Shown here: positions 1-64,000 of the stretch, piece after piece
Layout of the letters: each line of letters starts with the position of its first letter
How positions within the stretch are numbered: position 1 is the stretch's first letter
Source of the DNA: Thermoplasmata archaeon
GTDB lineage: Archaea; Thermoplasmatota; Thermoplasmata; Lutacidiplasmatales; UBA184
Length of the DNA stretch: 64,000 nucleotides
Direction: 5' to 3'
NCBI GenBank assembly: GCA_046704665.1
Contig: JBJKRJ010000048.1
Location: 28,829-92,828, forward strand
Notes under the pieces: model-generated
Database searches by the model: none
Told to the model about the DNA's origin: nothing
Seen by the model: the letters and a program-made list of their open reading frames with translations, nothing else
Program-made: the position numbers and the translations under genes

Positions 1-884
1 TGGGGGTCAAGCCCCGGCTCCAGGTCGCCGGTCCTCGCGATCACCCGAAGTCGGCGCCCGCCTCTCCGGGGATCCCCACCGAGGTCAGCGAGCGGACCCT
101 GATCGCGCCGTTCAATGACCTCGAAGCGACGCGGAAGATCGCGCGCGAGCACGGAGACGACCTCGCCGCGATCATCGCCGAACCGATCCCGATGAACATG
201 GGATTCATCCTCCCCGAGGAGGGATTCTTCCCGGGGCTCCGGGAGCTCGCGGACGAGCTCGGCGCCCTCCTCATCTTCGACGAGATCAAGACCGGTGCGA
301 AGTACCCCCGGGGAGGAGCCGGTCGCGTCGGGGTCCGTCCGGACCTCCTCACCCTGGGGAAGTCGATCGCCTGCGGGGTACCGATGGCAGCGATCGCCGC
401 GGGCCCCGGGGTCCTGGACGAGGTGGGACCGCGCAAGGTGGCCCATGCGGGGACCTATAACTCGAACCCTCTCGCGATGGTCGCCTGCCTTGCGTCGCTC
501 GACCACATCCTGACGGAGGAGGGGCTCGATCGGTCGGCGCGGCTCAACGCCCGGCTCGCGAAGGGCTACGCCGAGATCTTCGACGACGCGGGTGTGACCG
601 CGCACGTCGCGGCGGACGGGCCCTCGGGGACGGTCTTCTTCTCGGACCACCCGGTCCGGAACTGGAGGGAGTTCCTGACGGTCGACGGCGACCGCTCGAT
701 GCTCTACTACTATCTCTGCCTGAACCGGGGGCTCATCCCGTCCGGGACCGGACCCGACGAGCAGTGGACGATCTCGGTCCAGCACACCGACGCCGACGTC
801 GATCGCCATCTCGAGATCCTGGGGGCGGTCGCAGAACGTCTGGCCGGCACCCCCCAGGCCGGCGAGATCGAGGAGTCGGTCTAA
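1..884 (+). CDS. Class-III (PLP) aminotransferase, glutamate-1-semialdehyde aminomutase-like paralog; 5' end lies outside the window.
   Basis: The reading frame is open from base 3. The translation (..LIAPFNDLEATRKIAREHGDDLAAIIAEPI..FDEIKTGAKYPRGGAGRVGVRPDLLTLGKSIACGVP..GTYNSNPLAMVACLA) matches the C-terminal half of the GSA-aminomutase/class-III aminotransferase family. Stop codon TAA at 882-884. Confidence 0.8.
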   Translation, partial: GVKPRLQVAGPRDHPKSAPASPGIPTEVSERTLIAPFNDLEATRKIAREHGDDLAAIIAEPIPMNMGFILPEEGFFPGLRELADELGALLIFDEIKTGAKYPRGGAGRVGVRPDLLTLGKSIACGVPMAAIAAGPGVLDEVGPRKVAHAGTYNSNPLAMVACLASLDHILTEEGLDRSARLNARLAKGYAEIFDDAGVTAHVAADGPSGTVFFSDHPVRNWREFLTVDGDRSMLYYYLCLNRGLIPSGTGPDEQWTISVQHTDADVDRHLEILGAVAERLAGTPQAGEIEESV

Positions 885-939
885 CGCGACCACGCGACCT
901 CGTCCCCCTACAGGGCCGTTCCCCGTGGGACGGGGTGAC

Positions 940-2343
940 CTATGGAGGACGCGCGCTCGGGCCCGTCGCGGACGCCCGCGCGATCGCGAGGATCTCGCGC
1001 GCCGCCCTCTCCCCCGTCTCGATCGCGCCGTGGATCGTCGCGGAGGCACCCTCAGCGTGGGTCGCCTCCCCGGCAAAGAACAATCGCGCGTCGATCGGGG
1101 CGGCCAGGGCCCGTCGCGTGTCGAGACCGACCCCGGGCGGAAAGAACGAGTACGCGCCCTGGACCCAGGGGTCGACCGGCCACCGGTGGACGACCTGGTC
1201 GACGACGTCTCCGAGAGTGACACCGGCCGGCATGATGGACTCCCACTCGGCGCGAGTCGCCTCGACGAGGTCTCGTGGGTCGAGTCGGCTCCGTCGTCGT
1301 GCCTCCTGACCGGTCGTGAACGCCGATACGACGGCATCCCCGTTCGCGAGCGGGGCGGCGAGTCGCTTGAACGAGGTTGACGTGTCACCCCAGAGATTCC
1401 CGAACTCCCCGAGACGACGGACCGCCGAGCCTCCCCGGACCCGCAGGTGAAGGACGAACGCGTTCCCGAAGCCGAGCCGTTCGATCGCCGTGCGTTTCGC
1501 CGCCGGCAACGGCGGATCGAAGTCGATCGCGCCCGCTTTCAGGACACCGAGGGGGACCGTCACGATGCCGTAGCGGGAGCGGAACTCTTCCTCGGCGGGA
1601 CCGTTCTCGCCACGGGGTCGTGCGAGGATCCGGACCCCGTCCGCCTCTCTCACCACACGCACGACCGGGGTGCCCGTCCGCACCCGGTCCCCGAGCTCGG
1701 AGGCGACCGAACGGACGAGGGCGCCGTACCCTTCGTCCAGTTGGAAGTTCCGAAAGCCGAACGGTTCGGTCGCCAGTCGCTCCTCTTCGGCCGGACCGAG
1801 GACCCCGATCTCGTCCGGGTCGGCCGAATAGGTGTGCGCGTGGAACAGGTGGACGAGAGAGCGGCTCGCGTCGGTCGTTGGCCGTTCGGACAGGAAGGCG
1901 CGGAGCGACCGATCCGGCCCGGGATCCTTGGCCATCGCCTCGGGGATCGTCCGTAGCCCGGCCCAGGTGGCGCGCAAGCCGATCACGGGATGGAACGGGA
2001 ACGCGAACCAGGGGTACCGGCCGACCCGTCGGTGGATGAGGAGCCGGCTCCGCTGGTTGAGCGGGAGGGGCGAGACCCCGAGACCGGCTCGACGCGCCCA
2101 GTCGTGGGTGACGACATGGCGACCATGGATCATCATCGATCCGAGCTCGAGCGGACGGCCATCGGCGAGCCGGTAGTCGCTGAACGCGCGCCCCCCGAGC
2201 CGGTCCGCGGCCTCGAGCACGAGGACCCGGAGGCCCGCCGCGACCAGCCGCCGCGCGGCGGCAAGGCCCGCGAACCCTGCCCCCACCACGATCACGTCGA
2301 GGGGTCCGCGGGGTCCGGGAGCCGGAACCGACGCCAACTGCAT
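940..2343 (-). CDS. Flavin-containing amine oxidase family protein (polyamine/monoamine oxidase-like).
   Basis: 467-aa ORF. N-terminal FAD-binding motif DVIVVGAGFAGLAAARRL..VLEAADRLGGR. C-terminal amine-oxidase signature FFAGEATHAEGASATIHGAIETG. Confidence 0.8.
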   Translation of the reverse strand: MQLASVPAPGPRGPLDVIVVGAGFAGLAAARRLVAAGLRVLVLEAADRLGGRAFSDYRLADGRPLELGSMMIHGRHVVTHDWARRAGLGVSPLPLNQRSRLLIHRRVGRYPWFAFPFHPVIGLRATWAGLRTIPEAMAKDPGPDRSLRAFLSERPTTDASRSLVHLFHAHTYSADPDEIGVLGPAEEERLATEPFGFRNFQLDEGYGALVRSVASELGDRVRTGTPVVRVVREADGVRILARPRGENGPAEEEFRSRYGIVTVPLGVLKAGAIDFDPPLPAAKRTAIERLGFGNAFVLHLRVRGGSAVRRLGEFGNLWGDTSTSFKRLAAPLANGDAVVSAFTTGQEARRRSRLDPRDLVEATRAEWESIMPAGVTLGDVVDQVVHRWPVDPWVQGAYSFFPPGVGLDTRRALAAPIDARLFFAGEATHAEGASATIHGAIETGERAAREILAIARASATGPSARPP

Positions 2344-2622
2344 TCCCTTCCCTGCGTCCGGTCCCCCCGACCCCGGCCCGACGGCCCCGGGGGCGGCGCC
2401 GGGCGTCGACCCCTCTCTCGCGCGATCCTCGGTCCGAGATGGGCCGAACGGTCCCGTTCCCGGGGCCCCCGGCGGGGCTCACTCCAGCGGACGAGCCGTC
2501 CTGGGCCGGCAGCGAGGGGGATCGGACCTTCCCCATGGAATCTTCGTAACGGTTAAAAGGGACGGGGACGGCGTGCGGGTTCGGGGGATGTTCCCCCCGC
2601 TTCCGCCCACGAGGGGGGGTCG

Positions 2623-3870
2623 ATGCCCCCTACCGGCCGTTCCCTGGCGCAATCCCTAAGAGGACCTCCCCTCTCGTTTCGGACGGAGCCGGATAGCATT
2701 CCTCGCGCGCACAAGGAAGTGCTTCTGATCGGGTGCGGTGCGATCGGCACCGTCGCGGCCCTACACCTCGTGAACCACCCCGTCGTGAACCGTCTGACGG
2801 TCACCGACGTCGACGCGCGGTCGGCCCGCGGAGTGGCGGAGCGTCTCGGGCCGAACCCCAAGGTCCGGACCCAGGCGCTCGACGCGACCGACGCGAAGGC
2901 GCTCGAACGGGCCATGAAGACGGTCTCCGTGGTCATTCAGGCCTCGGTCCCCGGCAACAATGCCCGTGTGCAGGCGGCCTGCCTCGCGACCGACACCGAT
3001 TACATCGACCTCGCCGCGGACTCGAGCGACCCGTACGTCGCGTCGAGCGAGTGGGAGCAGCAGGGCCGGATCGCGATCATCGGCATGGGAGAGGACCCCG
3101 GGCTCTCGAACCTCATGGCCCGCCACTCCGCCGACCGTCTCGATCGCGTCGACTCGATCCGGGTCCGGGACGGGGACAGCGCCTCGAGCCCCGACAGCGT
3201 CTTCCTGCCGCTCTTCAGCCCCGAGACGTTCATCGAAGAGACGCTCAACAGCTCCCGCATCTGGGAGAACGGGAAGTATCGCGAGGTCCCTCCGTTCGGG
3301 GAGGCCGAGGTCTACGACTTTCCGGCGCCGGTCGGACCCCAGAAGGTCTACTCGGTCGACCACGAGGAGGTTGACAGCTTTCCCCGGTACATCGGCAAGA
3401 GCGTCCGGTACGTCGATTTCAAGCTCGCGATCGACGACACCAGCGTGCGGGTCCTCGAGATGCTGCGGGACCTGCGGCTCCTGGAGCGCGGATCGCCCGA
3501 AGCCCCCGGGCCCCGGGAAGCGATCCTGCGCGCTCTCCCCAAGCCGGGCGACTTCGCCGGACGGATCCGGGGCGCTTCGATCCTGGCGGTCGAGACATCG
3601 GGAGAGAAGGACGGCCGGACGCGGCGCGAGACCCTGTACACGACCTTCGGCCACCGCCGGGCGAACGAGATCCACCGGGTGACCGCCACCTCCTACCTTT
3701 CCGGGACCCCGCCTGCCATCGCGGCGATCCAGATCCTGGAGGGGACCATCCGGACGCCGGGCATGCACCCCCCGGAGTCCCTCGACCCGGCCCCGTTCTT
3801 CCGCATGCTACGGCAGCGGGAGATCACGGTCCGGTCCCGAGTGACCGTCGAGCAAGAGGTAGGTCGCTGA
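2623..3870 (+). CDS. Saccharopine-dehydrogenase-like NAD(P)-binding oxidoreductase.
   Basis: 415-aa ORF with a Rossmann motif (VLLIGCGAIGTVAALHL) and overall saccharopine dehydrogenase / carboxynorspermidine dehydrogenase family architecture. The exact start is uncertain; homology begins near KEVLLIG. Confidence 0.7.
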   Translation: MPPTGRSLAQSLRGPPLSFRTEPDSIPRAHKEVLLIGCGAIGTVAALHLVNHPVVNRLTVTDVDARSARGVAERLGPNPKVRTQALDATDAKALERAMKTVSVVIQASVPGNNARVQAACLATDTDYIDLAADSSDPYVASSEWEQQGRIAIIGMGEDPGLSNLMARHSADRLDRVDSIRVRDGDSASSPDSVFLPLFSPETFIEETLNSSRIWENGKYREVPPFGEAEVYDFPAPVGPQKVYSVDHEEVDSFPRYIGKSVRYVDFKLAIDDTSVRVLEMLRDLRLLERGSPEAPGPREAILRALPKPGDFAGRIRGASILAVETSGEKDGRTRRETLYTTFGHRRANEIHRVTATSYLSGTPPAIAAIQILEGTIRTPGMHPPESLDPAPFFRMLRQREITVRSRVTVEQEVGR

Positions 3871-4576
3871 CATCGGGGAGAAACGCCCTCCCCGGCCGGA
3901 GGGCCCCCCGGTCGCCACTCCCGTCCAGACTTCTAAGGGTCAAAGGGCCGGAGAACAGGCCCTCGCCCGGTCCGCTCGCCGAATAGGTTGGCCGGGGGTC
4001 GTTCGCGCGGAATCGCGGACCCTCCGGCGCGGGCTCCGACCGGGCTCATCCAGCGGTCGGGTCACGGGGCGCCTCGCGTGCCCTCTCCCCGGAGCGACCC
4101 CACCCCCGCCGGAACCACTTCCACCCCGAGCGGTTCCCTACCTTCGATCGGTGGGACGCACGGGTCTGGGCAGCGACCCAGGCCGGGTCCTCGCGCGGGA
4201 ACTCGCAGGCGGCGAACTCCCTAACGCCGGGTCCCCCGAGGAGAGAGTCCGCGGCGCGGCGTGCACGTAGAATCGGATCGGCCGACATACTCTCCCTCCT
4301 CGGTCATGATGACCTACCGATTCGACCCTCGGGGGCTATATAAGCGAGGCGTCCCGCGGGAAGCTGGATATAGTCGAAATCTCCAGTGGAAATGGGGGGG
4401 TCTGGCCCCGAAATGCCACCCCCTGTCACGCTCTAGCATGGCCGCGTGGGTCCCCGGGGGGGTCCGATCGCTCCGGGGGCCGCTCGACCCCCGGGGCCGG
4501 GGGTCCGGGTCCGGAAGTGGGTGGGCCGGGTTGTCACCGCTATCTGCTCGTACCGCTCTCGCGTGCTGCGATTCGA

Positions 4577-5071
4577 ATGTCCACGGAACCGTCCCTTTCC
4601 CCACTGCCTCCGCCCCACACACGGCTCGGCGTAGGGGGGGTCCTCGTGCGGGACGGACGGGTGCTGGTCAACCGGGCGGTCTATCGGAACCGCTTCACGA
4701 TCCCGAGCGGATACGTCGAGCCCGGGGAGACCCTGGAACGGGCCGTGGTCCGGGAGTTCGAGGAAGAGACGGGCGTGACGACGGAGGTCGGACGGCTGAT
4801 CATGACCCGTCACAAGGTCCTCCGGGCCGATGCGAGCGACGTCTACTTCGCGTTCGCCGTCACGCACGTCGCCGGGGAGCCGACCGCGCGACCCCCCGAG
4901 ATCGCCGAGATCCGGGAGGTCCCGCTCGCGGAGGTGGCGGACGCCACGTGGATCTCCGAGCTCTCCCGACTCACGATCGCCCTCGCGACCCAGAGCGATC
5001 GCGGCTGGTCTCGGTCCCTTTGGAACGGAGGCGAGGTCCCCGGCCTCGCGACCGAGGCGTACGCGCCGTAG
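4577..5071 (+). CDS. NUDIX hydrolase.
   Basis: Nudix box GYVEPGETLERAVVREFEEETGV. ATG at 4577 (MSTEPSL..) is chosen as the start. The ORF track begins at 4517, but that upstream stretch is a G/P-rich extension. Confidence 0.7.
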   Translation: MSTEPSLSPLPPPHTRLGVGGVLVRDGRVLVNRAVYRNRFTIPSGYVEPGETLERAVVREFEEETGVTTEVGRLIMTRHKVLRADASDVYFAFAVTHVAGEPTARPPEIAEIREVPLAEVADATWISELSRLTIALATQSDRGWSRSLWNGGEVPGLATEAYAP

Positions 5072-5086
5072 GGTCCGACCGACGGT

Positions 5087-6454
5087 TCAGGTCGCGGCTG
5101 GGTAGAGCTTTCCCGGATTGAGGATCCCGTCCGGGTCGAAGAGGGCTTTCATCGCCCGCAGCAGGCGTACCCCCTCGGCCCCGTGCTCGAGGGCAAGGTA
5201 CGGCGCCTTCAGGGCGCCGATCCCGTGCTCGGAGCTTACGGTTCCCCCCAGGCGCCGAGCCGCGAGGTAGAGGTCCCGTCGGACCGACCGCGCGGTCTCG
5301 GAGGTCGGGTCGACGAGGTACTGGGGATGCAGCGAACCGTCCCCGAGGTGGCCGTAGAGGTACACGTCCGCCGCGTAGCGTCGCCCGATCGTCTCCACCT
5401 CGCGGAGAAGCTCGTCGAGGCGGGAACAGGGGACCGCGATGTCCTCCCGGACCCGGGGGCCGAAGCGCCGGTCGAGGACCTCGCCGCTCTGGCCCCGCAG
5501 GGTCCACAGCTCATCCGCGTCAGGGTAGACCCGGACATCCTCTCCGAGGCCCGCGACGCGCACGCGATCGAAGAGCCGCTCGAGGGCCCGCTCTTCTCCC
5601 TCCGCGTCGCTCTCCAGCTCGAGGAGCAGGAGCGGCGTTCCGGACGGTAGGCGCGATCCCGCTTCCGAGGCCAGCGCTTCCGCGGTGGTCCGATCGATGT
5701 ACTCCACGGCCGAAAGGGCGGGTGCCGGAGATTCGAGGAGGCGGAGGAGCGCCGTCCCGAGCTCCCGGTCGCGGGCGATCGGGACGACGAGCCCGACGCG
5801 GCGCTCGGGCACGGGGGCGAGCCCAAGGGTGAGGTCCGTGAAGAACCCCAGCGTCCCCTCGCTGCCGACGAGGAATCCGAGGAGGTCGGGCCCGGTCGAG
5901 CTCTTGCGGGCGCGATGTCCCAGGCGAAGGACCTCGCCCGACCCGAGGACGACCTCGAGCCCTCGCACCCAGGCCCGCGTCGGCCCATAGCGGAACGACC
6001 GGGGTCCCGAGGCGTTCGTGGCGACGTTCCCGCCGAGCGTCGAGGTGGTCCACGACCCCGGGTTCGGGGGGAAGAACAGCCGGTGCCGGGCGAGCTCGCG
6101 GTTCAGTTCCCGGTTGATGATCCCGGGCCCCACGCGGACGAGCCGGTCCGTCGTGTCGAGCTCCTCGACGGCGTTCCAGGCCTGGAAGTCGAGGACGAGG
6201 GCCCCCGGGGGCGGGACGGACTCCCCTTCCATCGAGGTCCCGCCTCCCCGGCCGACCAGAGGGACCTTCCAGCGCCGGGCCCAACGCACCACGCGCTCGA
6301 CGTCCTCCCGGTCCCGGGGAGCGAGCGCGGCGCCGGGTTCGCCCGAGAGGGGCGAGGCGTCCCGGGCGAACCGCTCGAGCGCGGAGGGGTCGACGGTGAG
6401 CGCGCCGTGCACCTCGATCTCTAGCGCCCGGAGCGCCTCGGGACGGATCGGCAT
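5087..6454 (-). CDS. FAD-linked oxidase of the GlcD / D-lactate dehydrogenase family.
   Basis: 455-aa ORF with FAD-binding PCMH-type domain motifs (VPLVGRGGGTSMEGESVPP..) and the C-terminal FAD-oxidase domain. Confidence 0.8.
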   Translation of the reverse strand: MPIRPEALRALEIEVHGALTVDPSALERFARDASPLSGEPGAALAPRDREDVERVVRWARRWKVPLVGRGGGTSMEGESVPPPGALVLDFQAWNAVEELDTTDRLVRVGPGIINRELNRELARHRLFFPPNPGSWTTSTLGGNVATNASGPRSFRYGPTRAWVRGLEVVLGSGEVLRLGHRARKSSTGPDLLGFLVGSEGTLGFFTDLTLGLAPVPERRVGLVVPIARDRELGTALLRLLESPAPALSAVEYIDRTTAEALASEAGSRLPSGTPLLLLELESDAEGEERALERLFDRVRVAGLGEDVRVYPDADELWTLRGQSGEVLDRRFGPRVREDIAVPCSRLDELLREVETIGRRYAADVYLYGHLGDGSLHPQYLVDPTSETARSVRRDLYLAARRLGGTVSSEHGIGALKAPYLALEHGAEGVRLLRAMKALFDPDGILNPGKLYPAAT

Positions 6455-6581
6455 CGGGCCCGGGCAGAAAGCGCGCAGAGAAGAAGGGAGAGGGGCGTCT
6501 CACCGTTAGGGCCGGCCCCGCGCGAGCCGCGGGCCGAGTTCGGTCGACGCCCGGTCGTTCCGATCTCCGTCCGTGGTTCCC

Positions 6582-7943
6582 CTACCTCGTCTCGCCCTCA
6601 CCGTTCGGGGGAGGCCGACCCTCGTGGACCTCGGCGAACGTTTCTGTGTCGCTCGAGAGGAACTGGGTCGAAAGAGCATGGGAAGCCCCGGTGTCGGCCG
6701 CCGGTGCCGGGGTCTCCGCCGCGGCCCGGAGCCGCTCACCGTGCCACCCGAAGAAACGGGAATAGAGGTAGGCGTTGACCGCGAGGGCGAACGCGTAGCC
6801 GAGGAACGGGACCGGGACCGCGACGTCCTCGAGTGCGAATCCTCCGAGCGCCGTCGCGCCGCCCGCCGCCCCGACGCGGGCCGCCTGGTTCGTTCCCGCC
6901 CCCTCCGAACGGTCCGAGTGAGGCAGGAGCCGCATCAGCGCCGACTGCTGGGCGGGTATCGCCGCCACGCGGAACGCCGGGAGGGCGACGTACATCGCGA
7001 GCGCCGGTACGAGCGGGACGAACGGCATCAGGGCCGCGAGCCCGGCTGCCACGCCCCGGGTCCCGACGATCGACATCACCCAACCCCACCGCGCCTCGAG
7101 ATAGGGGGCGGCCAGCACCGAGAACGTCCCGAGTAGGCTGCTCGCGGTCGTGTAGATGGCCATGTGGGACCGTGCGATGTCGAAAAAGAGGACGAAGAAC
7201 GGGATCAGGAACGGCGTCAGGAGACCCTGGGAGAAGCCGTTCAGAACGCCGGTCGCCGCGAACCGCCGGATGACGCCGCGGCTGCGCGTCGAGGGGCGTC
7301 GCCCACGGGCGACCGAGCGTACCGGTACCGCGATCGCCACGAAGAACGAGGCCGCGCTCAGGACGAACGCCATCACGAACAGTTGGGCGAGGCTGCCGAA
7401 TCCCGCACTGAACGCCCCGAGCGCGGCCGAGACCCCGACCGTGAACGTGAACAGGCTGAACCATCGGGTCCGGGCCGACGCGACGGTGAAGTCGCTCAGG
7501 ATCGCCGTCTGCAGCGGCATCTCGATCCCGCCGACCCCTCCGCTCGCGAGCGAGCCGGTCGCGCTGAACCCTCCGAGCAGGCTCGCGATGGCCGCGAGCG
7601 GAAGGCTGGGGGGGAGGAGGAGAACGAGGCAGGCGATCGGCAGCAGCGCGAGGCTCGCGAGGTACGCGGTGCGCATCGCCGACCGGCTCCCGAACCGGCC
7701 GAAGCTGTAGGCGAGGAGGGCTGTGGAGAGCGCTCCCCCGGCGTAGATCGCCCCGAGCAGGAACGCCCCGGTGTGAAGGTCCTTGAGCACGAGGTACGGG
7801 AACCCGATCGTCAGGATGCCGGCGGCGACCCCCCGGAGGATCCGGGTCGCGAGCAGGAGCCACGCACCCCGACGGGCCGCGGCCGGCGTGATCCAGGACG
7901 GCCGGTCGGATCCCACCGGGCTCCCGCCACCCGCAGAGGACAC
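6582..7943 (-). CDS. MFS transporter.
   Basis: 453-aa ORF with about 12 predicted hydrophobic helices and MFS-like loop motifs. Its opposite-strand ORFs are R/P-rich artefacts. Confidence 0.7.
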   Translation of the reverse strand: MSSAGGGSPVGSDRPSWITPAAARRGAWLLLATRILRGVAAGILTIGFPYLVLKDLHTGAFLLGAIYAGGALSTALLAYSFGRFGSRSAMRTAYLASLALLPIACLVLLLPPSLPLAAIASLLGGFSATGSLASGGVGGIEMPLQTAILSDFTVASARTRWFSLFTFTVGVSAALGAFSAGFGSLAQLFVMAFVLSAASFFVAIAVPVRSVARGRRPSTRSRGVIRRFAATGVLNGFSQGLLTPFLIPFFVLFFDIARSHMAIYTTASSLLGTFSVLAAPYLEARWGWVMSIVGTRGVAAGLAALMPFVPLVPALAMYVALPAFRVAAIPAQQSALMRLLPHSDRSEGAGTNQAARVGAAGGATALGGFALEDVAVPVPFLGYAFALAVNAYLYSRFFGWHGERLRAAAETPAPAADTGASHALSTQFLSSDTETFAEVHEGRPPPNGEGETR

Positions 7944-8046
7944 GGCGGAGGGAGAAGGGTGGGTCTCCTAAGGGCTCGGGGTCGAGACGGCGTACGCTCG
8001 ACCGTACGTCCCGTAGACCACGACCCCGGCCGGTCCGACGCCGATC

Positions 8047-10083
8047 TCACCGAGCCCGGCGGCTCGCGCGTCTTCCCCGGCTCCGCAACCCGACTCCCTC
8101 CGCAATCGCGGTCCACCGGGGGTCCGCCCGGACCTTGCCGTACCACTGTTCCGAGTTGAAGTCGAAGACGTTGTGGGCGCGCTGACGGACCGCCTCGGCG
8201 AGGTGGTCGAACGCTTTCGCGGGTCGGCCGAGACCGAACTCGACCTTCGCCCAGCAGGCTTTCGAAAGGTACCCGCGCTTCGACCGTTCGTGGAGCAGGT
8301 CGAGGATCGCGATCGCCTCGTCGGTCCGGCCCTCGGAGCCGAGCACGAAACCGAGCTCGGCGAGGAACTCCGGTTCGTTCTCCGACAGCGCGACGCCCTT
8401 CCGGAGCTCCCGGAGCGCCGGATCCACGTGCGACTGGAGATACAGCGCGAACCCCAGATAGAGGTGGGCGGCGGCATAGTCGGGGTTCGCTTCGATGAGC
8501 CGGCGCAACTGTCGCTCGCCCTCCTCCAGCCTTCCGAGGGCGATCAGCGCCACGCCCATGTCGAGGTTGATGACCCGGGAGAGCGGGTCGAGTTCGTGGG
8601 CCGTCTGGATGTGCGAATAGGCCTCCTCCCGCCGCTCGGGGAACTGGATCAGGAAATGCACGCCGAACCACTGATGCACCGTCGCGTAGCTCGGCCCGAG
8701 CTCGATCGCGCGAAGGAACTCCTTCTCCGCCTCCGACCACTTCCAGCTGTAGTTGGTATACACGAGCGCCAGCGTGGCATGCGCTTCCGCGATCCGAGGA
8801 CGGAGCTCGATCGCTCGGCGGGCGAACCGTATCGCGAGCGGGAACGTTGCGTCCGGCTGTTCCCATCCGTAATCGCCGGCGATGACGTGGCAGTCCGCGA
8901 GTCCCGCGTAGGCGAGCGCGAACCCGGGGTCGAGCGCGGTCGCCTTTTCGAGGTAGGCTATCGCCCGGTCGTTGCCCGCCCGGGTCCGCTCGTTCCAGGC
9001 GTGTCGGCCCTTGAGGTACATGGCGTACGCTTCGACGTTGTCCGTGGCCGTCCGCTCGAGGTCGTCCCGTTCGATGGCGAGGAGACGCACCCGGAGCGCT
9101 TCCGCGACGCTGCGCGCGATCTCGGTCTGGATCGCGAACACGCTGTCCAATCGCTTGTCGAAGTCGCGGGACCAGAGGTACTCGTCGGTCCGGGCGTCGA
9201 CCAGCTGCGCGGTCACCCGGAGCGTGTCCGCCGCGATACGGACACTGCCTTCGAGCACGGCCCCCGCCCGCAGGTCCGCCGCGATCTCCGGGACGCTCTT
9301 CGTCGTGTCCTTGTAGCGCATCACCGAGGAGCGGGAGATCACCCGCAGCCCTCCGATCCGGGAGAGTGTCGAGATGAGCTCCTCGGTCATGCCGTCGGCG
9401 AGGTACTCATCCCCGGGGTTGGGGCTGATGTTGCGGAAGGGCAGCACGGCGATCCGGGTCCGGTCCCGGTCGACGGGGGGCGGCGTCCCCTTCTCCCAGG
9501 GAACCTCGACCCGGAACACCTCGATGGGAATACCGACGTTCTTCAGCTCCCGCTTGCCGAGGGTCGAGATCGGAAGTCGGAGCTTGTTGCGGACCTGTGT
9601 GTAGACCTGTTCGGAGACGCAGATCCCCTCGGGCTCGGCGAGCGGTTCGATGCGCGACGCGATGTTGACCGCATCGCCGAAGACGTCGCTCTTGTCGTGG
9701 AGGACGTCGCCCAGGTGGATGCCGATGCGCAGCCGGATCCTCCACTCCTCCGGGGACGAGAGGTTGTAGTCGTGGAGGAACTGCTGGACCTCGATCGCGC
9801 ACTCGGTCGCTTCGAGGGCGCTCTGGAACTCGACCAGGAACGAGTCGCCGATGGTCTTCACCTCCTTCCCCGCGTGCTTCGAGAAGATCGGCCTGAGGAG
9901 GCGGGCGTGGCGTTTGAGCACGGACATGGCCCGTGCCTCGTTCGCCTGGGTCAGCGCCGTGTAGCCGACCATGTCGGTGAACATGATGGCGGCGAGGCGG
10001 CGCGTCGGCGGCACGGTCCGGGGACTCAGGTTCTCTGAATTAAGCCCTCCGAATTCGCCCTCCGCGGCCGGAAAGAGGGGCAT
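8047..10083 (-). CDS. Class III adenylate/guanylate cyclase with C-terminal TPR repeats.
   Basis: Cyclase catalytic domain (RRLAAIMFTDMVGYTAL..TIGDSFLVEF..GIHLGDV) followed by TPR-like repeats. The track ORF extends to 10266 but would run through the tRNA. The first ATG downstream of the tRNA is 10083-10081, which shares one nucleotide with the tRNA 3' end. An alternative start is ATG 9984. Confidence 0.7.
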   Translation of the reverse strand: MPLFPAAEGEFGGLNSENLSPRTVPPTRRLAAIMFTDMVGYTALTQANEARAMSVLKRHARLLRPIFSKHAGKEVKTIGDSFLVEFQSALEATECAIEVQQFLHDYNLSSPEEWRIRLRIGIHLGDVLHDKSDVFGDAVNIASRIEPLAEPEGICVSEQVYTQVRNKLRLPISTLGKRELKNVGIPIEVFRVEVPWEKGTPPPVDRDRTRIAVLPFRNISPNPGDEYLADGMTEELISTLSRIGGLRVISRSSVMRYKDTTKSVPEIAADLRAGAVLEGSVRIAADTLRVTAQLVDARTDEYLWSRDFDKRLDSVFAIQTEIARSVAEALRVRLLAIERDDLERTATDNVEAYAMYLKGRHAWNERTRAGNDRAIAYLEKATALDPGFALAYAGLADCHVIAGDYGWEQPDATFPLAIRFARRAIELRPRIAEAHATLALVYTNYSWKWSEAEKEFLRAIELGPSYATVHQWFGVHFLIQFPERREEAYSHIQTAHELDPLSRVINLDMGVALIALGRLEEGERQLRRLIEANPDYAAAHLYLGFALYLQSHVDPALRELRKGVALSENEPEFLAELGFVLGSEGRTDEAIAILDLLHERSKRGYLSKACWAKVEFGLGRPAKAFDHLAEAVRQRAHNVFDFNSEQWYGKVRADPRWTAIAEGVGLRSRGRRASRRAR

Positions 10084-10181
10084 GCTCCCGGCGGGATTCG
10101 AACCCACGTCGGAGGGTATCCTCGGCGTCCGAAGGGCGCCTCGAAGGCCCTCTATCCTTGACCGGACTAGACTACGGGAGC
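10083..10181 (-). tRNA. tRNA with a ~24-nt intron in the anticodon loop. Best fit is tRNA-Glu(UUC); anticodon assignment is tentative.
   Basis: The reverse complement is GCUCCCG-UA-GUCUAGUCCGGUCAAGGAU-A-GAGGG-CCUUCG[AGGCGCCCUUCGGACGCCGAGGAU]A-CCCUC-CGAC-GUGGG-UUCGAAU-CCCGC-CGGGAGC-A. It has a perfect 7-bp acceptor stem and a T-arm with the GUUCGAAUC loop. The D-loop resembles archaeal tRNA-Glu/Gln. The 5-bp anticodon stem GAGGG/CCCUC is interrupted by an insert, as expected for an archaeal bulge-helix-bulge intron near position 37/38. No CCA is encoded. Confidence 0.7.
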
Positions 10182-10262
10182 ATGGGGCCGCCGGCCCGAG
10201 CAGTCGGTCCGAGGCTTGAAGTGTTGCCCCGGTCCCCGGCGGAGAACCCCCGAATCCCGAGG

Positions 10263-10997
10263 TCACTGCCCCCGGGGCCGCTCGAGGGCGTACGGCTGGT
10301 ACGGGTGACGCGGAATGTACTCGGCCCGTCGCTGGCCGGTGACCGCGTAGATCGTACGTTCGGCGATCTTGCAGGCGTTGTCCGCGATCCGCTCGAAGTG
10401 GCGCGCGACGAGCAGATCGCCCGAGAGCCGCTGGGCCGACATGGGGTCATGAACCATCTCCCGGATACAGACCCGGGTCGCCTGGCGGTGGAGGCGGTCC
10501 ACCTCGTCATCCCGCACGAACAGTTCCCGAGCGATCGCTTCGTCGGCCTTGGTGAGCGCCTCGAGCGCCCGGTGGACGATGACCTCGACCGCCCGGTCCA
10601 TGGTGTCGAGGAGCTCGGTGATTTCGGCCACGTCGGGGGCCTCCATCGGGGTCGTGATCCGGGCCATGTCGAACCCCAGGCGTCCCATCCGGTCGAGATG
10701 GGTTGTCACCTTGAGGAGGGCTGCGGCGGTGCGCAGGTCGCCGGCCTTCGGCTGCCGCAGGACGAGGAAGCTGATGACCTCGTGCTCGATGGCCTGGTCG
10801 TACTGGTCCAGCTGGGTGTCCCGGTCGAGCACCTTCTGTGCCAGATCGAGGTCGCCGGCCCGGAAGGCCCGCCAGCCATCGTGTACCATGCCGAGCGCCC
10901 ACTGCCCCATCTCCTCGGCCCGCTTCCTCAGCCGCCCGAGGTCGGCGTCGAGCCCTCGGCTCTCCTCGCTCTTCGGTGGGTCGTGTGCTTCCGTCAT
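10263..10997 (-). CDS. phoU: Phosphate transport system regulatory protein PhoU.
   Basis: Two PhoU repeats (..DQYDQAIEHEVISFL.. and ..RHFERIADNACKIAERTIYAVTG). Start ATG at 10997-10995, giving a 4-nt overlap with the pstB stop. The upstream part of the track ORF is a frame artefact. Confidence 0.85.
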   Translation of the reverse strand: MTEAHDPPKSEESRGLDADLGRLRKRAEEMGQWALGMVHDGWRAFRAGDLDLAQKVLDRDTQLDQYDQAIEHEVISFLVLRQPKAGDLRTAAALLKVTTHLDRMGRLGFDMARITTPMEAPDVAEITELLDTMDRAVEVIVHRALEALTKADEAIARELFVRDDEVDRLHRQATRVCIREMVHDPMSAQRLSGDLLVARHFERIADNACKIAERTIYAVTGQRRAEYIPRHPYQPYALERPRGQ

Positions 10998-11773
10998 CCG
11001 AATCTCCCGGTGATGTACTCCTGCGAAAGCCGTTCCCTGGGTCGCTCGAAGAACTCCTCCGTCGGGCCCTCTTCGATGAGCCGCCCCTGGTAGAGGAACG
11101 CGGTCCGGCCCGCGACCCGGGCCGCCTGCTGCAGATTGTGGGTCACGATAATGACGGCGAAATCGGCGCGGAGCTCGGTCAGGAGCTCCTCGACCCTCTG
11201 CGCCGCGATCGGGTCGAGCGCGCTCGTCGGCTCGTCGAGCAGCAGTACCCGCGGCTCGATGGCGATGGCCCGTGCGATGCACAGCCGCTGTTGCTGCCCG
11301 CCCGACAGCTCGAGCCCGGGGCGACGGAGGTTCCCCTCCAGTTCGTCCCAGAGGCCCGCCCGGCGCAACGAGGAGACCACGGTACGCTCGACCGTATCCT
11401 CGTCCGTGCGCAGTAGGCGTAGACCGAACGCCACGTTCTCGTAGATCGAAAGGGGAAAGACGGCCGGCCGCTGAAAGACCATGCCGATCCGCTGGCGGAC
11501 GAGCACCGGGTTCACCGCCGGCGAATAGATCTCCTGCCCCCGGTAGCGGACCGAGCCCTTCACGGTGAGGTTCCGGCTGGTCTCGACCATCCGGTTGAGG
11601 GTGCGGATGAGGGTGGTCTTGCCGCAGCCCGACGGCCCGATGATGCCGGTCACCTGCTTATCCGCAAAATCGAGCGAGATATCGGAAAGTATCACCCGGT
11701 CCGGGGCACGCACCGTGAGGTGCTCGACGCTCAGGACGGGCGGTTCGAGGCCGGACGATCCGTTGTTCATCAT
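10994..11773 (-). CDS. pstB: Phosphate ABC transporter ATP-binding protein PstB.
   Basis: Walker A GPSGCGKTT, signature LSGGQQQRLCIARA, Walker B LLLDEPTSALD. Start at the MM pair (ATG 11773) overlapping the pstA stop. Confidence 0.9.
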   Translation of the reverse strand: MMNNGSSGLEPPVLSVEHLTVRAPDRVILSDISLDFADKQVTGIIGPSGCGKTTLIRTLNRMVETSRNLTVKGSVRYRGQEIYSPAVNPVLVRQRIGMVFQRPAVFPLSIYENVAFGLRLLRTDEDTVERTVVSSLRRAGLWDELEGNLRRPGLELSGGQQQRLCIARAIAIEPRVLLLDEPTSALDPIAAQRVEELLTELRADFAVIIVTHNLQQAARVAGRTAFLYQGRLIEEGPTEEFFERPRERLSQEYITGRFG

Positions 11774-12690
11774 TCGTAGAGCCCCCGCAAGCGTCGCCGG
11801 TACCGATCGGAGAGGATCTGCACCGCAACATTCAGTGCGAGTATGATCACGAAGAGCAGGAACGCGGCCTGGAACGCGAGCGTGAGGAACGAGCCCAGGC
11901 TCTGCGGGAAGTCGTAGAAGCTCCAGATGGCCCCGGAAAGGAACGCGGTCTGGTCCAGCAGCCCGCTCACCGGGGTCGAGCTCCACCCGGCGGTGTAGAT
12001 CAAGAGCGAGGCCTCGCCGAAGCCCAGCGCCATCGCGAAGAAGACGCCGGTGAGGATCGTCGGGAGCGCGATGGGGAAGGCGATGCGCAACAGGTACTGG
12101 TGCCGTCGGCTCCCGACCGCCAGGGCGGCCTCACGCTGGGCGGCCGGGACCGAGCTGAGGGCGACATCCGTGGTCCGGTAGATGTAGGGCGTCATGAAGA
12201 TCCCAAGGGTGATCCCGCCGGCGAGCACCGTGTATCCCCAGCCCGTATACAGCACGAGCAAAAAGTAACCGAAGTAGCCGAGCACGATGGCCGGAACGCC
12301 GGCCAGCACATTGCCCGCGATGCGGGCGAGCCGGGCTACGCGCGGCGGGGCGTATTCGCTCGTGTAGAAACCCGCCACGAGTCCGATCGCCGAACCGAAG
12401 GCGGTCGCGAGCCCGATGAGGACGAAGGTGCCGATGATCATCGCATAGAGCCCTCCGCCGAACCCGACCTGGTTCTCCGTGAGGGTTCCGATCGAGAAGG
12501 TCGGCAGTGCCTTGGCCGAGATCCAGTAGACCATGTCGCCGAGCGGCACGAAGACCGCCGCGAACGCGAGAAGGAGCGCCCAGCCGATCACCCGGTCAAA
12601 GGCCAGACGTCGGCGGAGCCGACCGGAAGGGACCAGAAGCTCGTGGTCCGGGATCGGGGCCGGTGTCCCTCGCACGATGGCGGAGGTCAC
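11770..12690 (-). CDS. pstA: Phosphate ABC transporter permease PstA.
   Basis: 306-aa polytopic permease with the ABC transmembrane EAA-type loop. It lies in operon order and overlaps pstC by 4 nt. Confidence 0.85.
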   Translation of the reverse strand: MTSAIVRGTPAPIPDHELLVPSGRLRRRLAFDRVIGWALLLAFAAVFVPLGDMVYWISAKALPTFSIGTLTENQVGFGGGLYAMIIGTFVLIGLATAFGSAIGLVAGFYTSEYAPPRVARLARIAGNVLAGVPAIVLGYFGYFLLVLYTGWGYTVLAGGITLGIFMTPYIYRTTDVALSSVPAAQREAALAVGSRRHQYLLRIAFPIALPTILTGVFFAMALGFGEASLLIYTAGWSSTPVSGLLDQTAFLSGAIWSFYDFPQSLGSFLTLAFQAAFLLFVIILALNVAVQILSDRYRRRLRGLYE

Positions 12691-13709
12691 CGTCGCACCT
12701 CCCCCAGGGTCGTCGCGGTCGCAACCTCCGTGTGGGAGAGGATCTGGGCGAGGACATTGACCACGACGGTGATCACGAGGAGCACGAGGGCGATCTCGAC
12801 CAGGAACGTGAGAAGATCCGGCAGGACGAGCGCACTGTCGAGCTGATAGAAGATGAAGGCGGCCATGGTGGTCGACTGGGAGTACAGGCTTCCCGGGACC
12901 TTCGGCACTCCGCCGATGACCATCGCGACCGCGACGCTCTCGCCGATGGCGCGGCCGAATCCCAGAAGGATGGCGCTCCAGAGACCGAGGCGGGCGTAGC
13001 GCATACGCACCCGGCGCGTGACCTCCCAGCGCGTGCTCCCCAGCGCGAGCCCGGCGTCCACGAGTTCGCGGGGGACATTACTGAGGGCATCGCGCATGAG
13101 CGCGGTCGTGAGCGGAATGATCATGACCATCAGGAGGAACACGGCGAGGAGGATCCCCCAGGCACCGATCGCTGAGGTCGGGCCCCCGAATCCCGGTATC
13201 CAGAACAGCACGTCTCGCAGCGCGGGCTCGACGGTCAGCCCGAAATAGGGACCGACGATGACGAACCCCCAGATCCCGACGACGACGCTCGGGATCCCGG
13301 CGAGCAGGTTGGTGACGATCGTCAGGATGCGGCCCGGGAGAGAGGGGAGATACGCGACGATCGAGATCGAGATCGCGAGACTGAGGGCGGTCGCGAGGAT
13401 TAGGGAAAGGCCCGCCGTGAGCGCGCTGCCGAGGACGTAGGTCCCGATCCCCCAGCTCGAACCGGCGTAATCGTTGGGAATGAAGTTGTAGTAGATGCCC
13501 CAGAACGTGGCTCCAAAATTGTGCAGGTGGCTCGCATAGAGCAGGACCGCAGTGACCACGCCAATGAGGATGAGCGGGAGAAGCGCGATCGGGCTGGTCA
13601 CCCAGGCCCGCCAGTCCCGGCCGCTCGTCCCCTTGGGCGAGGGGGAAGGAGGGGGCGGAGGGACCGAATCCCCCGCCCCGGGAACGGGTTCGCCGTCGGC
13701 CGATTTCAC
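12687..13709 (-). CDS. pstC: Phosphate ABC transporter permease PstC.
   Basis: 340-aa permease paralogous to pstA, located directly downstream of pstS. Confidence 0.85.
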   Translation of the reverse strand: MKSADGEPVPGAGDSVPPPPPSPSPKGTSGRDWRAWVTSPIALLPLILIGVVTAVLLYASHLHNFGATFWGIYYNFIPNDYAGSSWGIGTYVLGSALTAGLSLILATALSLAISISIVAYLPSLPGRILTIVTNLLAGIPSVVVGIWGFVIVGPYFGLTVEPALRDVLFWIPGFGGPTSAIGAWGILLAVFLLMVMIIPLTTALMRDALSNVPRELVDAGLALGSTRWEVTRRVRMRYARLGLWSAILLGFGRAIGESVAVAMVIGGVPKVPGSLYSQSTTMAAFIFYQLDSALVLPDLLTFLVEIALVLLVITVVVNVLAQILSHTEVATATTLGEVRR

Positions 13710-13731
13710 AACGCCACCTTCGAGTTCGCTC

Positions 13732-14976
13732 CTAGGTCGAGCTCGTGGGCACGGAGCCCAGGGCCTGGATCGTGTACCCCACGACCTCCGCCGTCAGCGG
13801 GAGGAAGTGCGCGGACGCCGCGTACTTCGCCCCGTGCAGCAGCGCCCAGGTCAGGAACGTCACGACCCATGTCTGGTGGGACGCGCTGTGCGGGCTCGTC
13901 GAGATCAGGAGGTACTCGAGGTTGGTGTCCGGATACGGGTGCACGCCGGCGGGGGCGAGGGTCCCGCCATGCCCCAGCTGCAGGTTGGTCGCGCCCGGTA
14001 CGCCGCCGAGGATCAAGCTGATCGCGACGCTCGGTGGCTGGAGGTTCACCAGCGCAAGGTTCGCATCCGCACTGATGTTCTGGGGCGTGGGCAGGATGTA
14101 GTTCGCCTGACCGGCGCCGCTCGCGCTGACCGTCCCGTTGATGTTCGCGTTCTGGTCGCCGAGCGCCGCATACGGGAGGTTGTCGGCCTGCATCTGGGCG
14201 AGGTAGCTGATCCCGATGTACGCGATCCCGTAGGGGGTGTTGTGCAGTCCCGTGACCATGCCGGAGTTACCGGACTCACCCGTGCCGACCGGCCAGGTGA
14301 TCGTGGTCGCATAGCCCTGCTTCCATCCGGACCAGGACATGTAGCACAGCGACGTGAACAGGAACGTGTCGCCGCTGCCATCCTGCCGGTGGACCGTCTG
14401 GATCGTGTTCGACGGGAGGTTCACCCCGGGGTTTGCCGCCTGGATGAGCGGGTCGTTCCAGTGCGTGATCACGCCCTGGTAGATCATCGCAAGGACCGTC
14501 CCGTTCAGGTTGAGGTGGCCCGAGATCCCCGGAAGGTTGTAGGCGACGAGCTGCGAGGAGATCGCGATGGGCACGTTGATCAGGTGGTGGGCCGTCGCGT
14601 TGTCGGTAGTGAGGTAGCCGTCGGTCCCGCCCACATCCACGGTCCCCGCGATCGCGGAGCTGATACCCGTGCCGCTGCCCGTAGACGCCGGCGAAAGGTG
14701 CACGTTCGGATAGAGCGACGTGAAGTTCGGCGAGAGGATCTGGAGGTACGGAAAGATCAGGCTCGACCCCGTCTCCGTGATGGTGACGGACGACTTGGAC
14801 GCGCCCGCCCCATAATAGTCGCCGACGGCGAATCCGGCCCCGATCCCTACGAGCAAGAGGACGACGGCGATCGTGATGACGATGCCGGCCCCCAACATAC
14901 GTCGTCGGGACCCGCGGGGCGTTGGGCCCGTCAGGCGGTCGTTCGGCGTCGGTGGGCTCGCTCCGGAACTACTCAT
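13732..14976 (-). CDS. pstS: Phosphate-binding protein PstS (secreted or lipid-anchored).
   Basis: 414-aa ORF with an N-terminal membrane anchor and the PBP superfamily phosphate-binding fold. It is the first gene of the pst operon. Confidence 0.85.
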   Translation of the reverse strand: MSSSGASPPTPNDRLTGPTPRGSRRRMLGAGIVITIAVVLLLVGIGAGFAVGDYYGAGASKSSVTITETGSSLIFPYLQILSPNFTSLYPNVHLSPASTGSGTGISSAIAGTVDVGGTDGYLTTDNATAHHLINVPIAISSQLVAYNLPGISGHLNLNGTVLAMIYQGVITHWNDPLIQAANPGVNLPSNTIQTVHRQDGSGDTFLFTSLCYMSWSGWKQGYATTITWPVGTGESGNSGMVTGLHNTPYGIAYIGISYLAQMQADNLPYAALGDQNANINGTVSASGAGQANYILPTPQNISADANLALVNLQPPSVAISLILGGVPGATNLQLGHGGTLAPAGVHPYPDTNLEYLLISTSPHSASHQTWVVTFLTWALLHGAKYAASAHFLPLTAEVVGYTIQALGSVPTSST

Positions 14977-15039
14977 AGCGTGGTGTTCCTCCTGGGCCGA
15001 CTTGGGGGTCGGCGGTTTCGTTCATCGGGGGCGACGACT

Positions 15040-15116
15040 CGGGCGGATGATATATAGAAAGTCACTTTAGACTGTATAGTTGACAATAGGTAGATATTTG
15101 CGACAGACTGTCAACC
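15040..15116. promoter_or_regulatory. Divergent pstS / truA promoter region with TATA-like boxes and nested palindromes.
   Basis: AT-rich island in a 70% GC background. Contains TGATATATAGAAAG (15047-15060) and TAGATATTTG (15091-15100). A perfect inverted repeat GTTGACA (15079-15085) / TGTCAAC (15109-15115) flanks the 11-bp palindrome GACAGACTGTC (15102-15112). AGACTGT occurs as a direct repeat at 15068-15074 and 15105-15111. Confidence 0.6.
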
Positions 15117-15255
15117 GTGGAGACCGTAGTCCCGGTCGAGGCACAGCGGCTTAGGCCCGCGGCCGTTCGACGCGATCACGACGCGCTGGCTCGTTCGGTT
15201 CGGATACGATGGGGCCTCCTTCGCGGGGTGGGCCCGGCAGCCCGGCCTGCGAACG

Positions 15256-15990
15256 GTGGAGGGCGAGATCCACCGATACCTGGACCGCCATCCGCAGGTC
15301 GGCCTTCGTCGATCGGTCGAGGTCGCGAGCCGGACCGACCGGGGGGTCAGTGCGGTCGGTAACGCGCTCGCGGTCACCTCCGACCTCTCGGGACCGAAGC
15401 TCCTGGGTGCGCTCAACGGGATCGACCCCTCGATCTACGCCACGGCGGTCTCGGAGGTGCCGGTCCCGTTCCGGGTCCGAGGGGCCCGCCTCCGGGAGTA
15501 TCGGTACTTCGAACCCCGAGCCCTGCGGGATCCCGACCGAGTCCGAGCGGCCGCCCGCGCCTTCACGGGCCGGGTCGACGTGCGTTCCTTCGGCCGGGGG
15601 ATTCCATCCACCGTTCCGTCCGTGAGAGAGGTCGGGTCCGTCGTCGTCGAGGAGGACGGCGTCGGGACCCTCTATGTGGTCCGTGCGCCGTCCTTCGTCT
15701 GGGGGATGGTGCGCAAGATCGTCGGGGCGTTGCGAGAGATCGACGCCGGCCGGCTGACCCTCGGTCGTCTCACCGGGGCGATCTCGGGACGGGAGCGCCT
15801 GACCCTCCCGATGGCCGAGCCCGAGCCGCTCGTCCTCTGGGAGGTGCAGTACACCGTGCCCTGGCAGTATCGCTGGGACGGACCGAGCCGCCGTCAACGG
15901 TTCGCCTCTGAGCTCGCCCGTTCCCGGGCGGCCCTGCGCCAACGAGTGCTCGGCGCCCTCGCGGGCGAGTTCCCTCTCGGCCCGAGCTGA
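15256..15990 (+). CDS. truA: tRNA pseudouridine(38-40) synthase TruA-like; the N-terminus is unresolved.
   Basis: Contains ASRTDRGVSAVGNALAV (catalytic Asp motif) and SFVWGMVRKIVGAL. Family homology (RWLVRFGYDGASFAGWARQP) continues upstream in the same frame to about 15175. There is no ATG/GTG/TTG between the in-frame stop at 15127-15129 and 15256. Confidence 0.65.
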   Translation: MEGEIHRYLDRHPQVGLRRSVEVASRTDRGVSAVGNALAVTSDLSGPKLLGALNGIDPSIYATAVSEVPVPFRVRGARLREYRYFEPRALRDPDRVRAAARAFTGRVDVRSFGRGIPSTVPSVREVGSVVVEEDGVGTLYVVRAPSFVWGMVRKIVGALREIDAGRLTLGRLTGAISGRERLTLPMAEPEPLVLWEVQYTVPWQYRWDGPSRRQRFASELARSRAALRQRVLGALAGEFPLGPS

Positions 15991-15993
15991 GGA

Positions 15994-17298
15994 TCAGCCG
16001 ACCCGCTCCCAGCGTTCGAGCTTCTGGACCGCGTTCAGGGTCGAGCCCCGCTGGATCTCCTCGCGCACGCGGTTCTCGTGCTCGAGTACGTCGAGGGCCC
16101 GGTTCGCGATCTCCGCCGCCCGCTCGCGCGGGACCACGACGAGGCCGCTCGCGTCCCCGACGACCCAGTCGCCCGGTCGGACCTTCTGGCCCCCGACCAC
16201 GACCTCGACCCCGATCTCCCCGTGTCCCTTCGGCTCCCCGGCGTTCGGGCTCAGGTTGCGACTGAACGCGGGAAACCCGAGATCGAGGATCGCGTCGATG
16301 TCACGGATCGCGCCGTCGATCACGACCCCGGCGACCTTGCGTCCGTGCGCGCTCCAGCTCGCGAGCTCTCCCCAGATCGCGGTCGACCCGCCGCCGGCGT
16401 CGATCACGATCACGTCGCCGGCACCGGCCCGGTCGATCGCCTCGACCGGCTTCGCCCAGTCGCCGTCCCGCGTGACGACCGTGACGGCCGGCCCGGCCAT
16501 GCGGACGGTCCGGTCCGTGAGTCGGGGGACGATGCCGACCATCGCGCCCTGCCGCTGCATCGCGTCGGTCACGTTCGGGCTCGAGACCTTCAGGAACGCC
16601 GCACGGACCTCCTCGCCGGCGTAGCGGCGGAAGAGCTCGGTCGCGACCTCCTTCTGGGTCGCGATCGCCTGCCGGATCCGCTCGGTCGCCTCGACGATCT
16701 TCGGGCTCTTCGTGATCGCTCCGCCGACGATGAGGATCTGCGCGCCGGCGCGGGTCGCCTCGGCGACCGTCTCGCTGTTGAGACCCCCCGCGACCGCGAC
16801 CGGGATCGGAGAGGCCCTCGCGAGCTCCGCGAGGACCGCGAACGGCGTCTTCGCCGCCATCTGCATGTCGATCCCGACGTGCCAGCAGACCGCGGCGGCG
16901 CCGAGCTCCGCGGCCCGCTTCGACCGCGCGACCGGATCGGGCACGCCGAGGAGATCGACCACGACCTCGGCCCCGTAGAGCTCGCCGCCCCGCACCGCCT
17001 CCGCGATCGTGTCGTCGTCGGAGGCGCCGAGGACGGTGACGAGGTCGGCGCCCGCCTTCGCGGCGATCTCGACCTCGAAGGCCCCGGTGTCCATGACCTT
17101 CATGTCGGCGACGATCCGGCGGTCCGGGAACGCCTTCTTGAGTTCCCGGACGGCGTCCAGACCCTCGCTCTTGATGAGCGGGGTCCCCGCTTCGACCCAG
17201 TCGGCCCCGCCCTCGACCGCCTCTCGTGCGGCCTGGAGGGCGCGGGAGAGGTTCTCGAAGTCCAATGCGACCTGAAGTACGGGTCGCTCGAGCCGCAT
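15994..17298 (-). CDS. Fusion protein: 3-hexulose-6-phosphate synthase domain (OMP-decarboxylase fold) plus an RraA/MenG-like domain.
   Basis: N-terminal half VALDFENLSRALQ..GADWVEAGTPLIK..IVADMKVMDTG is HPS-like. C-terminal half GDVIVIDAGGGSTAIWGELASWSAHGRKVAGVVIDGAIRDID is RraA-like. Total length 434 aa. Confidence 0.7.
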   Translation of the reverse strand: MRLERPVLQVALDFENLSRALQAAREAVEGGADWVEAGTPLIKSEGLDAVRELKKAFPDRRIVADMKVMDTGAFEVEIAAKAGADLVTVLGASDDDTIAEAVRGGELYGAEVVVDLLGVPDPVARSKRAAELGAAAVCWHVGIDMQMAAKTPFAVLAELARASPIPVAVAGGLNSETVAEATRAGAQILIVGGAITKSPKIVEATERIRQAIATQKEVATELFRRYAGEEVRAAFLKVSSPNVTDAMQRQGAMVGIVPRLTDRTVRMAGPAVTVVTRDGDWAKPVEAIDRAGAGDVIVIDAGGGSTAIWGELASWSAHGRKVAGVVIDGAIRDIDAILDLGFPAFSRNLSPNAGEPKGHGEIGVEVVVGGQKVRPGDWVVGDASGLVVVPRERAAEIANRALDVLEHENRVREEIQRGSTLNAVQKLERWERVG

Positions 17299-17351
17299 GG
17301 CCGCTCCGAGGGGGGCCCAGATAATAACGCGGTGGGGGGTGCGTCCCGATA

Positions 17352-18149
17352 GTGCCGTCGCCCGAGCCCGGTCAGTTGCGGCTTGTCCGGGGGGATGCCC
17401 GTCGGCCGGACCGGCTGCGGGAGCGGTCGGTGCACCTGGTCGTCACCTCTCCTCCGTACCCGATGATCCCTCAGTGGGACGCGCTCTTCCGTGCCCTGGG
17501 GGCGACCGATTATCCGGGAATGCTGAGGGTGCTCTCGGACGCCTGGCGGGAGTGCTACCGCCTGCTCGTCCCGGGGGGGATCCTCGCCGTCACCATCGGC
17601 GATGCGCTCCGCTCGGACCGGGGCGAGTTCCGCCTCTGGCCGAACCATGCCGAGACGCTGGTAGCCGCGACCTCCGCGGGGTTCACGCCTCTTCCGTACC
17701 TCCTCTGGAAGAAGCCGACCAACAAACCGAACGCGTTCCTCGGCTCCGGGTTCCTCCCCCCGAACGCCTACGTGACACTCGACTGCGAGTTCATCCTATT
17801 GTTCCGCAAAGGCTCGCTGCGCCGGTTCGCCGCCCACGACCCGGCCCGCGCGGCGAGCCGGTTCTCACGGGAGGAGCGGGACCGCTGGTTCTCCCAGATC
17901 TGGTCGGATGTCCGGGGCGCGCCGCAGGGTTCGGCCGGCGGACGCACCGGGGCGTTCCCGGACGAACTCGCCGAACGCCTCGTCCGGATGTTCTCGGTCG
18001 TCGGGGATACCGTCCTCGACCCGTTCGCCGGCACCGGTACGACGCTGTGGGCGGCGCTCCGTTGGGGCCGTCATGCGGTCGGGATCGAGTGGGACCCGGA
18101 GGTATTCCGACGGCTCAGGGCGACGGCGCGGGCTCGGGGCTACCGATAG
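17352..18149 (+). CDS. DNA methyltransferase, beta-class (SPPY motif, probably N4-cytosine or N6-adenine).
   Basis: Motif IV VVTSPPY lies near the N-terminus and the AdoMet motif I DPFAGTGTT near the C-terminus. This permuted order is typical of beta-class amino-methyltransferases. Confidence 0.8.
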   Translation: MPSPEPGQLRLVRGDARRPDRLRERSVHLVVTSPPYPMIPQWDALFRALGATDYPGMLRVLSDAWRECYRLLVPGGILAVTIGDALRSDRGEFRLWPNHAETLVAATSAGFTPLPYLLWKKPTNKPNAFLGSGFLPPNAYVTLDCEFILLFRKGSLRRFAAHDPARAASRFSREERDRWFSQIWSDVRGAPQGSAGGRTGAFPDELAERLVRMFSVVGDTVLDPFAGTGTTLWAALRWGRHAVGIEWDPEVFRRLRATARARGYR

Positions 18150-18687
18150 TAGGCTCGGGAGTCTCTTCGGTCGGCTCCGGGGACGGTGGCAATGGGGGCG
18201 GCCGCGCACGGCGGGGAGGAGGCGGTGAACGGTGGGCGATCTCCTCCTCGACCGCCGCTCTGAGGTACCGGAGGGCCGAGTCGCTGAGCCGGTCCATGTG
18301 CAAGAGCAGGTAGTGGAGATAGAGCCGCTCCGGACGATGGGAGGGTCCGGGAGGCCGGAGGGGACGGCCCTCCGCGTCGACCGGGGGTTGATGGCGCTCC
18401 AGCGTCTCCCGATGGTGCTCGTGCGCCTTCCCGTGGAACTCCCGTCCTGTCGGACCGACGAGCGGAGGGTAGAGGAGACCGATCGGGTCGTCCGGGTCCG
18501 AAAAATCGGGGTCCGGGACCGTGGGCGGTACCGGCTCGGCGTTCTTCTTGCGGAGGTAGGGATGGACGGGCCGTGCGGGGTCCTGGAGCTCCGAGATCGG
18601 TCGCCCGGCGACCTCCTCGACGATCGTCTTCAGGTTCCAGCTCGCCCGGCGGCGGGCCGGACCGTCCGCGGTGGCCTCGTCGCCCAC
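18115..18687 (-). CDS. Hypothetical protein, last gene of the transfer-like operon.
   Basis: 190-aa ORF starting 55 nt downstream of the VirB4-like gene on the same strand. Amino-acid composition is protein-like (contains K, Y, H, F), whereas the opposite-strand ORF is Arg-rich. No recognisable domain. Confidence 0.3.
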   Translation of the reverse strand: MGDEATADGPARRRASWNLKTIVEEVAGRPISELQDPARPVHPYLRKKNAEPVPPTVPDPDFSDPDDPIGLLYPPLVGPTGREFHGKAHEHHRETLERHQPPVDAEGRPLRPPGPSHRPERLYLHYLLLHMDRLSDSALRYLRAAVEEEIAHRSPPPPRRARPPPLPPSPEPTEETPEPTIGSPEPAPSP

Positions 18688-18741
18688 GGAAGGCCACCGG
18701 CGGCTTCGGCCGTATAAACCTCGCTTTCGACGGGCAGACGG

Positions 18742-20406
18742 TCAGCCCGGGGGCCGTGGGTCCTCTCCGAGGGTCCGGGTGAGAAGCTCGTACTCGGGGG
18801 TCGAGGCGACGATCGCGAGGGGCAGGTGGAGCTCTCCGACCCGCCAGAGCGATTCGGAATAGCCGGCCTCCCGCGGGAGACGGGCCTTTGGGAGCCACTC
18901 CGCCTCCGCGGTCGTCAGGCCGAAGAAGTCGCGGCAGGCGCCCGAGACCTCCGGGAGCCGGAGGAAGGCACTCGCGTAGAGGTTCCGGAGGAGGGAACGG
19001 CCGGCGGCATGCCCGAGGAAGTCGTCCGGGTTCTGGCTCAGGAGAAGCACCCCGGCCCCGAAATGGCGGAGGTGGCGCACGACCCGGTCCAGGAACTCGG
19101 CGGTCGCGATGTGGTGCGTGAGGAGGTGGGCCTCGTCGATCAGGAGGAGCTTCGGCCCCGGCCTTCCCCGGAGGCGCCCGTACGCCCAGTCGAGCAGATA
19201 GGCGAGGTGGAACGGGAGCTGGTCCTCGGCGACCCCGCGGAAGTCGACGGAGACCGGCCCGTCGGCCAGGGCGAGGGTGGTCGGCCCGTTGAGGGTTCGG
19301 AGCGAACCGGAGCGGAAGACCTCGAGGAGCGTGGCGAGCCGGTCGGCGGGACGTCCCGGCTCGTCGAGGAGTCGGTAGAGCTCCTCGAACGTCGGCCCCT
19401 CCCCGCCCTCCGCGTAGAGCCGGGAGACGGCCGTGTCGAGCCGGGCGGCCTCCTCGTCGCGCAGGCTCGGAAACAGGGCGCGGAGCATCGCCCCGACGCG
19501 GGCCGCCTTCTCCCGGCGGTCGCCCCCGGTCGTCGCGGGGTCGAGCGGGTTCAGCCGGCCTGCGTCCGCCTCCGCGAGCCTAACGACCGAACCCCCGAGC
19601 GCGCGGACGAGCGCTCCGAACTCCCCAAGCGGGTCGAGGATCACGAGGTCGGTCTCGGGCCGCAGCCAGCGCGTTCGGAGCGCGAGCAGGGCCGCCGAGA
19701 ACGACTTCCCCGATCCGGTCGTTCCGAAGATCGCCCAGGAGTAGCTCGCGTGGTCCCACCGGTCGAGGAAGACCGGGCTCGCGTCGGAGAGGGCGAGGCC
19801 GACCAGCACGCCGTTCGATTCGAGGACCGTCTCGTCGGCGAACGGGAAGAGGGCGGCGATCCCGTCGGTGGGAAGCGTCTGCCAGTAGCCGGACGGACGG
19901 GACGACGCGGGGTGGAACTCGGGGGCTGCCATCGCCTCCCGGACCTCGTAGCGGGGGATCCTCGTGCGGAATCCGAACGTCGTGAGACGCTCCGAGAGGC
20001 GGGTACGCAGGGCCTCGAGCCGGGGCCGTGAGGAGGAACGCACCGTCCAGCGGAGACCGACCTTCCAGAGCTCCTGCGTCCTACGGGCCACGGCGCGGCC
20101 GAGCTCCTCGGCGGAGTCCCGCTCGATCTCGAGCTCGGCCGCGCGGCCCCCCGGATCCCCCGCGCGCAGCTCGGCCTCGGCCACCGCGCGGGCGCCGTGG
20201 AGGATCTCGAGGGCGCGGACCGGCGGGATCCGGTGCGCCTCGACCCAGAGCTCGACCGGTTCGGTCGTCGTGAGGACGCGCCCCAAGAACCCGAATGGGA
20301 GCTCGGGAGGGAACTGCCGGATCAGGACCGGGGCCCGGTAGTGGCGACCGATGCGGATCCAGCTGGCCCCCTCCACCGCCCGAGGGATCGACGGGCGCGC
20401 CGTCAT
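18742..20406 (-). CDS. VirB4/TrbE/CedB-like conjugation-type ATPase.
   Basis: Walker A FGTTGSGKSF and Walker B LLLIDEAHLL. The N-terminal domain has the VirB4-like pattern YRAPVLIRQFPPELPFGFLGRVL. Start ATG at 20406-20404 overlaps the stop of the upstream small membrane gene (ATGA). The longer track ORF N-terminus is R/P-rich and discarded. Confidence 0.75.
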   Translation of the reverse strand: MTARPSIPRAVEGASWIRIGRHYRAPVLIRQFPPELPFGFLGRVLTTTEPVELWVEAHRIPPVRALEILHGARAVAEAELRAGDPGGRAAELEIERDSAEELGRAVARRTQELWKVGLRWTVRSSSRPRLEALRTRLSERLTTFGFRTRIPRYEVREAMAAPEFHPASSRPSGYWQTLPTDGIAALFPFADETVLESNGVLVGLALSDASPVFLDRWDHASYSWAIFGTTGSGKSFSAALLALRTRWLRPETDLVILDPLGEFGALVRALGGSVVRLAEADAGRLNPLDPATTGGDRREKAARVGAMLRALFPSLRDEEAARLDTAVSRLYAEGGEGPTFEELYRLLDEPGRPADRLATLLEVFRSGSLRTLNGPTTLALADGPVSVDFRGVAEDQLPFHLAYLLDWAYGRLRGRPGPKLLLIDEAHLLTHHIATAEFLDRVVRHLRHFGAGVLLLSQNPDDFLGHAAGRSLLRNLYASAFLRLPEVSGACRDFFGLTTAEAEWLPKARLPREAGYSESLWRVGELHLPLAIVASTPEYELLTRTLGEDPRPPG

Positions 20407-20780
20407 CCGCCTCCGATCGGACGGACGGGCCCGGAGGGCCGACGCCGTTCCGCAAGCCAGAGCGGCACGACCGCGAGCGTCACGAGGAGGCCCCGGAACG
20501 GGAGGAGCTCCGCGCCCGGATATCCATACACGAACGCTCCGCCGGCGAGAAGGCCCAGCGCGAGGAGGCGGTCGGGACGGACGAGCGCGGTCCATCCTCC
20601 TCCCCGACGGGCGATCATCGAAGCCCAGCCCGCCAACGCGAGCGCGGCGAGGGTCCCCGCGAGCGCGGCGAGGAACGGCTCGAGCACCGAGAGCGCCCCG
20701 GCCACCAGGCCGACGCCCATCGCGCTCCCGAAGACTTCGAACTCCATCGGGGGGAACCGGACGGACCGGGGGTCGGTCAT
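20403..20780 (-). CDS. Small membrane protein (about 3 TM helices), VirB3/CedA2-like by position.
   Basis: 125 aa and hydrophobic. Its start and stop both overlap the neighbouring genes, indicating translational coupling immediately upstream of the VirB4-like ATPase. Confidence 0.5.
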   Translation of the reverse strand: MTDPRSVRFPPMEFEVFGSAMGVGLVAGALSVLEPFLAALAGTLAALALAGWASMIARRGGGWTALVRPDRLLALGLLAGGAFVYGYPGAELLPFRGLLVTLAVVPLWLAERRRPSGPVRPIGGG

Positions 20781-21559
20781 TCCCTTGCCTCCGCGGCCGA
20801 CCAGCCGATCTCACGGGCGGCCTCGATCAGTCCCCGACCCCGCAGGCGCACCGGCCGAAGGCCGAGGTTCGTCAGCCGCTCCTCGAGCGAGACGATCTCC
20901 GTCTCGAGCCGAGCCCGGGCCTCGGCGCCCCCCGAGCCGACGCCGACCACGAGGTAGATCTTCCGCCGGAACCGACGACGACAGAGCAGTCCGACGAGCT
21001 CCGAGTAGCCGGCACGCGCGGGGGCCTCCTCGCTCCGGCGGTCTTCGGGGGCGGGAAGGAACGGTGCGGTCCGGATCGATCCCAGTGTCGCGAGGAAGGC
21101 GATGCGTCCGTCGGTCGCCCGGAGGAGCTCGCGGAACAGCTCGAACCGACGGGCGAGGTCCGAGGGAGGAAGATAGGTGATCGGAATGCCTCCGGTCCGG
21201 ACGACGGCGACGTGGTCGGCCGGTCCGAGCTCCAGAAGACCGCTCCGCGCGGACCGTCCCGGGCGAAGGCCGCTCAGGAGGATCCCTCCCGCGGTCGCGT
21301 GCCCTTGCCATCGGAGGAAGGCGAGGAGGCGCTCCTCCCAGGACCGGCCGTCCGGACGCCAGACGGCGGCGACGAACCCGACGGCCACGACCGCGAGTCC
21401 CGCGGGGAGGCTCGCGAGCTCGGCGAGCGCCGCCCCCGCCGCGGCGTAGCAGAGGAACTTGAGGGCGTCCTGGGCCGAAGGGAACGGTCCGAGCCGAAGG
21501 CGACGGTCGATGCGCTCCGGGAGCGCGACCACGGGGAGGCCGTCCGCACCGGCCGCCAT
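20777..21559 (-). CDS. Membrane-anchored protein (N-terminal TM plus soluble domain), possibly VirB8-like.
   Basis: Start placed at ATG 21559-21557, 4 nt after the stop of the upstream gene. The track ORF start at 21655 would overlap the upstream gene by 92 nt. There is one hydrophobic helix (FLCYAAAGAALAELASLPAGLAVVAVGFVAAVW) followed by a ~200-aa soluble region. Confidence 0.45.
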   Translation of the reverse strand: MAAGADGLPVVALPERIDRRLRLGPFPSAQDALKFLCYAAAGAALAELASLPAGLAVVAVGFVAAVWRPDGRSWEERLLAFLRWQGHATAGGILLSGLRPGRSARSGLLELGPADHVAVVRTGGIPITYLPPSDLARRFELFRELLRATDGRIAFLATLGSIRTAPFLPAPEDRRSEEAPARAGYSELVGLLCRRRFRRKIYLVVGVGSGGAEARARLETEIVSLEERLTNLGLRPVRLRGRGLIEAAREIGWSAAEARE

Positions 21560-21563
21560 CCCA

Positions 21564-22724
21564 TCACGAACCTCCCTTACGGATCGGACCCCACCGCTTC
21601 GCTTCGGACGGGCGACGCGTCGGTCCCGGCGTGGAGCCGCCGGTCTTCCGCGCATTGCGGGTGACGTGGCGCAGTAGGTGAAGGGCCCCCCGGCCGATCA
21701 GCTCGCCCGCCGCGAGAGGGGCGGCGGCGGGAAGTGCCGCGGACCCGGCGGCCCGCACCGTCCCCGAGATCGTGGAGCCGATCGCCCCGCTCGTGCGTGC
21801 GCTCTCGGCGATCGGCCGGAAGCGTGCCACGGCACCCGAGGGGGCCGCCGCGCCCCCGCGCGTGACCGCGCCTCCCATGGTGGCTCCCGCGCCGGGGAAG
21901 CCGAACGAGACCAGTTGGGTGCCGGCGAGCGAGAGCAGGTACGGGGAGGCGACAGCGGCGCTGAGGTACCCGACGAGGAGGACCGGGTTCGGACTGCCGA
22001 CGGCGAGCTCGAGCGGGACCACGAGGACGCACGGCAAGAAGACGAGCTCGACGAACAGGAGCCAGGCGCGGCGGGCGAGGGTCGAGAGCGGGCGGAGGGG
22101 CCAGAGAAGGGTGAAGATCGGTAGCACGACCAACAGCACGGCGAGGAGGGCGTCCCGGACCCCGATCGCCAGGATGAGGGCGAAGACCGCCAGGAACTCG
22201 ACCACGGCCAGAAGGAAGGCGAGCGCGCCATTGTCCCACGAATAGCGGAGCTCTCCCCAGCCGGCGAGGTGGACCCACTGCTGCCAGGCCCCCCCGTCCC
22301 AGCCGGCCATCACCGGGAAGAGGGCGCCCCCCACGGAGAGGAGCGCCGCGGCGATCGGCACCGTGAAGTTCGCGCCCACCACTCCGACGACGAGCCGGGG
22401 CAGGAGCGAGTCGAACGTCGCGGCCCAGCGGGCGACGAGCGGCTTCGCGAGGTAGAGGCATGCGATACCGAGGGCGAGGAGGGTCGCCGCCGGATCGACG
22501 ACGTTCGCGAGCGTGTATGTCGAGAAGTGGGCTGCCGTCGCGAGGTAGTTCGAGGGGTCCGACCCGGGGGCGAGGACCGACGGATAGAGCGCCCCGACCT
22601 TGAGCTCGGGCACGAGGAGGTTGTCGTACGTCGGCCCGGTGATCGCGACCACGATCGCCGTGAGATCCGCGAACAGGGCGAACAGGATCGCCCGGATGAC
22701 CACCGTCCAGTCGATGCCGAGCAC
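21564..22724 (-). CDS. Polytopic membrane protein, VirB6/TrbL/CedA-like by architecture.
   Basis: 386 aa with at least 7 hydrophobic segments. The alternative-frame ORF 21577..22743 is R/G-rich and rejected. Confidence 0.55.
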   Translation of the reverse strand: MLGIDWTVVIRAILFALFADLTAIVVAITGPTYDNLLVPELKVGALYPSVLAPGSDPSNYLATAAHFSTYTLANVVDPAATLLALGIACLYLAKPLVARWAATFDSLLPRLVVGVVGANFTVPIAAALLSVGGALFPVMAGWDGGAWQQWVHLAGWGELRYSWDNGALAFLLAVVEFLAVFALILAIGVRDALLAVLLVVLPIFTLLWPLRPLSTLARRAWLLFVELVFLPCVLVVPLELAVGSPNPVLLVGYLSAAVASPYLLSLAGTQLVSFGFPGAGATMGGAVTRGGAAAPSGAVARFRPIAESARTSGAIGSTISGTVRAAGSAALPAAAPLAAGELIGRGALHLLRHVTRNARKTGGSTPGPTRRPSEAKRWGPIRKGGS

Positions 22725-22739
22725 CGCGTGCCTCCGCGC

Positions 22740-23159
22740 TCACGAGCCCGTCAGCACCCAGTGGGCCAGCCCCCAGAACAACCCCGTCACCGCGGCGGTG
22801 AAGAGCAGCGTCCCGACCAGCGCGTCGCGGGCCCGGTCCTTCGCCTGCACCTTCTTCGTGATGTCGTTCGAGAACCAGCTCAACGCGACGCGGGCCCAGA
22901 CGAGGGCGAGGATCCCGCCTCCGGCGAGCCCGACCAGATCGACGAGCCGGTTGATCGCCGCGGTGAAGTTCCCGACGGCGGAGGAGGTTCCGGTCACCGA
23001 GGCCCCGTGGACCGCCGGTGCGACCGCGGTGGCGCCCGCCGTCCCGCTCGACACGATGAGAAGAAGGACGAACCCTACCGCCGTGGCCATCGCCGGGGAG
23101 GGCGCCCGCCGGCTACCATCCGCGAGCCGACCGGCTAGGAAACCTCGCGGGGAGACCAT
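22740..23159 (-). CDS. Pilin-like small membrane protein (VirB2/TrbC/CedA1-like).
   Basis: C-terminal 116-139 aa of the track ORF (start ATG 23159 or 23090). It has a leader, two hydrophobic helices (AVGFVLLLIVSSGTAGATAVA.. and ..LVGTLLFTAAVTGLFWGLAHWVL) and a basic loop KKVQAKDRARD. Confidence 0.5.
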   Translation of the reverse strand: MVSPRGFLAGRLADGSRRAPSPAMATAVGFVLLLIVSSGTAGATAVAPAVHGASVTGTSSAVGNFTAAINRLVDLVGLAGGGILALVWARVALSWFSNDITKKVQAKDRARDALVGTLLFTAAVTGLFWGLAHWVLTGS

Positions 23160-25402
23160 GCGTACACCTCCTCTCCGTCGGCGCCGGTTTCGCTCCGCAG
23201 GCGTCCCTCGCTGACCAGCCGCTCGAGGGTGGCCCGGGTCGTCGGGAGGGAGACCCCGGCCTCTTCGGCGAGCAGTTCGACCGTGGCCCGGTCGATCCCG
23301 TCCGCCGGTTCGATGATCCGACGGAGGACCGTCACCGGCTCGGGGGCGGGAGGCGGCGGGGTGCGAGCGCGCCCGCGGCGGCGCCGGTACCACGCGAATC
23401 CCCCGACCGCCACGAGGACGAGGGTCACGATGCCGCCCACCTCGGCCGTGACAGCGGCTCCCCCCGTACCGGCCGCGGAGGCCGCCGGGGGCGACGGAAC
23501 CGTGGGAGGCGGGGAGTCCGAGGGAGGCGAGCCCGGAGCGACGGTCGGGAAGTGGACGGTCGCGTTCTCGGACCACCGGACGCCGAGACGGTCGACGACC
23601 ACGATCTCCTCCCGTACGTTCCCCGTCCCGTTGGTCGGCCAGGACCAGGAGTACGACCCGTCCAACGGTGCGGAGGCGTTTCCCTCGGGCCGGGAGGTCG
23701 AGTTCGCCCAGAGGGCGAACGGAGGCAGACCCCCCTCCAGGGTAAGATTCAGCACGAGGGACGGGCTTGGATCTCCCGGCACCACCGTCAGCTGGCCGGA
23801 CACTTCGAGGGGAGCCACCAGCTTCAGAGGTCGGTCCGTCCACCAGAACGCTCCCCCCGAGTCGATGACACCGACCGTGATCGAGGAGTTCCCTTCGTAG
23901 GGAAGGGTGCCGGTCCACTCGAACCCTGAGACGACGGAGAGGTTCCCTTCGGGAGTCGAGCTATTGGCCGGTGGCAGACCCGGCACGACGAACCAGAGGA
24001 ACGGAGCGACGCCCTGAGTGACGGTTCCCGTGAGGAGGACCGTGGGACCGGCGGCCCGGATCGAGCACGAGACCGTAACCGAGACGTTCAGCGCCCCATC
24101 AACCGCGAGCTGGGCGGAGGAGTTGCGGACCTCGAAGCCCAGCGCATCTTCGACGACGACCGAGACCCCGAAGCTCCCGGATACGGCAGGGTCGACCGGG
24201 ACGAGCAGGGTGCCATCGGTGGACAGTGTGGTGTGCGAACCGTTCGCGTCTCCCTCCAGGCCCCACTGCACGTGGAACGGCGGGACACCCCCGGACACCT
24301 CCACCGCGACGATGGCCGGCTGTCCGACCTCGGTCGAGGGGTCGGGGAGGTGCACTCCGAGCCCGAGCGAGGAACGCACCGGGAGGGAGAGGGTGGCGGT
24401 CGCCGGAGGGGGCGTGCCGCCGGACGGGACCACTTCGAAGGTGATCTCGGCGCTCCCCGGGGAGGCGAACGCACAGCTGAAGTTCTCCGTCGGTCCGCTC
24501 GGGGTGGGACCGGAACGGAAGCCGGCCGCCGCCACGGGACGCGCATCGGAGCAGCTCGTCGCCTCGCTGTAGAGGCTCGGAGGATCGAGGATCCGTCCGC
24601 GGAAGGCGACCGACGCTCCCACCTCCGTCGAGTACCGCGCACTTTCGATCCCCACGGCGAAGTTCGAGCTCGAGTATTCCGGCTCGACCACCGACCCGTT
24701 CGTGGTAAGCCCGATCGAATCCACGACCGAGATCGTGGGAGCGAAGGTCCCCTCGGGAAAGCGGTGCGGTATCGTGAACGCTCCCGGGCTCGTGAAGTAG
24801 AGCTCCGAGAACGCTCCGTCCCCCCAGGTGACCCGGACGCGGTAGGGTGGCGTCCCATCGATCAGGGAACCGGTCAGGTTCACGGTCGAACCGACGGGGG
24901 CCGGATCGGTGTCGAAGGCGAGCGGACCGAGTTGCGGCGGAACAACGACCGTGACGTTCGCGGTCGCGCGCTGAACGTCCGCGCTCTCTCCCGTCCCACA
25001 GTGGACGACGGTCGCCGACCGCACTTCGACTCGGGCGACGCCGGACGAGGCGCCGTACGCCGTGAAGTGGGTGATCGAGGTGTCGAGGGGGCCGAGCGCC
25101 CCCTCGGCCCAACCGGCGAGTACGGACCATCGGAACGAGACGGGGGTGTTCGTGCATCCCGGCGGAATGCCCGACCAGGTCGCCACGAACGCGGTCGAGT
25201 TCCCGGCCACCATCCACCACGACGTGGGGGCAACGGACAGCTGGGGAGCCGCGGGTGCGGCCGAGCCGAGGAAGGGAGCCGAAACGGGAGAAGGAGGGAA
25301 GACGACCGGGGAGCTCCACGCTCCCAGCAGGATCCCGAGCACCAGCGCGGCGGGGAGACCGGCGGCCCCGCAGAACCTCGGAACGCACTTCTTCGGCGAC
25401 AC
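23135..25402 (-). CDS. Large secreted, heavily N-glycosylated surface protein with a C-terminal TM helix and a cytoplasmic winged-helix domain.
   Basis: Signal peptide MSPKKCVPRFCGAAGLPAALVLGILLGAW. About 18 N-x-S/T sequons and repeated beta-rich Ig/PKD-like segments (..PPYRVRVTWGDG.., ..PPFHVQWGLEGD..). A Pro/Ser-rich stalk precedes the TM helix GGIVTLVLVAVGGFAWY and RRRRGRAR. A ~70-aa wHTH-like tail follows (VLRRIIEPADGIDRATVELLAEEAGVSLPTTRATLERLVSEGRL). Confidence 0.65.
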   Translation of the reverse strand: MSPKKCVPRFCGAAGLPAALVLGILLGAWSSPVVFPPSPVSAPFLGSAAPAAPQLSVAPTSWWMVAGNSTAFVATWSGIPPGCTNTPVSFRWSVLAGWAEGALGPLDTSITHFTAYGASSGVARVEVRSATVVHCGTGESADVQRATANVTVVVPPQLGPLAFDTDPAPVGSTVNLTGSLIDGTPPYRVRVTWGDGAFSELYFTSPGAFTIPHRFPEGTFAPTISVVDSIGLTTNGSVVEPEYSSSNFAVGIESARYSTEVGASVAFRGRILDPPSLYSEATSCSDARPVAAAGFRSGPTPSGPTENFSCAFASPGSAEITFEVVPSGGTPPPATATLSLPVRSSLGLGVHLPDPSTEVGQPAIVAVEVSGGVPPFHVQWGLEGDANGSHTTLSTDGTLLVPVDPAVSGSFGVSVVVEDALGFEVRNSSAQLAVDGALNVSVTVSCSIRAAGPTVLLTGTVTQGVAPFLWFVVPGLPPANSSTPEGNLSVVSGFEWTGTLPYEGNSSITVGVIDSGGAFWWTDRPLKLVAPLEVSGQLTVVPGDPSPSLVLNLTLEGGLPPFALWANSTSRPEGNASAPLDGSYSWSWPTNGTGNVREEIVVVDRLGVRWSENATVHFPTVAPGSPPSDSPPPTVPSPPAASAAGTGGAAVTAEVGGIVTLVLVAVGGFAWYRRRRGRARTPPPPAPEPVTVLRRIIEPADGIDRATVELLAEEAGVSLPTTRATLERLVSEGRLRSETGADGEEVYAWSPREVS

Positions 25403-25478
25403 TACCGCCCACCGTCATGGGCGGTGGTACGCGCGAGGTATTTCCACCGCCATCGGTCGGCGGAGGATGGATGCTGGC

Positions 25479-26135
25479 TCAGTAGTCGACGAGGAGGGCC
25501 ACGTGCTCGCGGGAGAACGGAGCGATCGCCGTCTCCGAACGCACGCTCGCCCCCTCGCTCCGGATCGCGTCGCGGGCCGCTCGGACGATCGCCGCGGACG
25601 GGCCCCGTTGGGTGACGGAACGGACCTTGAGCATGAGCACTCCCGATCGCCCCGGCGCGAGGCAGGCGCGGGCGTTCTCGATGAAGATCTGGGTCTGGTT
25701 CCGCTGCGCGACGTCCTGATAGAGGAAGTCGACCGAGCCGACGTCCGCCCGGTACCTCTCGGGGAGCTGGGCGTCCGCGAGGATCGGCAGGACGTTCGAC
25801 CGCCGGCGGGCGAGCGCGAGCAGACGGGGGAAGGACGTCGGGCTCTTCTCCACGACGAAGAGCGATGCCTCGGGCCAGAGATCGGAGAGGTGGCTCACGG
25901 TCGTTCCGTGCGCTCCGCCGAGATAGAGCGCGCTGCGCACGCCGTTCAGGGTACGGGCGGGGGCTCCCCGGAGCAGCCACGCGGCGAGCTTCGAACGGAA
26001 CGGGTCCCACTGACGATACTCGATTCCAGCGACGGTCCGCAGGGTCTCGCCGTAGACCCGGACGCCGGGGGTCGCGTTGACGGTGTAGAGGTCCCGGCCT
26101 TCCCGGAACACGCCGCGGGCGCTCGTCGGCTCCAC
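25479..26135 (-). CDS. flpA: Fibrillarin-like rRNA/tRNA 2'-O-methyltransferase.
   Basis: Strong family match: VRVYGE..YRQWDPFRSKLAAWLL..LYLGGAHGTTVSHLSDL..NVLPILADA..DVAQRNQTQI.. Confidence 0.9.
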   Translation of the reverse strand: MEPTSARGVFREGRDLYTVNATPGVRVYGETLRTVAGIEYRQWDPFRSKLAAWLLRGAPARTLNGVRSALYLGGAHGTTVSHLSDLWPEASLFVVEKSPTSFPRLLALARRRSNVLPILADAQLPERYRADVGSVDFLYQDVAQRNQTQIFIENARACLAPGRSGVLMLKVRSVTQRGPSAAIVRAARDAIRSEGASVRSETAIAPFSREHVALLVDY

Positions 26136-26140
26136 GGCGC

Positions 26141-26659
26141 TCAGCCCACCGCCGCCAGGAGCTCCACCTCGACCGGCGCGTTGAGCGGGAGGGCGGCGAC
26201 CCCGATTGCGACGCGCGAAGGGCGGCCTTCCTCGCCGAACAGGTCGACGAGGACCTGGGTGGCGCCGTTCGCGACCTCGTGCTGTCGCACGAACCCCGGG
26301 GATGAGGCGACGTACACCGTGGTCCGTACGATGCGTCGGATACGGTCGATCGAACCGAGCTCCGCGACGAGCGCGCTCAGGGCCTGCAGGGACGCGCGGC
26401 GCGCGGTCGTTTGCGCGGCCTCCACCGGCACCTCCCGGTCGACCAGGCCGGGGTGCACGACCGCCCCCCCTTCGAGCACGATCTGACCGGCCACCCAGGC
26501 GAGGCCGTTCTCAACGACGACCGGGGTATACGTGCCCGCCGGCCGGGGTGGGGGTGGGAGCTCAACCCCCGAAGTTCGCAGCCGTTCGGAGGGGAGGGGC
26601 GACACGGCCGGCCCACCCGTTTCGGGGAGAAAACGGCTCCCTCCGGTTCCCGCCGTCAT
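26141..26659 (-). CDS. RidA/YjgF family protein with an N-terminal extension; start uncertain.
   Basis: GTYTPVVVENGLAWVAGQI..VYVASSPGF..PSRVAIGVAALPLNAPVEVE. The start may be an internal GTG around 26566. Confidence 0.6.
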   Translation of the reverse strand: MTAGTGGSRFLPETGGPAVSPLPSERLRTSGVELPPPPRPAGTYTPVVVENGLAWVAGQIVLEGGAVVHPGLVDREVPVEAAQTTARRASLQALSALVAELGSIDRIRRIVRTTVYVASSPGFVRQHEVANGATQVLVDLFGEEGRPSRVAIGVAALPLNAPVEVELLAAVG

Positions 26660-26691
26660 TTCTTAAGCCGGGGAAGGATACTACTGGTGGG

Positions 26692-27042
26692 ATGCTGCTC
26701 TTCCGTCGGCGCCGCAAGGAGAAGGAAGAGACCCCGCACGAGGCCCGGAGGAAACCGACCCCGCCGCCGGAGCCGCCGGTGGAGACCCCGCCGGCCCCTC
26801 CCCCTGCGTCTGCACCGGCCACCAAGGTCCCATCGCCACGCTCCCCCTCTCCCGGGACGGCGGCAGTCCCGGCGGCTCCCTCCCCCCCCGTTCCGAACGT
26901 TCCACCCCCCCTGCCGCAGCAACCGCCGGAACCGGGAGCCCTCATCCGTTCCGATCGTGGGCCGTACGGGAGATGCTTCGTCTGCGGCTCTCCGCTCGAG
27001 GGCACGACCTGTCCCACGTGCCGGATGACCTGGGTCGAGTGA
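26692..27042 (+). CDS. Small Pro-rich protein with a C-terminal zinc-ribbon.
   Basis: ATG at 26692. The sequence runs MLLFRRRRKEKEE.., then a long PxxP low-complexity stretch, then CFVCGSPLEGTTCPTCRM. The upstream part of the track ORF is antisense to the RidA-like gene. Confidence 0.4.
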   Translation: MLLFRRRRKEKEETPHEARRKPTPPPEPPVETPPAPPPASAPATKVPSPRSPSPGTAAVPAAPSPPVPNVPPPLPQQPPEPGALIRSDRGPYGRCFVCGSPLEGTTCPTCRMTWVE

Positions 27043-27108
27043 GGAGCTCCCGGTCATCCGGGCCCGGGGGGAAGCTTTTGTGCGCGGGTCGCTCATGGAA
27101 GACGTACA

Positions 27109-28746
27109 ATGTCCAATACGCACGTGGCGTCCGCTCCGCTGGACGAGGTTGAGCGTCAGGTCGTCGATCACCTGTTCGTCCTGCAGCCGAGCTATGCGGT
27201 CGGGCTCGGGTTGCACGAGTACGATGGCCAGATGCCGGATCTGTCGGCCGAGGCGACGGAACGGTGGAGCGCCGATGCCGACCGTCTCCTTTCGCGTCTC
27301 CGGTCGATCGGGACGGAGACGCTCCCTCCCGATCGTCGGATCGACCGGTTCCTGCTCGAGCTGCTCCTGGAGAGTCCCCTGTTCGACCTCCGGGAGTCGC
27401 GCGAGCTCGACCGTAACCCGATGTCGTACGTCGGATCGGTATCGCTGACCTCGTACCTGGCCCGGGACTATGCACCCGTCGAACAACGGGTGGCGTCGAT
27501 CGTGAAGCTGCTCCGGGGCGTCCCCCGTCTTCTCGCGCAGGGTCGGGCTCGCCTTTACGGGCCGCTCCCCAAGCCGTTCGTGGATCTCGCGCTCGCGATC
27601 GGGGGCGGCCTCTCGGCCCACTTCGGCGAGGCGGAGGAGTTCGCGGGGCGGGCCAATCTCACCAAGGAGGTCGCCGCCGCCCGCGCGGTGGCCGAAGAGG
27701 CCCTGACGCCGTTCCTCACCTGGCTCCGGGAGGAGGCGCTCCCCCGCGCAGTGCCCGAGTTCGCGCTCGGTCCCGAGCGCTTCCAACGTCTCCTCTACGT
27801 CCGCGAGGGCATCGAGGCGCCGTTCGAGGAGATCCGGCGCGCCGGGTCTGCCGATCTCGCCCGCAACCAGGCACGCCTCGACGAGATCGCCCGCGTCGAG
27901 AAGACCAGCGTCGAGGATCTGCTGGTCCGCACGACGTCCCACCACCCCGCGGCGAGCGACGTGCTCCCCACGGCACGGAACTTCGTGGAGGAGACCCGTC
28001 GGTTCGTCGAGAGCCACGCGCTCGCGACGGTCCCCCCGACCGCCTCCTGCCGCGTGGAGGAGACCCCGGTGTGGGGGCGCGCGCTCTCGACCGCGAGCAT
28101 GAATCCCCCGGGGCCGTTCGACGCGACCTCTTCGGAGGGGATCTACTTCGTGACCCTCGTCGATCCGAAGTGGACGCCGGCGCAGGCCGAGGAGTGGCTG
28201 CGTTCGTTCAACTACCCGATGCTGCGGAACATCACGGTCCACGAGGTCTATCCGGGGCACTATCTCCAGTTCCTGCACTTCCGCGAGAGCGCCGGCTCGC
28301 TCGCTCGCAAGGTCTACCTCTCACCGTCGTTCGTAGAGGGGTGGGCGCACTACACCGAGCAGCTCGCGATCGAGCAAGGACTCGGGAGCGAGAGTCCGGT
28401 GGCCGAGGTCGCCCAGATCCATGACGCGCTGCTCCGGGACTGCCGCCTCTTGGCGTCGATCGGCCTCCACACGCAGGGCATGACGCTCGAGGCCGCGACC
28501 GAGCTCTTCCAGCGCGAGGCCCACTTCGACCGGCTCCCGGCCGAACGGGAGGCGATCCGCGGAACGTTCAACCCGGAGTACTTCTGCTACACCCTCGGGA
28601 AGCTCGCGATCCTCAGCGCGCGCGACAAGCTCCTGCAGAGCCGGTTCGGCGGCCGCCTGGGTGCCTTCCACGACGCGCTCCTCGCCTCCGGATGTCCCCC
28701 GATCGGCCTCCTCGACCGTCTGCTCGCGCCCGAGACCCCGGTCTAG
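27109..28746 (+). CDS. DUF885 family protein (putative metallopeptidase-like).
   Basis: 545 aa including the HEVYPGHY..E motif region characteristic of the DUF885 family. Confidence 0.7.
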   Translation: MSNTHVASAPLDEVERQVVDHLFVLQPSYAVGLGLHEYDGQMPDLSAEATERWSADADRLLSRLRSIGTETLPPDRRIDRFLLELLLESPLFDLRESRELDRNPMSYVGSVSLTSYLARDYAPVEQRVASIVKLLRGVPRLLAQGRARLYGPLPKPFVDLALAIGGGLSAHFGEAEEFAGRANLTKEVAAARAVAEEALTPFLTWLREEALPRAVPEFALGPERFQRLLYVREGIEAPFEEIRRAGSADLARNQARLDEIARVEKTSVEDLLVRTTSHHPAASDVLPTARNFVEETRRFVESHALATVPPTASCRVEETPVWGRALSTASMNPPGPFDATSSEGIYFVTLVDPKWTPAQAEEWLRSFNYPMLRNITVHEVYPGHYLQFLHFRESAGSLARKVYLSPSFVEGWAHYTEQLAIEQGLGSESPVAEVAQIHDALLRDCRLLASIGLHTQGMTLEAATELFQREAHFDRLPAEREAIRGTFNPEYFCYTLGKLAILSARDKLLQSRFGGRLGAFHDALLASGCPPIGLLDRLLAPETPV

Positions 28747-28816
28747 CGGACTCGGAGGCGCCGCTCTTTCGGGCGCCGGGGCGCAGCCTTTTCGTCCCCT
28801 CCCTCTGGCCGGGACG

Positions 28817-29737
28817 ATGGACGCGCTGCGGGCGGTCGGCCTCTCCAAGACGTATCGCCGGCGCACGCGCTCGGTGCGCGCGCTCGATCACGTCGATCTC
28901 GCGATCCCGAAGGGGCGGCTCTTCGCGTTCCTCGGTCGCAACGGGGCGGGCAAGACGACGTTCATCAAGATCTCGTCGACGCTCCTCGTTCCCACCGAGG
29001 GAGACGTCGAACTGTTCGGCCATGATGTCGTCGCGGACCCGGCGTCGGTCCGACCGCTGATGGCGCTCGTCCCTCAGGAGGGGAAGCTCTTCTACCATCT
29101 GACGCCCCGCGAGCACATCCACGAGTACCTCCGGGTGCGGGGTGCGTCGGCCGAGACGGCCCGCAGCCGCACGGACGAGATCCTCGAGGCGATGGGGCTC
29201 GTTCCCCACCAGGACGTGGTCGCGCTCCGGCTCTCGGGCGGGCTCCAGCAGCGGACGCTCGTCGCGATGGTCCTCGCCACGGAGGCCCCGTTCCTCTTCC
29301 TCGACGAACCGACGCTCGGGATGGACCCGTTCGCCCGGCGCCAGGTCTGGGAGGTGATCCGGCGGGCGGCCCGCAAGGGCTCGACGGTACTCCTCACGAC
29401 CCACTATCTGGACGAGGCCGAACAGCTCAGCGAGGAGCTCGCGGTGATCGAGGGCGGGCGGATCCTCTACCACGGTACCGCGGAGTCGATGAAGTCGACC
29501 CTCGGACGGGAGGTCCGCCTGCAGTTCCGAGGGGGGTTCCGACCCGACGAGCTCGCACCGTACGGGAAGGTCTACCGCGACCGGGACCGCGTGATCCTTC
29601 TCACGACCCGCGGCGCCGCCCACGAACTGACCGACCGGGCTCTCGGGCGCGGTGTCGCCGTGACCGCCGGTCCGGTGACCCTCGAGGAAGCGTTCCTCGA
29701 GCTCGTCGGCCGCGGGATCGAGGAGGAGCCGGAGTGA
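28817..29737 (+). CDS. ABC transporter ATP-binding protein (ABC-2 exporter type).
   Basis: Walker A GRNGAGKTT, signature LSGGLQQR, Walker B FLFLDEPTLGMD. Start ATG at 28817 (MDALRAVGLSKTY). Confidence 0.85.
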   Translation: MDALRAVGLSKTYRRRTRSVRALDHVDLAIPKGRLFAFLGRNGAGKTTFIKISSTLLVPTEGDVELFGHDVVADPASVRPLMALVPQEGKLFYHLTPREHIHEYLRVRGASAETARSRTDEILEAMGLVPHQDVVALRLSGGLQQRTLVAMVLATEAPFLFLDEPTLGMDPFARRQVWEVIRRAARKGSTVLLTTHYLDEAEQLSEELAVIEGGRILYHGTAESMKSTLGREVRLQFRGGFRPDELAPYGKVYRDRDRVILLTTRGAAHELTDRALGRGVAVTAGPVTLEEAFLELVGRGIEEEPE

Positions 29738-30498
29738 CCGCGCGGGCGCAGGCGTACGCCGCGTTCCGGATCTGCTACTTCAACGGCATCATTCCGTTGT
29801 GGCGCTCGCCGCTCCTCATCGCGGCGGTCTTCCTCACGCCGTTCAGCTTTCTCTTCTTCCTCAAGATCATCGCCTCCCCGAGCCTCTTCCCCTACGGGGT
29901 CGTCGGGGGGGTGCTCTTCACCGCCCTCTTCACGGGGAGCGGGATGATGAACGACTGCGCGTACCTCCGGCTCGAGCGCCAGCTTCAGCAGGTCTTCGTC
30001 ACGAGCCCGGTGAGCCAGCTCGCCTACATCTTCGGGATGGCGCTGAGCGAGCTCGCCTTCGCCGCGCCGGCGCTGGTCCTCTTCCTCGGCATCCTCACGC
30101 TCGTCACCCCGGTGGGACCGGCGAGCATGGCGGCGCTCCTCGGGGTGGTGCTCCTCACCTGGCTCATGGCCACCACGCTCGGCTTCTTCGTGTCGACCCT
30201 CTTCACCCAGTTCCGCGAGATCTGGCCGATCGCCACGCTGATCTTCTCGCTCCTTTCGGTCCTGCCCCCGATCTTCTACCCGGCCCGCGCGATCCCCGCC
30301 GAATGGCAGTGGGTGGCGTTCCTCGCCCCGTCCACCTACGGCGCCCAGCTCGCGGACCGGGTGCTGGGGCTCGGGGGGGCGATCACGACCGGTGTCGGGT
30401 TCCTCGACACGCCGTACTTCGACCTCCTGATGCTCGGAGTGGTCGCGCTTCTCTTCGGGCTCGCCGCGCTCTTCCTCGCTCGATGGCGGGAGAACTGA
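29734..30498 (+). CDS. ABC-2 type transporter permease.
   Basis: GTG start overlapping the ATPase stop. 254 aa with 6 hydrophobic helices. Confidence 0.75.
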   Translation: MTARAQAYAAFRICYFNGIIPLWRSPLLIAAVFLTPFSFLFFLKIIASPSLFPYGVVGGVLFTALFTGSGMMNDCAYLRLERQLQQVFVTSPVSQLAYIFGMALSELAFAAPALVLFLGILTLVTPVGPASMAALLGVVLLTWLMATTLGFFVSTLFTQFREIWPIATLIFSLLSVLPPIFYPARAIPAEWQWVAFLAPSTYGAQLADRVLGLGGAITTGVGFLDTPYFDLLMLGVVALLFGLAALFLARWREN

Positions 30499-30564
30499 CG
30501 CGCCCCGTCCGCGGGCGAGTCCCACCGAGCTGTTATCCGCGCGGACGGCTGATTCGGAGGAACC

Positions 30565-31275
30565 ATGGGGATTGCACGGCCGCGCATGGATCAGCTGCTC
30601 CACGAGGGAGACGAGCACACCTGCTCGGAGCCGTACGAGACGTGCGTCCGCATCCGGGCGATGGCCGACCTTCCCACCCGGTTCGGCGACTACCAGGTCG
30701 TCGCGTTCACGAACTGCTCCGACCAGAAGGAGCACGCCGCGTTCGTCCACGGGGACGTCTTCGACGGAACGGAGGTCCCGGTCCGTGTCCACTCCGAGTG
30801 CCTCACCGGCGACGCGATCGGCTCACTCCGGTGCGACTGCCGTGATCAGCTGATCGAATCCCTCGAGCGGATCGGACAGATGGACCGCGGTGTCGTCCTC
30901 TACCTCCGCCAGGAGGGTCGGGGGATCGGGTTCGTGAACAAGATCCGTGCCTACCAGCTCCAGGATGCCGGGTACGACACCGTGGAGGCGAACGAGACCC
31001 TCGGGTTCCGGCCGGACGAGCGGGACTACGCGGTCGCCGCCCACATGCTGAGGTCGCTCCACGTGCGGTCGGTCCGCCTCATGACCAACAACCCCGACAA
31101 GGTCGCCGACCTCGAGCGCCACGGGATCCCGATCGTCGGCCGCCTCCCGGTCACCATCCCGCCGAACGAGGTGAACCGCCCGTATCTCGAGACCAAGCAG
31201 CGCAAGCTCGGCCACCTCCTCGATCTGGAACAGTGGGACGACCTGGTGAAGTTCGCGGAGAGCACGGAGCACTAA
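30565..31275 (+). CDS. ribA: GTP cyclohydrolase II.
   Basis: RVHSECLTGDAIGSLRCDCRDQL zinc/GTP-binding motif and YLRQEGRGIGFVNKIRAYQLQD. Confidence 0.8.
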   Translation: MGIARPRMDQLLHEGDEHTCSEPYETCVRIRAMADLPTRFGDYQVVAFTNCSDQKEHAAFVHGDVFDGTEVPVRVHSECLTGDAIGSLRCDCRDQLIESLERIGQMDRGVVLYLRQEGRGIGFVNKIRAYQLQDAGYDTVEANETLGFRPDERDYAVAAHMLRSLHVRSVRLMTNNPDKVADLERHGIPIVGRLPVTIPPNEVNRPYLETKQRKLGHLLDLEQWDDLVKFAESTEH

Positions 31276-31373
31276 CGTCGGCCCCCCATCCGCCGGCCGA
31301 CGTTCGACCGGTTGTCGCGTACCGCGCGACGGAACCGTCTATTACCGTCGCCCCGTCCGGTCCTCGTCCGGAC

Positions 31374-32105
31374 ATGAACGAGGATCTGACCCACATCGCC
31401 GAGGATCTGACGCGAGAACTCCGACTCGACCGACCGCCCGTTCAGATCTCGTACCTCGAGAGCGCCCCCACCGGGGTCCCCGAGCACCCCGGCGGCGTCC
31501 CCTCGGTCTGCACGTTCTTCGCGTTCGGTACCCGAAGCGCCTTCTACGCCGGCCTCCCGAAGCACGAGGACTGCGAGATCGGGGCCTTCGTCCTCGGCAT
31601 CCCGCCCGAGGGCCCGGTCGGGGAACGCCTCATGGCGACGATCGGCGACATGCAGAAGGAAGGGTACCTGAACCCGGGCGAGGAAGCGAAGGTCCCCCAC
31701 AACCCGGTCCCGCCGAAGTTCGTGGCCTACGGACCGCTCGGCGCCTTCTCCTTCGCCCCGACCGGCGTCCTTCTCTTCGCCGACGCGCACGGCGCGATGC
31801 TCGCCTGCGAAGCCGCGGGCCTGGGGGAGGGGTCGGACGCGTGGTCGGTTCCCGTGAACGGCCGACCCATGTGCGCGATCTTGCCGATCCTGAACCAGGG
31901 AGCCCCGGTAGCGATGAGCCTTGGGTGCACCGGCTCGCGGATCTACACCGACATGGGGATCGACAAGATGATCGTCGGCATCCGGGGCGACCGGCTCAGC
32001 TCGTTCGCCGAGAAGCTCGGGCGGATCGTCCGAGCGAACGAGTTCGTGCAGCGAGAAGACTCCGCCCGCAAGTCGAAGGCGGAGCGCCCGTTCCGCGCCC
32101 CGTAG
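31374..32105 (+). CDS. DUF169 family protein.
   Basis: ATG at 31374 (MNEDLTHIAEDL..). Length is ~244 aa. Cys-containing motifs match the DUF169 family. The upstream part of the track ORF overlaps ribA and is rejected. Confidence 0.55.
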   Translation: MNEDLTHIAEDLTRELRLDRPPVQISYLESAPTGVPEHPGGVPSVCTFFAFGTRSAFYAGLPKHEDCEIGAFVLGIPPEGPVGERLMATIGDMQKEGYLNPGEEAKVPHNPVPPKFVAYGPLGAFSFAPTGVLLFADAHGAMLACEAAGLGEGSDAWSVPVNGRPMCAILPILNQGAPVAMSLGCTGSRIYTDMGIDKMIVGIRGDRLSSFAEKLGRIVRANEFVQREDSARKSKAERPFRAP

Positions 32106-32185
32106 GTCGGCCGGGGCCCGGAACCGTCTCCGTCGGCCTGCGGCGCGGTCCCTTCCATCATGTCGACCGCTGTCTACATATAGTC

Positions 32186-32578
32186 ATGTCGATTCGGGTC
32201 AACATGTCGGCCGTCGCGACGACCCGTCCCGAACGCGGTCTTGAAGAACGACTCGAACGGTTGTGTGGGGACGACGGCACGTGTGCCGTTCCGGACTATA
32301 CCCGGCTCGCGAAGGGCGTGCGGACCTCGCGCGTGTTCCCCGAGGCGCTCGCCCGCGTGAAGGCGCTCGCCGACGAGCACCGGCTCCTCGTGGTCGCCCT
32401 CCTGAAACGTCGCCCGGAGCTGTGTGCCTGCGAGATCCAGGCGGCGACCGGGCTCACCCATGCGACCGTGAGCCACCACATGAACGTCCTCCGGGACGCG
32501 GGACTCGTCCGCGCCCGCAAGGAGGGCAAGTGGATGTACTATCGGCGCGCCCGGTCGACGGAGGTACGGATCCCGTGA
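32186..32578 (+). CDS. arsR: ArsR/SmtB family metalloregulator.
   Basis: HTH with the ELCACEIQAATGLTHATVSHHMNVLRDAGLV metal-binding/recognition helix. ATG at 32186, preceded by CTACATATAG (TATA-like). Confidence 0.8.
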   Translation: MSIRVNMSAVATTRPERGLEERLERLCGDDGTCAVPDYTRLAKGVRTSRVFPEALARVKALADEHRLLVVALLKRRPELCACEIQAATGLTHATVSHHMNVLRDAGLVRARKEGKWMYYRRARSTEVRIP

Positions 32579-33393
32579 CCGGCGAGCGCGATCCGACGGA
32601 CGAGGAGTCGGTCCGAGCCGAAGTGCGGGACCGGTACGGAAAGCTCGCCCAGGGAGGAGGCTGCTGCGGGGGGACGTCCTCGAGCGGTTGCTGCGGGGAG
32701 AGTGCTTCGTGCGACGGTGGGGGGACCTTGGGGTCCCTTTCCCCGCTGGGATACAGCGAAGAGGACCTCGCCGGCCTTCCCGAAGGAGCGAATCTGGGTC
32801 TCGGCTGCGGGAACCCCACGGCGCTCACCTCCCTTCGGGCCGGTGAGCTCGTTCTCGACCTCGGGAGCGGGGCCGGCATCGATTGCTTCCTGGCCGCGAA
32901 GAGAGTGGGGGAGAGCGGCCACGTCATCGGGGTCGACATGACGCCCGAGATGATCACGAAGGCCCGCGCCAACGCGCGGACAAGCGGTGTGACGAACGTC
33001 GAGTTCCGTCTCGGAGAGATCGAGCACCTTCCCGTCGCCGACCGCTCGGTCGACGTCGTGGTCTCGAACTGCGTCATCAATCTCGTCCCGGACAAGGGGC
33101 AGGTCTACCGGGAGGCGTTCCGCGTTCTCCGCCCGGGCGGACGCCTCGCGATCTCCGACGTCGTCGCGACCCGGCCGATCACTCCCGAGGAGCGGGCGGA
33201 CCTCGCGCTCTGGTCCTCGTGCTCGTCGGGGGCGCTCGAGGTGCGCGAGGTCGAGTCCACGCTCCGGGCCGCGGGCTTCGAGGAGATCGAGGTCGCGCTT
33301 CGCGTCCCGGTCGAGAGTCCTTCTTCGCTCGAAGGACAACGTTCGATCGGGGTCGTCCCGGCCGATATCCGTGCGGTGAAGCGGCCGGCGTGA
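32575..33393 (+). CDS. arsM: Arsenite S-adenosylmethionine methyltransferase (ArsM-like).
   Basis: GTG start overlapping the arsR stop. Cys-rich N-terminus (GCCGG..GCCGESASC) followed by SAM motifs VLDLGSGAGIDCF and LRPGGRLAISDV. Confidence 0.75.
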   Translation: MTGERDPTDEESVRAEVRDRYGKLAQGGGCCGGTSSSGCCGESASCDGGGTLGSLSPLGYSEEDLAGLPEGANLGLGCGNPTALTSLRAGELVLDLGSGAGIDCFLAAKRVGESGHVIGVDMTPEMITKARANARTSGVTNVEFRLGEIEHLPVADRSVDVVVSNCVINLVPDKGQVYREAFRVLRPGGRLAISDVVATRPITPEERADLALWSSCSSGALEVREVESTLRAAGFEEIEVALRVPVESPSSLEGQRSIGVVPADIRAVKRPA

Positions 33394-33399
33394 CGGTGC

Positions 33400-33819
33400 A
33401 TGGCGAGCCGGACCGTCCTCTTCATCTGTGTCGAGAACGCCGCCCGGTCCCTGATGGCCGAGGCGATGTTCAACGCGCGTCCTCCCGACGGATGGCGCGC
33501 CCGTTCCGCGGGGACGGTTCCCGCGGGCCGACCGAACCCCCGGACGGCCCCCATGCTCCGCGAGATCGATCTCGAGCTCCCCGCGCATCCGCCCCAGCTC
33601 CTGACGGACGAGATGATGACCGAGGCGGCGATCCGGGTCACGATGGGCTGTCTCGACCGCGCGAGCTGCCCGGCCCGGCTCCGCACCCTCGACCTCCTCG
33701 ACTGGGCGCTCCCCGATCCCGGGATGCTGGACGATGACGGGTTCCGGCGCGTCCGGGACGAGCTCCGGGCGCGTGTCGAGCGGCTCTGCCGGGAGCTCGC
33801 CGGCCCCGTCCCCGAGTAG
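33400..33819 (+). CDS. arsC: Arsenate reductase, low-molecular-weight phosphatase type.
   Basis: P-loop VLFICVENAARSLMAEAMF. Confidence 0.8.
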   Translation: MASRTVLFICVENAARSLMAEAMFNARPPDGWRARSAGTVPAGRPNPRTAPMLREIDLELPAHPPQLLTDEMMTEAAIRVTMGCLDRASCPARLRTLDLLDWALPDPGMLDDDGFRRVRDELRARVERLCRELAGPVPE

Positions 33820-33870
33820 TGGGATGTCCGTCGGTCGAAGCGGGGGGCCCGTCCGATCGAGGGGAGTCGA

Positions 33871-34974
33871 ATGAGCCATCCGCCGCGGACCCGGATGCGG
33901 CTCCTGGACCGGTACCTCACGCTCTGGATCTTCCTCGCGATGGCGGCGGGGATCGCCGGTGGCCGGGCGTTCCCCGAGATCGAACCGGCGCTCGAGCGCC
34001 TCAGCATCGGCACGACGTCGATCCCGATCGCCGTCGGCCTCATCCTCATGATGTACCCGCCGCTCGCACGCGTGCGCTACGAGGAGCTCGGGCAGGTCTT
34101 CCGTGACCGCAAGGTCCTCTCGGTCTCGCTGGTCGAGAACTGGGTGATCGGCCCGGTGCTGATGTTCGCCCTCGCGATCGTGTTCCTGCGGGGGTACCCG
34201 GACTACATGGCCGGGCTCATCCTGATCGGGCTCGCGCGCTGCATCGCGATGGTGATCGTCTGGAACCAGCTGGCCCAGGGGAACACCCAGTACGCGGCCG
34301 CCCTCGTGGCGTTCAACTCCGTCTTCCAGGTCTTCTTCTACTCGCTCTACGCGTGGATCTTCGTGACGGTGCTTCCGGCCTGGCTCGGCCTCCCGGGCGC
34401 CGCCGTCCCGGTCTCGCTCGTCGAGGTCGCCGAGAGCGTCTTCATCTACCTCGGCCTCCCGTTCCTCGCCGGCCTCCTCACCCGGTTCGTCCTGGTCCGC
34501 CGCCGGGGTCGGAGCTGGTACGAGACGCGGTTCGTCCGGCGGACGAGCCCGATCACCCTGATCGCGCTCCTCTTCACGGTCGTGGTGATGTTCTCGCTGA
34601 AGGGGTCCGTGATCGTCGACCTGCCGATCCCGGCGCTCCTGATCGCGGTCCCGCTCCTGATCTACTTCGTCGTGATGTTCCTCGTCTCCTTCGGCCTCGG
34701 CCGGAGGCTCGGGGCGGACTACCCGACGACGACCACGCTCTCGTTCACGGCGGCGAGCAACAACTTCGAGCTCGCGATCGCGGTCGCCGTCGCGGTCTTC
34801 GGGATCAACTCCGGTGAGGCGTTCGCCGCGGTCATCGGGCCCCTGGTGGAGGTCCCCGTCATGCTCGGGCTCGTCAGCGTGGCGTTCTATCTGCGCCACC
34901 GGTACTTCCGGGCCCAAGCCCGTCCGGTATCCTCTCCCGAGGCGGTCCCCGAGGCCGCTTCCGACCCCCGGTGA
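33871..34974 (+). CDS. acr3: Arsenite efflux transporter, ACR3 family.
   Basis: 367 aa with 10 TM helices and ACR3-family conserved segments ([16 protein letters not shown].., ..[10 protein letters not shown]..). Confidence 0.85.
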
Positions 34975-35035
34975 GCGGCCGGCGAGATCGTGGGCCCCGA
35001 GAGGTTACAAACCTCGGGAACCCTCCTCGGCCGCC

Positions 35036-35461
35036 GTGAGCGTGGAACCAGAGTACCAGCCGGGCATGAGGCTGCGGGTCACCGAGGGGTTCCGTCCCGG
35101 TTTCTTCGACGGGCTGAGCCCTCGGCTCATCCTGCGACCCGGCGATCACGTCACGGTCGACCTGGACGAGACGAGCGCGGCATGGCCCGCGTTCGTGCGG
35201 GTGACCAACGATGCGGGAGTGAACGGCTGGGTACCCCGACGGTTCCTGAGCGGCTCGGGCCCGGAACGAACGGCCCTCCGGCCCTACGACACCTCGACCC
35301 TCGACCCCGCACGGGGTGAGGTGCTCGAGGTCGTCGAGACGGACGTGGAGAGCGGTTGGTTGTGGTGTCGGGACCCTCAGGGACGCACCGGTTGGTTCCC
35401 GATCCGCCAGCTCGCGCCGGCGCGGGCCGGATCCGTGGAAGGACCGCGCGACACGCCGTGA
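35036..35461 (+). CDS. Hypothetical protein with two SH3-like segments.
   Basis: Start at GTG 35036 or ATG 35066. Repeated ..NGWVPRRFL.. and ..TGWFPIRQL.. motifs resemble bacterial SH3 domains. The upstream part of the track ORF overlaps acr3. Confidence 0.4.
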   Translation: MSVEPEYQPGMRLRVTEGFRPGFFDGLSPRLILRPGDHVTVDLDETSAAWPAFVRVTNDAGVNGWVPRRFLSGSGPERTALRPYDTSTLDPARGEVLEVVETDVESGWLWCRDPQGRTGWFPIRQLAPARAGSVEGPRDTP

Positions 35462-35518
35462 TCCTCGGATCGCGGGAGCCGGGAAGGAGCTACGGTACGG
35501 CCCTCGGTCGATGCCCGC

Positions 35519-35995
35519 TCACCGCGGCGATGCGCCGAGGTCGCGCCGGAAGTGAACCAGCCGGTCCACCTCGGTGTACCGCAGGGCCCGGTGCGCGCCT
35601 TGGGAAACGAGATTGCGCAGCTCCGTATCGGAGGCCATCTCGGTGCATCCTTGATCGCGGGCCCAATCCTCGGCGGCGCGCACCAGCGCCCGCCCGACAC
35701 CTTTCCGGCGGAATTCCGCCTTCACGTACCACCCCTCCAGGTAGCCGACGGGGGAGGTGCGACAGCCGTCGGCGAACGGACGCAGGTCGACCTCGGCGAA
35801 CCCGACGATCCGGCCCGGGCCGACCTCGGCCAGAAGGACGGTCATTCGCATGGAGGCCCGCCAGAGTCGGTGATGCCTCCGCGAGCGGAGCACCGCGTCC
35901 GCGTCGTTCGCGAGATACTCCGCGCTATGGTCCGGCCAGAGCTCCCGCCGGAGCGCGATCCACGCCTCTCGGTCGGCGAGGGTGATGGGTCGCAC
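35519..35995 (-). CDS. GNAT family N-acetyltransferase.
   Basis: GTG start at 35995 (VRPITLADREAW..). Acetyl-CoA motif RRKGVGRALVRAAEDWAR. The upstream track-ORF portion is R-rich. Confidence 0.65.
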   Translation of the reverse strand: MRPITLADREAWIALRRELWPDHSAEYLANDADAVLRSRRHHRLWRASMRMTVLLAEVGPGRIVGFAEVDLRPFADGCRTSPVGYLEGWYVKAEFRRKGVGRALVRAAEDWARDQGCTEMASDTELRNLVSQGAHRALRYTEVDRLVHFRRDLGASPR

Positions 35996-36243
35996 GCGCA
36001 GGCCTTTCGTGTGCCGGTTCCCCGTCGTGCGTCGTGCGCCGGGCGCGTCGCCCCTCCGGGCGCGCGATGGGGTCTCCCGGCGCCCGGGCCGGCGAGGAGC
36101 GGCCATGTCCCTCCGGTATCCAGAGCACGCGGCCGGGGCTATGAAGGGTGGTACGGAGCGACCGAGCGGTCGCGTCGCGGCCGAACCCCGTTGCCTCCCC
36201 GCCGCACCGCGACCGTTAACTGGCACACCGGCTCCCGGGCGAC

Positions 36244-36639
36244 GTGGCGAAGCTCAAGGTGGAGTACGTCTACGCCGGCCTCAGGGTCCGCAACCTCCCC
36301 CGGTCGCTGACCTTCTACCGGAAGCTCGGCTTCCGTGTCCACGCTCGGGGCACGATGGGCCACGGTGGAAAGTGGGTGCACCTGGTCTTTCCGGGGGCCC
36401 GGCAGCGGGTCGAGCTCAATTACTATCCGCGGTCGACCCGGTTCTATGAGCCGTTCCGCAAGGGGACGGAGTTCGACCACCTCGGGTTCCGTGTCACGGA
36501 CGTCGAACGGTGGGAAGCGGAGCTCCGTCGGCGGAAGCTGAAGATCGTGGCCCGGATCCGAGAGCCGCACGAGAACATCGTGTACACGCAGGACCCGGAC
36601 GGGAACTGGCTCGAGTTCTTCGGGCCACCTCCCCATTGA
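36244..36639 (+). CDS. VOC (glyoxalase/bleomycin-resistance/dioxygenase) family protein.
   Basis: 131 aa containing the GFRVHARGTMGHGGKWVHLVF..FDHLGFRV paired beta-alpha-beta-beta-beta modules. Confidence 0.75.
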   Translation: MAKLKVEYVYAGLRVRNLPRSLTFYRKLGFRVHARGTMGHGGKWVHLVFPGARQRVELNYYPRSTRFYEPFRKGTEFDHLGFRVTDVERWEAELRRRKLKIVARIREPHENIVYTQDPDGNWLEFFGPPPH

Positions 36640-36709
36640 ACCGGCACCGTTCGGCGCTCCCGCGTTTCCCCGCCTCGGGTAGGGCGGGTCCCCCCAGGGC
36701 CGGGATCCG

Positions 36710-37354
36710 GTGGGTAGGTCCGCTCCCTTTTTTCGATGCCGAGAGCCTCCGGGCCGCGTGGCGTCGGCGATCACCGGCGGCGGTGCGATCTACCTCGTCT
36801 TTCTCATCGCCTACGCCACGTGGTTCGTCAGTGAGATCGTAGGGTCGACGATCCTTCCGCGGATCCGCGATCCGGGAGCCCGAGAGACCTCGCGCACGGA
36901 CCGTGGCTCGAGGCTCGCCATCTTCCTCGGGGTCTTCGGATCGATCGTGGCGGTCTACGCCTTCGCCGGGAGCGGGTTCGCCACCCTTCCCCTGGTCGTC
37001 GTGTACGTCGGTCTGGCCCTCATCTTCGCCGGAGTGGGCCTACGCCAGTGGGCGATCGCGGTCCTCGGGCGATATTTCAGCACCTCCGTCCGGGCCGTCG
37101 AGGGCCATCGCATCGTGACCCGAGGGCCGTACCGGATCCTTCGCCATCCGTCGTATTCCGGTGCGATCGTCACCGTGCTCGGGATCGGTCTCGCCGGCGG
37201 GTCCTGGGAAGGGACCCTCGTCGCGCTCGCCCTGGCCCTGGCCGCCTATGGGTACCGGATCCACGTGGAGGAGAGGTTCCTGATCGACCGGTTCGGCACG
37301 GAGTACCTCGAGTACCGCGCGCGGACCAAGCGGGTCATTCCGTACATCTGGTGA
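36710..37354 (+). CDS. Isoprenylcysteine carboxyl methyltransferase (ICMT) / phospholipid methyltransferase family membrane protein.
   Basis: C-terminal motif VTRGPYRILRHPSYSGAIV..FLIDRFGTEYLEYRARTKRVIP. Confidence 0.7.
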   Translation: MGRSAPFFRCREPPGRVASAITGGGAIYLVFLIAYATWFVSEIVGSTILPRIRDPGARETSRTDRGSRLAIFLGVFGSIVAVYAFAGSGFATLPLVVVYVGLALIFAGVGLRQWAIAVLGRYFSTSVRAVEGHRIVTRGPYRILRHPSYSGAIVTVLGIGLAGGSWEGTLVALALALAAYGYRIHVEERFLIDRFGTEYLEYRARTKRVIPYIW

Positions 37355-38793
37355 CTCCGGGCCGGCACGCCCCCCGATCGACGCGGAAGGACGCCGGACC
37401 TCCTACCGGCGGGACCGTCGCGAAACCGGACCCGGGCGACGGGGATATCGGGACCGGCCGGCTCGGGACGCCGGTGCCCCTCGTGCCGTCCGAGCCTCCC
37501 GCGGCCGCGACGGCGCCCTCCCTTCGAAAGGCGATCCGTACCCGCCACGCGGTGGCGCTCTACGTGAGCTCGGTGCTGGGCTCGGGGGTCCTCGTGCTCC
37601 CCGGCCTCGCCGCCCAGATCGCAGGGCCGGGTTCCCTCATCGCCTGGGCGCTCCTCGGGGTGGCGAGCCTGCCGTTCGCGCTCACGTTCGCCACGCTCTC
37701 GGCCCGGCGGCCGGAATCCGGCGGGGTCTACGGCTTCGCCAAGGAGGCGTTCGGACCCGGAGCGGCGCTCGTGACCGGGTGGCTCTTCGCGCTGTGGCTC
37801 TTCACCGGGGCGCCGGCCGTCGCGCTGATCGCCGCCTCGTACCTCGGGTACGCCTTCCCGCTCAACCGACCCGAGACGTTCCTCTTCGGGTTCGGGATCG
37901 TCGGGGCGGCGTTCCTCATCAATTACCGAGGGATCACGATCAGCACCCGGGTCCAGCTCGCCGTCATCGCCTCGATCGTCGCCCTCCTGGTCGTCACGGT
38001 CGCGCTCTCCGGGGCCCGGGTCCGGCCCGGGAACTTCACCCCGTTCCTCCCGTTCGGTCTCGTGCCCGTCGGGACGGCCGCCGCGTTGATCTTCTGGTCG
38101 TTTCTCGGCTACGAGAACGTCTCGAACGTCGCCGAGGAGTTCGAGAACCCCGTCCGGGACTTCCCCCGGAGCGTCTACACGAGCGCCGCCCTGGTCGGCT
38201 CCCTCTACTTCGCGGTCGCGTTCGTGACCGTCGGGACCGCCGCCTACACCGCCGGCGGGAGCATTGCGCCGTTCGCCGCGATCCTGGGCAACGTGGTCGG
38301 GCCCTACGGGGCGATGGGAACGGCCGTCCTGGCCGTGTTCATCATCTTCGGGGTCGTGAACGCCTACACGACCGGGATGTCGCGGGTCCTCTGGGTCACC
38401 GCCCGCGACGGCGGCCTTCCTCGCCCGCTCACGCACCTCGATCCGAGGACCCGGGTCCCCGACCGGGTGCTCCTGATGATGTTCGGGGGGGTCGCGACGG
38501 TCCTGCTGGCCTACTACATCGCCGACGTCAGTCTGGCGACCGCGCTCCTGGTCGCGAGCGGTGCGGCGATCGCGGTCTACGTGGTCGGGAGCGCCGCGGG
38601 GATCCGCCTCCGCCCCACGCTGGGCGCCGCCGGACGCTCCGCCCGCTGGCTCGCGGTCGTGTCGCTCGGGATTTCGCTGGCCGTCGCGCCGTTCATCGGA
38701 CGGCCGCTCCTCGTGAGCGTCGGCGTGATCGCCGCCGCCGTCCTCTATGCGTACGCGCGGCGCCGGATCGTACCGTCCGGGCCCGTACCGTGA
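37351..38793 (+). CDS. APC-family amino acid permease.
   Basis: 12 TM helices with N-terminal signature AVALYVSSVLGSGVLVLPG. The start is GTG at 37351 (overlapping the ICMT stop) or GTG at 37474. Confidence 0.75.
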   Translation: MTPGRHAPRSTRKDAGPPTGGTVAKPDPGDGDIGTGRLGTPVPLVPSEPPAAATAPSLRKAIRTRHAVALYVSSVLGSGVLVLPGLAAQIAGPGSLIAWALLGVASLPFALTFATLSARRPESGGVYGFAKEAFGPGAALVTGWLFALWLFTGAPAVALIAASYLGYAFPLNRPETFLFGFGIVGAAFLINYRGITISTRVQLAVIASIVALLVVTVALSGARVRPGNFTPFLPFGLVPVGTAAALIFWSFLGYENVSNVAEEFENPVRDFPRSVYTSAALVGSLYFAVAFVTVGTAAYTAGGSIAPFAAILGNVVGPYGAMGTAVLAVFIIFGVVNAYTTGMSRVLWVTARDGGLPRPLTHLDPRTRVPDRVLLMMFGGVATVLLAYYIADVSLATALLVASGAAIAVYVVGSAAGIRLRPTLGAAGRSARWLAVVSLGISLAVAPFIGRPLLVSVGVIAAAVLYAYARRRIVPSGPVP

Positions 38794-38826
38794 GACGGTC
38801 CGGTCGGGACCCACGCGGCCCGGTGC

Positions 38827-39513
38827 TCATCCCGAAGGCGGCGGTGCCGAGTAGTGGACGAACGGACCCTCCAGGTACTCGAGCACCTTCTCCTGGCCGT
38901 ACTGCCGGCCCAGGTCGTACGCGGTTCGGAGGGCCGCCGCGCCCTCGTCGGGGGACGGCGAGGGGAGGGTCGCCGTCGAGGTCGTGACCGGCCGCGCGTG
39001 CCGGTCGATGCAGACGAGGACCGCCTCGAACTTCGGGAAGGCGAGCTGGAAGAGCCGGACCTGGAGCGCGACGTCCGGCGGCGGGGGGATCGCCCGGTAG
39101 CTCTTCATCTCGAAGAACCGGGCCCGTCCGTCCCAGTAGTCCGGCTGGGCGTAGACCGCGACCTCGCCGCCGATCACGATGACCCGTGTCTTCGGACGGG
39201 CGAGACCGAAGATGGGGCTCGTGCGGTACGCCTGGAGCACCTCCTCCATCTGGACCCGGATCCTCTGACGCGTCTCCCCCTCGACCGCGACGGCCTCCTC
39301 CTCGAGCGCCTCGTCCAGGAGCTCTTCGGCCCGGCGCCGCATCGACATGGCGGTCGGACGACGTCCCGTCCGGACCTCGTGACCGAACTGCGCCAGGGAG
39401 CCGTCGATCGCGCGTCCCACGGCGATCGCGACATGGTCCTCCTCGCGCGGCGGAGGTCTCGGGTAGGTATGCTGGACGATCTCGTGCACCGGGATCGTTC
39501 GGATCGTCGTCAT
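38827..39513 (-). CDS. Hypothetical PD-(D/E)XK-type nuclease-like protein.
   Basis: 228 aa with the hallmark ..VIVIGGEVAVYAQPDYWDG..FFEMKSY (D..EMK). The opposite-strand ORF is R-rich. Confidence 0.5.
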   Translation of the reverse strand: MTTIRTIPVHEIVQHTYPRPPPREEDHVAIAVGRAIDGSLAQFGHEVRTGRRPTAMSMRRRAEELLDEALEEEAVAVEGETRQRIRVQMEEVLQAYRTSPIFGLARPKTRVIVIGGEVAVYAQPDYWDGRARFFEMKSYRAIPPPPDVALQVRLFQLAFPKFEAVLVCIDRHARPVTTSTATLPSPSPDEGAAALRTAYDLGRQYGQEKVLEYLEGPFVHYSAPPPSG

Positions 39514-39647
39514 CGTGGCTCCCCCCGTCCGTCAGGGCGGAGGAAGTAACCCAGAGGTTATCGACGGAAAAGTCTTCCCGGTTCGACGTCCTCCCCAAGT
39601 ACTCCCGCGCTCCCGCTAGCGCCCCGACGAGGAGGGACGCATCGACC

Positions 39648-40070
39648 ATGGGCTGGTTCCGGGATATCGTGCGGCGAGAGCCTTCTCCCCCGCCCGAGGC
39701 GGATCGGAAGGTCGAGCCGGCCGCCCCGCGCCGGCGAGCCCCCGGACCCGAACGTCTCGCGGCGGTCAACTTCGAACGGTACCTGCGGGAGCACCCTCGG
39801 GTCGTGGTCGATGTCTGGGCTCCCTGGTGCGTCCCCTGCCGGGCGTTCGCCCCGACCTTCGCCGCCGCGGCCGCCGAGTGGGGGGAGTGGGTCGGGTTCG
39901 GCAAGGTGCACGCCGACCACGAGCCGAGCTTCGTCTCCCGATTCGGCATCCGTTCGATCCCGTCGCTGCTCTTCTTCCGCGACGGCGAGCTCGTTCGGAC
40001 CGAGACCGGGGTGATCTCGCCGGACCGTCTGGCAAAGCTCCTTCACAAGATCTTCCGCGACCTTCCCTGA
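39648..40070 (+). CDS. trx: Thioredoxin.
   Basis: WAPWCVPCR active site (CxxC) and the thioredoxin fold pattern. ATG at 39648. Confidence 0.8.
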   Translation: MGWFRDIVRREPSPPPEADRKVEPAAPRRRAPGPERLAAVNFERYLREHPRVVVDVWAPWCVPCRAFAPTFAAAAAEWGEWVGFGKVHADHEPSFVSRFGIRSIPSLLFFRDGELVRTETGVISPDRLAKLLHKIFRDLP

Positions 40071-40194
40071 GGGAACCCTCGCTCGTCCCCGGGCCCGGTT
40101 CCGTCACCGATGCGGGCGGCGCCGTACGGGGCAGGCGATCTCGCCCAGCGACTCCGCGGCCGGGCGACCGGGCCCGGGGTCCGAGGACCCGTCC

Positions 40195-40629
40195 TCACTG
40201 CGCGCGACGCGACGCGATCGCCGCCAGGAGCGCCACGGCCACGAACCCAAAGACAAGGTGCGCCCCGAGGGAGAGGAAGAGCGGAGGACCGGGGCCCGAT
40301 GCGCTCCGCGTGCCGGGGGAGAGCGCAAGCACCCCGGCCCAGAGCACGAGACCGACGGGCAGCCCGATCGCCGCTCCCGTGACGCTCCACGGCCGCGCCG
40401 GTCGGAGGTGCGGAACGAACCCACCGAGGACCGCCCCGATCAGGGCACCATGCACCAGGTGCAGGGGGACACCGGCCAGGCCGAGAAAGCTCCCCGCCGA
40501 GCCCCCGAACGCGAGCTCGATCCCGGGGCGCCAGGAATCTCCCGGCACCCCTGTGAGAAGAAGGTCGACCGCGCCGAGCGCGTACATGGCTGCGGTCGCG
40601 ACCAGCCCGGCGAGGGTGCCCACGGCCAC
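40195..40629 (-). CDS. Hypothetical membrane protein.
   Basis: 4-5 hydrophobic helices. The start is uncertain: the track ORF (to 40719) overlaps the upstream DCC-family gene by 76 nt, so a GTG start near 40629 is used. Confidence 0.4.
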   Translation of the reverse strand: MAVGTLAGLVATAAMYALGAVDLLLTGVPGDSWRPGIELAFGGSAGSFLGLAGVPLHLVHGALIGAVLGGFVPHLRPARPWSVTGAAIGLPVGLVLWAGVLALSPGTRSASGPGPPLFLSLGAHLVFGFVAVALLAAIASRRAQ

Positions 40630-40643
40630 GCCGAACGACGCGC

Positions 40644-41024
40644 TCAGGAAGGACCGATCCGCGTCGGGGCGGCGCACCCTCGGGTCTTCCGGTAGTCCCA
40701 GAAGCGATCGTAGATCCACCAGAGCCCGTGCTCGATGGCGGGGACCTTGGCGACCCGCTCCCCCTGGGGGCCCAGGGCGAGCGCGACCAAGGGGGTCATG
40801 ATCGCGGAGCCGGACCGTCGTCCTCGCGCATCGACCAGGTGCGCGAACGCGAATCGCCTCTCCTCGTCGAGATCGGCCAGCACCCGGCGCGCCTCCTCGC
40901 CGTCATACGGCAGGGAGCGGAGCCGGGAGCGACTCGCCCACTGGCTGACCCGGGCGAAGAACGTACACGGCCCGCAGCCCGCGTCGTAGAAGAGCCGGGC
41001 CGTGGCCGGGGCTCCTTCGACCAT
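40644..41024 (-). CDS. DCC1-like thiol-disulfide oxidoreductase (DUF393).
   Basis: ATG at 41024-41022. N-terminal motif RLFYDAGCGPCTFFARVSQW. Confidence 0.6.
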   Translation of the reverse strand: MVEGAPATARLFYDAGCGPCTFFARVSQWASRSRLRSLPYDGEEARRVLADLDEERRFAFAHLVDARGRRSGSAIMTPLVALALGPQGERVAKVPAIEHGLWWIYDRFWDYRKTRGCAAPTRIGPS

Positions 41025-41130
41025 ACGCACGGATGAGAAGGGCCGAGCCCAAGATAACGGAAACTGTCGGGCCCCGGACCCACCACCGGGAGGGACCGGC
41101 ACGATGCGGGGGGCGATGCCGGTGCCGCCC

Positions 41131-42228
41131 CTAGTGGATCACCGCCGCGATCGCGAGGCCGATCGCATAGGTCAGCCCGGCCGAACCGAGCCCGATAAGG
41201 ACCATCTCGAGACCCCCCCGGGTGAGCGAGGTCAGGGTCGACATCGAGCGGAAGACCCCGGTCGCAAAGAGCGCGACGCCACTCGCGAGGACCGCCGCGA
41301 GGAGCGCCGGGACGTTCGCGGCTACGAAGAACGGGAGGATCGGCACGAACCCGGCGAACAGGAACGCCACGCCGGTGATCAGTCCGAGCCGCACGGGACT
41401 CGATGCCTCCGTCTCCTCCCCGAGACCGTGTCGCTCGGAGAGCAGGGCCCGGGTGAACTGCTCGTCGTCCCGGGAGAGCCGGTCGACGACGCGCGCGGCC
41501 TCGTCGGGGGTGAACCCGCGTTTCTGGTACGCCTCCCGGAGCTGACGGACCTTCGCCTCCCGGTCGACGCCCAGGCTCACCTTCTCCTGACGGCGGAGGC
41601 CGGCGTACATCTCGGCCTCGGCCTTGACCGAGACATAGTTCGCGGCGGCCATCGAGATCGCACCTGCGACGAGCGCCGCCGCGCCGGCGATCAGTACCTC
41701 GACGTTCGAGCTCGTGGCGGCGGCCACCCCCGCCGAGAGCGCGAGCAGGCTCGCGATCCCGTCGTTCGCCCCGAGGACCGCGCTGCGGAGCGTACTGCCC
41801 TCGCGGGCGGCATCGCGGGCCTCTCCCAGGGTGTCGATCTCATGGGAGAGCTCGTCGGGCATGATCCGCCGGAACACCTCGGCCGCGGCCGGATCCTTCC
41901 AAGCGGCCGCCTGGGCCTCGTACTTGCGGATCCCGTCGACCTCGTCCCGATGGACGGCCGAGAGGACGCTCCCGACCCCGAGGAGCCTGCCGAGACCCGC
42001 GAAGACCCGGTGCTTGACGAGCGACCGGGCGTCCGGAAGCGGGACACCCCGCGCGCGAAGCAGGCCCGCCCACGCCTCGGCGTGATGTCGCTCGTACTCC
42101 GCGAGCCCGAGGAGGAGCCGCCGTCGGTCCTCGTTCGCGTCCAGCGCCGCGAGACGGCGATAGAGCCGCTCGGCCGAAACCTCCTCGACGTAGTTCCCTC
42201 GGATGCCCTCGATCATGGGGTCGGTCAT
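41131..42228 (-). CDS. VIT1/CCC1-family iron/manganese transporter with an N-terminal ferritin-like (rubrerythrin-type) domain.
   Basis: N-terminal Er-type four-helix region (EYERHHAEAW..ELSHEID) followed by the VIT1 membrane domain (LGANDGIASLLALSAGVAAA..). Confidence 0.8.
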   Translation of the reverse strand: MTDPMIEGIRGNYVEEVSAERLYRRLAALDANEDRRRLLLGLAEYERHHAEAWAGLLRARGVPLPDARSLVKHRVFAGLGRLLGVGSVLSAVHRDEVDGIRKYEAQAAAWKDPAAAEVFRRIMPDELSHEIDTLGEARDAAREGSTLRSAVLGANDGIASLLALSAGVAAATSSNVEVLIAGAAALVAGAISMAAANYVSVKAEAEMYAGLRRQEKVSLGVDREAKVRQLREAYQKRGFTPDEAARVVDRLSRDDEQFTRALLSERHGLGEETEASSPVRLGLITGVAFLFAGFVPILPFFVAANVPALLAAVLASGVALFATGVFRSMSTLTSLTRGGLEMVLIGLGSAGLTYAIGLAIAAVIH

Positions 42229-42379
42229 GCGCGGCCTCGTTCGCGGATCGGGCCGGTCGGTCGTCGCGGGCCATCGCCCGTGGCCTCCCGACCCTCGCTC
42301 CGTGCGATCCGCGTCGAACGAGTGGGTTCGGCCGCGGAGATCGCTCGGTCCGGATAAGCTCTCGGGCGATCGGCCGTTC

Positions 42380-43594
42380 TTAGACGACCGCGATGACGCC
42401 GCAGAGCACCACCGAGGCGAGGCTCGCCCAGTAGGCGGTCTTCCACCATCCCCGGGACGCGTGCTCTCCCATGAGCTTGCGGTTCGACGCGATCCATCCG
42501 ACCAGTACGCCCGGACCGATGAGGATGAAGACGAGGGCTACCATCATCAGCAGGACCAGGGTGAGCGGGTGGGGGTAGACGAACGGCACGATGACCGCCG
42601 GGAGGCCCTCCGCGACGTAGATCCAGAACGCGCGATCGCGCGGAAGGCCGAGCGCCTCGACCACCCCCCACGCGCTCCCGAGCGAGATGACCACGAGGGC
42701 GAGGAAGGCGGCCGCGACGAGCCCCACCGCGAAGGCGTAGGGGAGGAGCGCTCCCCCGACCGCCGAGAGGGCCGAGGCGACCCCGCTCGACGTGAAGAGA
42801 TCGGCGGAGGAGGGCATACCGGCGCCGAGCATCAGGAACGCGACCATCAGCACCTCGCTCGTGATCGCGCCGATCATCGTCTCCCAGCGGACCCCCCGGA
42901 CCGTCGAGCCGGGCTTCTCGGCCGTGGCCGAGGACTGGAAGAACAGCATGAACGGCATCACGACCGCCCCGGCGTTGGCGGCGAGGAGGAAGAGGAAGGC
43001 CGGGCTCGCCGAGAAGTAGACGGGAGTGTACGGGAGGACCCCCCGCATCATGAGGGCCGAGCCGACCGTCAGGACGAAGACGCCCGAGACGGCGAGGAGG
43101 ATCCGCTCGGCCCAGACGTACTTCCCGCGGGCGATCAGGCCGATCTGGAACAGGAAGGCGCACGGGAGAGAGAGGTAGAGCGGAACCCCGAAGATGCCCA
43201 GCGCGAGACCGATCGCCGCGTACTCGGCGATGTAGCTCGCCACGTCGGCCACGGCGACCGGCAGCGAGACCGCGAGGCTCATCCGTCGGGACTGCGTCTC
43301 GCGCACCAGTTCTCCGAGCCCTTTTCCGGTGACCGCCCCGATGCGCCCGGCCGCCTCCTGCACGAAGTAGAGGGGGACGATCAGCAGGAGGAGGAACCAG
43401 ATCAGGTCGTAGCGATAGGCTGCGCCGGACTCGAGGCCGGTCAGGATGCTCGCGGCATCGACGTCCGCGATCATGACGAGCCAGGCCGGACCCCACGCCT
43501 GTAACCATCCGGGAAGAAGCCGACGCAAGCGGCCGGTCGGCCGCTCGAACGCCTTGTCCGGACAGCCCAGGCTCACCTCCCGTGTCGCCGGCAT
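42380..43594 (-). CDS. mntH: NRAMP-family divalent metal (Mn/Fe) transporter.
   Basis: 404 aa with 11 TM helices and NRAMP conserved motifs (..MIADVDAASILTGLESGAAY..). Confidence 0.85.
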   Translation of the reverse strand: MPATREVSLGCPDKAFERPTGRLRRLLPGWLQAWGPAWLVMIADVDAASILTGLESGAAYRYDLIWFLLLLIVPLYFVQEAAGRIGAVTGKGLGELVRETQSRRMSLAVSLPVAVADVASYIAEYAAIGLALGIFGVPLYLSLPCAFLFQIGLIARGKYVWAERILLAVSGVFVLTVGSALMMRGVLPYTPVYFSASPAFLFLLAANAGAVVMPFMLFFQSSATAEKPGSTVRGVRWETMIGAITSEVLMVAFLMLGAGMPSSADLFTSSGVASALSAVGGALLPYAFAVGLVAAAFLALVVISLGSAWGVVEALGLPRDRAFWIYVAEGLPAVIVPFVYPHPLTLVLLMMVALVFILIGPGVLVGWIASNRKLMGEHASRGWWKTAYWASLASVVLCGVIAVV

Positions 43595-43659
43595 CGATCG
43601 ATCGGTCTCCCCTCCGAAAGCTCTCGAACGGAATTCTCGATCCGGCCAGATAAGTGCCT

Positions 43660-43702
43660 CGTTTGTGAAAGTTGACCACGACTGTTCACACTGTGACCAC
43701 GG
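43660..43702. promoter_or_regulatory. Candidate metal-regulator operator upstream of mntH.
   Basis: TGTGAA (43665-43670) and TTCACA (43685-43690) form an inverted repeat. Direct repeats TTGACCACG (43672-43680) and TGTGACCACG (43692-43701) are also present. The site lies 70-110 nt upstream of the minus-strand NRAMP start. Confidence 0.4.
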
Positions 43703-43880
43703 CGAGTCCTCGCCGTGCTCAACGCCCTGCGCCGGTCCGAGGGGGGCCGTTCACGGCCGAGAATGCATCTCCCCCGAAGTGAGGTGGAAACCGGAGGACC
43801 GTCGGGACGCATCGGGCGTATCGGGATCCGTGGGTCCAAGCCGTCCGCCCGGGATCGGCAGGCGACCCGCCCGGCCCTCT

Positions 43881-44660
43881 TCAGATCGCGTTCACGAGAA
43901 GTCCGACCGCGAAGCCGAGACCGACCCCGACATAGGCAAGCCGTGTGCGGAGCGCGTTCTCCACCGCGTCCGCCCCGGGGCGGAAGACGACCCGGAACAT
44001 GGGGATGATCGCGTAGAGACAGGTCCCGATGGCCAGCGCATCGAAGGCGACCGTGAGATAGCTCGAGGTCCAGTAGAATCCGATCCCCGCCCCCAGGATC
44101 GTCGGGACGCCTCCGAGGAGAAAGTACGCCGAGAAGAGCCCGACCTGTCGCTCCTTCGCTCCCAAGAGGGGTCCGGCGATAGGGAACCCCTCGGTGACGT
44201 TCTGAAGGAAGAACCCGGCGAAGATGACCGCGAGCAGGCCGGAGAGGCCCGCCGCCCAGCTCGCACCGAGGACCATGCCCTCGGTCAGGTTCTGGAATCC
44301 GATGGCCAGGGCGACGATGAGGGCGGTCGAGGTCGCCGAGCGCTCCTCGGCCGCGCGGGAAGACCGGCCCGAGTGCTCAAGGAAGAACAGCGCGAAGAAC
44401 GCCCCGATGACGCCCACGCCGAAGAGAAGGGTGAGCGCCGGGTCGGCGACGAAGTCGCCGTGCGCGTAGAGGATGCCGCTGACGTCTCCCCAGACATCGG
44501 CCAGGACGAAGATCAGGATGCCGATGGCGGCAGCGGTGAGAAGATTCACTAGGCGGAACGTCCGGCTCCTTCGGAGGACGAGGGGAAGAGAGAGGAAGAT
44601 CGCGAGTCCCAGAATCGTCGCGAGCACCAGCAGCTCGACCAACCCGCCGGACGCGGCCAT
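43881..44660 (-). CDS. ZIP-family zinc/iron permease.
   Basis: 259 aa with 8 TM helices and the HSxxxGxxLG-type ZIP signature region (GFQNLTEGMVLGAS). Confidence 0.8.
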   Translation of the reverse strand: MAASGGLVELLVLATILGLAIFLSLPLVLRRSRTFRLVNLLTAAAIGILIFVLADVWGDVSGILYAHGDFVADPALTLLFGVGVIGAFFALFFLEHSGRSSRAAEERSATSTALIVALAIGFQNLTEGMVLGASWAAGLSGLLAVIFAGFFLQNVTEGFPIAGPLLGAKERQVGLFSAYFLLGGVPTILGAGIGFYWTSSYLTVAFDALAIGTCLYAIIPMFRVVFRPGADAVENALRTRLAYVGVGLGFAVGLLVNAI

Positions 44661-44734
44661 GCCGACCCCTTGCCGATTTACGCAGGAGAAGGTGAGTATT
44701 TAGATGATGCGCGCGTGACGTGGCCACTCTTATG

Positions 44735-44747
44735 TTCACAGAGTGAA
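44735..44747. promoter_or_regulatory. Perfect palindrome TTCACAGAGTGAA in the divergent ZIP / HTH-regulator promoter.
   Basis: 13-bp palindrome with 5-3-5 geometry, 36 nt upstream of the regulator start. It shares the TTCACA/TGTGAA half-site with the mntH upstream region. Confidence 0.4.
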
Positions 44748-44782
44748 TTTGCCTACCCGGCCGGGGGGTTCACGACACGACC

Positions 44783-45547
44783 ATGTCGAACCCGCGCACC
44801 GCGTCGATCGCCTGGGTGCATCTCGTGCAGGCCCTGGTGGCGCGAGAAGGTGTGGAGCAGCTCGGGCTCTCCTCCCGTCGGGTCGCCGACCTCCTCGGGC
44901 TCGCTCCTTCGGCGGTCTCGCAGTACCTGTCCGGCAAGCGCGTCGAAAAGGGGTTCCTCGAGTACTCGTCGGACGAGCGCGCCCGTTCGATCGCCCGGCG
45001 GACGATCGAGGAGCTGATCGAGGCGCAAGAGGCCGGTCGGGGGGCGACCCGGCCCGTGCTCGAGGGCGCGTCGGCCCTCTCCGAGCTCTCGGAATCGGCC
45101 GGGGGCCACGAACGCCTCCCCAAACGTCCCACCGACACGACCGAGGGCCCCCAGCTGCGCGAGCTGGCCCGGTGGCTGCGCGAGCGGGTAAAGGCCGAGC
45201 AGGTCGCGGTGACCCAGTGTATGCGGCTCGCCCAGCGAGCACGGGACGAGCTGACGCGCGCGCTGCTCCGGCAGATCGCCTCCGACAGCCTCCGGCACGC
45301 CGAGATCGTCGCGTCGCTCGCCCCGTACATCGATCGGGGAGTATCGGGAGCGTACGCCTCGGGGATCACGCGCAAGGAGATCGAGGCGCTGATCGAAGGC
45401 GAGCGCCGGGCCGAAGCCCAGGCGGACTCGGCTTCGGCGCACCGCCTCCAAGGGACCATGGCGATCCTCATCGCGAGCATGGAGGCCGACGAGCGGAAGC
45501 ATGCCGAGCTGCTCCGGGGCCTCCTGAACTCGGGGTTCCGACCCTAG
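44783..45547 (+). CDS. Transcriptional regulator: N-terminal XRE-type HTH fused to a ferritin-like (di-iron/ExxH) domain.
   Basis: HTH RRVADLLGLAPSAVSQYLSGKR. C-terminal helices carry paired E..H motifs (DSLRHAEIV and EADERKHAELL). Confidence 0.6.
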   Translation: MSNPRTASIAWVHLVQALVAREGVEQLGLSSRRVADLLGLAPSAVSQYLSGKRVEKGFLEYSSDERARSIARRTIEELIEAQEAGRGATRPVLEGASALSELSESAGGHERLPKRPTDTTEGPQLRELARWLRERVKAEQVAVTQCMRLAQRARDELTRALLRQIASDSLRHAEIVASLAPYIDRGVSGAYASGITRKEIEALIEGERRAEAQADSASAHRLQGTMAILIASMEADERKHAELLRGLLNSGFRP

Positions 45548-45883
45548 CACGCCCTACGTCGCCGGCGCAAGAGCCCTCGACCGACACCGAAGATCGGCGG
45601 CTCTCGTTGGTTCCACCACCGACACGACCATCAACGACCTTGTGCTCTCGTAGACTATGGACCACCGGCTCGGTCCGGTCCGATCGCTGCCGTGCGGCCC
45701 CCTCGATCCCGGAAGCCCCGCGACCCGATCTTCCGCTGCGGAACTCGGCCCGGGACGCCCTCGCTCGAGCTGTCGGGAGGCGGAACGCGGACGGGCTACC
45801 CCGTGCCACTCGGGTCGGAGACGGCGGTGGGGACTCGGCACCGCCCGCGGACCGGATCCAGGGAGAACGGTCGGAGGGAATGC

Positions 45884-46393
45884 ATGACGCGGGCGCGCGT
45901 CCTGCGGATCAACCGATTCACCGTCATGGCGATGCTCCAAGCGGCGCGAGCCCGTCATCTCGGCCTTCCCGAGGAGTCGGCGTTCTCCTGGGGGCTCAAC
46001 CGGTCGATCTTCTACGCCGCCGCAAAGCGGGGGTTCCGGGGCGCCAGCGGTTCCCCGAAGACCGGAGAGGTCGCGGGCCACGCCGAGGGGAGAGCGAGCT
46101 ATTCGCTCGGCGACGAGATCGCCTACCGGGATCCCGCGAGCTCCGCGCTCGCCTTCACGATCGGAGGCAAGACCCAGACCGCCGCGGAGTTCCGCCGGCA
46201 GATCGCAAGCCGGTTCGGGGAGGAACCGGAGTTTCGCAAGGCGTGGGAGGAGGCGCTCCGCTACGTCACCGGATTCCCCGAGGAGGTCCTGCGCTCGCAA
46301 CACGAGTTCTACTCGGTCGTCTACCGACCCCGAAGGGACGCGTGGGTCCTCGAGTGGACCGGCCGGTACGGCCGGCCTCCACCGGCGCCCTGA
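45884..46393 (+). CDS. Hypothetical protein.
   Basis: ATG at 45884 preceded by GGAGGG. 169-aa ORF with a balanced composition (K/F/Y/W present). The overlapping minus-strand ORF 45554..46303 is R-rich and rejected. Confidence 0.45.
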   Translation: MTRARVLRINRFTVMAMLQAARARHLGLPEESAFSWGLNRSIFYAAAKRGFRGASGSPKTGEVAGHAEGRASYSLGDEIAYRDPASSALAFTIGGKTQTAAEFRRQIASRFGEEPEFRKAWEEALRYVTGFPEEVLRSQHEFYSVVYRPRRDAWVLEWTGRYGRPPPAP

Positions 46394-46432
46394 ACGGGGA
46401 CCCCCGCGGGTCGGGGACGGAGCGGCGGGGGA

Positions 46433-46819
46433 TCAGTCGACCGACGCGACCGCCTCGACCTCGAGCAGGAGCTCGGGGTGGAAGAGGCGCCGGACCTCGA
46501 CCGCCGTGCTGGCGGGTGGATGGTCCGGGTCGATGAACCGATCGCGAACCGCCCGTACCTCCGGTAGGTGGGAGATGTCGAGGACGAAGTACGTGAGCTT
46601 CACGACGTCCCGGAACGTCGCCCCGGCCGACTGGAGCGCGAGGTCGAGGTTCCGGAACACCTGTTCGGACTGGGCCCGGTAGTCCCCGCGGCCCACGACC
46701 TCCCCGGCGGCATCGAGCGCGACCTGGCCCGCGATGAAGACGAGCTTGCCTCCGTGCGCTTCGGCGACGTGGGAATAGGCGCGGGACGGGGCGAGCGTGG
46801 GCGGGTTGTGGACCTTCAC
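46433..46819 (-). CDS. RidA/YjgF family protein.
   Basis: GTG start at 46819 (VKVHNPP..). Conserved AYSHVAEAHGGKLVFIAGQVALD..TYFVLDISHLPEV.. Confidence 0.75.
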   Translation of the reverse strand: MKVHNPPTLAPSRAYSHVAEAHGGKLVFIAGQVALDAAGEVVGRGDYRAQSEQVFRNLDLALQSAGATFRDVVKLTYFVLDISHLPEVRAVRDRFIDPDHPPASTAVEVRRLFHPELLLEVEAVASVD

Positions 46820-46850
46820 CCGACCGCCCACGTGCCTTTCCCCGCCGCGA

Positions 46851-47231
46851 CTAGAGCCACTCGGCTTCGACCGTGCGTTCGCCGCCGGCATCACCGGTGT
46901 TCACCGTGGACTTCCGCTCGATGAGCATCACCTCGGCCTCCTCGGGGGCGACGGGCATGTGCTCCACGCCCCGCGGAACGACGAAGAACTCGCCCTCGCT
47001 CAGCGGCACCTCCCGGTCCCGAAGTCGGACCGTGAACGCACCGCGGGTGACGAGGAAGAGCTCGTCCTCGGTGTCGTGCCGGTGCCAGAGGAACTCGCCC
47101 TGGAACTTGACGAGCTTGATGTAAAAGTCGTTCACCTCGCCGACGATCCTGGGCGTCCAGTGCTCGGAGAACCGGCCGAACTTCTCGGCGAGGTTCACCT
47201 TGTCGCCCCCGTGGGTCCGTAGGTCGGGCAT
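46851..47231 (-). CDS. Cupin-domain protein.
   Basis: Cupin motifs WHRHDTEDELFLVTRG..FFVVPRGVEHMP. Confidence 0.65.
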   Translation of the reverse strand: MPDLRTHGGDKVNLAEKFGRFSEHWTPRIVGEVNDFYIKLVKFQGEFLWHRHDTEDELFLVTRGAFTVRLRDREVPLSEGEFFVVPRGVEHMPVAPEEAEVMLIERKSTVNTGDAGGERTVEAEWL

Positions 47232-47324
47232 GCGGCCGGCGGACGTCACGCCCCTGCCATGAAGATGACGGATGCGGACGACGGCGCCCGAAGCGAGCGG
47301 GGGGGCCGCTCCGCCGGGTCGCGG

Positions 47325-48275
47325 TCACGACGGCCCGAGGACCCCCTCGGCCGGGGGGATCGGGCGGCGGACCTCCCGGTAGGCCTTCCACAGGCTGTGC
47401 CCCCCGATCACTCCGACCACGCCGACGATCAGCACCGTCGCGTAGCCGATCGAGTCGAGGGTCGGGATCGGGTTCCCGGTGGAGAGCGCGAAGCTGCTGA
47501 GCCAGGGAAGGGCGGCGACCGCGGCGCCGACCACGGCGAACGCGAGACCGCCGATGTAGAGGGTCCGTGCGGCGGTCGACCGTCCGATGTGCTGCATCTG
47601 CCGCAGGGTCAGCTTCTTGAGCCGTGCGAGACGGGCGAAGAGGGCGCCGGTGAGCATCTGCATGACCATCGTGCCGAGACCGAACATCGTTCCTACGAGC
47701 GCGGCCCACCCGACATTCGGCATCTGGGGGGCGAGGATGAACACGATGATCGTTGCGAACCCTCCGAACCCCCATCCCGCGACGAAGCCGTGGACGATGG
47801 CCATCCGCAGGGGGATCGGCTTGACCCCGGATTCCGGAACGGGTGTGCGTTCCGCCGTGGTGGTGTGGTGGGTGTGGTCCCGGAAGAAGCCGCCCAGGAG
47901 GCGTTCCATCCAATGGTCGAACGGGAGGTGGATGTCCGAGCCCCGCAGGAGGTACCACCCGGCGACGAACATCACGACGCCCACGAGCACATAGACCGGT
48001 CCGTCGAGGTTGTAGACGGTGTAGATGGCCGCGAGTCCGAGGAACCCGAGGGCCGTCAGGATCGTTCGTTGCAGAGCGAACCCACCGGAAAAGGTGAGAC
48101 CGGCCTTCAATCCCCCCCGGCTCGAGTAGCTCCCGATCGAGTAGCTGAACGTGATCGGCCAGGTGTGCTCATCGGGGGTGCCTCCGTGCAGGAGCCCGAG
48201 GAGGAATCCGAGACCGAGGATCACGGGGATCGTGAGACCCCCGGTCGGATCGAGAACGAAGTCGAGGCTCCACAT
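47325..48275 (-). CDS. NicO/RcnA-family nickel/cobalt transporter.
   Basis: 316 aa with 6-8 TM helices, the N-terminal HGGTPDEH metal motif and a His-rich loop (RDHTHHTTT). Confidence 0.6.
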   Translation of the reverse strand: MWSLDFVLDPTGGLTIPVILGLGFLLGLLHGGTPDEHTWPITFSYSIGSYSSRGGLKAGLTFSGGFALQRTILTALGFLGLAAIYTVYNLDGPVYVLVGVVMFVAGWYLLRGSDIHLPFDHWMERLLGGFFRDHTHHTTTAERTPVPESGVKPIPLRMAIVHGFVAGWGFGGFATIIVFILAPQMPNVGWAALVGTMFGLGTMVMQMLTGALFARLARLKKLTLRQMQHIGRSTAARTLYIGGLAFAVVGAAVAALPWLSSFALSTGNPIPTLDSIGYATVLIVGVVGVIGGHSLWKAYREVRRPIPPAEGVLGPS

Positions 48276-48281
48276 GTCGGT

Positions 48282-48716
48282 TCACTCCCTCCGCGACGCG
48301 GCGTGGCCGCACGGAGGGATCGGCTCTCCGTGGGGGCACTCCGTCGGGTGGCCCTCGGCACGGCAGAGACGCTCCACGGTGGCATGGTCGAGCGCGAGGT
48401 CGACCTCCCGCGCGGCCGCGCAGAGCTCCCGCTCCGGAAAGCCGAGGCGGGCGAACATGTGCTCCGCGACCCGATGATGACGCTGGTACTCGGCCGCGCA
48501 CGCACGTCCCCGGGCGGTGAGTCGGGACTTCCCACGGTGGCGGTCCACGAGACCCATCTGCTCGAGCACGGTGACGTGCGCGAGCGCCGAGGGCGGGCGG
48601 ACCCGTAGTCCGGCCGCGATCGTGTTGAGCGAGACGCCGCGGGCCGGTGTCTCGTGGGTCCGGATCGTCTCGAGCGCGTCGACCTGTCGCCGCGTGAGAC
48701 GCTCGAGCGGTTCCAT
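48282..48716 (-). CDS. DtxR/MntR-family metal-dependent transcriptional regulator.
   Basis: N-terminal wHTH (LTRRQVDALETIRT..), dimerisation/metal-site helix (YQRHHRVAEHMF) and a C-terminal Cys/His tail (ECPHGEPIPPCGH). It sits 6 nt upstream of the NicO-like gene on the same strand. Confidence 0.8.
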   Translation of the reverse strand: MEPLERLTRRQVDALETIRTHETPARGVSLNTIAAGLRVRPPSALAHVTVLEQMGLVDRHRGKSRLTARGRACAAEYQRHHRVAEHMFARLGFPERELCAAAREVDLALDHATVERLCRAEGHPTECPHGEPIPPCGHAASRRE

Positions 48717-48833
48717 GGATTGGGTACGACCGGATGATATTTAAGTGTGACCTAATTTTTAGCATCTACGAAAGAACGGGTCGGCTCCCCGGGGTCAGAA
48801 GGGCGGGTCCCTGTCCCTCGTGGTTCGCGGTTC

Positions 48834-48860
48834 GGGGCGGTGGGATGGGTTGGGTTCGGG
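48834..48860 (+). other. Canonical G-quadruplex motif in the DtxR / small-ORF intergenic region.
   Basis: GGGGCGGTGGGATGGGTTGGGTTCGGG: five G3+ tracts separated by 1-3-nt loops. It lies inside a ~385-bp non-coding, GC-rich stretch. Confidence 0.5.
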
Positions 48861-49101
48861 ATCCACGGGCCGGGTGCGCACGTCACATCTTGCCGACCGC
48901 CAGGCGTCGCGGTCGACCACCGCGCACCGGGCCTCGCTCCCGTCCCCTCCGTGGCCGCGGCCCCTCCCGATCGCCCCGAGGCCCTCTCGGCCGGGACCTC
49001 GGGGGGGCCGGGATCGGGGGATATCGGGGCCGGTGGCCCGTGCACGCGGGACCCTAGGCGTTGAAATGCCGGAGGGGTATCCATCCCCGCGGAGAGAGCG
49101 T

Positions 49102-49338
49102 ATGTCCGAGGAATCCGGGGAGATCGGGAAGGGACTGATGGAGGGCCTCATCGAGGCGCTGTCGGACAAGCACGGCCAGCTCGATGTCCGACTGCAGGGA
49201 TTGACCGTTAGCGTCGGAGAAAGCCGCCTCGCGGTCCGGCTCTCGGGAGGCGTCTCGGTCACGATCCACATGCGGGACCTGAGCGATGCTGAGAAGGACG
49301 CCCACGCCGCCGCGAACATCGCCCGGGTGCAATCCTAA
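49102..49338 (+). CDS. Small hypothetical protein (78 aa).
   Basis: ATG at 49102 ([47 protein letters not shown]..). Composition is acidic and balanced. No known domain. Confidence 0.4.
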
Positions 49339-49787
49339 ACGAACCGTCGGAGCTTCCACAACGCCGTCGGGCTCACGTGCACGTGCCCGGTCAGGGCGCT
49401 CACGTCCCTCCCGAGCCGGATCATCTCGTGCGGGCCGTCCCGCACGCTCACATGCCAGCCCGACCGCGCCAGGGCCGAGGGAACTCCCCGCTCCTCCCAG
49501 AGCCGGAAGTGCACCTCGGGACGGGCCGAACGCTCCCCCTGCGTCGCTTCGAGAAGGGGGGCGATCTGGACGGTCAGGTTGCGCTTCTCGCCATCGATCA
49601 CCGCGAACGGAGCCCCGTCCAGGTCGGCCTGCGCCGTCCCGCCCGCGACCCGGCGAAGCAGCTCGACGAGCACCGATCCCACGGACTCCGAGGTCACGAC
49701 CCGTTCCCGGGACCCGCCGTCCCACGGACGGACTTCCCGACCGGAACGGATCGATCCGACCTCCTTGGTGCTTTCGGTCGCATGCAT
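49335..49787 (-). CDS. Hypothetical protein (150 aa).
   Basis: Protein-like composition. Contains HVSV and HVHVSP motifs of unclear significance. It overlaps an R-rich 342-aa ORF in another frame, which is rejected. Confidence 0.3.
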
Positions 49788-49918
49788 GCGGCGCTCCGAT
49801 CACGAGCCGAGAACGTCGCGCGGTCGGCCCCGGCGTCGCGCCGCCGGATCCGTCTCGAGCGTCGGTCGGTCCGGACGGAGGAAGGAATGGCGAAATACCC
49901 TGCCGGGGTACGCACTCC

Positions 49919-50905
49919 ATGAAATCGCGGCAGCTCGGCCGTTCGGGGCCCCGGGTGTCGGCGCTCGGACTCGGGTGCATGGGGATCTCCCAATCGTACG
50001 GACGGCCGAACGACGCCGAGTCGCGGGCCACGATCGCCCGGGCGCTCGAGCTCGGGATCACGTTCTTCGACACCGCGGACATCTACGGGCCGTACACGAA
50101 CGAGGAGTTCGTGGGACAGGCGCTCCGGGAGCACCGGGACCAGGTAGTCCTGGCGACCAAGTGTGGGTTCGTCCCCGGCGAGGGAGGGGGTGCGAACCGC
50201 ATTGACGGGAGTCCGGAGCACATCCGCGCGGCGTGCGACGCGAGCTTGAAGCGCCTCGGCACACGATGGATCGACCTCTACTACCTTCACCGGGTCGACC
50301 CGAAGACCCCCATCGAAGAGAGCGTGCGCGCGATGGCCGGGCTCGTGAAGGAGGGGAAGGTGCGCCACGTGGGGCTTTCGGAGGTGAGCCCGACGACGCT
50401 CCGGCGGGCCCACGCCGTCCATCCGATCACCGCCGTCCAGAGCGAGTACTCGCTCTGGACCCGGGACCCGGAGGACGGGATCCTTGCGACGTGCCGCGAG
50501 CTCGGGGTGGGTTTCGTGCCGTTCAGCCCACTCGGCCGCGGGATCTGGTCCGGGGCCGTGCGTTCGCTCGAGGAGCTGCCGTCCGACGACTTCCGGCGAG
50601 GGATCCCCCGCTTCCAGGCGGCGAGCCTCGGAAAGAACCTCGACCTGGTGGACCGGTTCGCTCAGCTCGCGGCCGAGAAGGGTTGCACCCCGGCCCAGCT
50701 CGCGCTCGCATGGCTTCTTTCTCGCGGCGAGGACGTGGTGCCGATCCCCGGTACGAAGCGGACGAAGTACCTGGAGGAGAACGTCGGGGCGGTCGACGTC
50801 GGGCTCTCGCGGGACGACCTCGCCCGTATCGAGGCGACCGTGCCTCGCGCGTCGATCGCGGGAGAGCGATACTCTCCCGAGAGCTTCGCCCTGGTGGATC
50901 GGTAG
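49919..50905 (+). CDS. Aldo/keto reductase.
   Basis: ATG at 49919. Motifs [34 protein letters not shown] of the AKR family. Confidence 0.85.
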
Positions 50906-50987
50906 GAACCCGTCCTCGGGGCGACGGTTCGCCGTGTCAAGTCGGGCCGACGGCCGCTTCTTGAGCCCACCACCGGGTCTTGGGGCC

Positions 50988-51347
50988 ATGGCAGCTCACG
51001 TGATGTTCGCCACCCTCGACGTGAGGGGGCAGTTGACAGGGATCGGGCGCGCGCATCGGCTCGCCCGCGCGACGGTCGAGGACGGCAGACTGGTCGATTG
51101 GCAGGAAACGGAAGTGAAGTGGGACGAGTCCCACGATCTCGAGGGCGAGGGAAACCATCACGCGAGCATCGCGAAGTACCTCCTGGCCGAGAAGGCGACG
51201 GAGCTCGTCGCCGCCGGCGCCGGGCCGGGGATGCGCCTCATGCTCGAGAAGATGGGACTCCGTGTCATCCTCGCGTCGGGAACGGCTCGGGAGACCGTCA
51301 CGGCGCTCGCCCGCCTTCCGCGCTCCGTCCCCGCCGCGAGCGCGTAG
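50988..51347 (+). CDS. Dinitrogenase iron-molybdenum cofactor (NifX/NifB-like) domain protein.
   Basis: ~119 aa. MFATLDV..LGRAHRLARA..HASIAKYLLAEKATELVAAGAGPGMRLMLEKMGLRVILASG matches the Nitro_FeMo-Co small-protein family. Confidence 0.55.
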   Translation: MAAHVMFATLDVRGQLTGIGRAHRLARATVEDGRLVDWQETEVKWDESHDLEGEGNHHASIAKYLLAEKATELVAAGAGPGMRLMLEKMGLRVILASGTARETVTALARLPRSVPAASA

Positions 51348-51471
51348 GGCCCGATCGCCTCGCGCCGGCGGGGACCCGATCCTCGGGTGCGGTGCGACGG
51401 TGGTGACCGATCTCGAGAGGTCGTGGGGTGGGGCAACCGCTTAGGTCGGCCGTGACTCGCCCGCGGCGCGC

Positions 51472-51921
51472 ATGACCCCACGCAAGGTGACCGCCGCCGT
51501 GCGGATCCGACCGTACCTCCCCGGAGACTACGCGAAGGTACGTCGCCTCTGGAAGGGGGCCGGTCTGCATGACAGCCCCTCCGACCGACGGAAGGAGCTC
51601 GAGCGGGAGCGGCGGCGCGACCCGGACCTGTTTCTCGTGGCCGAGTGCCAGGGGACCCTGGTCGGGGCGGTCCTGGGCCGGTTCGACGGACGTCTCGGAT
51701 GGGTCAACCACCTCGCCGTCACGCAGGCCTCCCGGCGGCTCGGCATCGGCCGTCAGCTCATGGCAGACCTCGAGAGGAGGCTTCGGGCCAAGGGATGCCC
51801 CAAGGTCAATCTCCAGGTCGAACCCACGAACGAAGCAGCGTGCGGGTTCTACGAGCATCTCGGCTACCGTCGCCGGGAGCTCATCTTCATGGAGCGGTGG
51901 TTGCGGGGCGGACGGCCGTAA
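51472..51921 (+). CDS. GNAT family N-acetyltransferase.
   Basis: Motifs A/B: HLAVTQASRRLGIGRQLMADLERRL..GFYEHLGY. Confidence 0.75.
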   Translation: MTPRKVTAAVRIRPYLPGDYAKVRRLWKGAGLHDSPSDRRKELERERRRDPDLFLVAECQGTLVGAVLGRFDGRLGWVNHLAVTQASRRLGIGRQLMADLERRLRAKGCPKVNLQVEPTNEAACGFYEHLGYRRRELIFMERWLRGGRP

Positions 51922-51961
51922 CGGCCCACTCGGACCCCTCGATCGCCGGAAGGAGGGCCGC

Positions 51962-53005
51962 TCAGGCCCGCGTGCGACCCATCGAGTACTCGTGCACGAA
52001 GTCGGTGAGCGCGCCCACGCACTCGGCCCGGGCCTCGGGGGGTACACCGTGTCCCAGGTTGAAGACATGGCCGCGGCCGTCCGGCAGTTCGTCGAGGACC
52101 TCGCGCGCGAGACGGCGGACCGTCGGAACGTCCGTCGTCAGCGCGGTCGGGTCCAGGTTTCCCTGGAGCGTCACGGTGCTCCCGGCCTGGCGCCGCACCC
52201 AACCGAGAGGGACCCTCCAGTCGACGCCGAGGGCGGTCGCGTGGGAGGCGGCGGCCAGGTCGACGAGATGCACCGAGGCCGTGCTGAAGTAGATCGTCGG
52301 CGCCCCGAGCGGCTCGAGCGCATCGAAGATCCTCTGCAGCCGTGGTAGGATCATCGTCTCGAACGCGGAGCGGGGAAGCTGACCGACCCAGGTGTCGAAC
52401 AGCTGGAGCGCCTCCGCTCCCGCCCGGGCCTGCAGGCGGAGGTAGTCGATCGTCACCTCCGTGAGCCGGTCGAGCAGGCGAGCGAAGCCGGCGGGATCGG
52501 AGTGCAGCCAGCCCCGGGTCGCGGCGAAATCGCGCGAGGCGCCGCCCTCGACGAGGTAGCTCGCGAGCGTGAACGGGGCGCCGGCGAACCCGAGGATCGG
52601 CCGGTCGGGCCGGAGCTGGCGGAACCGACGGATCGCCTCGGCGACGAACCCGGCGTCGCGCTCGGCGTCGAAGGGGCGCAGCCGATCGACCGCCTCCGGG
52701 GTCCGCACCGGCGGCGAGACGACCGGTCCGACCCCCGGGTCGATGCGAAACTCGACCCCGAGACCGAAGTAGGGGACCGTGATGTCGGCGAAGACGACCG
52801 CGGCGTCGAGGTCGAACCGCTCGAGCGGCTCGATCGTGACCTGCGCGGCGAGCTCGGGGGTCCGGGCGATCTCGAGGATCTCGTGCTTCTTTCGCAGCTC
52901 CCGGTACCCCGGGAGGTGGCGGCCGGCCTGCCGCATGAGCCAGATCGGGACCGCGTCGACCGGCTCCCCGCGGAGGGCGCGCACAAGCCGTTCGCGTCGG
53001 TCCAT
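51962..53005 (-). CDS. hemE: Uroporphyrinogen decarboxylase.
   Basis: N-terminal PIWLMRQAGRHLPGYRELR (URO-D signature 1) and overall UroD family match. 347 aa. Confidence 0.85.
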   Translation of the reverse strand: MDRRERLVRALRGEPVDAVPIWLMRQAGRHLPGYRELRKKHEILEIARTPELAAQVTIEPLERFDLDAAVVFADITVPYFGLGVEFRIDPGVGPVVSPPVRTPEAVDRLRPFDAERDAGFVAEAIRRFRQLRPDRPILGFAGAPFTLASYLVEGGASRDFAATRGWLHSDPAGFARLLDRLTEVTIDYLRLQARAGAEALQLFDTWVGQLPRSAFETMILPRLQRIFDALEPLGAPTIYFSTASVHLVDLAAASHATALGVDWRVPLGWVRRQAGSTVTLQGNLDPTALTTDVPTVRRLAREVLDELPDGRGHVFNLGHGVPPEARAECVGALTDFVHEYSMGRTRA

Positions 53006-54309
53006 CAGCCGCCCCGCAGGGAGGAGAACCCCGCCCTCGCGGCCCGCTTAAGGAGGTTGATCTCATGGGCGCCGATCGCCGTCGACACGAACGCCGTCTC
53101 GAGCGGGGACGGGGGGAGGTAGACCCCCTGGGCCAGCAGGGCGTGGAAGAACCGGGCGTACCGCGGTCGGTCGACCCGGAGCGCCTCCCGGTAGTTCTCC
53201 GGCGAGTCCGGCCCGAAGAAGACCCCGAGCATCGAGCCGATCCGCCGCAGATGGAACGAGCCCACGCCGGCCTCCGCCGCGGACCGGGTCCAGGCCGTCT
53301 CGATCTCGGCGGCCCGCTCCTCGAGCCGGCGGTACAGGGCCGGTGTCAGCGCATCGAGGGTCGCAGCGCCGGCGGCCATGACGAGGGGGTTCCCGGAGAG
53401 CGTGCCGGCCTGGTAGACCGGGCCGAGCGGGGCGACCCTCTCCATGACCTCCCGGCGCCCGCCGTACGCCCCGATCGGGAGCCCGCCGCCGATCACCTTC
53501 CCGAACGTGACGAGGTCGGCATGTACCCCGAGCTCCGAGTGGATCGTCCCCCGGCGCAGGCGGAAGCCGGTGATCACCTCGTCGGCGATGAGAAGTGCTC
53601 CGGACCGGTGGCAGAGCCGTTCGAGGCCGGGAAGGAAGCGGGGGGTCGGAGGAACCAGGTTCATGTTCGCCGCGATCGGCTCCACGACGACCCCGGCGAT
53701 CTCCCCTTCGTGGGCGTCGAAGAGCGCCGAGGTCGCATCGAGGTCGTTGAACGGAGCGACGAGGGTGTCGCTCACGATCGACGCGGGGACCCCGGCCGAG
53801 TCGGCGATCGCCGCCGTCGCGACCCCCGAGCCCGCGCGCGCGAGCAGGCCGTCCGAGTGACCGTGGTAGCCTCCCTCGAACTTGACGACCTTCGCACGCC
53901 CGGTGTAGCCGCGGGCCGCTCGGACCGCCGACATGACCGCCTCGGTGCCCGAGTTCACGAACCGGAGGAGGTCGATCGAGGGCACCGCCGCGCGGATCCG
54001 TTCGGCGAGCTCGTGTTCCGATGGGGTCGGAGCCCCGTAGCTCGTGCCCCGCCCCGCGGCGCGTTGGATCGCCCGGACGACGGACGGCGGTGCGTGCCCG
54101 AGCAGGGCCGCTCCCCAGGAACCGACGAGGTCGACGAACCGATGCCCGTCCAGGTCCCAGAGGTAGGCGCCCTTCCCCCGTTGGAAGAAGATCGGCGTCC
54201 CTCCGACCGCTCCGAACGAGCGCACGGGGCTGTCGACCCCGCCGACCAGGCTCTTCCGGGCCCGGTGGAACGCGCGCCGGGACTCCGGGAGGCCGGTCCG
54301 GCGCGTCAC
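53005..54309 (-). CDS. hemL: Glutamate-1-semialdehyde 2,1-aminomutase.
   Basis: GTG start at 54309 overlapping the hemQ stop. Motifs GGVDSPVRSF..FEGGYHGHSDGLLA..LIADEVITGFR..TFGKVIGGGLPIGAYGG (PLP lysine). Confidence 0.85.
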   Translation of the reverse strand: MTRRTGLPESRRAFHRARKSLVGGVDSPVRSFGAVGGTPIFFQRGKGAYLWDLDGHRFVDLVGSWGAALLGHAPPSVVRAIQRAAGRGTSYGAPTPSEHELAERIRAAVPSIDLLRFVNSGTEAVMSAVRAARGYTGRAKVVKFEGGYHGHSDGLLARAGSGVATAAIADSAGVPASIVSDTLVAPFNDLDATSALFDAHEGEIAGVVVEPIAANMNLVPPTPRFLPGLERLCHRSGALLIADEVITGFRLRRGTIHSELGVHADLVTFGKVIGGGLPIGAYGGRREVMERVAPLGPVYQAGTLSGNPLVMAAGAATLDALTPALYRRLEERAAEIETAWTRSAAEAGVGSFHLRRIGSMLGVFFGPDSPENYREALRVDRPRYARFFHALLAQGVYLPPSPLETAFVSTAIGAHEINLLKRAARAGFSSLRGG

Positions 54310-55151
54310 GGAAGCCCGGCCGCGAGATCGAGGACGCGTCGGGGCGGGGCCGCCACGCACGTGAAGATCGGGGTCTCGAGCGCCGTGTACCGGCTCGCCT
54401 CCGAGGGGCGGAGCGCCTCGACGAGATCGAGGAACTCGGCGGGCGAGTCGCCTTCGAACGCGAGGATGAACTCCGGGTCGTCGAGCCCGAAGGAGTAGCC
54501 CGTGTGGATCTGGACCTCCGGGAAGCGGTGGCCGATCCGGAAGTGCTCGCCCATGATGCGGCGTCGCTCCTCGAACGGGACCGAGTACCACTCCCGCTTC
54601 TTCACGAACGGATAGACGAAGAGGTACCGCTTGCCGATCGGCCGGACGGTCCCCTCCTCCTGGCCGCCGTGGCCGTGCCCTCCCAGGTACTCCGAGCGCC
54701 GCCCCATCCCGAGGTAGGCGAACGGGAACTCAAGGTACCCCCCGGCGCCCCCTCCCCACAGGCGCGCCTCGAACTCCTGGAACGCCTCGAGGCGGGGGCT
54801 CGTCATCCAGAAGAGGCCGTGGACCCCGGCCCTCGTCCCGACGAGCGAGTAGGTGCGCAGCGCGAGGTCGGAGGGCAGGTCGGTCGTGCGGCGCTCGAGG
54901 TCCGCGAGGTCCCGGGTGCGCTCTTCGACCGGGCGCCGGCGCCATTCCGGGCGGAGATGCCAGAACAGGTACCGCACGAAGTCCCGCGGCCCCTCCCCCG
55001 AGGTGCCCGGGGCGGCGCCCGGCGACTCGGTCACGAGGTTCCCTCCGGGGGAGGCGGCAGTTCCCCCGCGAAGTAGGTCAGGATGAGGCTCGCACCGGCC
55101 CGCCGGATCGCCCCCAGGGTCTCCTGCGCGACGGCCGAGGCATCCAGCCAT
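54306..55151 (-). CDS. hemQ: Chlorite-dismutase family protein, HemQ (coproheme decarboxylase)-like.
   Basis: Family signature KRYLFVYPFVKKREWYSVPFEERRRIMGEHFRIG..SFGLDDPEFILAFEGDSPAEFLDLVEALRPSEASRYT..TPIFTCV. The N-terminal ~40 aa of the track ORF are G/P-rich, so the true start may be internal. Confidence 0.75.
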   Translation of the reverse strand: MAGCLGRRAGDPGGDPAGRCEPHPDLLRGGTAASPGGNLVTESPGAAPGTSGEGPRDFVRYLFWHLRPEWRRRPVEERTRDLADLERRTTDLPSDLALRTYSLVGTRAGVHGLFWMTSPRLEAFQEFEARLWGGGAGGYLEFPFAYLGMGRRSEYLGGHGHGGQEEGTVRPIGKRYLFVYPFVKKREWYSVPFEERRRIMGEHFRIGHRFPEVQIHTGYSFGLDDPEFILAFEGDSPAEFLDLVEALRPSEASRYTALETPIFTCVAAPPRRVLDLAAGLP

Positions 55152-56044
55152 CCGCGGGCCGCGGCCGCGAGGACCATGGCGTACTCACCGCTCACCTGGA
55201 ACGCCGCGATCGGGAGATCGAACCTCGCCCGGGCCGCCGCGATGATGTCGAGGTACGGAAGGGCGGGCTTCACCATCAGGATGTCCGCTCCCTCGGCCGC
55301 GTCGAGGGCGAGCTCGCGCAACGCCTCGGTGCGGTTCCGCGGGTCCATCTGGTAGCCCTTTCGGTCCCCGAAGGCGGGCGCCGAGCCGGCGGCGTCGCGG
55401 AACGGGCCGTAGAAACCGGAAGCGAACTTCGCGGCGTACGCGAGGATGCCGACCTCGCGATGGCCGGCCCCATCGAGCGCGGACCGGAGGGAGGCGACCT
55501 GATGGTCCATCATCGCGCTCGGTGCGACCAGGTCCGCGCCGGCCGAGGCATAGGCGACCGCGGTCCGTCCGAGCAAGGGAAGCGTCCGGTCGTTGTCGAC
55601 CCGTCCTCCGACGACCACTCCGCAGTGCCCGTGGTCGGTGTACTCGCACAAACAGACGTCCGCGATCACCGTGACATCCGGTGCCGCTGCTTTGATCGCC
55701 CGGATCGCGCGGGGAACCGGCCCCGCCTCCTCCCACGCGCCCGTGCCCTCGGGATCCTTCCGGGACGGAATGCCGAAGAGAACCACCGCTCGGACCCCGT
55801 GGCCCCGCAGACGGACGACCTCTTCGACCGTCGCGTCGACCGAGCGACGGGCGAGTGCCGGGAGCTCCGGCGAAGCTCCGCCCTCCACGCGCTCCGCGAC
55901 GAACAGCGGTCGGATCAAGTGGGCGACCGAGACATCCGACTCCGCGACCAGGTCCCGGATCGATGCCTTGGCGCGCAGGCGACGGGGTCGATGCACGGTC
56001 GCCCCGGGCTCACCGGCGTCTGCGGGAGAGGCCCTGTGAGGCAT
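55031..56044 (-). CDS. hemB: Porphobilinogen synthase (delta-aminolevulinate dehydratase).
   Basis: ATG at 56044. Active-site region VTVIADVCLCEYTDHGHCG and Schiff-base lysine region ADILMVKPALPYLD. The longer track ORF upstream is R/S-rich. Confidence 0.85.
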   Translation of the reverse strand: MPHRASPADAGEPGATVHRPRRLRAKASIRDLVAESDVSVAHLIRPLFVAERVEGGASPELPALARRSVDATVEEVVRLRGHGVRAVVLFGIPSRKDPEGTGAWEEAGPVPRAIRAIKAAAPDVTVIADVCLCEYTDHGHCGVVVGGRVDNDRTLPLLGRTAVAYASAGADLVAPSAMMDHQVASLRSALDGAGHREVGILAYAAKFASGFYGPFRDAAGSAPAFGDRKGYQMDPRNRTEALRELALDAAEGADILMVKPALPYLDIIAAARARFDLPIAAFQVSGEYAMVLAAAARGWLDASAVAQETLGAIRRAGASLILTYFAGELPPPPEGTS

Positions 56045-56798
56045 CGCCGAGCGACTTCTCAAGCAACTTTGTAAAGCCTTCCTCGGAACTTTCCTTCGGG
56101 GAGTCGACCCGACGGATCCCGCTCGCGCGCATCGCGCGGGCCGTACGCGCTCCCATCGCATACCCCCGGACCGTCCCACGGTATCGGAGGAATACCGCCC
56201 TCCCCACCATCCTTCGGAAGCCGACGAGCGCTGAGGGGCTCGTGACGATCCAGACCGGTATCGAGCCGACCGACTCCCGCCGGCGTCGGGGAAGCGGCGC
56301 AGCCTCCCGGGTGCGATAGACGATACGGTCCACCACACGGGCCCCGCGGGCCCGGAGCCGCCGGGCGAGATCCGGCCCGGCGCGGTCCGAACGCAGGTAG
56401 ACGACACGTCGTCCTCGAACCGGTCCGACCCCGGCGAGCAGCGCGGTCGCGCCACCTCGGCCCACCCGCGCGATGTGGGGGACACCCGCGCCCCGAAGCG
56501 CGCGGGCGCTCTCGGGTCCGACCGCGATCAGCTCCGGCATGGTTCGCAACCGTCGCATCCACTCCGGGTGCGCGGCGAGGAAGGTCGTGACGACGGCCCG
56601 ACTGGTGACGATCCACAGATCGCCGGGGGGACGCTCTCTGAGCCAGCTCGGAACGGACCCGACCGACACCGGTTCGGTCCAGATCGCGCGCAGCCGTACG
56701 GGTCTCCACCCGCGACGGGCGAGCCGTCGCTCGAGGGCGACGAGCGATCCCGGGGAGGCGATGAGCGCGATGCGCCGGTCGGTCGCGGAGCGCGTCAC
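56010..56798 (-). CDS. hemD: Uroporphyrinogen-III synthase.
   Basis: 262 aa with HemD-family two-lobe repeats. It lies between hemC and hemB, and its stop overlaps the hemB start. Confidence 0.7.
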   Translation of the reverse strand: MTRSATDRRIALIASPGSLVALERRLARRGWRPVRLRAIWTEPVSVGSVPSWLRERPPGDLWIVTSRAVVTTFLAAHPEWMRRLRTMPELIAVGPESARALRGAGVPHIARVGRGGATALLAGVGPVRGRRVVYLRSDRAGPDLARRLRARGARVVDRIVYRTREAAPLPRRRRESVGSIPVWIVTSPSALVGFRRMVGRAVFLRYRGTVRGYAMGARTARAMRASGIRRVDSPKESSEEGFTKLLEKSLGDASQGLSRRRR

Positions 56799-57712
56799 GG
56801 TCCTGCGCGACGTCCGGGGAGGAGGTCGGAGGCGCCCCCGACCTCGGCGAGCCGTCGGCCGACCTCTTCTCCCGTCCTCTGGGCTCGGGCGGAGGGGCTA
56901 CGAAGGGAGAACGACACCCGGCGCCGTCCGTCGGGGGAGAACAGGGAGGCCCGGAGGAAGAGCCGGCCGGAGCGGACACGCCCGAGGGCACCGAGGGGAA
57001 GGTTACAGTCCCCACCGAGCGAGGAGACGACGGCCCGCTCGGCCTCGACCTCCTGCCGGGTCGGTCGGTGATCGATCCGTTCGACCGTCCGCCGGGCGAA
57101 CCGATCTCCTGTGCGCACCTCCACCGCGAGCGCGCCCTGGCCGGGCGCCGGGAGCCATCGGGGCGGCCCGAGATACTCGGAGATCCGGTCGTGCCAGCCG
57201 AGGCGAAGGAGCCCGGCCGCGGCGAGGACCACGCCGTCCAGTCCCTGGATCCCGATCTTTTCGATGCGGGTACCGATGTTGCCACGGACCGGAACGACCT
57301 CAAGGTCGGGCCGCTCCCGAAGGATCTGCGCTCTCCGACGCACGCTGCTCGAGCCGATACGGGCCCCCCGCGGAAGCGTGGCGAGCGTCCCCGGACCTCG
57401 TAGGACCACACAGTCCCGAGGGTCGCCGCGCCGGGGATAGGCCCCTACCTCCACCCGACGGGCGGGGCGCGCCGGCAGGTCCTTCGAACTGTGCACCGCG
57501 AGATCGACCTCCCCGTCCTCGAGGCGGCGGTCGATCGCATCGGTGAAGTCGAGGGTCGGGCTCGTCCGGCGCACCCGATCCCCTGCGGTGCGGAGGAGCA
57601 CGGTCTCGTAGGTGACGTCGGGCGCCGCCCGCCGGAGCGCGCGGAGCACGAGCTCCGTCTGGGTGACCGCGAGAACGCTCGACCGCGTGCCGACGCGGAG
57701 CCGTTCGGTCAC
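56795..57712 (-). CDS. hemC: Hydroxymethylbilane synthase (porphobilinogen deaminase).
   Basis: RVGTRSSVLAVTQT..VHSSKDLP..GNIGTRIEKI..GQGALAVEVR and the cofactor Cys in GGDCNLPLG. Confidence 0.85.
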   Translation of the reverse strand: MTERLRVGTRSSVLAVTQTELVLRALRRAAPDVTYETVLLRTAGDRVRRTSPTLDFTDAIDRRLEDGEVDLAVHSSKDLPARPARRVEVGAYPRRGDPRDCVVLRGPGTLATLPRGARIGSSSVRRRAQILRERPDLEVVPVRGNIGTRIEKIGIQGLDGVVLAAAGLLRLGWHDRISEYLGPPRWLPAPGQGALAVEVRTGDRFARRTVERIDHRPTRQEVEAERAVVSSLGGDCNLPLGALGRVRSGRLFLRASLFSPDGRRRVSFSLRSPSARAQRTGEEVGRRLAEVGGASDLLPGRRAGP

Positions 57713-58995
57713 GAACCGGGGTCGGGCTCTCGCAGTATCTCAAGTACTCGGCGACGCAACCGGTCCGCCTCGGGGCCCGGGGGAAGCGCACGCAGCTCCT
57801 CCGTGGGGCCCGACAGGAGCCGACGGACCAGGCGGTCCGAGAGTCGCTCCATCGCCACCCGTGCCTCCTCCGAGAGCTCCCCCGCATGGGCCAGCGCCCG
57901 CACGAGCTCCTCCCGACGGACCTCGTCGCCACGGCGTCGGAGGTCCGTGACCCACGGCTCGACCGCCTCCCGGGCGAACTGCGCCGCGCTTTCCGAGGAC
58001 GAGGCGTCCGCGGCGCGACGGATCGCGTCGAGCCGGTGCTCGGGTAGCCGGCCCCGCGGGAGCCCGTCGAGGTCGACGAGCTCCGCGCCGGGCCGCCGAC
58101 CGACCCGCGGATCGATGTTCCGGGGCACTCCCAGGTCCACGAACCAGCGGGGGCCACGGTACGGGTCGGCCGGCAGCTCTGCCATCCCGAGAACCCGTCC
58201 GGTCGACTTCGCCGCCGTGACCACCGCGCTCGCCTCCGCGAGGGCTTGGACCATCGCCTCCGAGGGGAGGACGCTGAGATGCCACTGCTCGGTCCACTGG
58301 GGGTCGGGGGGCCGGTGGCGGTACAGCACCGTGACCTCGGCGATCTCCGCGACCCTCTCGGCGACCTTGCGTCCGACCGTTCCCGAGCCCACGACGAGGA
58401 CCCGGTGAGGGCCCCCGGTGAGACGAGGTCCCAGCCACTGAACGGCCAGGTCGGCCACCGAGGTCGTCTCGCCACCATCGGTCCGGGGCGGGCTCCGGGC
58501 CGCTGCGAGAAGGAGCGGACGGAGGATCGGGCGGGGGCTGCGGCTCATCACGTTCGAGGCAGCGGACCGCACCTGCTCGCGGATCTCCCGCTCGCCCGAA
58601 GCGATGGAGTCGAGGCCGGAGGAGATCCGGTGGAGGTGGTAGACGACGTCCGCGTCCTCCCGAATCTCCCACGTCCCCGGAGGACCCCATCGCCCCGTGA
58701 AGCGCGCGGCCGCGTCGTGACCCTGCGTCACGACGAGGAGGAGGACCCTTTGGCAGGTACGGAGCAGTGCGGTCTCGAGCACGCGCGGGTCGGAGTCGAA
58801 CTCGTGACGGGCCCGTTCGGGGGTGACCTCCGCAAGGCTCTCCTCGAGCCCGGCAACCCCCAGGCGGGAAAGCCGCCGTTCCAGCGCTACCAAGGAGATC
58901 CGCTCGACCGGTCTCCCCCGGGGCCGGACGGGCTCGGGGCGCGGACCGGGGGCAGGCTGGGAGGCGACCCGGAGCTCCGCCCCACTCCCCGACAT
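57709..58995 (-). CDS. hemA: Glutamyl-tRNA reductase.
   Basis: ISLVALERR..RTCQRVLLLV..HLHRISSGLDSIASGEREI, the NADPH site VLVVGSGTVGRKVAERV and a C-terminal dimerisation helix. Confidence 0.85.
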   Translation of the reverse strand: MSGSGAELRVASQPAPGPRPEPVRPRGRPVERISLVALERRLSRLGVAGLEESLAEVTPERARHEFDSDPRVLETALLRTCQRVLLLVVTQGHDAAARFTGRWGPPGTWEIREDADVVYHLHRISSGLDSIASGEREIREQVRSAASNVMSRSPRPILRPLLLAAARSPPRTDGGETTSVADLAVQWLGPRLTGGPHRVLVVGSGTVGRKVAERVAEIAEVTVLYRHRPPDPQWTEQWHLSVLPSEAMVQALAEASAVVTAAKSTGRVLGMAELPADPYRGPRWFVDLGVPRNIDPRVGRRPGAELVDLDGLPRGRLPEHRLDAIRRAADASSSESAAQFAREAVEPWVTDLRRRGDEVRREELVRALAHAGELSEEARVAMERLSDRLVRRLLSGPTEELRALPPGPEADRLRRRVLEILREPDPGS

Positions 58996-59452
58996 GACCG
59001 AGCGTTGGAGGGCGAACGCCCTTTATTCGGTCCAGTACGAACCGACCGCCCGGTGGGAGGACTACCTTTGGCCCCTCCCTCGGAGACCACGGCGGCCGCG
59101 CGCAGCTCCTTCCATCACAAGCTCTCTCCTGCTCCGGGAGACCTCGGGAACGGTCGGTGCCGAGACCCCTCGGAACGGCCGTCGCAGTCGTTCCCACGGG
59201 GCGCACACGTCTACGGAAGGCTCCCCGAGCCCCCGCACACGTTCGTCAACCGATGGATGGGACGTACGTCGTGATATCGTATGGCACGCGGTGTTCGCGC
59301 CCCTCGCGATCGCGAAAGGCTAAGTACTCGATATTTTACCGACTAAAGCAATTCGACATTCATGATCGCGGTCCCCGTTTCCGAGTCCCGTCGCGCACGT
59401 CGTCCGCTGGGCGATCGGGGTAGGAACGCTCCCTACGAGAACCGGTGAGAGC

Positions 59453-61054
59453 GTGACCTCCTCTTCTTCCGCATCCGGGGCCGGTCGCGCTGTCCCCGGG
59501 GCCCCGGGATTCACTCCCGACACGGAGTTCGATCGATCGTACGCGACCCGCGTGATGATCCTGCTGGCGAGCGTGATCACCCTCGTCCTCTACATCGAAG
59601 GGATGCTCACGCCGTCCCTCCCGCAGATCCAGTCGGACTTTTCGATCACGACCGGCGAGGCGAGCCTGATCCTGTCCTCCTACATCATCACCGGGGTCGC
59701 GCTCAGTCCGGTCGTCGGCAAGCTCGGGGACATCTATGGGAAGAAGAAGCTCCTCGGGATCGTCATTTCGATCTACGCGGTGTGCGTATCGGTCACGGGC
59801 TTTTCTCCGAACTACACGTTCATGGTGAGCGCGCGCGCCTTCCAGGGGATCGGGCTCACGATCTTCCCCCTGGGGATGAGCCTCGTCCGGGAGGAGTTCC
59901 CCCGGGACATGATCCCGAAAGCGCAGGGGATCCTGAGCGCGATGTTCGGCGCGGGCTTCGCCATCAGCCTTCCCCTCGGCGCCTGGGTCTCGAACAACTA
60001 CGGGTGGAGAACGACGTACCACTCGGCGATCCCGTTCGTCATCGTCCTCGCGCTGCTGACGTTCCTCATCATCCGCGAGTCCCGGTTCCGACGCCCCGAG
60101 ACCCGGGTCGATTACCTTGGGGCGTCCCTGCTCGGCGGCTCGCTGGCCGCGTTCGTTCTCGCGCTGTCCGAAGGTTCGAACTGGGGATGGCTCTCCGGCG
60201 GCACACTCGCGCTCGTCGCGCTCGGGGGAGTCCTTCTGGTCCCGCTCGTCGTCTACGAGCTCAAGTTCCACGCCGCGGGGGGCGAGGCGATCCTCGACTT
60301 CCGTCTCTTGCGGGAGCGCAACGTGCTGGTGACGAACGTCCTCGGCACGGTGGCCGGGCTCGGTATGTACCTCGCGTTGCTCTCGATGGTGTTCCTCTTC
60401 GAGGACCCGAAGGTCTTCGGGGGCTACCAGCTGTCGACCTTCCAGGCCGGGCTCTACCTGGTGCCCCTCGCCGTCGGCATGCTGATCTTCGGCGCGGTCG
60501 CGGGATTCGTCGTCTCGCGGATCGGAGCGAGAACGATGACCGCCATCGGCTCCGGCGTCACTGCGGTGGCGTTCCTGCTCGCGATCCCCGTCCACCCCCT
60601 CACCACCCTGCTGATCGTCGAATTCTTCATCGGTGCCGGGATCGGGATGGTGAACGCGGGGATGATCAACCTCCTCGTGCTCACGGTCGATCCCCGGGAC
60701 ATGGGCCTCGCGACGTCGCTCATGTCGGTGTTCCGCAACATCGGGAGCGCGGTCGGGGCCCCGCTCTCCGGATCCCTCCTCACCACGCTCACCCTCACCG
60801 TGGTCCTTCCCGGCCTGGGGGCGAAGGTCGGCCCCTCCTTCGTCGCGTTCCAGTGGTCGTTCGCGATCGCGGCGGTCTGTTTCGCGTTCGCGGGCGGGTT
60901 CGTGATCCTGGGTCGGGAGGTTCTCGGGCGCCACGCCGTACCGGAACCGGCTCCGGCCGGATCTGCCGTGCCCGGACCCCCGCTCCCTTCGATGGACGCC
61001 GAGCCCGAGACGGTCCTGGCGTCCCCGACGACCGACGGGGGCCCTCGGGACTGA
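59453..61054 (+). CDS. MFS drug-efflux transporter (14-TM DHA2/EmrB-like).
   Basis: GTG start. 533 aa with 14 hydrophobic helices and motif A-like GKLGDIYGKKKLL. Confidence 0.8.
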   Translation: MTSSSSASGAGRAVPGAPGFTPDTEFDRSYATRVMILLASVITLVLYIEGMLTPSLPQIQSDFSITTGEASLILSSYIITGVALSPVVGKLGDIYGKKKLLGIVISIYAVCVSVTGFSPNYTFMVSARAFQGIGLTIFPLGMSLVREEFPRDMIPKAQGILSAMFGAGFAISLPLGAWVSNNYGWRTTYHSAIPFVIVLALLTFLIIRESRFRRPETRVDYLGASLLGGSLAAFVLALSEGSNWGWLSGGTLALVALGGVLLVPLVVYELKFHAAGGEAILDFRLLRERNVLVTNVLGTVAGLGMYLALLSMVFLFEDPKVFGGYQLSTFQAGLYLVPLAVGMLIFGAVAGFVVSRIGARTMTAIGSGVTAVAFLLAIPVHPLTTLLIVEFFIGAGIGMVNAGMINLLVLTVDPRDMGLATSLMSVFRNIGSAVGAPLSGSLLTTLTLTVVLPGLGAKVGPSFVAFQWSFAIAAVCFAFAGGFVILGREVLGRHAVPEPAPAGSAVPGPPLPSMDAEPETVLASPTTDGGPRD

Positions 61055-61064
61055 GCGGACCTCC

Positions 61065-61571
61065 ATGCCGAAGTCCACGCACGGGGACCGCGGCTGTTCG
61101 GGCGGCGAGCTCGAGGCGGCCTTCATGGAGTTCTTCCAGATGATGCGCGCCCGGTTCCGTCACGAGGCCGAATCGGTCGGTCTCTCGATGCCGAAAGCGT
61201 TCCTGTTGCGTCACATCGTGGAACGAGGGGAGGTCGCTCCGGGAGCGGTCGCTCGCGAGGCGGGGGTGACTCCCGCCGCGATCACCTTCCTCGTGCAGGA
61301 TCTCGTGTCGGAGGGGTACCTTCGACGATCGCGTTCGGCGACCGACTCGCGGCGGGCGGTCCTCACCGCGACCCCGGCCGGCCGGGCCCTGCTGGGCCGG
61401 CTGAACCGGAAGACCCGATGGATCACTCGGTTCGTAGAGCAGGAGCTCGGACAGGAGGACCTCGCTGCGTTCGTTCGCACGCTGCGCCGCCTTACGGTCT
61501 CTGTCTCCGCGACGACCGAACGGCGGAGGGCACGGCCTCGTGCGGGCCGTGCGTCGACGCTCGGTCCGTAG
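61065..61571 (+). CDS. MarR-family transcriptional regulator.
   Basis: wHTH LSMPKAFLLRHIVERGEVAPGAVAREAGVTPAAITFLVQDLVSEGYLRRSRSATDSRRAVLTATPAGRALL. Located immediately downstream of the MFS gene. Confidence 0.75.
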   Translation: MPKSTHGDRGCSGGELEAAFMEFFQMMRARFRHEAESVGLSMPKAFLLRHIVERGEVAPGAVAREAGVTPAAITFLVQDLVSEGYLRRSRSATDSRRAVLTATPAGRALLGRLNRKTRWITRFVEQELGQEDLAAFVRTLRRLTVSVSATTERRRARPRAGRASTLGP

Positions 61572-61740
61572 TCGGCCGGATCCCACTCCCCCATCCGACC
61601 CCGGGCGCCGTACCCGTGGCATCGGGGCCCCACCCTCGTTCCGCCGCGTTCGGGTATCGACGGCCGGCGAAGGATTCGACGCGGCTTTGCGGGGTGTCGA
61701 CGACCGGCCGACGCGGCTCCCGGCCCGGGGGGTCCCCCGT

Positions 61741-62334
61741 TCAGGTGCGGTAGATCCGGACGTCTCCGTCCCGGGGGGGCGGGTGCAGCTTCCCGCGACT
61801 GGTCACATGGTTGTTCGGGGTCCATCCGGTCCACCGACGGAGCACCCGTACATGGACCGGGAGCCGCACGCCGCGAAAACGTCGGCGGTACAGGTCGAGC
61901 GTCATGACGTGCTCCTCGAACGTGACGTTCTCGTTGTAGCCACCGATCTTCTCGAAGACCTGCCGGCGCACGGCCGCGAAACCCGACATGAACATCTTGT
62001 AGCGGAAGACGCCCGTCAGGACATTGAGCAGCGTGCTCTCGATGCGCATCATCAGCACGTTCACCTCCGGGCTGGGCCAGTAGGTGGAGGCGATCGCGAA
62101 ATCCCAGTCCCAGGTCAGCCACTCGTCCCAGTTCCAGCGGGTCTCGAGCCGCACGTCATCGTCGACGAAGACGAACACCTCGCCCGAGGCAGCCGCCGCC
62201 CCGACGTTCCGTGCATGACCCGCTCCCCCCGGCACCGAAACGACGACGAGCTCATGGCCGGGAGGGAGCATTCCCTTGATCCGCTCGACGGTGCCGGAAT
62301 CGGGGTGCCGTGCCGGCGTGATGAACGAAAGCAA
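61741..62334 (-). CDS. Glycosyltransferase family 2 (short form).
   Basis: LSFITPARH..HARNVGAAAASGEVFVFVDDDV (DxD)..GGYNENVTFEE. 197 aa. Confidence 0.6.
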   Translation of the reverse strand: MLSFITPARHPDSGTVERIKGMLPPGHELVVVSVPGGAGHARNVGAAAASGEVFVFVDDDVRLETRWNWDEWLTWDWDFAIASTYWPSPEVNVLMMRIESTLLNVLTGVFRYKMFMSGFAAVRRQVFEKIGGYNENVTFEEHVMTLDLYRRRFRGVRLPVHVRVLRRWTGWTPNNHVTSRGKLHPPPRDGDVRIYRT

Positions 62335-62580
62335 GGCAACTCACCGTTCGAAGGACCTTCTGCGCGTAGGGAGCCGGGGGAGCTCACCTTCCCCGCCAAT
62401 AAAACGTGCGGTGGGGGTGCGAGGGGCCCCGCGCCCACGGCGTGCGGCCCTCGAAGGCGCATCGGTATCCGAACGGGGAAATACTCCCACGCGCTCGCAC
62501 GACCGGCTGTGGGGTCAGCCGGGTCCCGCCCGACACGGGATCGAACCGCAGCGCGCTGCCAATGACCCCTGGGGGAGAGG

Positions 62581-63090
62581 ATGCCCAGGGAGAACAGCCC
62601 CGAAGCCGTCGGGACGCGGGCGACCGCACCGCGACCGGGTCCCCGGACCTCGGTGATCGAGGTCTCCGAGGAACTGAAGGAAGCGCTGCGTCCGTGGGTG
62701 AACGTCGATGAGGTCGGCTCCGACGCGTTCTGCGTTTGGCTCCGTTCCGTCCTTCCCCTGATCTCTCCCGCGCGCACGGACCGCCGGGGAAGGCCCTCGT
62801 CCGACCTCGAGGGACGGGTGAGGGAGCTGGCGGCGGCCCTGGCGGAGTGTTCGGGGGATCGCGCCAGGACCCATTTTCAGGCCGCCCAGTACTATCGGGA
62901 GAACCAGGTGCTGGCCCGTCGGGTGAAAGCGCTCGAGGCGGCGCTCAAGGTCGCAGGTCCGAGCGCTCCGACCGACACGTCGGGGGAACCCGAGGCCGAG
63001 ACAGAGGAGGCAAGCCGACGGTACCTCCCTCCCGAGCTTCCTTCGGGACCCCGGCCCGGGAGAGGCTCCGGATCCTCCCATCGTCGATAG
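62581..63090 (+). CDS. Hypothetical protein.
   Basis: 169 aa. Composition is protein-like, with a predicted helical segment QAAQYYRENQVLARRVKALEAALK. No recognisable domain. Confidence 0.35.
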   Translation: MPRENSPEAVGTRATAPRPGPRTSVIEVSEELKEALRPWVNVDEVGSDAFCVWLRSVLPLISPARTDRRGRPSSDLEGRVRELAAALAECSGDRARTHFQAAQYYRENQVLARRVKALEAALKVAGPSAPTDTSGEPEAETEEASRRYLPPELPSGPRPGRGSGSSHRR

Positions 63091-63233
63091 GACACCCCCC
63101 TCGGGGGATCCCCTCTCCGGCAGTTCCGCTCCGCTCGTGGGGAGCCTTTCCGTCCCGGCCTCAGCGGCGCTTCTCGGCGACCCCGGAAGGGGGCCGAGAC
63201 GAACTATTGTGCCTGCGCGACTCTGCTTTCCCT

Positions 63234-63593
63234 ATGGGGCAATTGTCGGACGCCTTGATCTCCGCGGGACGACAGCTCGAGGCTCGCCTCCAGTCCCATG
63301 GTGCCGAGATGGCGAAGGACGGTCTCGAGCCAACGCTCCCCCAGTCGTGGAGATTCGAGACGGAGGCGGAGTCCGCCGTGCTCCGTCTGGACACGGAAGG
63401 TCACGTCTCGGTGGGCCCGGATATCATCGAACCCCCGGCCGTGATCGTCACCTGGACTCAGGCGGCCCTGGTCGAGGCGTTGCTCTCGGGACGGAGCAAC
63501 GAGCGACCCCGGGACCCTCCGCCCGTGATCCGTTTCACGTCGGACGCCGGTCGCAAGGCGTTCAGCATGCTCGGGACCAGCCTGAACCTGTAG
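63234..63593 (+). CDS. Hypothetical protein, possibly SCP2-like.
   Basis: ATG at 63234. 119 aa (MGQLSDALISAGRQLEARLQ..TWTQAALVEALLSGRS..). The assignment is weak. Confidence 0.3.
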   Translation: MGQLSDALISAGRQLEARLQSHGAEMAKDGLEPTLPQSWRFETEAESAVLRLDTEGHVSVGPDIIEPPAVIVTWTQAALVEALLSGRSNERPRDPPPVIRFTSDAGRKAFSMLGTSLNL

Positions 63594-63782
63594 GGGGGAC
63601 GGGTCCACCCCCGATCGGACCGGTCGAGATATACGCCGCACTCCGCCACGGCCCGGGTGAGGCCCTCGACTTCTCCGGCGGACAAGGGCCGAGTTCACGG
63701 AACCGGACTGTGGGCCCGGAGGGGCTCGCGGCTCCCCGGGTGGCCCGACTCCGTAGCGCGCTCGATCCGGCGACGGCCGAGC

Positions 63783-64000
63783 TCAGTAGCGCGGGCCCCG
63801 TCGACCGGGCCGATCGCGTCGACGCCCCTGGGTCCGGAAGGGCGGTCGGGGGGGAGGACGCGAGGGGCCGGGGTGCGCCGGCCGGGGCGCGCCGTACGGG
63901 AAGTCCGGGATCCGCGTTCGGGAGATCTTCATCCCGAGCAGCTTTTCGATCTGGGCGAGGTCCGCCTCCTCCTCGGGGGCGACCAGGGTGAACGCGTCTC
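63783..64000 (-). CDS. 3' end of a gene running into the window from beyond 64000; the C-terminus resembles a DEAD/DEAH-box helicase domain.
   Basis: Minus-strand translation ..DAFTLVAPEEEADLAQIEKLLGMKISRTRIPDFPY.. ends at a stop near 63783. There is no start within the window. Confidence 0.35.
   Translation of the reverse strand, partial: DAFTLVAPEEEADLAQIEKLLGMKISRTRIPDFPYGAPRPAHPGPSRPPPRPPFRTQGRRRDRPGRRGPRY

Follow-up and report, generated by a model that had tools for sequence, protein, structure and literature searches.

The PrgH-PrgI-PrgJ proteins of pCF10 exemplify conjugative T4SS of the MPF-FATA type. In archaea, two T4SS-derived systems, Ced and Ted, serve the exchange of chromosomal DNA (PMC9905601). 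In Ced, the N-terminal domain of VirB4 is divided over two proteins, CedB and CedD, and homologues of VirB3 have been stated to be absent in archaea (PMC11868833). Relaxase-less chromosomal systems are also known from bacteria: Patescibacteria require theirs to grow as epibionts (PMC12102498, PMC12857230), and cmdABCDEF of Streptomyces influences sporulation (PMC2782261).

The locus described here resides in a stretch of 64,000 nucleotides of DNA from a Thermoplasmata archaeon, all of which was analyzed and which is referred to as the window. As originally predicted, seven co-oriented open reading frames (g1 to g7) occupy positions 18115-25402 on its minus strand. Independent gene calls agree, and g1 and g3-g7 (755, 386, 260, 125, 554 and 190 aa) are present as identical sequences among the gene calls from a 101,813-bp NCBI contig. 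The proposed frames exhibit a third-position GC content of 0.82-0.93, and purifying selection acts on each of the seven genes, with dN/dS values of 0.13-0.36 in comparison with an 87%-identical relative and values of 0.09-0.16 for the housekeeping flanks in the same comparison. Carriers of the cassette belong to a high-GC clade of soil and peat Thermoplasmata with genomes of 1.8-2.2 Mb. We propose that the cassette is a domesticated, vertically inherited minimal T4SS of the MPF-FATA type found in monoderms that most likely transfers chromosomal DNA among conspecific cells, and we give this proposal a somewhat better than even chance of being correct.

The original prediction of a single, tightly spaced operon holds for g1-g6 but not for g7. 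Each of the genes g2-g6 is preceded by a GGAGG Shine-Dalgarno sequence, and ATGA overlaps join g5 to g4 on one side and, as predicted, to the ATPase gene g6 on the other. The gap between g6 and g7 amounts to 54 nt instead of an overlap or fewer than 25 nt. Because this gap holds a conserved TATA box (TTTATA, 18713..18718 (-), within cgAAAgcGAGGTTTATAcgg, 31 nt upstream of the GTG start codon), g7 is probably a separate transcription unit. The box is found at equal distance from the g7 start in about 19 related loci, in which the flanking intergenic sequence is variable, and no Shine-Dalgarno motif is present ahead of g7; TTTATA is thus probably the promoter of a leaderless transcript. Since this conserved promoter belongs to g7 alone, the locus probably consists of a six-gene operon plus one separately promoted gene. 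A putative promoter for the operon is located at 25438..25463 (-), with a TATA-like AAATAC (25438-25443) and, upstream of it, an imperfect palindrome, CCGCCGACCGATGGCGG (25447-25463). cAAATAcC precedes the g1 start by about 35 nt in most related loci, with GC-rich palindromic elements directly ahead of it, and may thus serve as a promoter element.

The 554-aa product of g6 (18742..20406 (-)) is an ATPase of the VirB4 family and not of the HerA/FtsK type, as had been anticipated. It matches NCBIfam conju_CD1110 with 1.6e-39 (residues 15-475 on model positions 202-684 of 752), VirB4_plasma with 2.2e-27 and TIGR00929 with 1.5e-14, as opposed to 5.5e-4 for HerA. The best PDB match is VirB4 4AG5 (5e-12), the plasmid proteins closest to it are VirB4 of haloarchaea and Firmicutes (25-28% identity), and the predicted Walker motifs are located at residues 228 (GTTGSGKS) and 421 (LLIDEAH). 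The protein lacks a TM segment and the first ~200 residues of canonical VirB4. The 260-aa protein g4 (20777..21559 (-)), previously thought to be VirB8-like, instead starts with a VirB3/PrgI-like motif (LPERxDRRLRLGPFPSxxDALKF) and a TM hairpin. According to HMM colinearity and two structure searches, the alpha/beta domain behind the hairpin is the counterpart of the initial portion of the N-terminal domain of VirB4. As g4 combines a PrgI-like hairpin with a piece of the VirB4 N-domain, VirB3-VirB4 is, by these comparisons, divided between two genes, g4 and g6. The small membrane protein encoded between them, g5 (125 aa, 20403..20780 (-)), has about four hydrophobic segments. It had been taken for the VirB3 homologue, but no VirB3 signal was detected in it and searches of Pfam and NCBIfam families gave no match. 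It is translationally coupled to both neighbors, has a mean column identity of 42% (alignment A5) and a dN/dS of 0.28, and a same-sized gene occupies its position in L031, L032 and L035. The protein is lineage-specific and has no family assignment.

Weak matches to the SCO6880 family are seen in 21 of 61 members of the g4 family (best E 0.0013). SCO6880 is similar to CmdC, which is encoded together with a VirB4 protein in the chromosomal cmd cluster; deletion of this cluster disturbs sporulation and chromosome segregation (PMC2782261). The cassette might by analogy encode an intracellular membrane complex of the VirB4/VirB6 type that helps its own host cell to segregate the chromosome, divide or build the envelope, and a fixed core-genome position beside fibrillarin would be consistent with such a function. 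However, all SCO6880 matches are sub-threshold, and a highly conserved secreted pilin (g2) and a large glycosylated protein (g1) indicate an appendage outside the cell and contact between cells, such that we deem a purely intracellular function improbable.

The pilin gene g2 (139 aa, 22740..23159 (-)) most likely starts with the ATG at 23159, which is preceded by GAGGAGG and results in an overlap of 25 nt with g1; an alternative start lies at 23090. A signal peptide and a variable linker precede a mature part of ~75 aa that opens with an invariant N-F-[ST] sequon (alignment A1) and comprises two hydrophobic helices with the basic loop KKVQAKDRARD between them. Assignment to VirB2-like pilins, already part of the original prediction, rests on sub-threshold or transitive matches to T4SS_pilin (PF18895): this is the top family, below threshold, for 6 of 21 family members, the L032 homologue reaches E=0.0015, and the A1 HMM of the g2 family matches the L035 pilin (3.8e-21), for which a strong precomputed PF18895 match exists. 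Even in relatives with an ATPase identity of just 43%, the mature pilin is 61-64% identical. Matches of the same kind link g3, the predicted 386-aa VirB6-like polytopic membrane protein (21564..22724 (-)), to TrbL_3/VirB6, making it a putative VirB6/TrbL-like channel subunit.

The first gene of the operon, g1 (755 aa, 23135..25402 (-)), conforms to the expected heavily N-glycosylated surface protein with a wHTH. A predicted signal peptide, a PKD/Ig-like ectodomain and a TM anchor (aa 648-666) are followed by a cytoplasmic winged-helix tail (aa ~700-755), and 16 N-X-S/T sequons are present. Families of wHTH proteins match the tails of all eight g1 homologues tested, including those of the distant L031 and L032, always below threshold; the latter two are PKD proteins of 1790 aa. 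It is the fastest-evolving gene of the cassette (dN/dS 0.36), with 27-47% identity among relatives compared to 57-78% for the ATPase. A large adhesin-like PKD protein at the head of the operon, weakly matching PamR of the CPR pilus system in NCBIfam (7e-7, far below cutoff), would also suit a domesticated T4SS with a task other than DNA transfer, be it an adhesive or biofilm pilus, secretion or uptake of proteins or other molecules, or contact-dependent interactions. The Patescibacteria T4SS, for which a role in contact with other cells has been proposed, are likewise chromosomal, MPF-FATA-derived and mostly devoid of a relaxase, and contain PF18895-type pilins and PrgI-like proteins (PMC12102498). 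Furthermore, no DNA-repair genes were found at the locus. We nevertheless consider a non-DNA role rather unlikely: the nearest outgroups are DNA-conjugation elements with T4CPs, the archaea have genomes of 1.8-2.2 Mb and give no indication of living as epibionts, and Ced and Ted, the only characterized archaeal chromosomal T4SS derivatives, transport DNA. The conserved cytoplasmic wHTH of g1 and a conserved neighboring DNA methylase hint at DNA as well, both weakly.

The cassette ends with g7 (18115..18687 (-)), encoding a soluble, proline-rich protein of 190 aa with conserved N-terminal (RRRxSWSLKxIVEDVAGRP) and C-terminal (RLYLHYLLLHMDRLSDSALRYLRxAVEEE) regions and a dN/dS of 0.13. Its homologues in L031 and L032 are 31-35% identical (alignment A6), and no match was obtained in Pfam, NCBIfam or PDB. 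A gene for an orphan N4/N6 DNA methyltransferase with a TSPPY motif (17352..18149 (+); Pfam N6_N4_Mtase, 4.5e-33) is transcribed toward g7, and the 3' ends of the two genes overlap by 35 nt. This methyltransferase gene adjoins the cassette in all close relatives with a sufficiently long contig (61-80% identity) and is absent next to the distant L031 and L032 cassettes; its membership in the cassette is uncertain.

On one side the cassette is flanked by genes for fibrillarin, RidA and a DUF885 protein, on the other by those for the N6/N4 DNA methylase, HPS/RraA, TruA and the pst operon. Of the housekeeping neighbors originally named, pst and fibrillarin (flpA) are present. The hem genes could not be confirmed as such, the only candidates being a protein resembling amine oxidase/protoporphyrinogen oxidase and an aminotransferase of class III. 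The order DUF885-RidA-fibrillarin-cassette-methylase-HPS-TruA-pst is constant, as far as contigs reach, across the loci of ~30 related Thermoplasmata genomes (27 GTDB species plus L001, L003 and L038), among them a chromosome of 2.18 Mb and a contig of 1.8 Mb. The same insertion site with the same flanks is seen in these species-level genomes down to an ATPase identity of 57%, and the cassette order recurs at another, again conserved, chromosomal site in lineages with ATPases of 39-44% identity. Values of dS are similar for cassette genes (0.47-0.77) and flanks (0.36-0.73), and the GC content of the cassette resembles that of the rest of the window. As predicted, no relaxase, T4CP or integrase was found in the window, nor were any att-like repeats; the sole tRNA gene lies 8 kb away, past the pst operon. 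Searches for relatives of the cassette on viral contigs were likewise negative. These data also bear on whether the cassette belongs to an integrated conjugative element, or is what remains of one in decay, with the relaxase, coupling protein and integrase located beyond the window or recently lost. The adjoining methylase would fit such an origin, as would distant cassette relatives situated near an integrase, AbiEii and a T4CP (L035) or near a T4CP (L037). Chromosomal location and synteny across ~30 genomes argue strongly against it, as do neighbor-like dS, purifying selection on seven out of seven genes, matching GC content and the lack of mobility genes, so that this explanation is largely refuted and appears very improbable. 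Other parts of the genome could still harbor a gene for a coupling protein or a relaxase.

Fixed synteny, dS values like those of the neighbors, the lack of mobility genes and the presence of T4CP genes in all of the closest outgroups (L034, L035, L036, L037) together lead us to regard the cassette as a domesticated T4SS. Since a pilus/channel/VirB4 core is present and neither coupling protein nor relaxase was found, transfer of chromosomal DNA is its most likely function. In such a machine g3 would form the membrane channel, while g4 and g6 would reconstitute a membrane-docked VirB3-VirB4 motor with g5 as a lineage-specific adaptor. The pilin g2, Sec-exported, processed by signal peptidase and probably N-glycosylated, would be pulled out of the membrane by this motor and polymerized to give a pilus of the conjugative type. 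The rapidly evolving PKD protein g1, which is glycosylated, may serve as an adhesin on the cell surface or in the recognition of partners, with its winged helix tethered to the membrane at the cytoplasmic side of the machine. Chromosomal DNA would thereby be moved between cells of one species, and not for the spread of a mobile element, probably by import, which is a reasonable analogy with Ced and Ted. If true, chromosomal DNA exchange would extend beyond heat-loving archaea of another phylum, the sole group for which it has been shown so far.

Outside the cassette family, the nearest sequence relatives are archaeal conjugative elements (ATPase identity 29-33%). These elements are of the MPF-FATA type (TrbL_3 - PrgI::VirB4 - T4CP; L034, L036, L037) and agree with the cassette in their core families and in how these are ordered, and the gene order VirB6-VirB3-VirB4 is common to the cassette and L034 and L036. 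In contrast to the cassette, they encode a coupling protein of 950-1140 aa right after VirB4. Their PrgI and VirB4 form one fused protein of 856-898 aa, where the cassette has a split version with g5 in between. Their chromosomal synteny is not fixed, whereas that of the cassette is, and pilin, adhesin and g7 are additional features of the latter. The T4SS of Patescibacteria, which resemble the cassette in their chromosomal location, MPF-FATA derivation, PF18895/VirB2-like pilins and PrgI, mostly lack a relaxase and were exapted from conjugation, but they are bacterial, associated with an epibiotic lifestyle, essential for growth on the host and equipped with pilin arrays, and VirB3-VirB4 fusions are unreported there (PMC12102498). 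Streptomyces cmdABCDEF/SCO6878-6881 is a conserved chromosomal operon for a short VirB4-like ATPase and several membrane proteins, like the cassette; however, the cmd clusters are bacterial, act on sporulation and chromosome segregation, and a pilin or adhesin has not been described for them (PMC2782261).

Ced (CedA, CedA1, CedA2, CedB, CedD, CedE) of Sulfolobales and Desulfurococcales is a domesticated T4SS-like machine for chromosomal DNA exchange (PMC9905601, PMC11868833) and shares with the cassette the distribution of the VirB4 N-terminal domain over two polypeptides (CedB/CedD and g4/g6, respectively). CedB and CedD belong to the HerA clade, both contain an ATPase domain and many have TM helices, whereas in the cassette the ATPase domain is confined to g6, a VirB4-clade protein without TM segment. 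The CedA1 pilin is unprocessed, unlike g2 with its signal peptide, and the ced genes are dispersed, UV-induced and dependent on Ups pili. The PrgI-like module in g4 stands against the stated absence of VirB3 in archaea (PMC11868833). Ted (TedA/TedB/TedC) of Thermoproteales is, like the cassette, chromosomal, archaeal, T4SS-derived and free of a relaxase (Beltran et al. 2023, PMC9905601), and both combine a VirB2-like pilin bearing a cleavable Sec signal peptide with a VirB6-like polytopic protein and a true VirB4-clade ATPase. Comparison with the solved CedA1 and TedC pilins revealed no sequence similarity. The DNA-processing and recombination genes HerA, Rad50, NurA and ParA are absent at the locus, unlike in Ted, with which HerA, Rad50 and ParA are associated; this speaks against the proposed transfer of DNA. 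The hosts also differ, Ted being found in hyperthermophiles and the cassette in mesophilic soil and peat archaea of a different phylum, and the cassette is distinguished by one tight operon, the split VirB3-VirB4, the wHTH-tailed adhesin, g5 and g7. The cassette is analogous to Ced and Ted, but probably a member of neither.

The minus strand between positions 18115 and 25402 carries seven open reading frames, designated g1 to g7, with a third-position GC content of 0.82-0.93 in a window of about 70% GC. A fibrillarin gene (25479-26135) marks the window as archaeal, and its proteins have their nearest homologues in soil and peat MAGs labelled Thermoplasmata archaeon. The surface protein g1, the polytopic g3, the membrane proteins g4 and g5, the ATPase g6 and the soluble g7 (755, 386, 260, 125, 554 and 190 aa, respectively) are identical to gene calls on a 101,813-bp NCBI contig. 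The pilin gene g2 most likely starts at ATG 23159, with GAGGAGG upstream, and given this start it overlaps g1 by 25 nt. Measured against a relative with 87% ATPase identity, dN/dS amounts to 0.13-0.36 for all seven genes and to 0.09-0.16 for the housekeeping flanks. All seven genes are real and constrained; gene calls, third-position GC and dN/dS confirm the seven minus-strand genes of the original prediction.

The genes g4/g5 and g5/g6 overlap by ATGA, spacings of 4 and 15 nt separate g3/g4 and g2/g3, and GGAGG precedes the start codon by 5-10 nt in each of g2-g6. No GGAGG is present ahead of the starts of g1 and g7, where TATA-like elements are found instead. That of g7, cgAAAgcGAGGTTTATAcgg, lies 31 nt upstream of the GTG start, a spacing kept in about 19 related loci, and on this ground the locus is best read as a six-gene operon, g1-g6, followed by a separately promoted g7 whose transcript is probably leaderless. 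The tight coupling first proposed for all seven genes thus holds for g1-g6 as one unit and not for g7 with its own TATA promoter. The g1 promoter region (25438-25463) is conserved, with equivalent regions in the related loci L003-L025, and comprises a conserved cAAATAcC box, located about 35 nt ahead of the start codon, and, just upstream of this TATA-like box, a likewise conserved GC-rich imperfect palindrome (CCGCCGACCGATGGCGG in the window). The palindrome could serve as an operator, to which the g1 winged-helix tail might conceivably bind.

The ATPase g6 matches the NCBIfam models conju_CD1110 (1.6e-39; residues 15-475 on model positions 202-684 of 752), VirB4_plasma (2.2e-27) and TIGR00929 (1.5e-14), all under the equivalog cutoffs and therefore indicative of family-level membership only, whereas HerA models reach 5.5e-4 or worse. 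Its closest solved structure is VirB4 of Thermoanaerobacter (PDB 4AG5, 5e-12). Since VirB4 models score so far better than HerA models, g6 does not group with HerA or FtsK (a grouping that would have spoken against the prediction), and its placement in the VirB4 family stands. The protein has no transmembrane (TM) segment, and the N-terminal ~200 residues of canonical VirB4 are missing from it.

Judging from profile comparisons, this missing piece is supplied by g4. The N-terminus of g4 bears the motif LPERxDRRLRLGPFPSxxDALKF and, after it, a TM hairpin. PrgI, which is the VirB3 of monoderm systems, ranks as the commonest and top Pfam family among the g4 homologues (18 of 61 members; best E 0.008, below threshold). 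Among 179 VirB4 relatives, about 40 long proteins (700-1100 aa) are matched by the g4-family profile over N-terminal residues ~1-250, and these matches are colinear with those of g6; in P0199, one such long relative, g4 positions 52-251 fall on residues 50-248 and g6 follows from residue 268. The same colinearity is seen with the N-termini of PrgI-VirB4 fusion proteins, while control profiles of g2, g3, g5 and g7 produced no comparable matches in the same 179 relatives. In the locus L035 from another genome, the g4 homologue weakly matches VirB4_plasma positions 125-199 and the short ATPase beside it covers positions 289-829. Colinearity, PrgI matches and the split in L035 together indicate that g4 joins a VirB3-like anchor to the opening portion of the VirB4 N-domain, an assignment supported by sequence and structure searches. 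VirB4 was the top structural match of g4 in searches whose matched PDB entries go back to R388 T4SS structures, and a profile search of the g4 family against all PDB sequences gave nothing usable. The VirB8-like identity originally suggested for the 260-aa protein was rejected, as no VirB8 match was obtained and VirB4 was best by structure. The VirB3-like identity suggested for the 125-aa g5 was likewise abandoned: this poorly conserved protein gives no VirB3 or PrgI signal and has about four hydrophobic segments rather than one or two TM segments.

The pilin g2 consists of a variable signal-peptide/linker region and a mature part of about 75 residues, which starts with an invariant N-F-[ST] sequon and is near-invariant in the clade, retaining 61-64% identity where the ATPase retains only 43%. 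PF18895 (T4SS_pilin) is its top Pfam family, though below threshold, and the g2-family profile matches the L035 pilin (3.8e-21, 66 bits), which itself bears a strong precomputed PF18895 match. These links point to a VirB2-type pilin (PF18895/PF04956), as had been proposed. When run against all PDB chains, the pilin-family profile found no match at E<=10, and hence no similarity to solved pilins. For the 386-aa g3, direct Pfam scans were negative, and precomputed PF19590 matches of its homologues were not reproduced in a Pfam scan at E<=1. The assignment of g3 leans on hhalign against two TrbL_3-annotated proteins from Thermoplasmata conjugative elements (probability 89%, E 2.3e-6, 190 columns), with the common region R-D/LP...LWP...R..W.LF.E..FLP; HMM matches also link it to VirB6/TrbL. 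The structure model of g3 was too poor for a fold test and the g3-family profile found nothing usable among all PDB sequences. There is thus moderate support for g3 as a VirB6/TrbL-like channel protein, in line with the initial proposal.

The surface protein g1 is composed of a signal sequence, PKD/Ig-like repeats with 16 N-X-S/T sequons, a TM anchor (residues 648-666) and a cytoplasmic tail for which each of the eight homologues examined, the most distant included, gives sub-threshold matches to winged-helix families. It is the fastest-evolving member of the set (27-47% identity), and a single-sequence search against all PDB sequences gave nothing usable. The soluble, proline-rich g7 is conserved in two segments, no relative of known function could be detected for it, and its family profile likewise found nothing usable among all PDB sequences; it would represent a conserved cytoplasmic factor with a separate promoter.

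As far as each contig extends, the gene order DUF885-RidA-fibrillarin-[g1..g7]-methylase (convergent)-HPS/RraA-TruA-pst does not change in loci of 27 GTDB species representatives and in L001, L003 and L038, a set that includes a complete 2.18-Mb chromosome and a 1.8-Mb contig and in which ATPase identity falls to 57%. The dS values of cassette (0.47-0.77) and flanks (0.36-0.73) match, and the cassette GC of 0.70-0.74 is unremarkable against 0.66-0.74 over the window. No T4CP or integrase homologue is present in the 64-kb window, where three archaeal T4CPs matched only the P-loop region of g6 by tblastn, and none of the 27 window proteins scanned has a relaxase- or T4CP-like Pfam match; the remaining scanned genes are metabolic enzymes or transporters. 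Att-like direct repeats flanking the cassette and viral-contig relatives were not found, the sole tRNA lies 8 kb off, past the pst operon, and the insertion site does not vary within the set. An ICE or ICE remnant, a reading to which ICE-like surroundings of a related gene set (L035, below) might lend some colour, is essentially excluded by the same flanks in some 30 genomes, the agreement in dS and the lack of att-like repeats and integrase. The predicted chromosomal location and, for the window, the lack of relaxase, VirD4 and integrase are hereby upheld.

Several neighbouring genes deserve mention in their own right. An orphan N4/N6 DNA methyltransferase with a TSPPY motif (17352-18149, plus strand) is convergent with g7, sharing 35 nt with the 3' end of that gene. 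It accompanies the cassette in every close relative whose contig extends so far (61-80% identity) and is not adjacent to the distant cassettes in L031 and L032; a restriction enzyme was not seen next to it. PstS, the phosphate-binding protein (13732-14976, minus strand), is 30-70% identical among relatives, compared with 82-94% for neighbouring genes, and reaches 34% identity and a dN/dS of 0.83 against the closest relative; replacement of a paralogue or unusually rapid evolution may account for this. A tRNA-Arg(TCG) gene (10082-10182, minus strand) is, at 101 nt, about 25 nt above standard tRNA length and probably contains an archaeal intron. The protein encoded at 8047-10038 (minus strand) has, in an archaeon, a class III adenylate/guanylate cyclase catalytic domain joined to numerous TPR repeats.

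In L031 and L032, cassettes of two further lineages with an ATPase identity of 39-44%, gene order is kept but the site differs, lying in both between a class-Ib tRNA synthetase and glycosyltransferases. The g1 homologue is about 1790 aa long there, as opposed to 755 aa, with strong PKD matches, and one extra conserved gene for 178-185 aa, without family match, is located between the ATPase and the g7 homologue (L031 11712-12248, L032 11731-12288). Between the same two genes, one close relative carries an insertion of about 1.5 kb (L006 11656-13201). The next-nearest ATPases (29-33% identity) sit in two kinds of archaeal element, one with TrbL_3, a PrgI::VirB4 fusion (856-898 aa) and a T4CP (L034, L036), the other with a short VirB4 followed by a T4CP (L037). 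L035 (43% GC) encodes in order a Big-domain surface protein, a pilin, three pilin-domain fusions, a VirB6-like protein, a g4-like protein, a 138-aa protein and a short VirB4, in ICE-like surroundings with integrase, AbiEii and T4CP. Its three fusion proteins (2908-6126; 339, 326 and 406 aa) each terminate in a two-helix domain resembling the pilin (pilin profile, E 1e-16 to 2e-6); together they look like a pilin array whose members, minor or tip pilins, bear large ectodomains at the N-terminus. A haloarchaeal plasmid VirB4 neighbourhood (L033) has no further cassette proteins in common. The simplest reading is that an ancestor of these Thermoplasmata captured a conjugative element of this kind, which shed its coupling protein together with any genes for DNA processing and from then on was passed down vertically.

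In type IV secretion systems generally, VirB6 forms the membrane channel, beneath which VirB4 hexamers are anchored by VirB3; VirB4 pulls pilin out of the membrane and powers pilus growth. By analogy, g3 would serve as the channel, g4 and g6 as a VirB3-anchored VirB4 motor, and g2 would be extracted from the membrane and built into a pilus, with g5 as a putative lineage-specific membrane adaptor. Exposed, glycosylated and fast-evolving, g1 is plausible as a partner-recognition adhesin, the conserved membrane-tethered winged helix of which could bind DNA on the machine's inner face or, alternatively, control the operon, given the conserved palindrome upstream of its TATA-like box. The DNA-transfer machine originally envisaged retains its minimal T4SS parts (g2, g3, g6) and loses VirB8 (g4) and VirB3 (g5) as first assigned. 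Canonical conjugative export of a mobile element would not be its task, since coupling protein and relaxase are absent from the window. Guided by the analogy with Ced and Ted, we cautiously favour exchange of chromosomal DNA, probably import, as its function (PMC9905601, PMC11868833). The charge of the pilus lumen was dropped as an argument for DNA since it is non-discriminating according to the literature. The main rival, a non-DNA role as proposed for the chromosomal T4SS of Patescibacteria, which equally lacks a relaxase (PMC12102498), appears less likely to us. A Cmd-like intracellular role, to which weak SCO6880/CmdC-family matches of g4 point (PMC2782261), is unlikely, as the secreted pilin and surface adhesin speak against it.

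The cassette is a domesticated archaeal T4SS, the anatomy of which is well supported, while its function is one that we infer. Within the library of literature searched, no publication on this system was found; in NCBI annotation, the name 'VirB4 family type IV secretion system protein' is already given to some of these ATPases. To our knowledge, Ced and Ted, both in hyperthermophilic Thermoproteota, are the only archaeal conversions of a conjugation machine to a cellular DNA-exchange organ. We consider it possible, at somewhat less than an even chance, that the cassette is a third independently domesticated T4SS for chromosomal DNA exchange, without precedent outside Thermoproteota or in mesophilic soil/peat archaea. 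Its architecture would then be undescribed elsewhere in the split VirB3-VirB4 (a membrane-anchored N-domain protein and a soluble ATPase), in g7 and in the winged-helix adhesin, which, being membrane-tethered, may couple partner recognition outside to DNA handling or operon control inside. If so, a widespread lineage of uncultured archaea would possess chromosomal exchange of a conjugation-like kind as a core trait handed down vertically. Through a conserved T4SS in the core genome of Thermoplasmata abundant in soil and peat, the Ced/Ted principle would reach another phylum and mesophiles. The cassette would also offer a concrete gene set for testing recombination in uncultured archaea, and a natural split VirB4 would inform how VirB3, the VirB4 N-domain and the ATPase ring are docked onto the VirB6 channel where the envelope lacks an outer membrane.

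With a VirB4 ATPase and predicted VirB6/TrbL-like, VirB3/PrgI-like and VirB2-type components, the cassette conforms to a VirB4-based, MPF-FATA-like T4SS. VirB3 homologues have been stated to be absent in archaea (PMC11868833); the PrgI-like module of g4 runs counter to this and, together with the PrgI::VirB4 fusions of Thermoplasmata conjugative elements, argues for archaeal VirB3 homologues. CedB and CedD are HerA-clade ATPases, often with TM helices (PMC11868833), whereas g6 scores as VirB4, lacks a TM segment and matches the NCBIfam CedD model in the P-loop surroundings only (3e-9, 36 bits against a cutoff of 600). A parallel exists in Sulfolobales, where different parts of the VirB4 N-domain are borne by CedB and CedD (PMC11868833); in the cassette the split runs between a non-ATPase membrane protein, g4, and the ATPase g6. 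The CedA1 pilin is unprocessed, in contrast to g2 with its signal-peptide-like N-terminal segment, and the pilin-family search detected no similarity to CedA1 in the PDB, where that of A. pernix should be present (PMC9905601). Ced is further marked by a CedA channel protein, by induction on UV or DNA damage and by demonstrated DNA import. Agreement with Ted extends to a VirB4-clade ATPase (TedB), at clade level only, and to a pilin with signal peptide (TedC), for which the PDB search again returned no match. Ted is found next to HerA, Rad50 and ParA in Thermoproteales, the cassette, which lacks these three genes, next to fibrillarin, RidA, methylase and HPS, and the host, a member of the Thermoplasmata, belongs to a different phylum than the hosts of Ced and Ted. 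By analogy, the cassette may resemble Ted or Ced in its working, but it is filed under neither.

Follow-up and report, generated by a model that had tools for sequence, protein, structure and literature searches.

Ced of the Sulfolobales and Ted of the Thermoproteales, both from thermophilic Crenarchaeota, are chromosomal, domesticated derivatives of T4SS that import DNA, and they are the only two archaeal systems of this kind described in PMC9905601 and PMC11868833. We analyzed a 64,000-nucleotide stretch of a Thermoplasmata genome (GCA_046704665.1, JBJKRJ010000048.1:28829-92828; referred to as the window), which carries a cluster resembling these systems. As in Ced and Ted, the cluster is chromosomal and by all appearances vertically inherited, sits among housekeeping genes, and encodes a VirB4-like ATPase, a polytopic VirB6-like candidate, and a small two-helix pilin-like protein, with no recognizable relaxase or VirD4. 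It differs from them in its host phylum and in sequence, where detectable similarity to Ced or Ted components is limited to the P-loop region of the ATPase (CedD, 5e-9). The first protein of the cluster, a glycoprotein with a cytoplasmic winged-helix (WH) tail, also sets the locus apart: neither a winged-helix component nor an Ig-repeat surface protein figures in the Ced and Ted papers (PMC9905601, PMC11868833; term search of PMC9905601). In the literature, we found no description of this glycoprotein or of a Thermoplasmata T4SS-like cluster.

The glycoprotein gene (23135..25402) is the first of an operon in which adjacent genes overlap; it and all features given below lie on the minus strand of the window unless stated otherwise. 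The second gene encodes a pilin-like small membrane protein of 139 aa (22740..23159), assigned from its conserved architecture and a weak Pfam match (T4SS_pilin, E = 0.036, below cut-off). Behind a long leader, this protein has two hydrophobic helices; its basic loop (TKKVQAKDRARD) is invariant, and its gene, with an ATG at 23159, overlaps the last 25 nt of the glycoprotein gene. Its profile found nothing among PDB sequences, a null result that gives no positive support for the assignment and that is consistent with pilins of different archaeal systems reportedly lacking mutual sequence similarity. The next gene (21564..22724) encodes a polytopic membrane protein of 386 aa, a VirB6/TrbL-like candidate on the strength of a precomputed PF19590 TrbL_3 match on orthologues, which hmmscan did not reproduce, either on the window protein or on three orthologues. 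It is followed by genes for p260 (20777..21559), a conserved protein of 260 aa in which a hydrophobic hairpin at the N terminus is followed by a cytoplasmic domain, with no family match and a conserved start at Met33 of the ORF; p125 (20403..20780), a 125-aa membrane protein encoded directly upstream of the ATPase gene and with orthologues of 120-124 aa; the VirB4-like ATPase of 554 aa (18742..20406); and p190 (18115..18687), a soluble protein of ~175-190 aa that is 57-76% conserved and encoded by the last operon gene. The ATPase matches the NCBIfam profiles conju_CD1110 (2.9e-39), VirB4_CagE (2.7e-14), and TraC (1e-12) and Pfam DUF87 (1.6e-9), all below equivalog cut-offs, and is best classed as a distant VirB4-family member. 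On the plus strand, the gene for an N6/N4 DNA methyltransferase (17352..18149; Pfam N6_N4_Mtase, 4.5e-33) converges on and overlaps the last operon gene and is syntenic in every locus reaching that far.

The resulting order, YjgF-fibrillarin-[glycoprotein gene]-pilin-like-TrbL-like-p260-p125-VirB4-like-p190-(MTase)-HPS/RraA, is kept at the same site in 60 species-level Thermoplasmata MAGs wherever the contig is long enough, with identical housekeeping genes on the flanks across genomes. Family searches of the operon, in the window and in orthologous loci, found no relaxase, VirD4/coupling protein, or integrase family. Taken at the level of gene content and synteny, the cluster appears to be chromosomal and vertically inherited and not carried on a mobile element. 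An earlier sequence-only reading of the window had placed the glycoprotein gene first in a DNA-transfer-like operon, and the VirB4-like ATPase downstream and an order fixed in 60 genomes agree with it. The host lineage is a widespread one of mesophilic peat and soil Thermoplasmata, represented by uncultured MAGs.

The glycoprotein ORF runs from a GTG start to a TAG stop, and its 755-aa translation, its homologues (23 close and at least 150 in a wider set), and a full-length AlphaFold model describe a predicted type I membrane glycoprotein. A signal peptide or signal anchor is predicted at aa 1-33 (25304..25402), where a basic n-region (K4, K5, and R9) precedes a hydrophobic stretch at aa 10-37; Kyte-Doolittle windows exceed 1.6 at aa 7-37, and a helix is modeled with low pLDDT at aa 16-30. 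The ectodomain (aa 54-618; 23549..25243) is all-beta in the model, folded into about six Ig/PKD-like sandwiches; its Foldseek matches are multi-Ig proteins, and two homologues have faint PKD matches. Sequons of the N-X-S/T type number 16, all within aa 68-613, and take up 16 of the 19 Asn residues, against 3.4 +/- 1.6 (maximum, 9) in 2000 shuffled sequences; homologues carry 11-27. Four ectodomain Cys residues (83, 135, 284, and 310) are invariant, and conservation within the ectodomain is highest in the membrane-distal domain 1 (53% identity). A Pro/Ser/Ala-rich stalk (aa 619-649; 23456..23548), predicted to be disordered (pLDDT <50 at aa 622-659), leads to a single transmembrane helix (aa 650-672; 23387..23455; hydrophobic at aa 647-672, hydropathy windows 646-673, modeled at aa 655-679) and a poly-Arg stop-transfer, RRRRGRAR (aa 673-680; 23363..23386), whose R-rich character is kept in all homologues. 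A family profile search gave no adhesin-domain match in the glycoprotein. The strong sequon enrichment and the four invariant Cys residues place the ectodomain outside the cell, and six Arg in the eight residues after a single transmembrane helix place the tail in the predicted cytoplasmic position. Both this topology and the succession of signal or anchor segment, Ig-like repeats, Pro/Ser stalk, single helix, and poly-Arg segment are as the sequence-only reading had them; dense N-glycosylation sequons also stood, with the earlier count of ~18 corrected to 16.

The tail contains a 63-aa domain (aa 688-750; 23153..23341) that is predicted to have a winged-helix fold, with helices H1 (689-697), H2 (705-714), and H3 (719-731) and a beta-hairpin wing (735-749). 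Modeled alone with AlphaFold from 21 sequences, it reached a pLDDT of 85 overall and ~90 in the core and showed the order H-b-H-H-b-b (H14-25, b27-28, H30-39, H44-57, b60-64, and b70-74 in tail numbering); the full-length model shows the same elements. Essentially all of the top 50 Foldseek matches listed from the PDB are winged-helix domains, among them MarR, Fur, BlaI, PadR, RNAP III C39, LOTUS, cullin WHB, and histone H1 (best match, E = 3e-3 and TM-score 0.65-0.69; TM-score 0.6-0.69 across the list). In sequence, the tail stays below the curated cut-off of every wHTH family in Pfam and NCBIfam. For example, its Pfam scores were sub-threshold for DUF7342 (2.8e-4; 21.3 bits, cut-off 31.6), HTH_24 (13.9/21.9), GntR (13.7/27), and EutK_C (17.4/27.5); NCBIfam gave no match, and PdhR, at 5e-3, was a sub-threshold match among PDB sequences. 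The tail had previously been read as a wHTH, with structure prediction and a structural search proposed as checks, and both, run here with AlphaFold and Foldseek, return that fold.

Conservation is concentrated in the WH. Mean pairwise identity is 70% in the WH core, 43% in the ectodomain, and just 25% in the transmembrane helix, and the divergence of the WH (0.33) is on par with that of the cytoplasmic and membrane parts of the machine (VirB4, 0.31; p190, 0.33; TrbL, 0.36), compared to 0.64 for the ectodomain. A tail profile searched against 1.8 billion representative proteins gave 183 matches; nearly all of the best 150 of these are the first protein of this operon or its fragments, and every match whose genomic context was examined lies in the first slot of the operon. 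A few weak matches are unrelated repeat proteins (for example, P0163), and one locus with fragmented ORFs (L066, binned as a Terriglobia bacterium) was left out. The search for the same architecture in other archaeal genomes that had been suggested earlier yields at least 150 homologues in which the WH, and not the ectodomain, is the constant part.

In several lineages, the same slot is occupied by a WH-only protein of about 90-156 aa without signal peptide, Ig domains, or transmembrane helix, encoded by a gene that overlaps the pilin gene in an otherwise intact operon. Such loci occur on contigs of 615 kb and 574 kb, and in independent samples. We considered short tail matches as contig-edge fragments and rejected this explanation, as sequence and context identify at least 12 genuine WH-only proteins. 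One WH-only lineage is nested among long-form lineages, a position that indicates a probable secondary loss of the ectodomain and transmembrane helix; its protein still has W-R-R, left over from the juxtamembrane segment. Overall, the slot holds from 0 to about 7 Ig domains, as WH alone, WH with four or five, or WH with six or seven. A domain that is the best conserved part, is acidic, and is found free in some lineages appears to be an autonomous, indispensable cytoplasmic component, to which the ectodomain would be an optional add-on. The sequence-only reading had offered, as one of two roles, a coupling of cell-cell contact to DNA handling; this cannot be the essential role of the protein, because a free WH stands in its place in several lineages, where the ectodomain and transmembrane helix were lost or never present.

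The premise that the tail binds DNA is not supported either. Wing and core are acidic: the net charge is -6 for the core and -2 for the wing in the window protein, and -3 to -13 for the core in nearly all of ~165 family members, with a G-x-D-G-E-E wing tip, whereas an ArsR wHTH encoded in the same window, used as a control, has +5 in both core and wing. The N-terminal half of helix 3 is where wHTH proteins read bases. In this family, no part of the domain varies more than that half (positions 44-49), and the conserved positions fall in H1 (VLRxII), H2 (VELLAEE.G), TLxRL, and the wing (DGEEVxAW). Judged from sequence, the WH has neither a basic or neutral H3-wing surface nor conserved base-contacting residues; the membrane tether is only ~15 residues long, and no palindromic operator is conserved in the interval from the TATA-like box to the start codon. 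Among WH-only variants, the charge shifts to neutral or basic in the deepest branches, where the wing is basic (P0145: core +3, wing +4), so an ancestral DNA-binding role is possible. The case is a warning that a wHTH fold need not mean DNA binding.

It is plausible, and we propose tentatively, that the WH is instead a protein-docking subunit of a T4SS-derived, Ced/Ted-like machine. The small acidic WH would be a dedicated cytoplasmic subunit of a chromosomal, vertically inherited apparatus in one lineage of uncultured Thermoplasmata, and its conserved acidic surface of H2 and wing would bind a basic cytoplasmic element of that machine; candidate partners are the VirB4-like ATPase, p260, and the pilin-like protein through its invariant basic loop. 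In most lineages, the WH is fused, through the ~15-residue linker, poly-Arg, one transmembrane helix, and the Pro/Ser stalk, to a rod of four to seven Ig-like domains that evolves fast and is heavily N-glycosylated; this fusion would bolt an extracellular arm onto the machine. The architecture, predicted fold, conservation pattern, operon synteny, and WH-only variants are observations, whereas the binding partner, an adhesive role for the arm, and a function of the machine in DNA exchange are inferences: the arm may plausibly recognize other cells or surfaces while DNA is exchanged, or reach through the cell envelope. A mirror-tree analysis of 38 loci, controlled with three housekeeping genes, singled out no WH partner (partial r with the WH: p260, 0.47; TrbL, 0.35; VirB4, 0.35; p190, 0.34; Pil, 0.26; MTase, 0.22). 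Counting against docking, the closest solved relatives of the fold are mostly DNA-binding regulators and the sequence is GntR/Lrp HTH-like; the pilin-like and VirB6-like assignments on which the model draws rest on weak or precomputed matches.

Both roles on DNA are less likely for the WH than docking. As the operon's own transcription regulator, the WH would be membrane tethered in most lineages with the ectodomain as a sensor, either in a one-component system or set free by regulated proteolysis, and elsewhere a free small regulator. The gene does stand first in the operon, the matches listed place the fold closest to MarR, Fur, BlaI, and PadR with a GntR/Lrp-like HTH motif, and the WH-only variants resemble small regulators, the deepest of them basic in H3 and wing. 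The upstream region is also suggestive: a TATA-like box (AAATAC; 25438..25443) ends 35 nt upstream of the GTG start and is recognizable in 43 of 58 orthologous intergenic regions, and just upstream of it, after the fibrillarin stop codon, long-form and WH-only loci share a conserved, non-palindromic motif of the TTYCAYC type (ATCCATC in the window) and, next to it, a GC hairpin (CCGCC..GGCGG; together 25447..25470). In the window, the interval from the TATA-like box to the start codon also holds a strong 8-bp inverted repeat. That repeat is not conserved, with inverted repeats in this interval beating shuffles in only 9% of 43 loci. Together with an acidic core and wing in nearly all members, a base-reading half of H3 that is hypervariable in an otherwise nearly invariant domain, the ~15-residue tether, no protease gene in the operon, and an overlap with a structural pilin-like gene (presumably translationally coupled, an unusual arrangement if only a few copies of a regulator are required), this makes a regulator unlikely.

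A WH that takes up or hands over transferred DNA where the T4SS-like channel opens into the cytoplasm, in the manner of the C-terminal wHTH of FtsK or Streptomyces TraB, would account for the fold, for a DNA-transfer-type operon without a recognized relaxase or coupling protein, for the position of the domain within a few nanometres of the membrane, and for its retention when the ectodomain is lost. We consider it quite improbable, as the net negative charge and acidic wing make nonspecific DNA binding unlikely, the variable H3 speaks against a conserved specific site, and the WH is attached to no motor domain. We give very little credence to the view that the protein is the S-layer or major envelope glycoprotein of the lineage and that its T4SS-like neighborhood has no functional meaning. 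The signal peptide, tandem Ig-like domains, dense N-glycosylation, Pro/Ser stalk, and C-terminal transmembrane helix are indeed those of archaeal S-layer glycoproteins, and structural matches to the ectodomain include the S-layer protein of Haloferax (7ptp). However, a folded, highly conserved cytoplasmic domain comes after the anchor, the number of Ig domains ranges from 0 to about 7, the gene overlaps a pilin-like gene in an order fixed in 60 species, and whole lineages have lost the ectodomain and kept the WH and operon.

The operon belongs to the core genome throughout a widespread lineage of mesophilic peat and soil Thermoplasmata. As a Ced/Ted-like system, it would extend the principle of the domesticated T4SS to another phylum and habitat, and the WH subunit would be a component absent from the descriptions of Ced and Ted in PMC9905601 and PMC11868833. 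The variants of the first slot amount to a natural dissection, in which the small cytoplasmic domain is the indispensable part and a surface recognition arm would have been bolted onto an envelope-spanning machine by gene fusion. A broader proposal is possible, although we regard it as doubtful: the locus could represent a third, independently domesticated conjugation-derived DNA-exchange machine of Archaea, and the first in Thermoplasmatota. Its acidic WH subunit would sit on the cytoplasmic side, mostly fused to a hypervariable glycoprotein arm for species-specific partner recognition, such that contact outside would be passed on, by mechanical or allosteric means, to the assembly of the pilus or the passage of DNA inside.

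Other known proteins combine some of these features. ToxR, CadC, and TcpP carry an N-terminal, basic, OmpR-type wHTH in type II orientation with a C-terminal periplasmic sensor. Like them, the glycoprotein is a single-pass protein with an extracytoplasmic domain and a cytoplasmic winged helix, but the orientation is reversed, the WH is C-terminal and acidic, H3 is variable, no conserved operator was found, and a search of the glycoprotein gave no Trans_reg_C match, so the architecture is not ToxR-like. The FtsK gamma domain and the wHTH of Streptomyces TraB are appended to FtsK-type motors and bind specific 8-bp DNA motifs. They share with our protein a C-terminal winged helix on a membrane-anchored protein in a DNA-translocation setting, whereas here the same chain contains no motor and the WH surface is acidic. 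The LOTUS domain binds an ATPase. Oskar LOTUS and cullin WHB are among the structural matches of the tail (Foldseek ranks 13-20), showing that the fold can serve in protein docking instead of DNA reading, although the similarity is one of fold only (12-18% identity) between unrelated lineages and contexts.

On the extracellular side, archaeal S-layer glycoproteins form the surface lattice of the cell and have a C-terminal transmembrane or lipid anchor and at most a few cytoplasmic residues. The csg protein of Haloferax volcanii (PDB 7ptp) resembles the glycoprotein in its tandem Ig-like domains, heavy N-glycosylation, Ser/Thr/Pro-rich stalk, and C-terminal anchor. Unlike S-layer glycoproteins, the protein described here has no PGF-CTERM-type sorting signal, carries a 75-residue folded cytoplasmic extension, belongs to a T4SS-like operon, and has an ectodomain that is dispensable in some lineages. 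PrgB/aggregation substance, the surface adhesin of monoderm conjugation systems, is likewise a large surface protein encoded with a T4SS and presumed to aid contact between mating cells (PMC12857230). PrgB is held by an LPxTG/sortase wall anchor and has a polymer adhesin domain and no cytoplasmic part, whereas the Thermoplasmata glycoprotein is anchored by a predicted transmembrane helix and continues into a cytoplasmic WH.

The gene that a sequence-only reading had placed at 23135-25402 keeps those coordinates and is read on the minus strand, from a GTG start to a TAG stop, encoding 755 aa; an identical protein is found in one NCBI entry, from a contig of 102 kb. An archaeal fibrillarin gene (Pfam 2.9e-54) lies immediately upstream. 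The N terminus has a basic n-region followed by a hydrophobic stretch (aa 10-37), and AlphaFold, run on the full length with 21 sequences (mean pLDDT 77.5), gives an all-beta ectodomain (aa 54-618) of about six Ig-like sandwiches, whose Foldseek matches include multi-Ig proteins such as a Haloferax S-layer protein. A disordered Pro/Ser stalk, one transmembrane (TM) helix, the cluster RRRRGRAR, and a predicted winged-helix (WH) tail follow, so sequence and model agree with the architecture described earlier. All 16 N-X-S/T sequons lie within the ectodomain and hold 16 of the protein's 19 Asn residues, versus 3.4 ± 1.6 sequons expected from shuffles. Homologues carry 11 to 27 sequons, and among homologues P0002 to P0023 some have every Asn within one (20/20 in P0006 and 11/11 in P0023); in this high-G+C genome (67 to 74% in the window), Asn is seemingly kept only at glycosylatable places. 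The predicted topology, with the ectodomain outside the cell and the tail in the cytoplasm as had been proposed, follows from the sequons, four invariant Cys residues (C83, C135, C284, and C310), the single TM helix, and the positive-inside cluster taken together. The second Ig-like domain (aa 169-233, about 24704-24898) has a sub-threshold NCBIfam match (E = 7e-7, 28 bits against a cutoff of 300) to PamR, which is RbmA-like and belongs to a pilus system of Patescibacteria; the match probably reflects common Ig/FnIII-like features only.

Modeled alone with AlphaFold, the tail reached an overall pLDDT of 85, rising to about 90 in its core, with the element order H1-b-H2-H3-b-b. Among the best 50 Foldseek matches listed from the PDB, essentially all were winged-helix domains, most of them DNA-binding regulators (MarR, Fur, BlaI, and PadR) and some protein- or RNA-binding versions (LOTUS and cullin WHB). 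The best match had an E value of 3e-3 and a TM score of 0.65 to 0.69, and sequence profiles gave wHTH matches below threshold only. Fold prediction and Foldseek matches therefore support the predicted winged-helix fold that the sequence-only reading had recognized. Its further assumption, that the tail binds DNA, is weakened by the charge and conservation of the domain. The WH core has a net charge of -6 here, and among about 165 relatives nearly all fall between -3 and -13; the wing tip shows a G-x-D-G-E-E pattern. In contrast, a control ArsR wHTH encoded in the window has +5 in both core and wing. H1, the acidic H2 (VELLAEE.G), the C-terminal half of H3 (TLxRL), and the wing (DGEEVxAW) are conserved; the most variable stretch is the N-terminal half of H3, with which wHTH proteins read bases. 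The control regulator (32201-32578, plus strand; HTH_5 at 6e-13) is followed, to about 35000, by ORFs that by eye resemble a methyltransferase and an ACR3-type arsenite carrier, a probable arsenic-resistance cluster.

The WH is the best-conserved part of the adhesin, with a mean pairwise identity of 70% in its core compared to 43% in the ectodomain and 25% in the TM helix; it diverges at the rate of the other machine components and the ectodomain about twice as fast. A search of 1.8 billion representative proteins with a tail profile gave 183 matches, and nearly all of the best 150 listed were C-terminal tails of the adhesin family (forms of 630 to 770 aa, or of 500 to 590 aa with fewer Ig domains) or fragments. 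At least 12 matches were short proteins of 83 to 156 aa with a Met start and without a hydrophobic segment. The genes of the four WH-only proteins that we looked up (P0133, P0111, P0145, and P0142) all occupy exactly the adhesin slot: each comes right behind fibrillarin and overlaps the pilin-like gene. Their contigs are as long as 615 kb and come from independent samples, and the remaining operon is intact wherever the contig reaches far enough. In a neighbor-joining tree built from four proteins of the operon and its flanks, long-form lineages surround the WH-only lineage L068, whose protein keeps Trp and Arg residues left over from the juxtamembrane segment; this indicates secondary deletion of ectodomain and TM helix. 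Under midpoint rooting, another WH-only lineage, L071/L072, branches deepest. Its conservation and the WH-only loci show that the WH is the constant, autonomous component, and the ectodomain, with anywhere from zero to about seven Ig domains, is an add-on that is plastic in evolution. Coupling of cell contact to DNA handling, as suggested earlier, thus cannot be the essential role of a WH that is kept in lineages without an ectodomain. A few weak profile matches are unrelated repeat proteins (P0169, 262 aa; P0163, 743 aa; P0152, 3617 aa), and P0169 has four copies of a LLADEAG-P-x-V-K-x-AL-x-EEGRDES unit resembling the H2-H3 motif.

Six further genes, tightly packed or overlapping, lie 3' of the adhesin gene on the same strand, and its description as the first gene of a DNA-transfer-like operon is supported. 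The pilin-like gene (22740-23159, minus strand; 139 aa with a leader and two hydrophobic helices) starts with an ATG at 23159, overlapping the last 25 nt of the adhesin gene. Its product has a weak Pfam T4SS_pilin match (E = 0.036) and an invariant basic loop, TKKVQAKDRARD, between the helices; its conserved part begins with an invariant N-F-T/S sequon and is 52 to 94% identical across species, far above the adhesin ectodomain. A 386-aa polytopic protein has orthologues with a precomputed TrbL_3 (VirB6-like) match, which a repeat search did not reproduce. Two proteins without a family assignment, the 260-aa p260 (20777-21559, minus strand; a hydrophobic hairpin plus a cytoplasmic domain) and the 125-aa p125 (minus strand), accompany a VirB4-like ATPase (18742-20406, minus strand; conju_CD1110 at 2.9e-39), and the operon ends with the soluble, roughly 180-aa p190 (18115-18687, minus strand). 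A convergent N6/N4 DNA methyltransferase gene (17352-18149, plus strand) overlaps the 3' end of p190 in every locus examined; we noticed no restriction enzyme partner beside it, and a link to the marking of exchanged DNA is conceivable. No relaxase, coupling protein, or integrase was found in the operon or its orthologous loci.

In a scan of one genome per species, the adhesin gene was present in 60 genomes, 58 of them titled as MAGs of Thermoplasmata or Thermoplasmatales, for the most part recovered in surveys of peat and soil. The other two were binned as bacteria; one of these, L066 (CAWJHI010000091.1, Terriglobia bacterium), carries the archaeal operon with fragmented ORFs, probably through mis-binning together with assembly frameshifts. 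The order YjgF-fibrillarin-[adhesin gene]-pilin-like-TrbL-like-p260-p125-VirB4-like-p190-(MTase)-HPS/RraA-TruA is identical wherever the locus is long enough to reveal it; the operon belongs to the core chromosome, where it is fixed, and is not a mobile element.

The organisms are uncultured, and all our functional statements draw on their sequences, on predicted structures, and on comparative genomics. The best-fitting explanation makes the WH a putative cytoplasmic docking subunit of a T4SS-like machine, to which the fusion would physically tie a glycosylated extracellular arm. It is favored because the conserved WH surface is acidic, H3 is variable, the tether is only about 15 residues, the adhesin gene overlaps a structural gene, and the WH is retained where the arm is lost. 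The partner would be expected to be basic, and the pilin-like protein's invariant loop TKKVQAKDRARD, predicted to be cytoplasmic, is a candidate; a mirror-tree test singled out no partner. The arm may serve recognition, a role that would fit its rapid evolution, its dense glycosylation, and a membrane-distal domain that is better conserved. That the adhesin is a plain S-layer protein is improbable given its fixed operon position and the lineages without an ectodomain. By analogy with FtsK gamma or the TraB wHTH, the WH might instead handle transferred DNA at the membrane, which its charge makes rather doubtful.

Autoregulation of the operon is a less likely alternative, with several points in its favor. 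The adhesin gene comes first, the closest relatives of the fold are regulators, and the WH-only proteins resemble small regulators, the deepest of them (P0145) being basic in the wing. Upstream of the TATA-like box, a TTYCAYC-type motif and a GC-rich hairpin (25447-25470, minus strand) follow the fibrillarin stop codon and recur in orthologous loci, long-form and WH-only alike (L068 at about 7935, L070 at about 1400, and L073 at about 171), with hairpin arms that vary in sequence while pairing is kept; they could serve fibrillarin, as its terminator or a 3' element, or instead form a promoter or a regulatory site. Acidic charge and the variable H3 speak against autoregulation, as does the promoter itself: the window has a perfect 8-bp inverted repeat, ACCGCCCA..TGGGCGGT (25404-25425, minus strand), between the TATA-like box and the start codon, ending 2 nt before the GTG and matched in 0 of 300 shuffles, but no inverted repeat is conserved there in orthologous loci, only 9% of which beat shuffles.

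The literature yielded no paper on such a cluster in Thermoplasmata, and its winged-helix component, usually fused to a surface glycoprotein, is previously undescribed. The match of the VirB4-like ATPase to the CD1110-type model begins only at model position 202, and the separate p260 is encoded upstream, an arrangement that recalls the VirB4 N-terminal domain reported to be split off in CedB/CedD (PMC11868833). Ced and Ted arose from T4SSs by domestication and import DNA (PMC9905601, PMC11868833), and the Thermoplasmata operon is likewise fixed in the core chromosome rather than mobile. The system is best described as a variant of domesticated conjugation machinery of the Ced/Ted kind.

Follow-up and report, generated by a model that had tools for sequence, protein, structure and literature searches.

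The gene set at this locus raises the question of which route to heme it encodes, and of how an archaeon came by it. The window, that is, the whole 64-kb stretch of Thermoplasmata DNA that was analysed, carries seven heme genes on the minus strand at positions 51962-58995, in the order hemA-hemC-hemD-hemB-Cld-family gene-hemL-hemE. The best explanation, in which we place good though not full confidence, is a native coproporphyrin-dependent (CPD) heme operon of a Thermoplasmata clade, from the end of which the ferrochelatase gene (cpfC) has been lost here.

The coordinates, family matches and gene junctions (Table 1) bore out the initial annotation, which had described a seven-gene, same-strand operon with overlapping stops and starts. 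Neighbouring genes overlap by 4 nt (GTGA) at four junctions (hemA/hemC, hemC/hemD, hemB/cld and cld/hemL), by 1 nt (TGATG) at hemL/hemE, and by 35 nt at hemD/hemB, the last also in the gene calls of relatives. All seven open reading frames are full length and have a high GC3. Together the seven genes make up a single operon with translational coupling, in an uncultured Thermoplasmata archaeon of high GC content. In the 457-bp intergenic region between hemA and an MFS gene, only the TATA-box-like element AATAAAGG and one other A/T run reach 6 nt or more; the element is a putative archaeal promoter of the operon, from which the transcript would be leaderless or have a short leader. HemA scored 113 bits against the best NCBIfam glutamyl-tRNA reductase model, under the cut-off of 429, and is only 34-55% identical to the HemA proteins of relatives; its Cys81 lies within TCQR, the catalytic-Cys motif. 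HemB has a Cys-rich metal site of the Zn type (DVCLCEYTDHGHCG), and the best PDB match of HemE was Bacillus subtilis UroD (2INF, 283 bits).

Table 1. Features of the heme operon and its borders (window coordinates; gene products are predicted)
Feature	Product or description	Position	Strand	Basis
TATA-box-like AATAAAGG	25-32 nt upstream of hemA ATG	59020..59027	-	read from sequence
hemA / gtrR	glutamyl-tRNA reductase, 428 aa; operon gene 1	57709..58995	-	Pfam GlutR_N + Shikimate_DH + GlutR_dimer
hemC / hmbS	hydroxymethylbilane synthase, 305 aa	56795..57712	-	TIGR00212, 282 bits (cut-off 164)
hemD / uroS	uroporphyrinogen-III synthase, 262 aa	56010..56798	-	Pfam HEM4, 100 bits
hemB / pbgS	porphobilinogen synthase, 337 aa, Zn-type	55031..56044	-	NF006762, 439 bits (cut-off 297)
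Cld-family gene (chdC / hemQ)	predicted coproheme decarboxylase, 242 aa	54306..55034	-	PF06778, 161 bits
hemL / gsaM	glutamate-1-semialdehyde 2,1-aminomutase, 434 aa	53005..54309	-	NF000818, 564 bits (cut-off 398)
hemE / uroD	uroporphyrinogen decarboxylase, 347 aa; final gene here	51962..53005	-	TIGR01464 equivalog, 361 bits (cut-off 303)
40-bp junction	after hemE, at the cpfC position in relatives; then convergent GNAT gene	51922..51961	.	
GNAT gene	convergent with hemE	51472-51921	+	

The archaeal context given in the initial annotation was confirmed by a fibrillarin gene (25479-26135), by a tRNA-Arg of 101 nt, a length sufficient for an intron, and by the close homologues, the named ones all being from a 'Thermoplasmata archaeon' or 'Euryarchaeota archaeon'. 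Dozens of Thermoplasmata MAGs share the operon gene order, in most cases with cpfC as the eighth gene; some Nitrososphaerota MAGs and a single Acetothermia MAG have this order as well. The contigs reached via Cld homologues (L002-L005 and L007) bear the same operon, and synteny with the window was seen in six further MAGs (L091-L096). A ferrochelatase scan of GTDB species genomes yielded 14 Thermoplasmata loci, all with hem genes upstream in order up to the contig limits. All related operons have the Cld gene between hemB and hemL, and the identity of its product ranges from 57% to 88% across the clade. Within a large Thermoplasmata clade, this is the standard, lineage-typical operon for heme synthesis, and it normally closes with cpfC.

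The Cld/HemQ-family peptide quoted in the initial annotation is present in the product of the Cld-family gene, and the PF06778 match spans residues 46-227. The best PDB matches of this protein were coproheme decarboxylases (9MHR, E = 1e-23; Corynebacterium diphtheriae ChdC, 6XUB, E = 3e-16). In the HMMER alignment with the latter (CdChdC), Tyr141 of a YPF motif corresponds to the catalytic Tyr135 and His164 to the proximal His158; His120 aligns with the distal His118. Conservation was scored in the window protein plus its 120 closest Cld homologues, of which the named ones are from a Thermoplasmata or Euryarchaeota archaeon; Tyr141, His164, His120 and His177 are each kept in 120 or 121 of the 121 sequences (Tyr141 in 120, His164 and His177 in all). 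The top-scoring HemQ model was NCBIfam HemQ_actino (NF042928) with 109 bits, under its equivalog cut-off of 235, and PRK12276 gave 49 bits, under its cut-off of 253; the archaeal Cld clade falls outside the curated bacterial HemQ equivalogs. The physiological role of ChdC has been called well described only for clades 1, 2 and 4 of four (PMC7611857), and our literature search turned up no assay of a stand-alone ChdC from an archaeon. By its residues and structural matches, the protein looks like a ChdC/HemQ coproheme decarboxylase.

A UroD and a ChdC/HemQ-type protein are combined in an archaeon, as the initial annotation had held; the former is above its equivalog cut-off (Table 1), and the catalytic residues are present. 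As far as enzyme activities can be read from sequence, the operon would encode the CPD route, whereas most archaea use the siroheme/Ahb route. HemA, HemL, HemB, HemC and HemD would convert glutamyl-tRNA to uroporphyrinogen III, which HemE would decarboxylate to coproporphyrinogen III. This would be oxidized to coproporphyrin III (no enzyme for this step was detected), and iron would then be inserted. Finally, the Cld-family protein would convert coproheme to heme b in a peroxide-dependent reaction in which the radical would form on Tyr141, His164 would ligate the iron and His120 would serve as distal base. The window holds the sequence features of UroD and ChdC from the CPD set; CgoX/CgoN and CpfC/HemH were not found in it. 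With neither cpfC nor cgoX of its own found, the genome cannot be credited with a complete pathway.

In relatives, the missing ferrochelatase gene is part of the operon. It begins at the hemE stop or no more than about 40 nt from it in L002, L007-L020 and L091-L097; it is the eighth operon gene in L002/L003 and L007 and lies two genes away in L004/L005. Its product matched TIGR00109 above the cut-off, had its best PDB scores with Bacillus and Listeria CpfC (170-186 bits, versus 62 for human PpfC), and carries a proximal Tyr (GYGSP), a trait of Firmicutes-type ferrochelatases (PMC10427985). By these sequence marks, the eighth gene of relatives is predicted to encode a Firmicutes-type, CpfC-like coproporphyrin ferrochelatase. 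A tblastn search with two Thermoplasmata ferrochelatases and a Pfam survey detected no cpfC in the window, where an approximately 12-kb block of Fe/Mn-homeostasis genes occupies its place after hemE; it is likewise absent after hemE in the relative L006. Window positions 41962-54511 recur with 100% identity in a Logan assembly made independently (SRR31309758), so the junction downstream of hemE is not an assembly artefact of the window. In the window lineage and in L006, cpfC was removed from the 3' end of the operon, and other genes, here mostly for Fe/Mn homeostasis, fill its place. No stand-alone cpfC was found for the window lineage: each of the five ferrochelatase homologues traced was either linked to the operon or on a tiny contig of another sample. 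We infer that its cpfC is located elsewhere in the genome.

The deletion of cpfC in both genomes, together with the finding of neither a relocated cpfC nor a cgoX, would also agree with a truncated pathway, in which there is no de novo heme synthesis or the pathway stops at coproporphyrin, and the late genes are decaying or serve another role, such as a Cld-family peroxidase or heme-binding protein. We consider this unlikely. The sequence inspected in the cpfC-less genomes amounts to 64 kb (window) and 20 kb (L006); the seven reading frames are intact and rich in GC3, and the catalytic residues are all kept. HemE (76%) and Cld (78%) are among the operon proteins best conserved between the window and L006, compared with 54-55% for HemA and HemD, which argues against decay, and the cpfC-less state has outlasted a species-level divergence, the DNA identity of the two operons being about 77%.

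To find an enzyme for the oxidation step, five CgoX sequences were run by tblastn against the window and archaeal loci (40 in all, 638 kb); the sole match was in the Nitrososphaerota locus L036. The window lacks a CgoX/HemY homologue, as does every Thermoplasmata locus to about 10 kb from the operon; the 120 top-ranking relatives of an archaeal CgoX included no Thermoplasmata-named protein, and the Pfam survey of the window gave no match to DUF1444/CgoN. An amine oxidase at 940-2343 was considered as a protoporphyrinogen oxidase (PPO) and rejected as MAO/LSD-like. Genes of the other route were sought as well: among the approximately 60 ORFs of the window, Pfam or NCBIfam models found no ahbA-D, SUMT, PC2-DH or radical-SAM gene, and the Pfam tables of related contigs were likewise free of ahb, SUMT and PC2-DH genes. 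A radical-SAM protein resembling AhbD (TIGR04053) was seen only in more distant relatives (L004/L005 and non-Thermoplasmata loci). The pairing of UroD with a ChdC/HemQ-type protein, the Firmicutes-type CpfC in relatives and the absence of ahb and siroheme genes from the window uphold the coproporphyrin-dependent branch indicated in the initial annotation; the cpfC and cgoX that were not found and the HemQ score under its cut-off tell against it. A rival reading is a hybrid route, in which the Cld enzyme would use coproheme from an Ahb branch (AhbA/B/C encoded elsewhere) and replace AhbD under oxic conditions, HemE being dispensable for heme. Such a route has a precedent in Haloferax volcanii, where a ChdC-domain protein (PitA) is needed for aerobic heme synthesis without uroD, cgoX or cpfC (PMC5746218), and cpfC and cgoX are missing from the window too. 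However, hemE is translationally coupled within the operon and encodes a protein of equivalog-level match to UroD, a CpfC-type ferrochelatase directly follows it in relatives, the flanks of the related loci, like the window, lack ahb, SUMT and PC2-DH genes, and cultured Thermoplasmatales have no ahb-nir genes (PMC3004389). We therefore regard the hybrid route as improbable.

The native CPD operon also has to be weighed against a recent horizontal gain of a bacterial, specifically actinobacterial, set by this high-GC archaeon, as the initial annotation had proposed. The NJ tree placed the HemE of the clade as sister to three Actinomycetota sequences, archaeal HemE was never monophyletic (0/200 bootstraps), the best NCBIfam and PDB matches of Cld are actinobacterial-type ChdC, and the gene order resembles the hemAXCDBL and hemEH operons of Bacillus (PMC10991733). 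However, the HemE sister position is weak (bootstrap 82/200), no bacterial HemE exceeds 47% identity, and the affinity of Cld is only suggested by its database ranking. The clades themselves were well supported (main Thermoplasmata group of HemE, 200/200; ferrochelatase (FeCh), 199/200; archaeal Cld sequences as a whole, 200/200, with 112/200 for the main Thermoplasmata group alone), and the operon order, shared across the divergence of Cld described above, is common to every related Thermoplasmata locus examined. Codon usage, which had been put forward as a check, is indistinguishable between the operon and its flanking genes (RSCU r = 0.993; GC3 also matches), so there is no sign of recent transfer. 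Neither acquisition by this archaeon itself nor the actinobacterial affinity was sustained, and a recent gain is very improbable. A bacterial origin of the operon is plausible but would be ancient, and an ancient inter-domain transfer is likely; the Bacillus-like joined gene order agrees with an operon that arose in bacteria long ago and was afterwards passed on vertically and spread among archaea. Lastly, there is next to no chance that the product of the Cld-family gene is a working chlorite dismutase unconnected with heme synthesis, as the Pfam name (Chlor_dismutase) and database names ('chlorite dismutase') might suggest: the gene keeps its place between hemB and hemL, the ChdC catalytic Tyr is present, and no Arg occurs at or around His164+13, where the segment PEVQIHTGYS has His177 at the position of the distal catalytic Arg173 (His160+13) of NdCld (PMC4793301), as mapped by this 13-residue spacing and the gap-free CdChdC alignment rather than by direct alignment with NdCld.

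With the archaeal siroheme/Ahb pathway, the operon shares the five early genes to uroporphyrinogen III, which are often clustered in archaea (PMC3004389); it differs in having UroD and ChdC instead of SUMT, PC2-DH, AhbA/B, AhbC and AhbD. H. volcanii PitA, which works alongside the Ahb pathway, is likewise a ChdC-type enzyme of an archaeon and has been implicated in making heme aerobically (PMC5746218), a role that is predicted for the window protein; unlike the latter, which is stand-alone and encoded in one operon with uroD (and, in relatives, cpfC), PitA is a ChdC-ABM fusion in a genome with ahb genes and without uroD, cgoX and cpfC.

The Firmicutes CPD set (B. subtilis hemAXCDBL and hemEHY plus hemQ/chdC) has the same GtrR, HmbS, UroS, PbgS, GsaM, UroD and ChdC, and CpfC is shared by the relatives, in the same order A-C-D-B-L and then E-H. 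HemE and the ferrochelatase of relatives, which is of the proximal Tyr type, best match structures from B. subtilis, B. anthracis and Listeria. In contrast to Bacillus, the Thermoplasmata genes form a single operon in an archaeon, without hemX and with hemQ inserted between hemB and hemL; Bacillaceae have hemY/cgoX after hemH, whereas the Thermoplasmata loci do not, and the window further lacks cpfC. The ChdC active site is actinobacterial-like, with a distal His where Firmicutes have Gln, and the protein shares the Cld fold family and the aligned Tyr and His residues with C. diphtheriae ChdC. Unlike actinobacterial ChdC, it has a Gly/His-rich distal-loop insertion (GGHGHGGQEEG), it scores below the HemQ_actino cut-off, and the invariant His177 of the archaeal clade stands at the position of the Cld Arg, the Firmicutes Gln and the C. 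diphtheriae Asn.

Counterparts in the same archaeal class are Thermoplasma acidophilum, T. volcanium and Picrophilus torridus, which also combine UroD, a HemH-type ferrochelatase (here that of the relatives) and a Cld-like protein, with no recognisable coproporphyrinogen/protoporphyrinogen oxidase and no ahb-nir genes (PMC3004389; PMC7611857). Cultured Thermoplasmatales differ in that the genes are scattered, with hemL, hemC and hemD adjacent and hemA and hemB apart (Table 1 of PMC3004389). The window Cld matched actinobacterial ChdC over its full length (88 bits) and Ta0507 (TaChdC, PDB 3DTZ) over the C-terminal 96 residues only (52 bits); it is far nearer the former, so the two archaeal ChdC groups are not close relatives. 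The combination is less unusual among archaea than the initial annotation implied: Picrophilus and Thermoplasma had already been listed as archaea that possess hemE and hemH but no ahb genes (Storbeck et al. 2010, PMC3004389). Since hemE and hemH have been known there since 2010 and Ta0507 is treated as a ChdC (PMC7611857), a CPD-type gene set in Thermoplasmata is of a known kind.

Seven minus-strand ORFs span 51962-58995 of the window, which has a G+C content of approximately 70% throughout, and their products matched the heme-biosynthetic families listed in the table below. The peptide quoted in the initial annotation was found inside the ORF of the Cld-family protein, and the operon observed there stands. 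Neighboring genes meet in GTGA overlaps at four junctions, a TGATG overlap at one and a 35-nt overlap at another; therefore, the seven hem genes are almost certainly co-transcribed and translationally coupled. The element AATAAAGG precedes the hemA ATG by 25-32 nt, a position that would suit the TATA box of an archaeal transcript with little or no leader. HemA was the most divergent protein of the operon (34-55% identity to relatives; 113 bits versus the GluTR cut-off of 429) and has a Pro/Arg-rich N-terminal extension of approximately 60 residues; its start codon may lie further downstream than called.

Features of the heme operon and of the metal-homeostasis block in the window
Feature	Coordinates	Strand	Match or property
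Glutamyl-tRNA reductase (hemA)	57709-58995	-	Three Pfam domains; best NCBIfam model just 113 bits
Hydroxymethylbilane synthase (hemC)		-	TIGR00212, 282 bits
Uroporphyrinogen-III synthase (hemD)		-	HEM4, 100 bits
Porphobilinogen synthase (hemB)		-	439 bits
Cld-family protein		-	PF06778 (chlorite-dismutase family), 161 bits
Glutamate-1-semialdehyde aminomutase (hemL)		-	564 bits
Uroporphyrinogen decarboxylase (hemE)		-	TIGR01464, 361 bits, over cut-off
VIT1 fused to rubrerythrin-like domain	41131-42228		
Nramp	42380-43594		
ZIP-like membrane protein	43881-44660		
316-aa protein	47325-48275		~6 predicted TM segments, no Pfam hit; adjoins DtxR/MntR-like gene
DtxR/MntR-like regulator	48282-48716		

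The archaeal context of the operon had been recognized correctly. The best 120 of thousands of homologues of the Cld-family protein were 61-88% identical to it, and those among them with a named source were all a "chlorite dismutase family protein" of a Thermoplasmata archaeon or Euryarchaeota archaeon; fibrillarin and a 101-nt tRNA-Arg are also encoded in the window. The Logan assembly of run SRR31309758 was 100% identical over window positions 41962-54511, and the contig of the nearest relative (Cld 88% identical) came from a soil metagenome. The lineage is an uncultured high-GC group of Thermoplasmata. The length of the tRNA-Arg(TCG) gene (10082-10182, minus strand) suggests an intron; an ORF first called at 8047-10266, with an adenylate/guanylate cyclase domain and TPR repeats, overlaps this gene, and its true start therefore lies further downstream. 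A likely arsenic-resistance cluster at 32263-34974 encodes a SAM-dependent methyltransferase (Methyltransf_31) that may be ArsM-like, together with a low-molecular-weight phosphatase/ArsC-type protein (33400-33819) and a transporter of the SBF/Acr3 type (33871-34974). The region 17352-25402 may be a defense or mobile island; it carries an N6/N4 DNA methylase (17352-18149), a HerA/DUF87-type ATPase (18742-20814) and, at 20777-25402, three large ORFs without a significant Pfam match. The genes at 192-3870 resemble a cluster for polyamine metabolism and not for heme: they encode a fragment of a class-III aminotransferase, a flavin amine oxidase that is MAO/LSD-like (940-2343) and a saccharopine-dehydrogenase-like protein (2623-3870) with a weak match to carboxynorspermidine synthase.

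Among solved structures, the Cld-family protein best matched a 243-residue coproheme decarboxylase, ChdC (9MHR/9MHQ/9MIQ; E = 1e-23). The ChdC of Corynebacterium diphtheriae (6XUB) matched at E = 3e-16, and below it ranked Listeria ChdC, followed by Thermoplasma acidophilum Ta0507 and true chlorite dismutases. Ta0507 (3DTZ), which is regarded as a ChdC (PMC7611857), matched at E = 9e-13 in the C-terminal part only; the window ChdC is closer to the actinobacterial enzymes than to Ta0507. In an alignment with C. diphtheriae ChdC, for which chain indices were converted to the published numbering with an offset of 2, Tyr141 of the YPF motif lies opposite the catalytic Tyr135, His164 opposite the proximal His158 and His120 opposite the distal base His118. 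His164, His169 and His177 were invariant in the window protein and its 120 closest homologues, Tyr141 and His120 were each present in 120 of these 121 sequences, and His122 was present in 113. In the Cld of Nitrospira, Arg173 is located 13 positions past the proximal His160 (PMC4793301); the matching +13 position of the window protein is occupied by His177, and Arg is absent nearby. With these matches and no Arg, the sequence hallmarks are those of an actinobacterial-type ChdC, and the chlorite dismutase hallmark is absent. The similarity to ChdCs of known structure is sufficient to establish the fold. The curated NCBIfam cut-offs for HemQ were missed (109 versus 235 bits). Our literature search found no assay report on an archaeal stand-alone ChdC, so we infer the coproheme decarboxylase activity of the protein.

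In the relatives L002/L003 (GCA_035623855.1), the identical seven genes are accompanied by a ferrochelatase gene that overlaps the hemE stop, and L007 has the same arrangement. In L004/L005, hemE is followed by a radical-SAM/SPASM gene, a CopD-like membrane protein gene and then ferrochelatase on the opposite strand; L006 (GCA_027377435.1) has the seven genes without ferrochelatase, like the window, and the L088 contig ends inside hemE. A probe built from an alignment of three relatives' ferrochelatases was run against GTDB genomes, one for each species, and the hem genes at the resulting loci were mapped by tblastn. All 14 Thermoplasmata loci (L008-L020 and L031) had the order hemA-hemC-(hemD)-hemB-cld-hemL-hemE-ferrochelatase as far as their contigs extend, and the operon was also present in six further MAGs (L091-L096) and in L097. 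Loci found with this probe are ferrochelatase-positive by construction; what is informative is that ferrochelatase was never recovered apart from the operon and that the genes always kept one order. The order hemA-C-B-cld-L-E-ferrochelatase was also found in two Nitrososphaerota/Thaumarchaeota MAGs (L021 and L025) and, with the match beginning at hemC, in a Candidatus Acetothermia MAG (L023), and the Cld proteins of these three were 41-57% identical to that of the window. The presence of the operon outside Thermoplasmata implies that it moved as a unit among phyla of archaea and into or out of a bacterium.

A TIGR04053 radical-SAM/SPASM protein (415 bits, with AhbD as the second-best model at 221 bits) adjoins hemE and ferrochelatase in several phyla: it was seen in L004 (13213-14337), L005, L021, L029 and L036, in Gemmatimonadaceae (L027/L028/L039/L065) and in Actinomycetota (L041/L059/L084). 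In organisms with the coproporphyrin-dependent (CPD) route, this protein may serve as an oxygen-independent coproheme decarboxylase. In Nitrososphaerota L036, cgoX lies upstream of hemA, and the operon is without cld and ends with the TIGR04053 gene.

No ferrochelatase was found in the 64-kb window by the domain survey or by tblastn with two Thermoplasmata ferrochelatases; as these two queries gave no match, we also rejected a gene remnant or a copy moved to another part of the window. A convergent GNAT gene is located 40 bp past hemE. Comparison with L002 and L091-L096 revealed an ancestral neighborhood of fibrillarin, L-PSP, DUF885, GTP cyclohydrolase II, a 232-241-aa protein, a zinc-ribbon protein and glyoxalase, and then ferrochelatase, hemE and onward. 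The same landmarks occur in the window at 25479-31275, 36244-36639 and 38827-39513, and approximately 12.4 kb (39514-51961) separates the 232-aa homologue from hemE. This segment encodes thioredoxin, VIT1-rubrerythrin, Nramp, a ZIP-like protein, a DtxR/MntR-like regulator, a 6-TM protein, cupin, L-PSP, aldo-keto reductase and GNAT. An Fe/Mn-homeostasis block (41131-48716, up to 51921) stands where relatives have the ferrochelatase gene cpfC, and part of it is also present in L006. Therefore, the loss of cpfC from the end of the operon took place in the ancestor that the window and L006 share. The 316-aa ORF, considered as a divergent chelatase, was rejected as a membrane protein of approximately six predicted TM segments that has no Pfam hit. 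A relocated cpfC was not found among five close ferrochelatase homologues (P0122, P0124, P0128, P0129 and P0130), which were operon-linked or on 1-4 kb contigs of other samples, none of them from SRR31309758 or the L006 assembly. HemE and Cld were among the best-conserved operon proteins between the window and L006 (76-78% identity), which argues that both are still under selection and that ferrochelatase would be encoded elsewhere.

Five queries for the coproporphyrinogen oxidase CgoX against 638 kb (the window and archaeal loci, 40 in total) matched only Nitrososphaerota L036, and the CgoX of Nitrososphaerota as query gave no Thermoplasmata-named protein in the best 120 matches listed. The only Amino_oxidase protein in the window is MAO-like, and we rejected it as CgoX: its PDB matches were monoamine oxidases and LSD1/2, the NCBIfam PPO models cover its FAD N-terminus only, and its neighbors suggest polyamine metabolism. 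Clustering of ORFs from 23 loci, with crude ORF calls at this G+C content, gave hem genes and ABC transporters as the only families common to many of the loci; we thus rejected the idea that a conserved neighboring gene supplies the oxidase. L004 encodes a 158-aa membrane protein (14318-14794, minus strand) between the radical-SAM and ferrochelatase genes, with weak matches to CopD, DUF4149 and DUF2214 and no homologue within the window; this protein is a possible porphyrinogen oxidase of the HemJ-like kind. Thermoplasma and Picrophilus have hemE and hemH without hemF/N/G/Y or ahb-nir, and their route was called "unclear" in 2010 (PMC3004389), a gap that the missing oxidase of the window repeats. 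A joint reading, which we consider improbable, is that the Thermoplasmata clade would use a CPD-like route without a CgoX-type oxidase, with coproporphyrinogen oxidized either by a novel enzyme or by the unusually His-rich Cld (taken to have invariant His120, His169 and His177; His120 in 120 of 121), which would then act as both oxidase and decarboxylase, and that iron would be inserted in the window and L006 by a non-HemH chelatase after the metal-homeostasis block replaced cpfC.

The origin of the operon was examined in neighbor-joining trees with 200 bootstraps (numpy implementation). The main Thermoplasmata HemE group was monophyletic in 200/200 replicates, the window HemE was sister to that of L006 in 146/200, and the closest bacterial HemE was at most 47% identical. 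The GC3 of the operon was within 1.9 SD of the 39 other window genes and its RSCU correlation with them (r = 0.993) exceeded the average of 0.987 for random sets of seven genes, so the operon is like the rest of the window in composition. These results leave acquisition by this particular archaeon, as suggested in the initial annotation, unsupported. The actinobacterial affinity also suggested there was weak for HemE, as the main Thermoplasmata group was sister to three Actinomycetota sequences in just 82/200 replicates. All archaeal HemE sequences together were monophyletic in 0/200, the archaeal Cld sequences formed a single clade in 200/200 in a set that held three bacterial sequences only, and the L004 ferrochelatase grouped with Nitrospirae, apart from other Thermoplasmata. 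Thus, an inter-domain origin of the operon is plausible but old, and since then the operon has passed by descent within lineages of archaea and by exchange between them.

The CPD pathway is well characterized in Firmicutes and Actinobacteria. Textbook tables still class archaea as siroheme-pathway organisms (e.g., PMC10991733, Table 1); Thermoplasmatales have long been known as archaeal exceptions with hemE and hemH (PMC3004389), and a 2024 survey of archaeal genomes reported that some Halobacteria and a single Hydrothermarchaeota genome have complete CPD modules, with Thermoplasmata unmentioned (PMC11459464). Our literature search for earlier accounts of the operon in Thermoplasmata gave only Storbeck 2010 and structural reviews mentioning 3DTZ. 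The kind of system is already known, and the window holds one member of a compact operon conserved in uncultured Thermoplasmata. Its new points are an operon that we did not find described in the searched literature, a ChdC nearer to the actinobacterial enzymes, and a local variant without cpfC. For the window itself, the annotation was mostly correct but ordinary, the loss of cpfC at the operon end being the lone local peculiarity. A large group of uncultured high-GC Thermoplasmata, and some Nitrososphaerota, carry the compact 7-8-gene coproporphyrin-route operon; several of these sequences come from a soil metagenome or from MAG series presumed to be from soil. Automated pathway annotation of these archaea should allow for the operon, which also sharpens the question, dating from 2010 for Thermoplasma and Picrophilus, of which enzyme oxidizes coproporphyrinogen.

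The relatives' ferrochelatase exceeded the hemH equivalog cut-off and scored 170-186 bits against the coproporphyrin ferrochelatases of B. anthracis, B. subtilis and Listeria, and approximately 62 bits against the human protoporphyrin ferrochelatase. Its proximal residue is Tyr (GYGSP; AYGTP in Bacillota), which a structural review gives as the Firmicutes CpfC signature (PMC10427985). B. subtilis UroD was the best match of the window HemE, and Bacillaceae loci in the same scan have hemE-hemH followed by hemY/cgoX. The early genes follow the order A-C-D-B-L, as they do in the hemAXCDBL operon of B. subtilis (PMC10991733). From this order, together with the E-H order and matches, the archaeal operon therefore resembles a fusion of the two Bacillus operons that lacks hemX and hemY and contains hemQ in addition.
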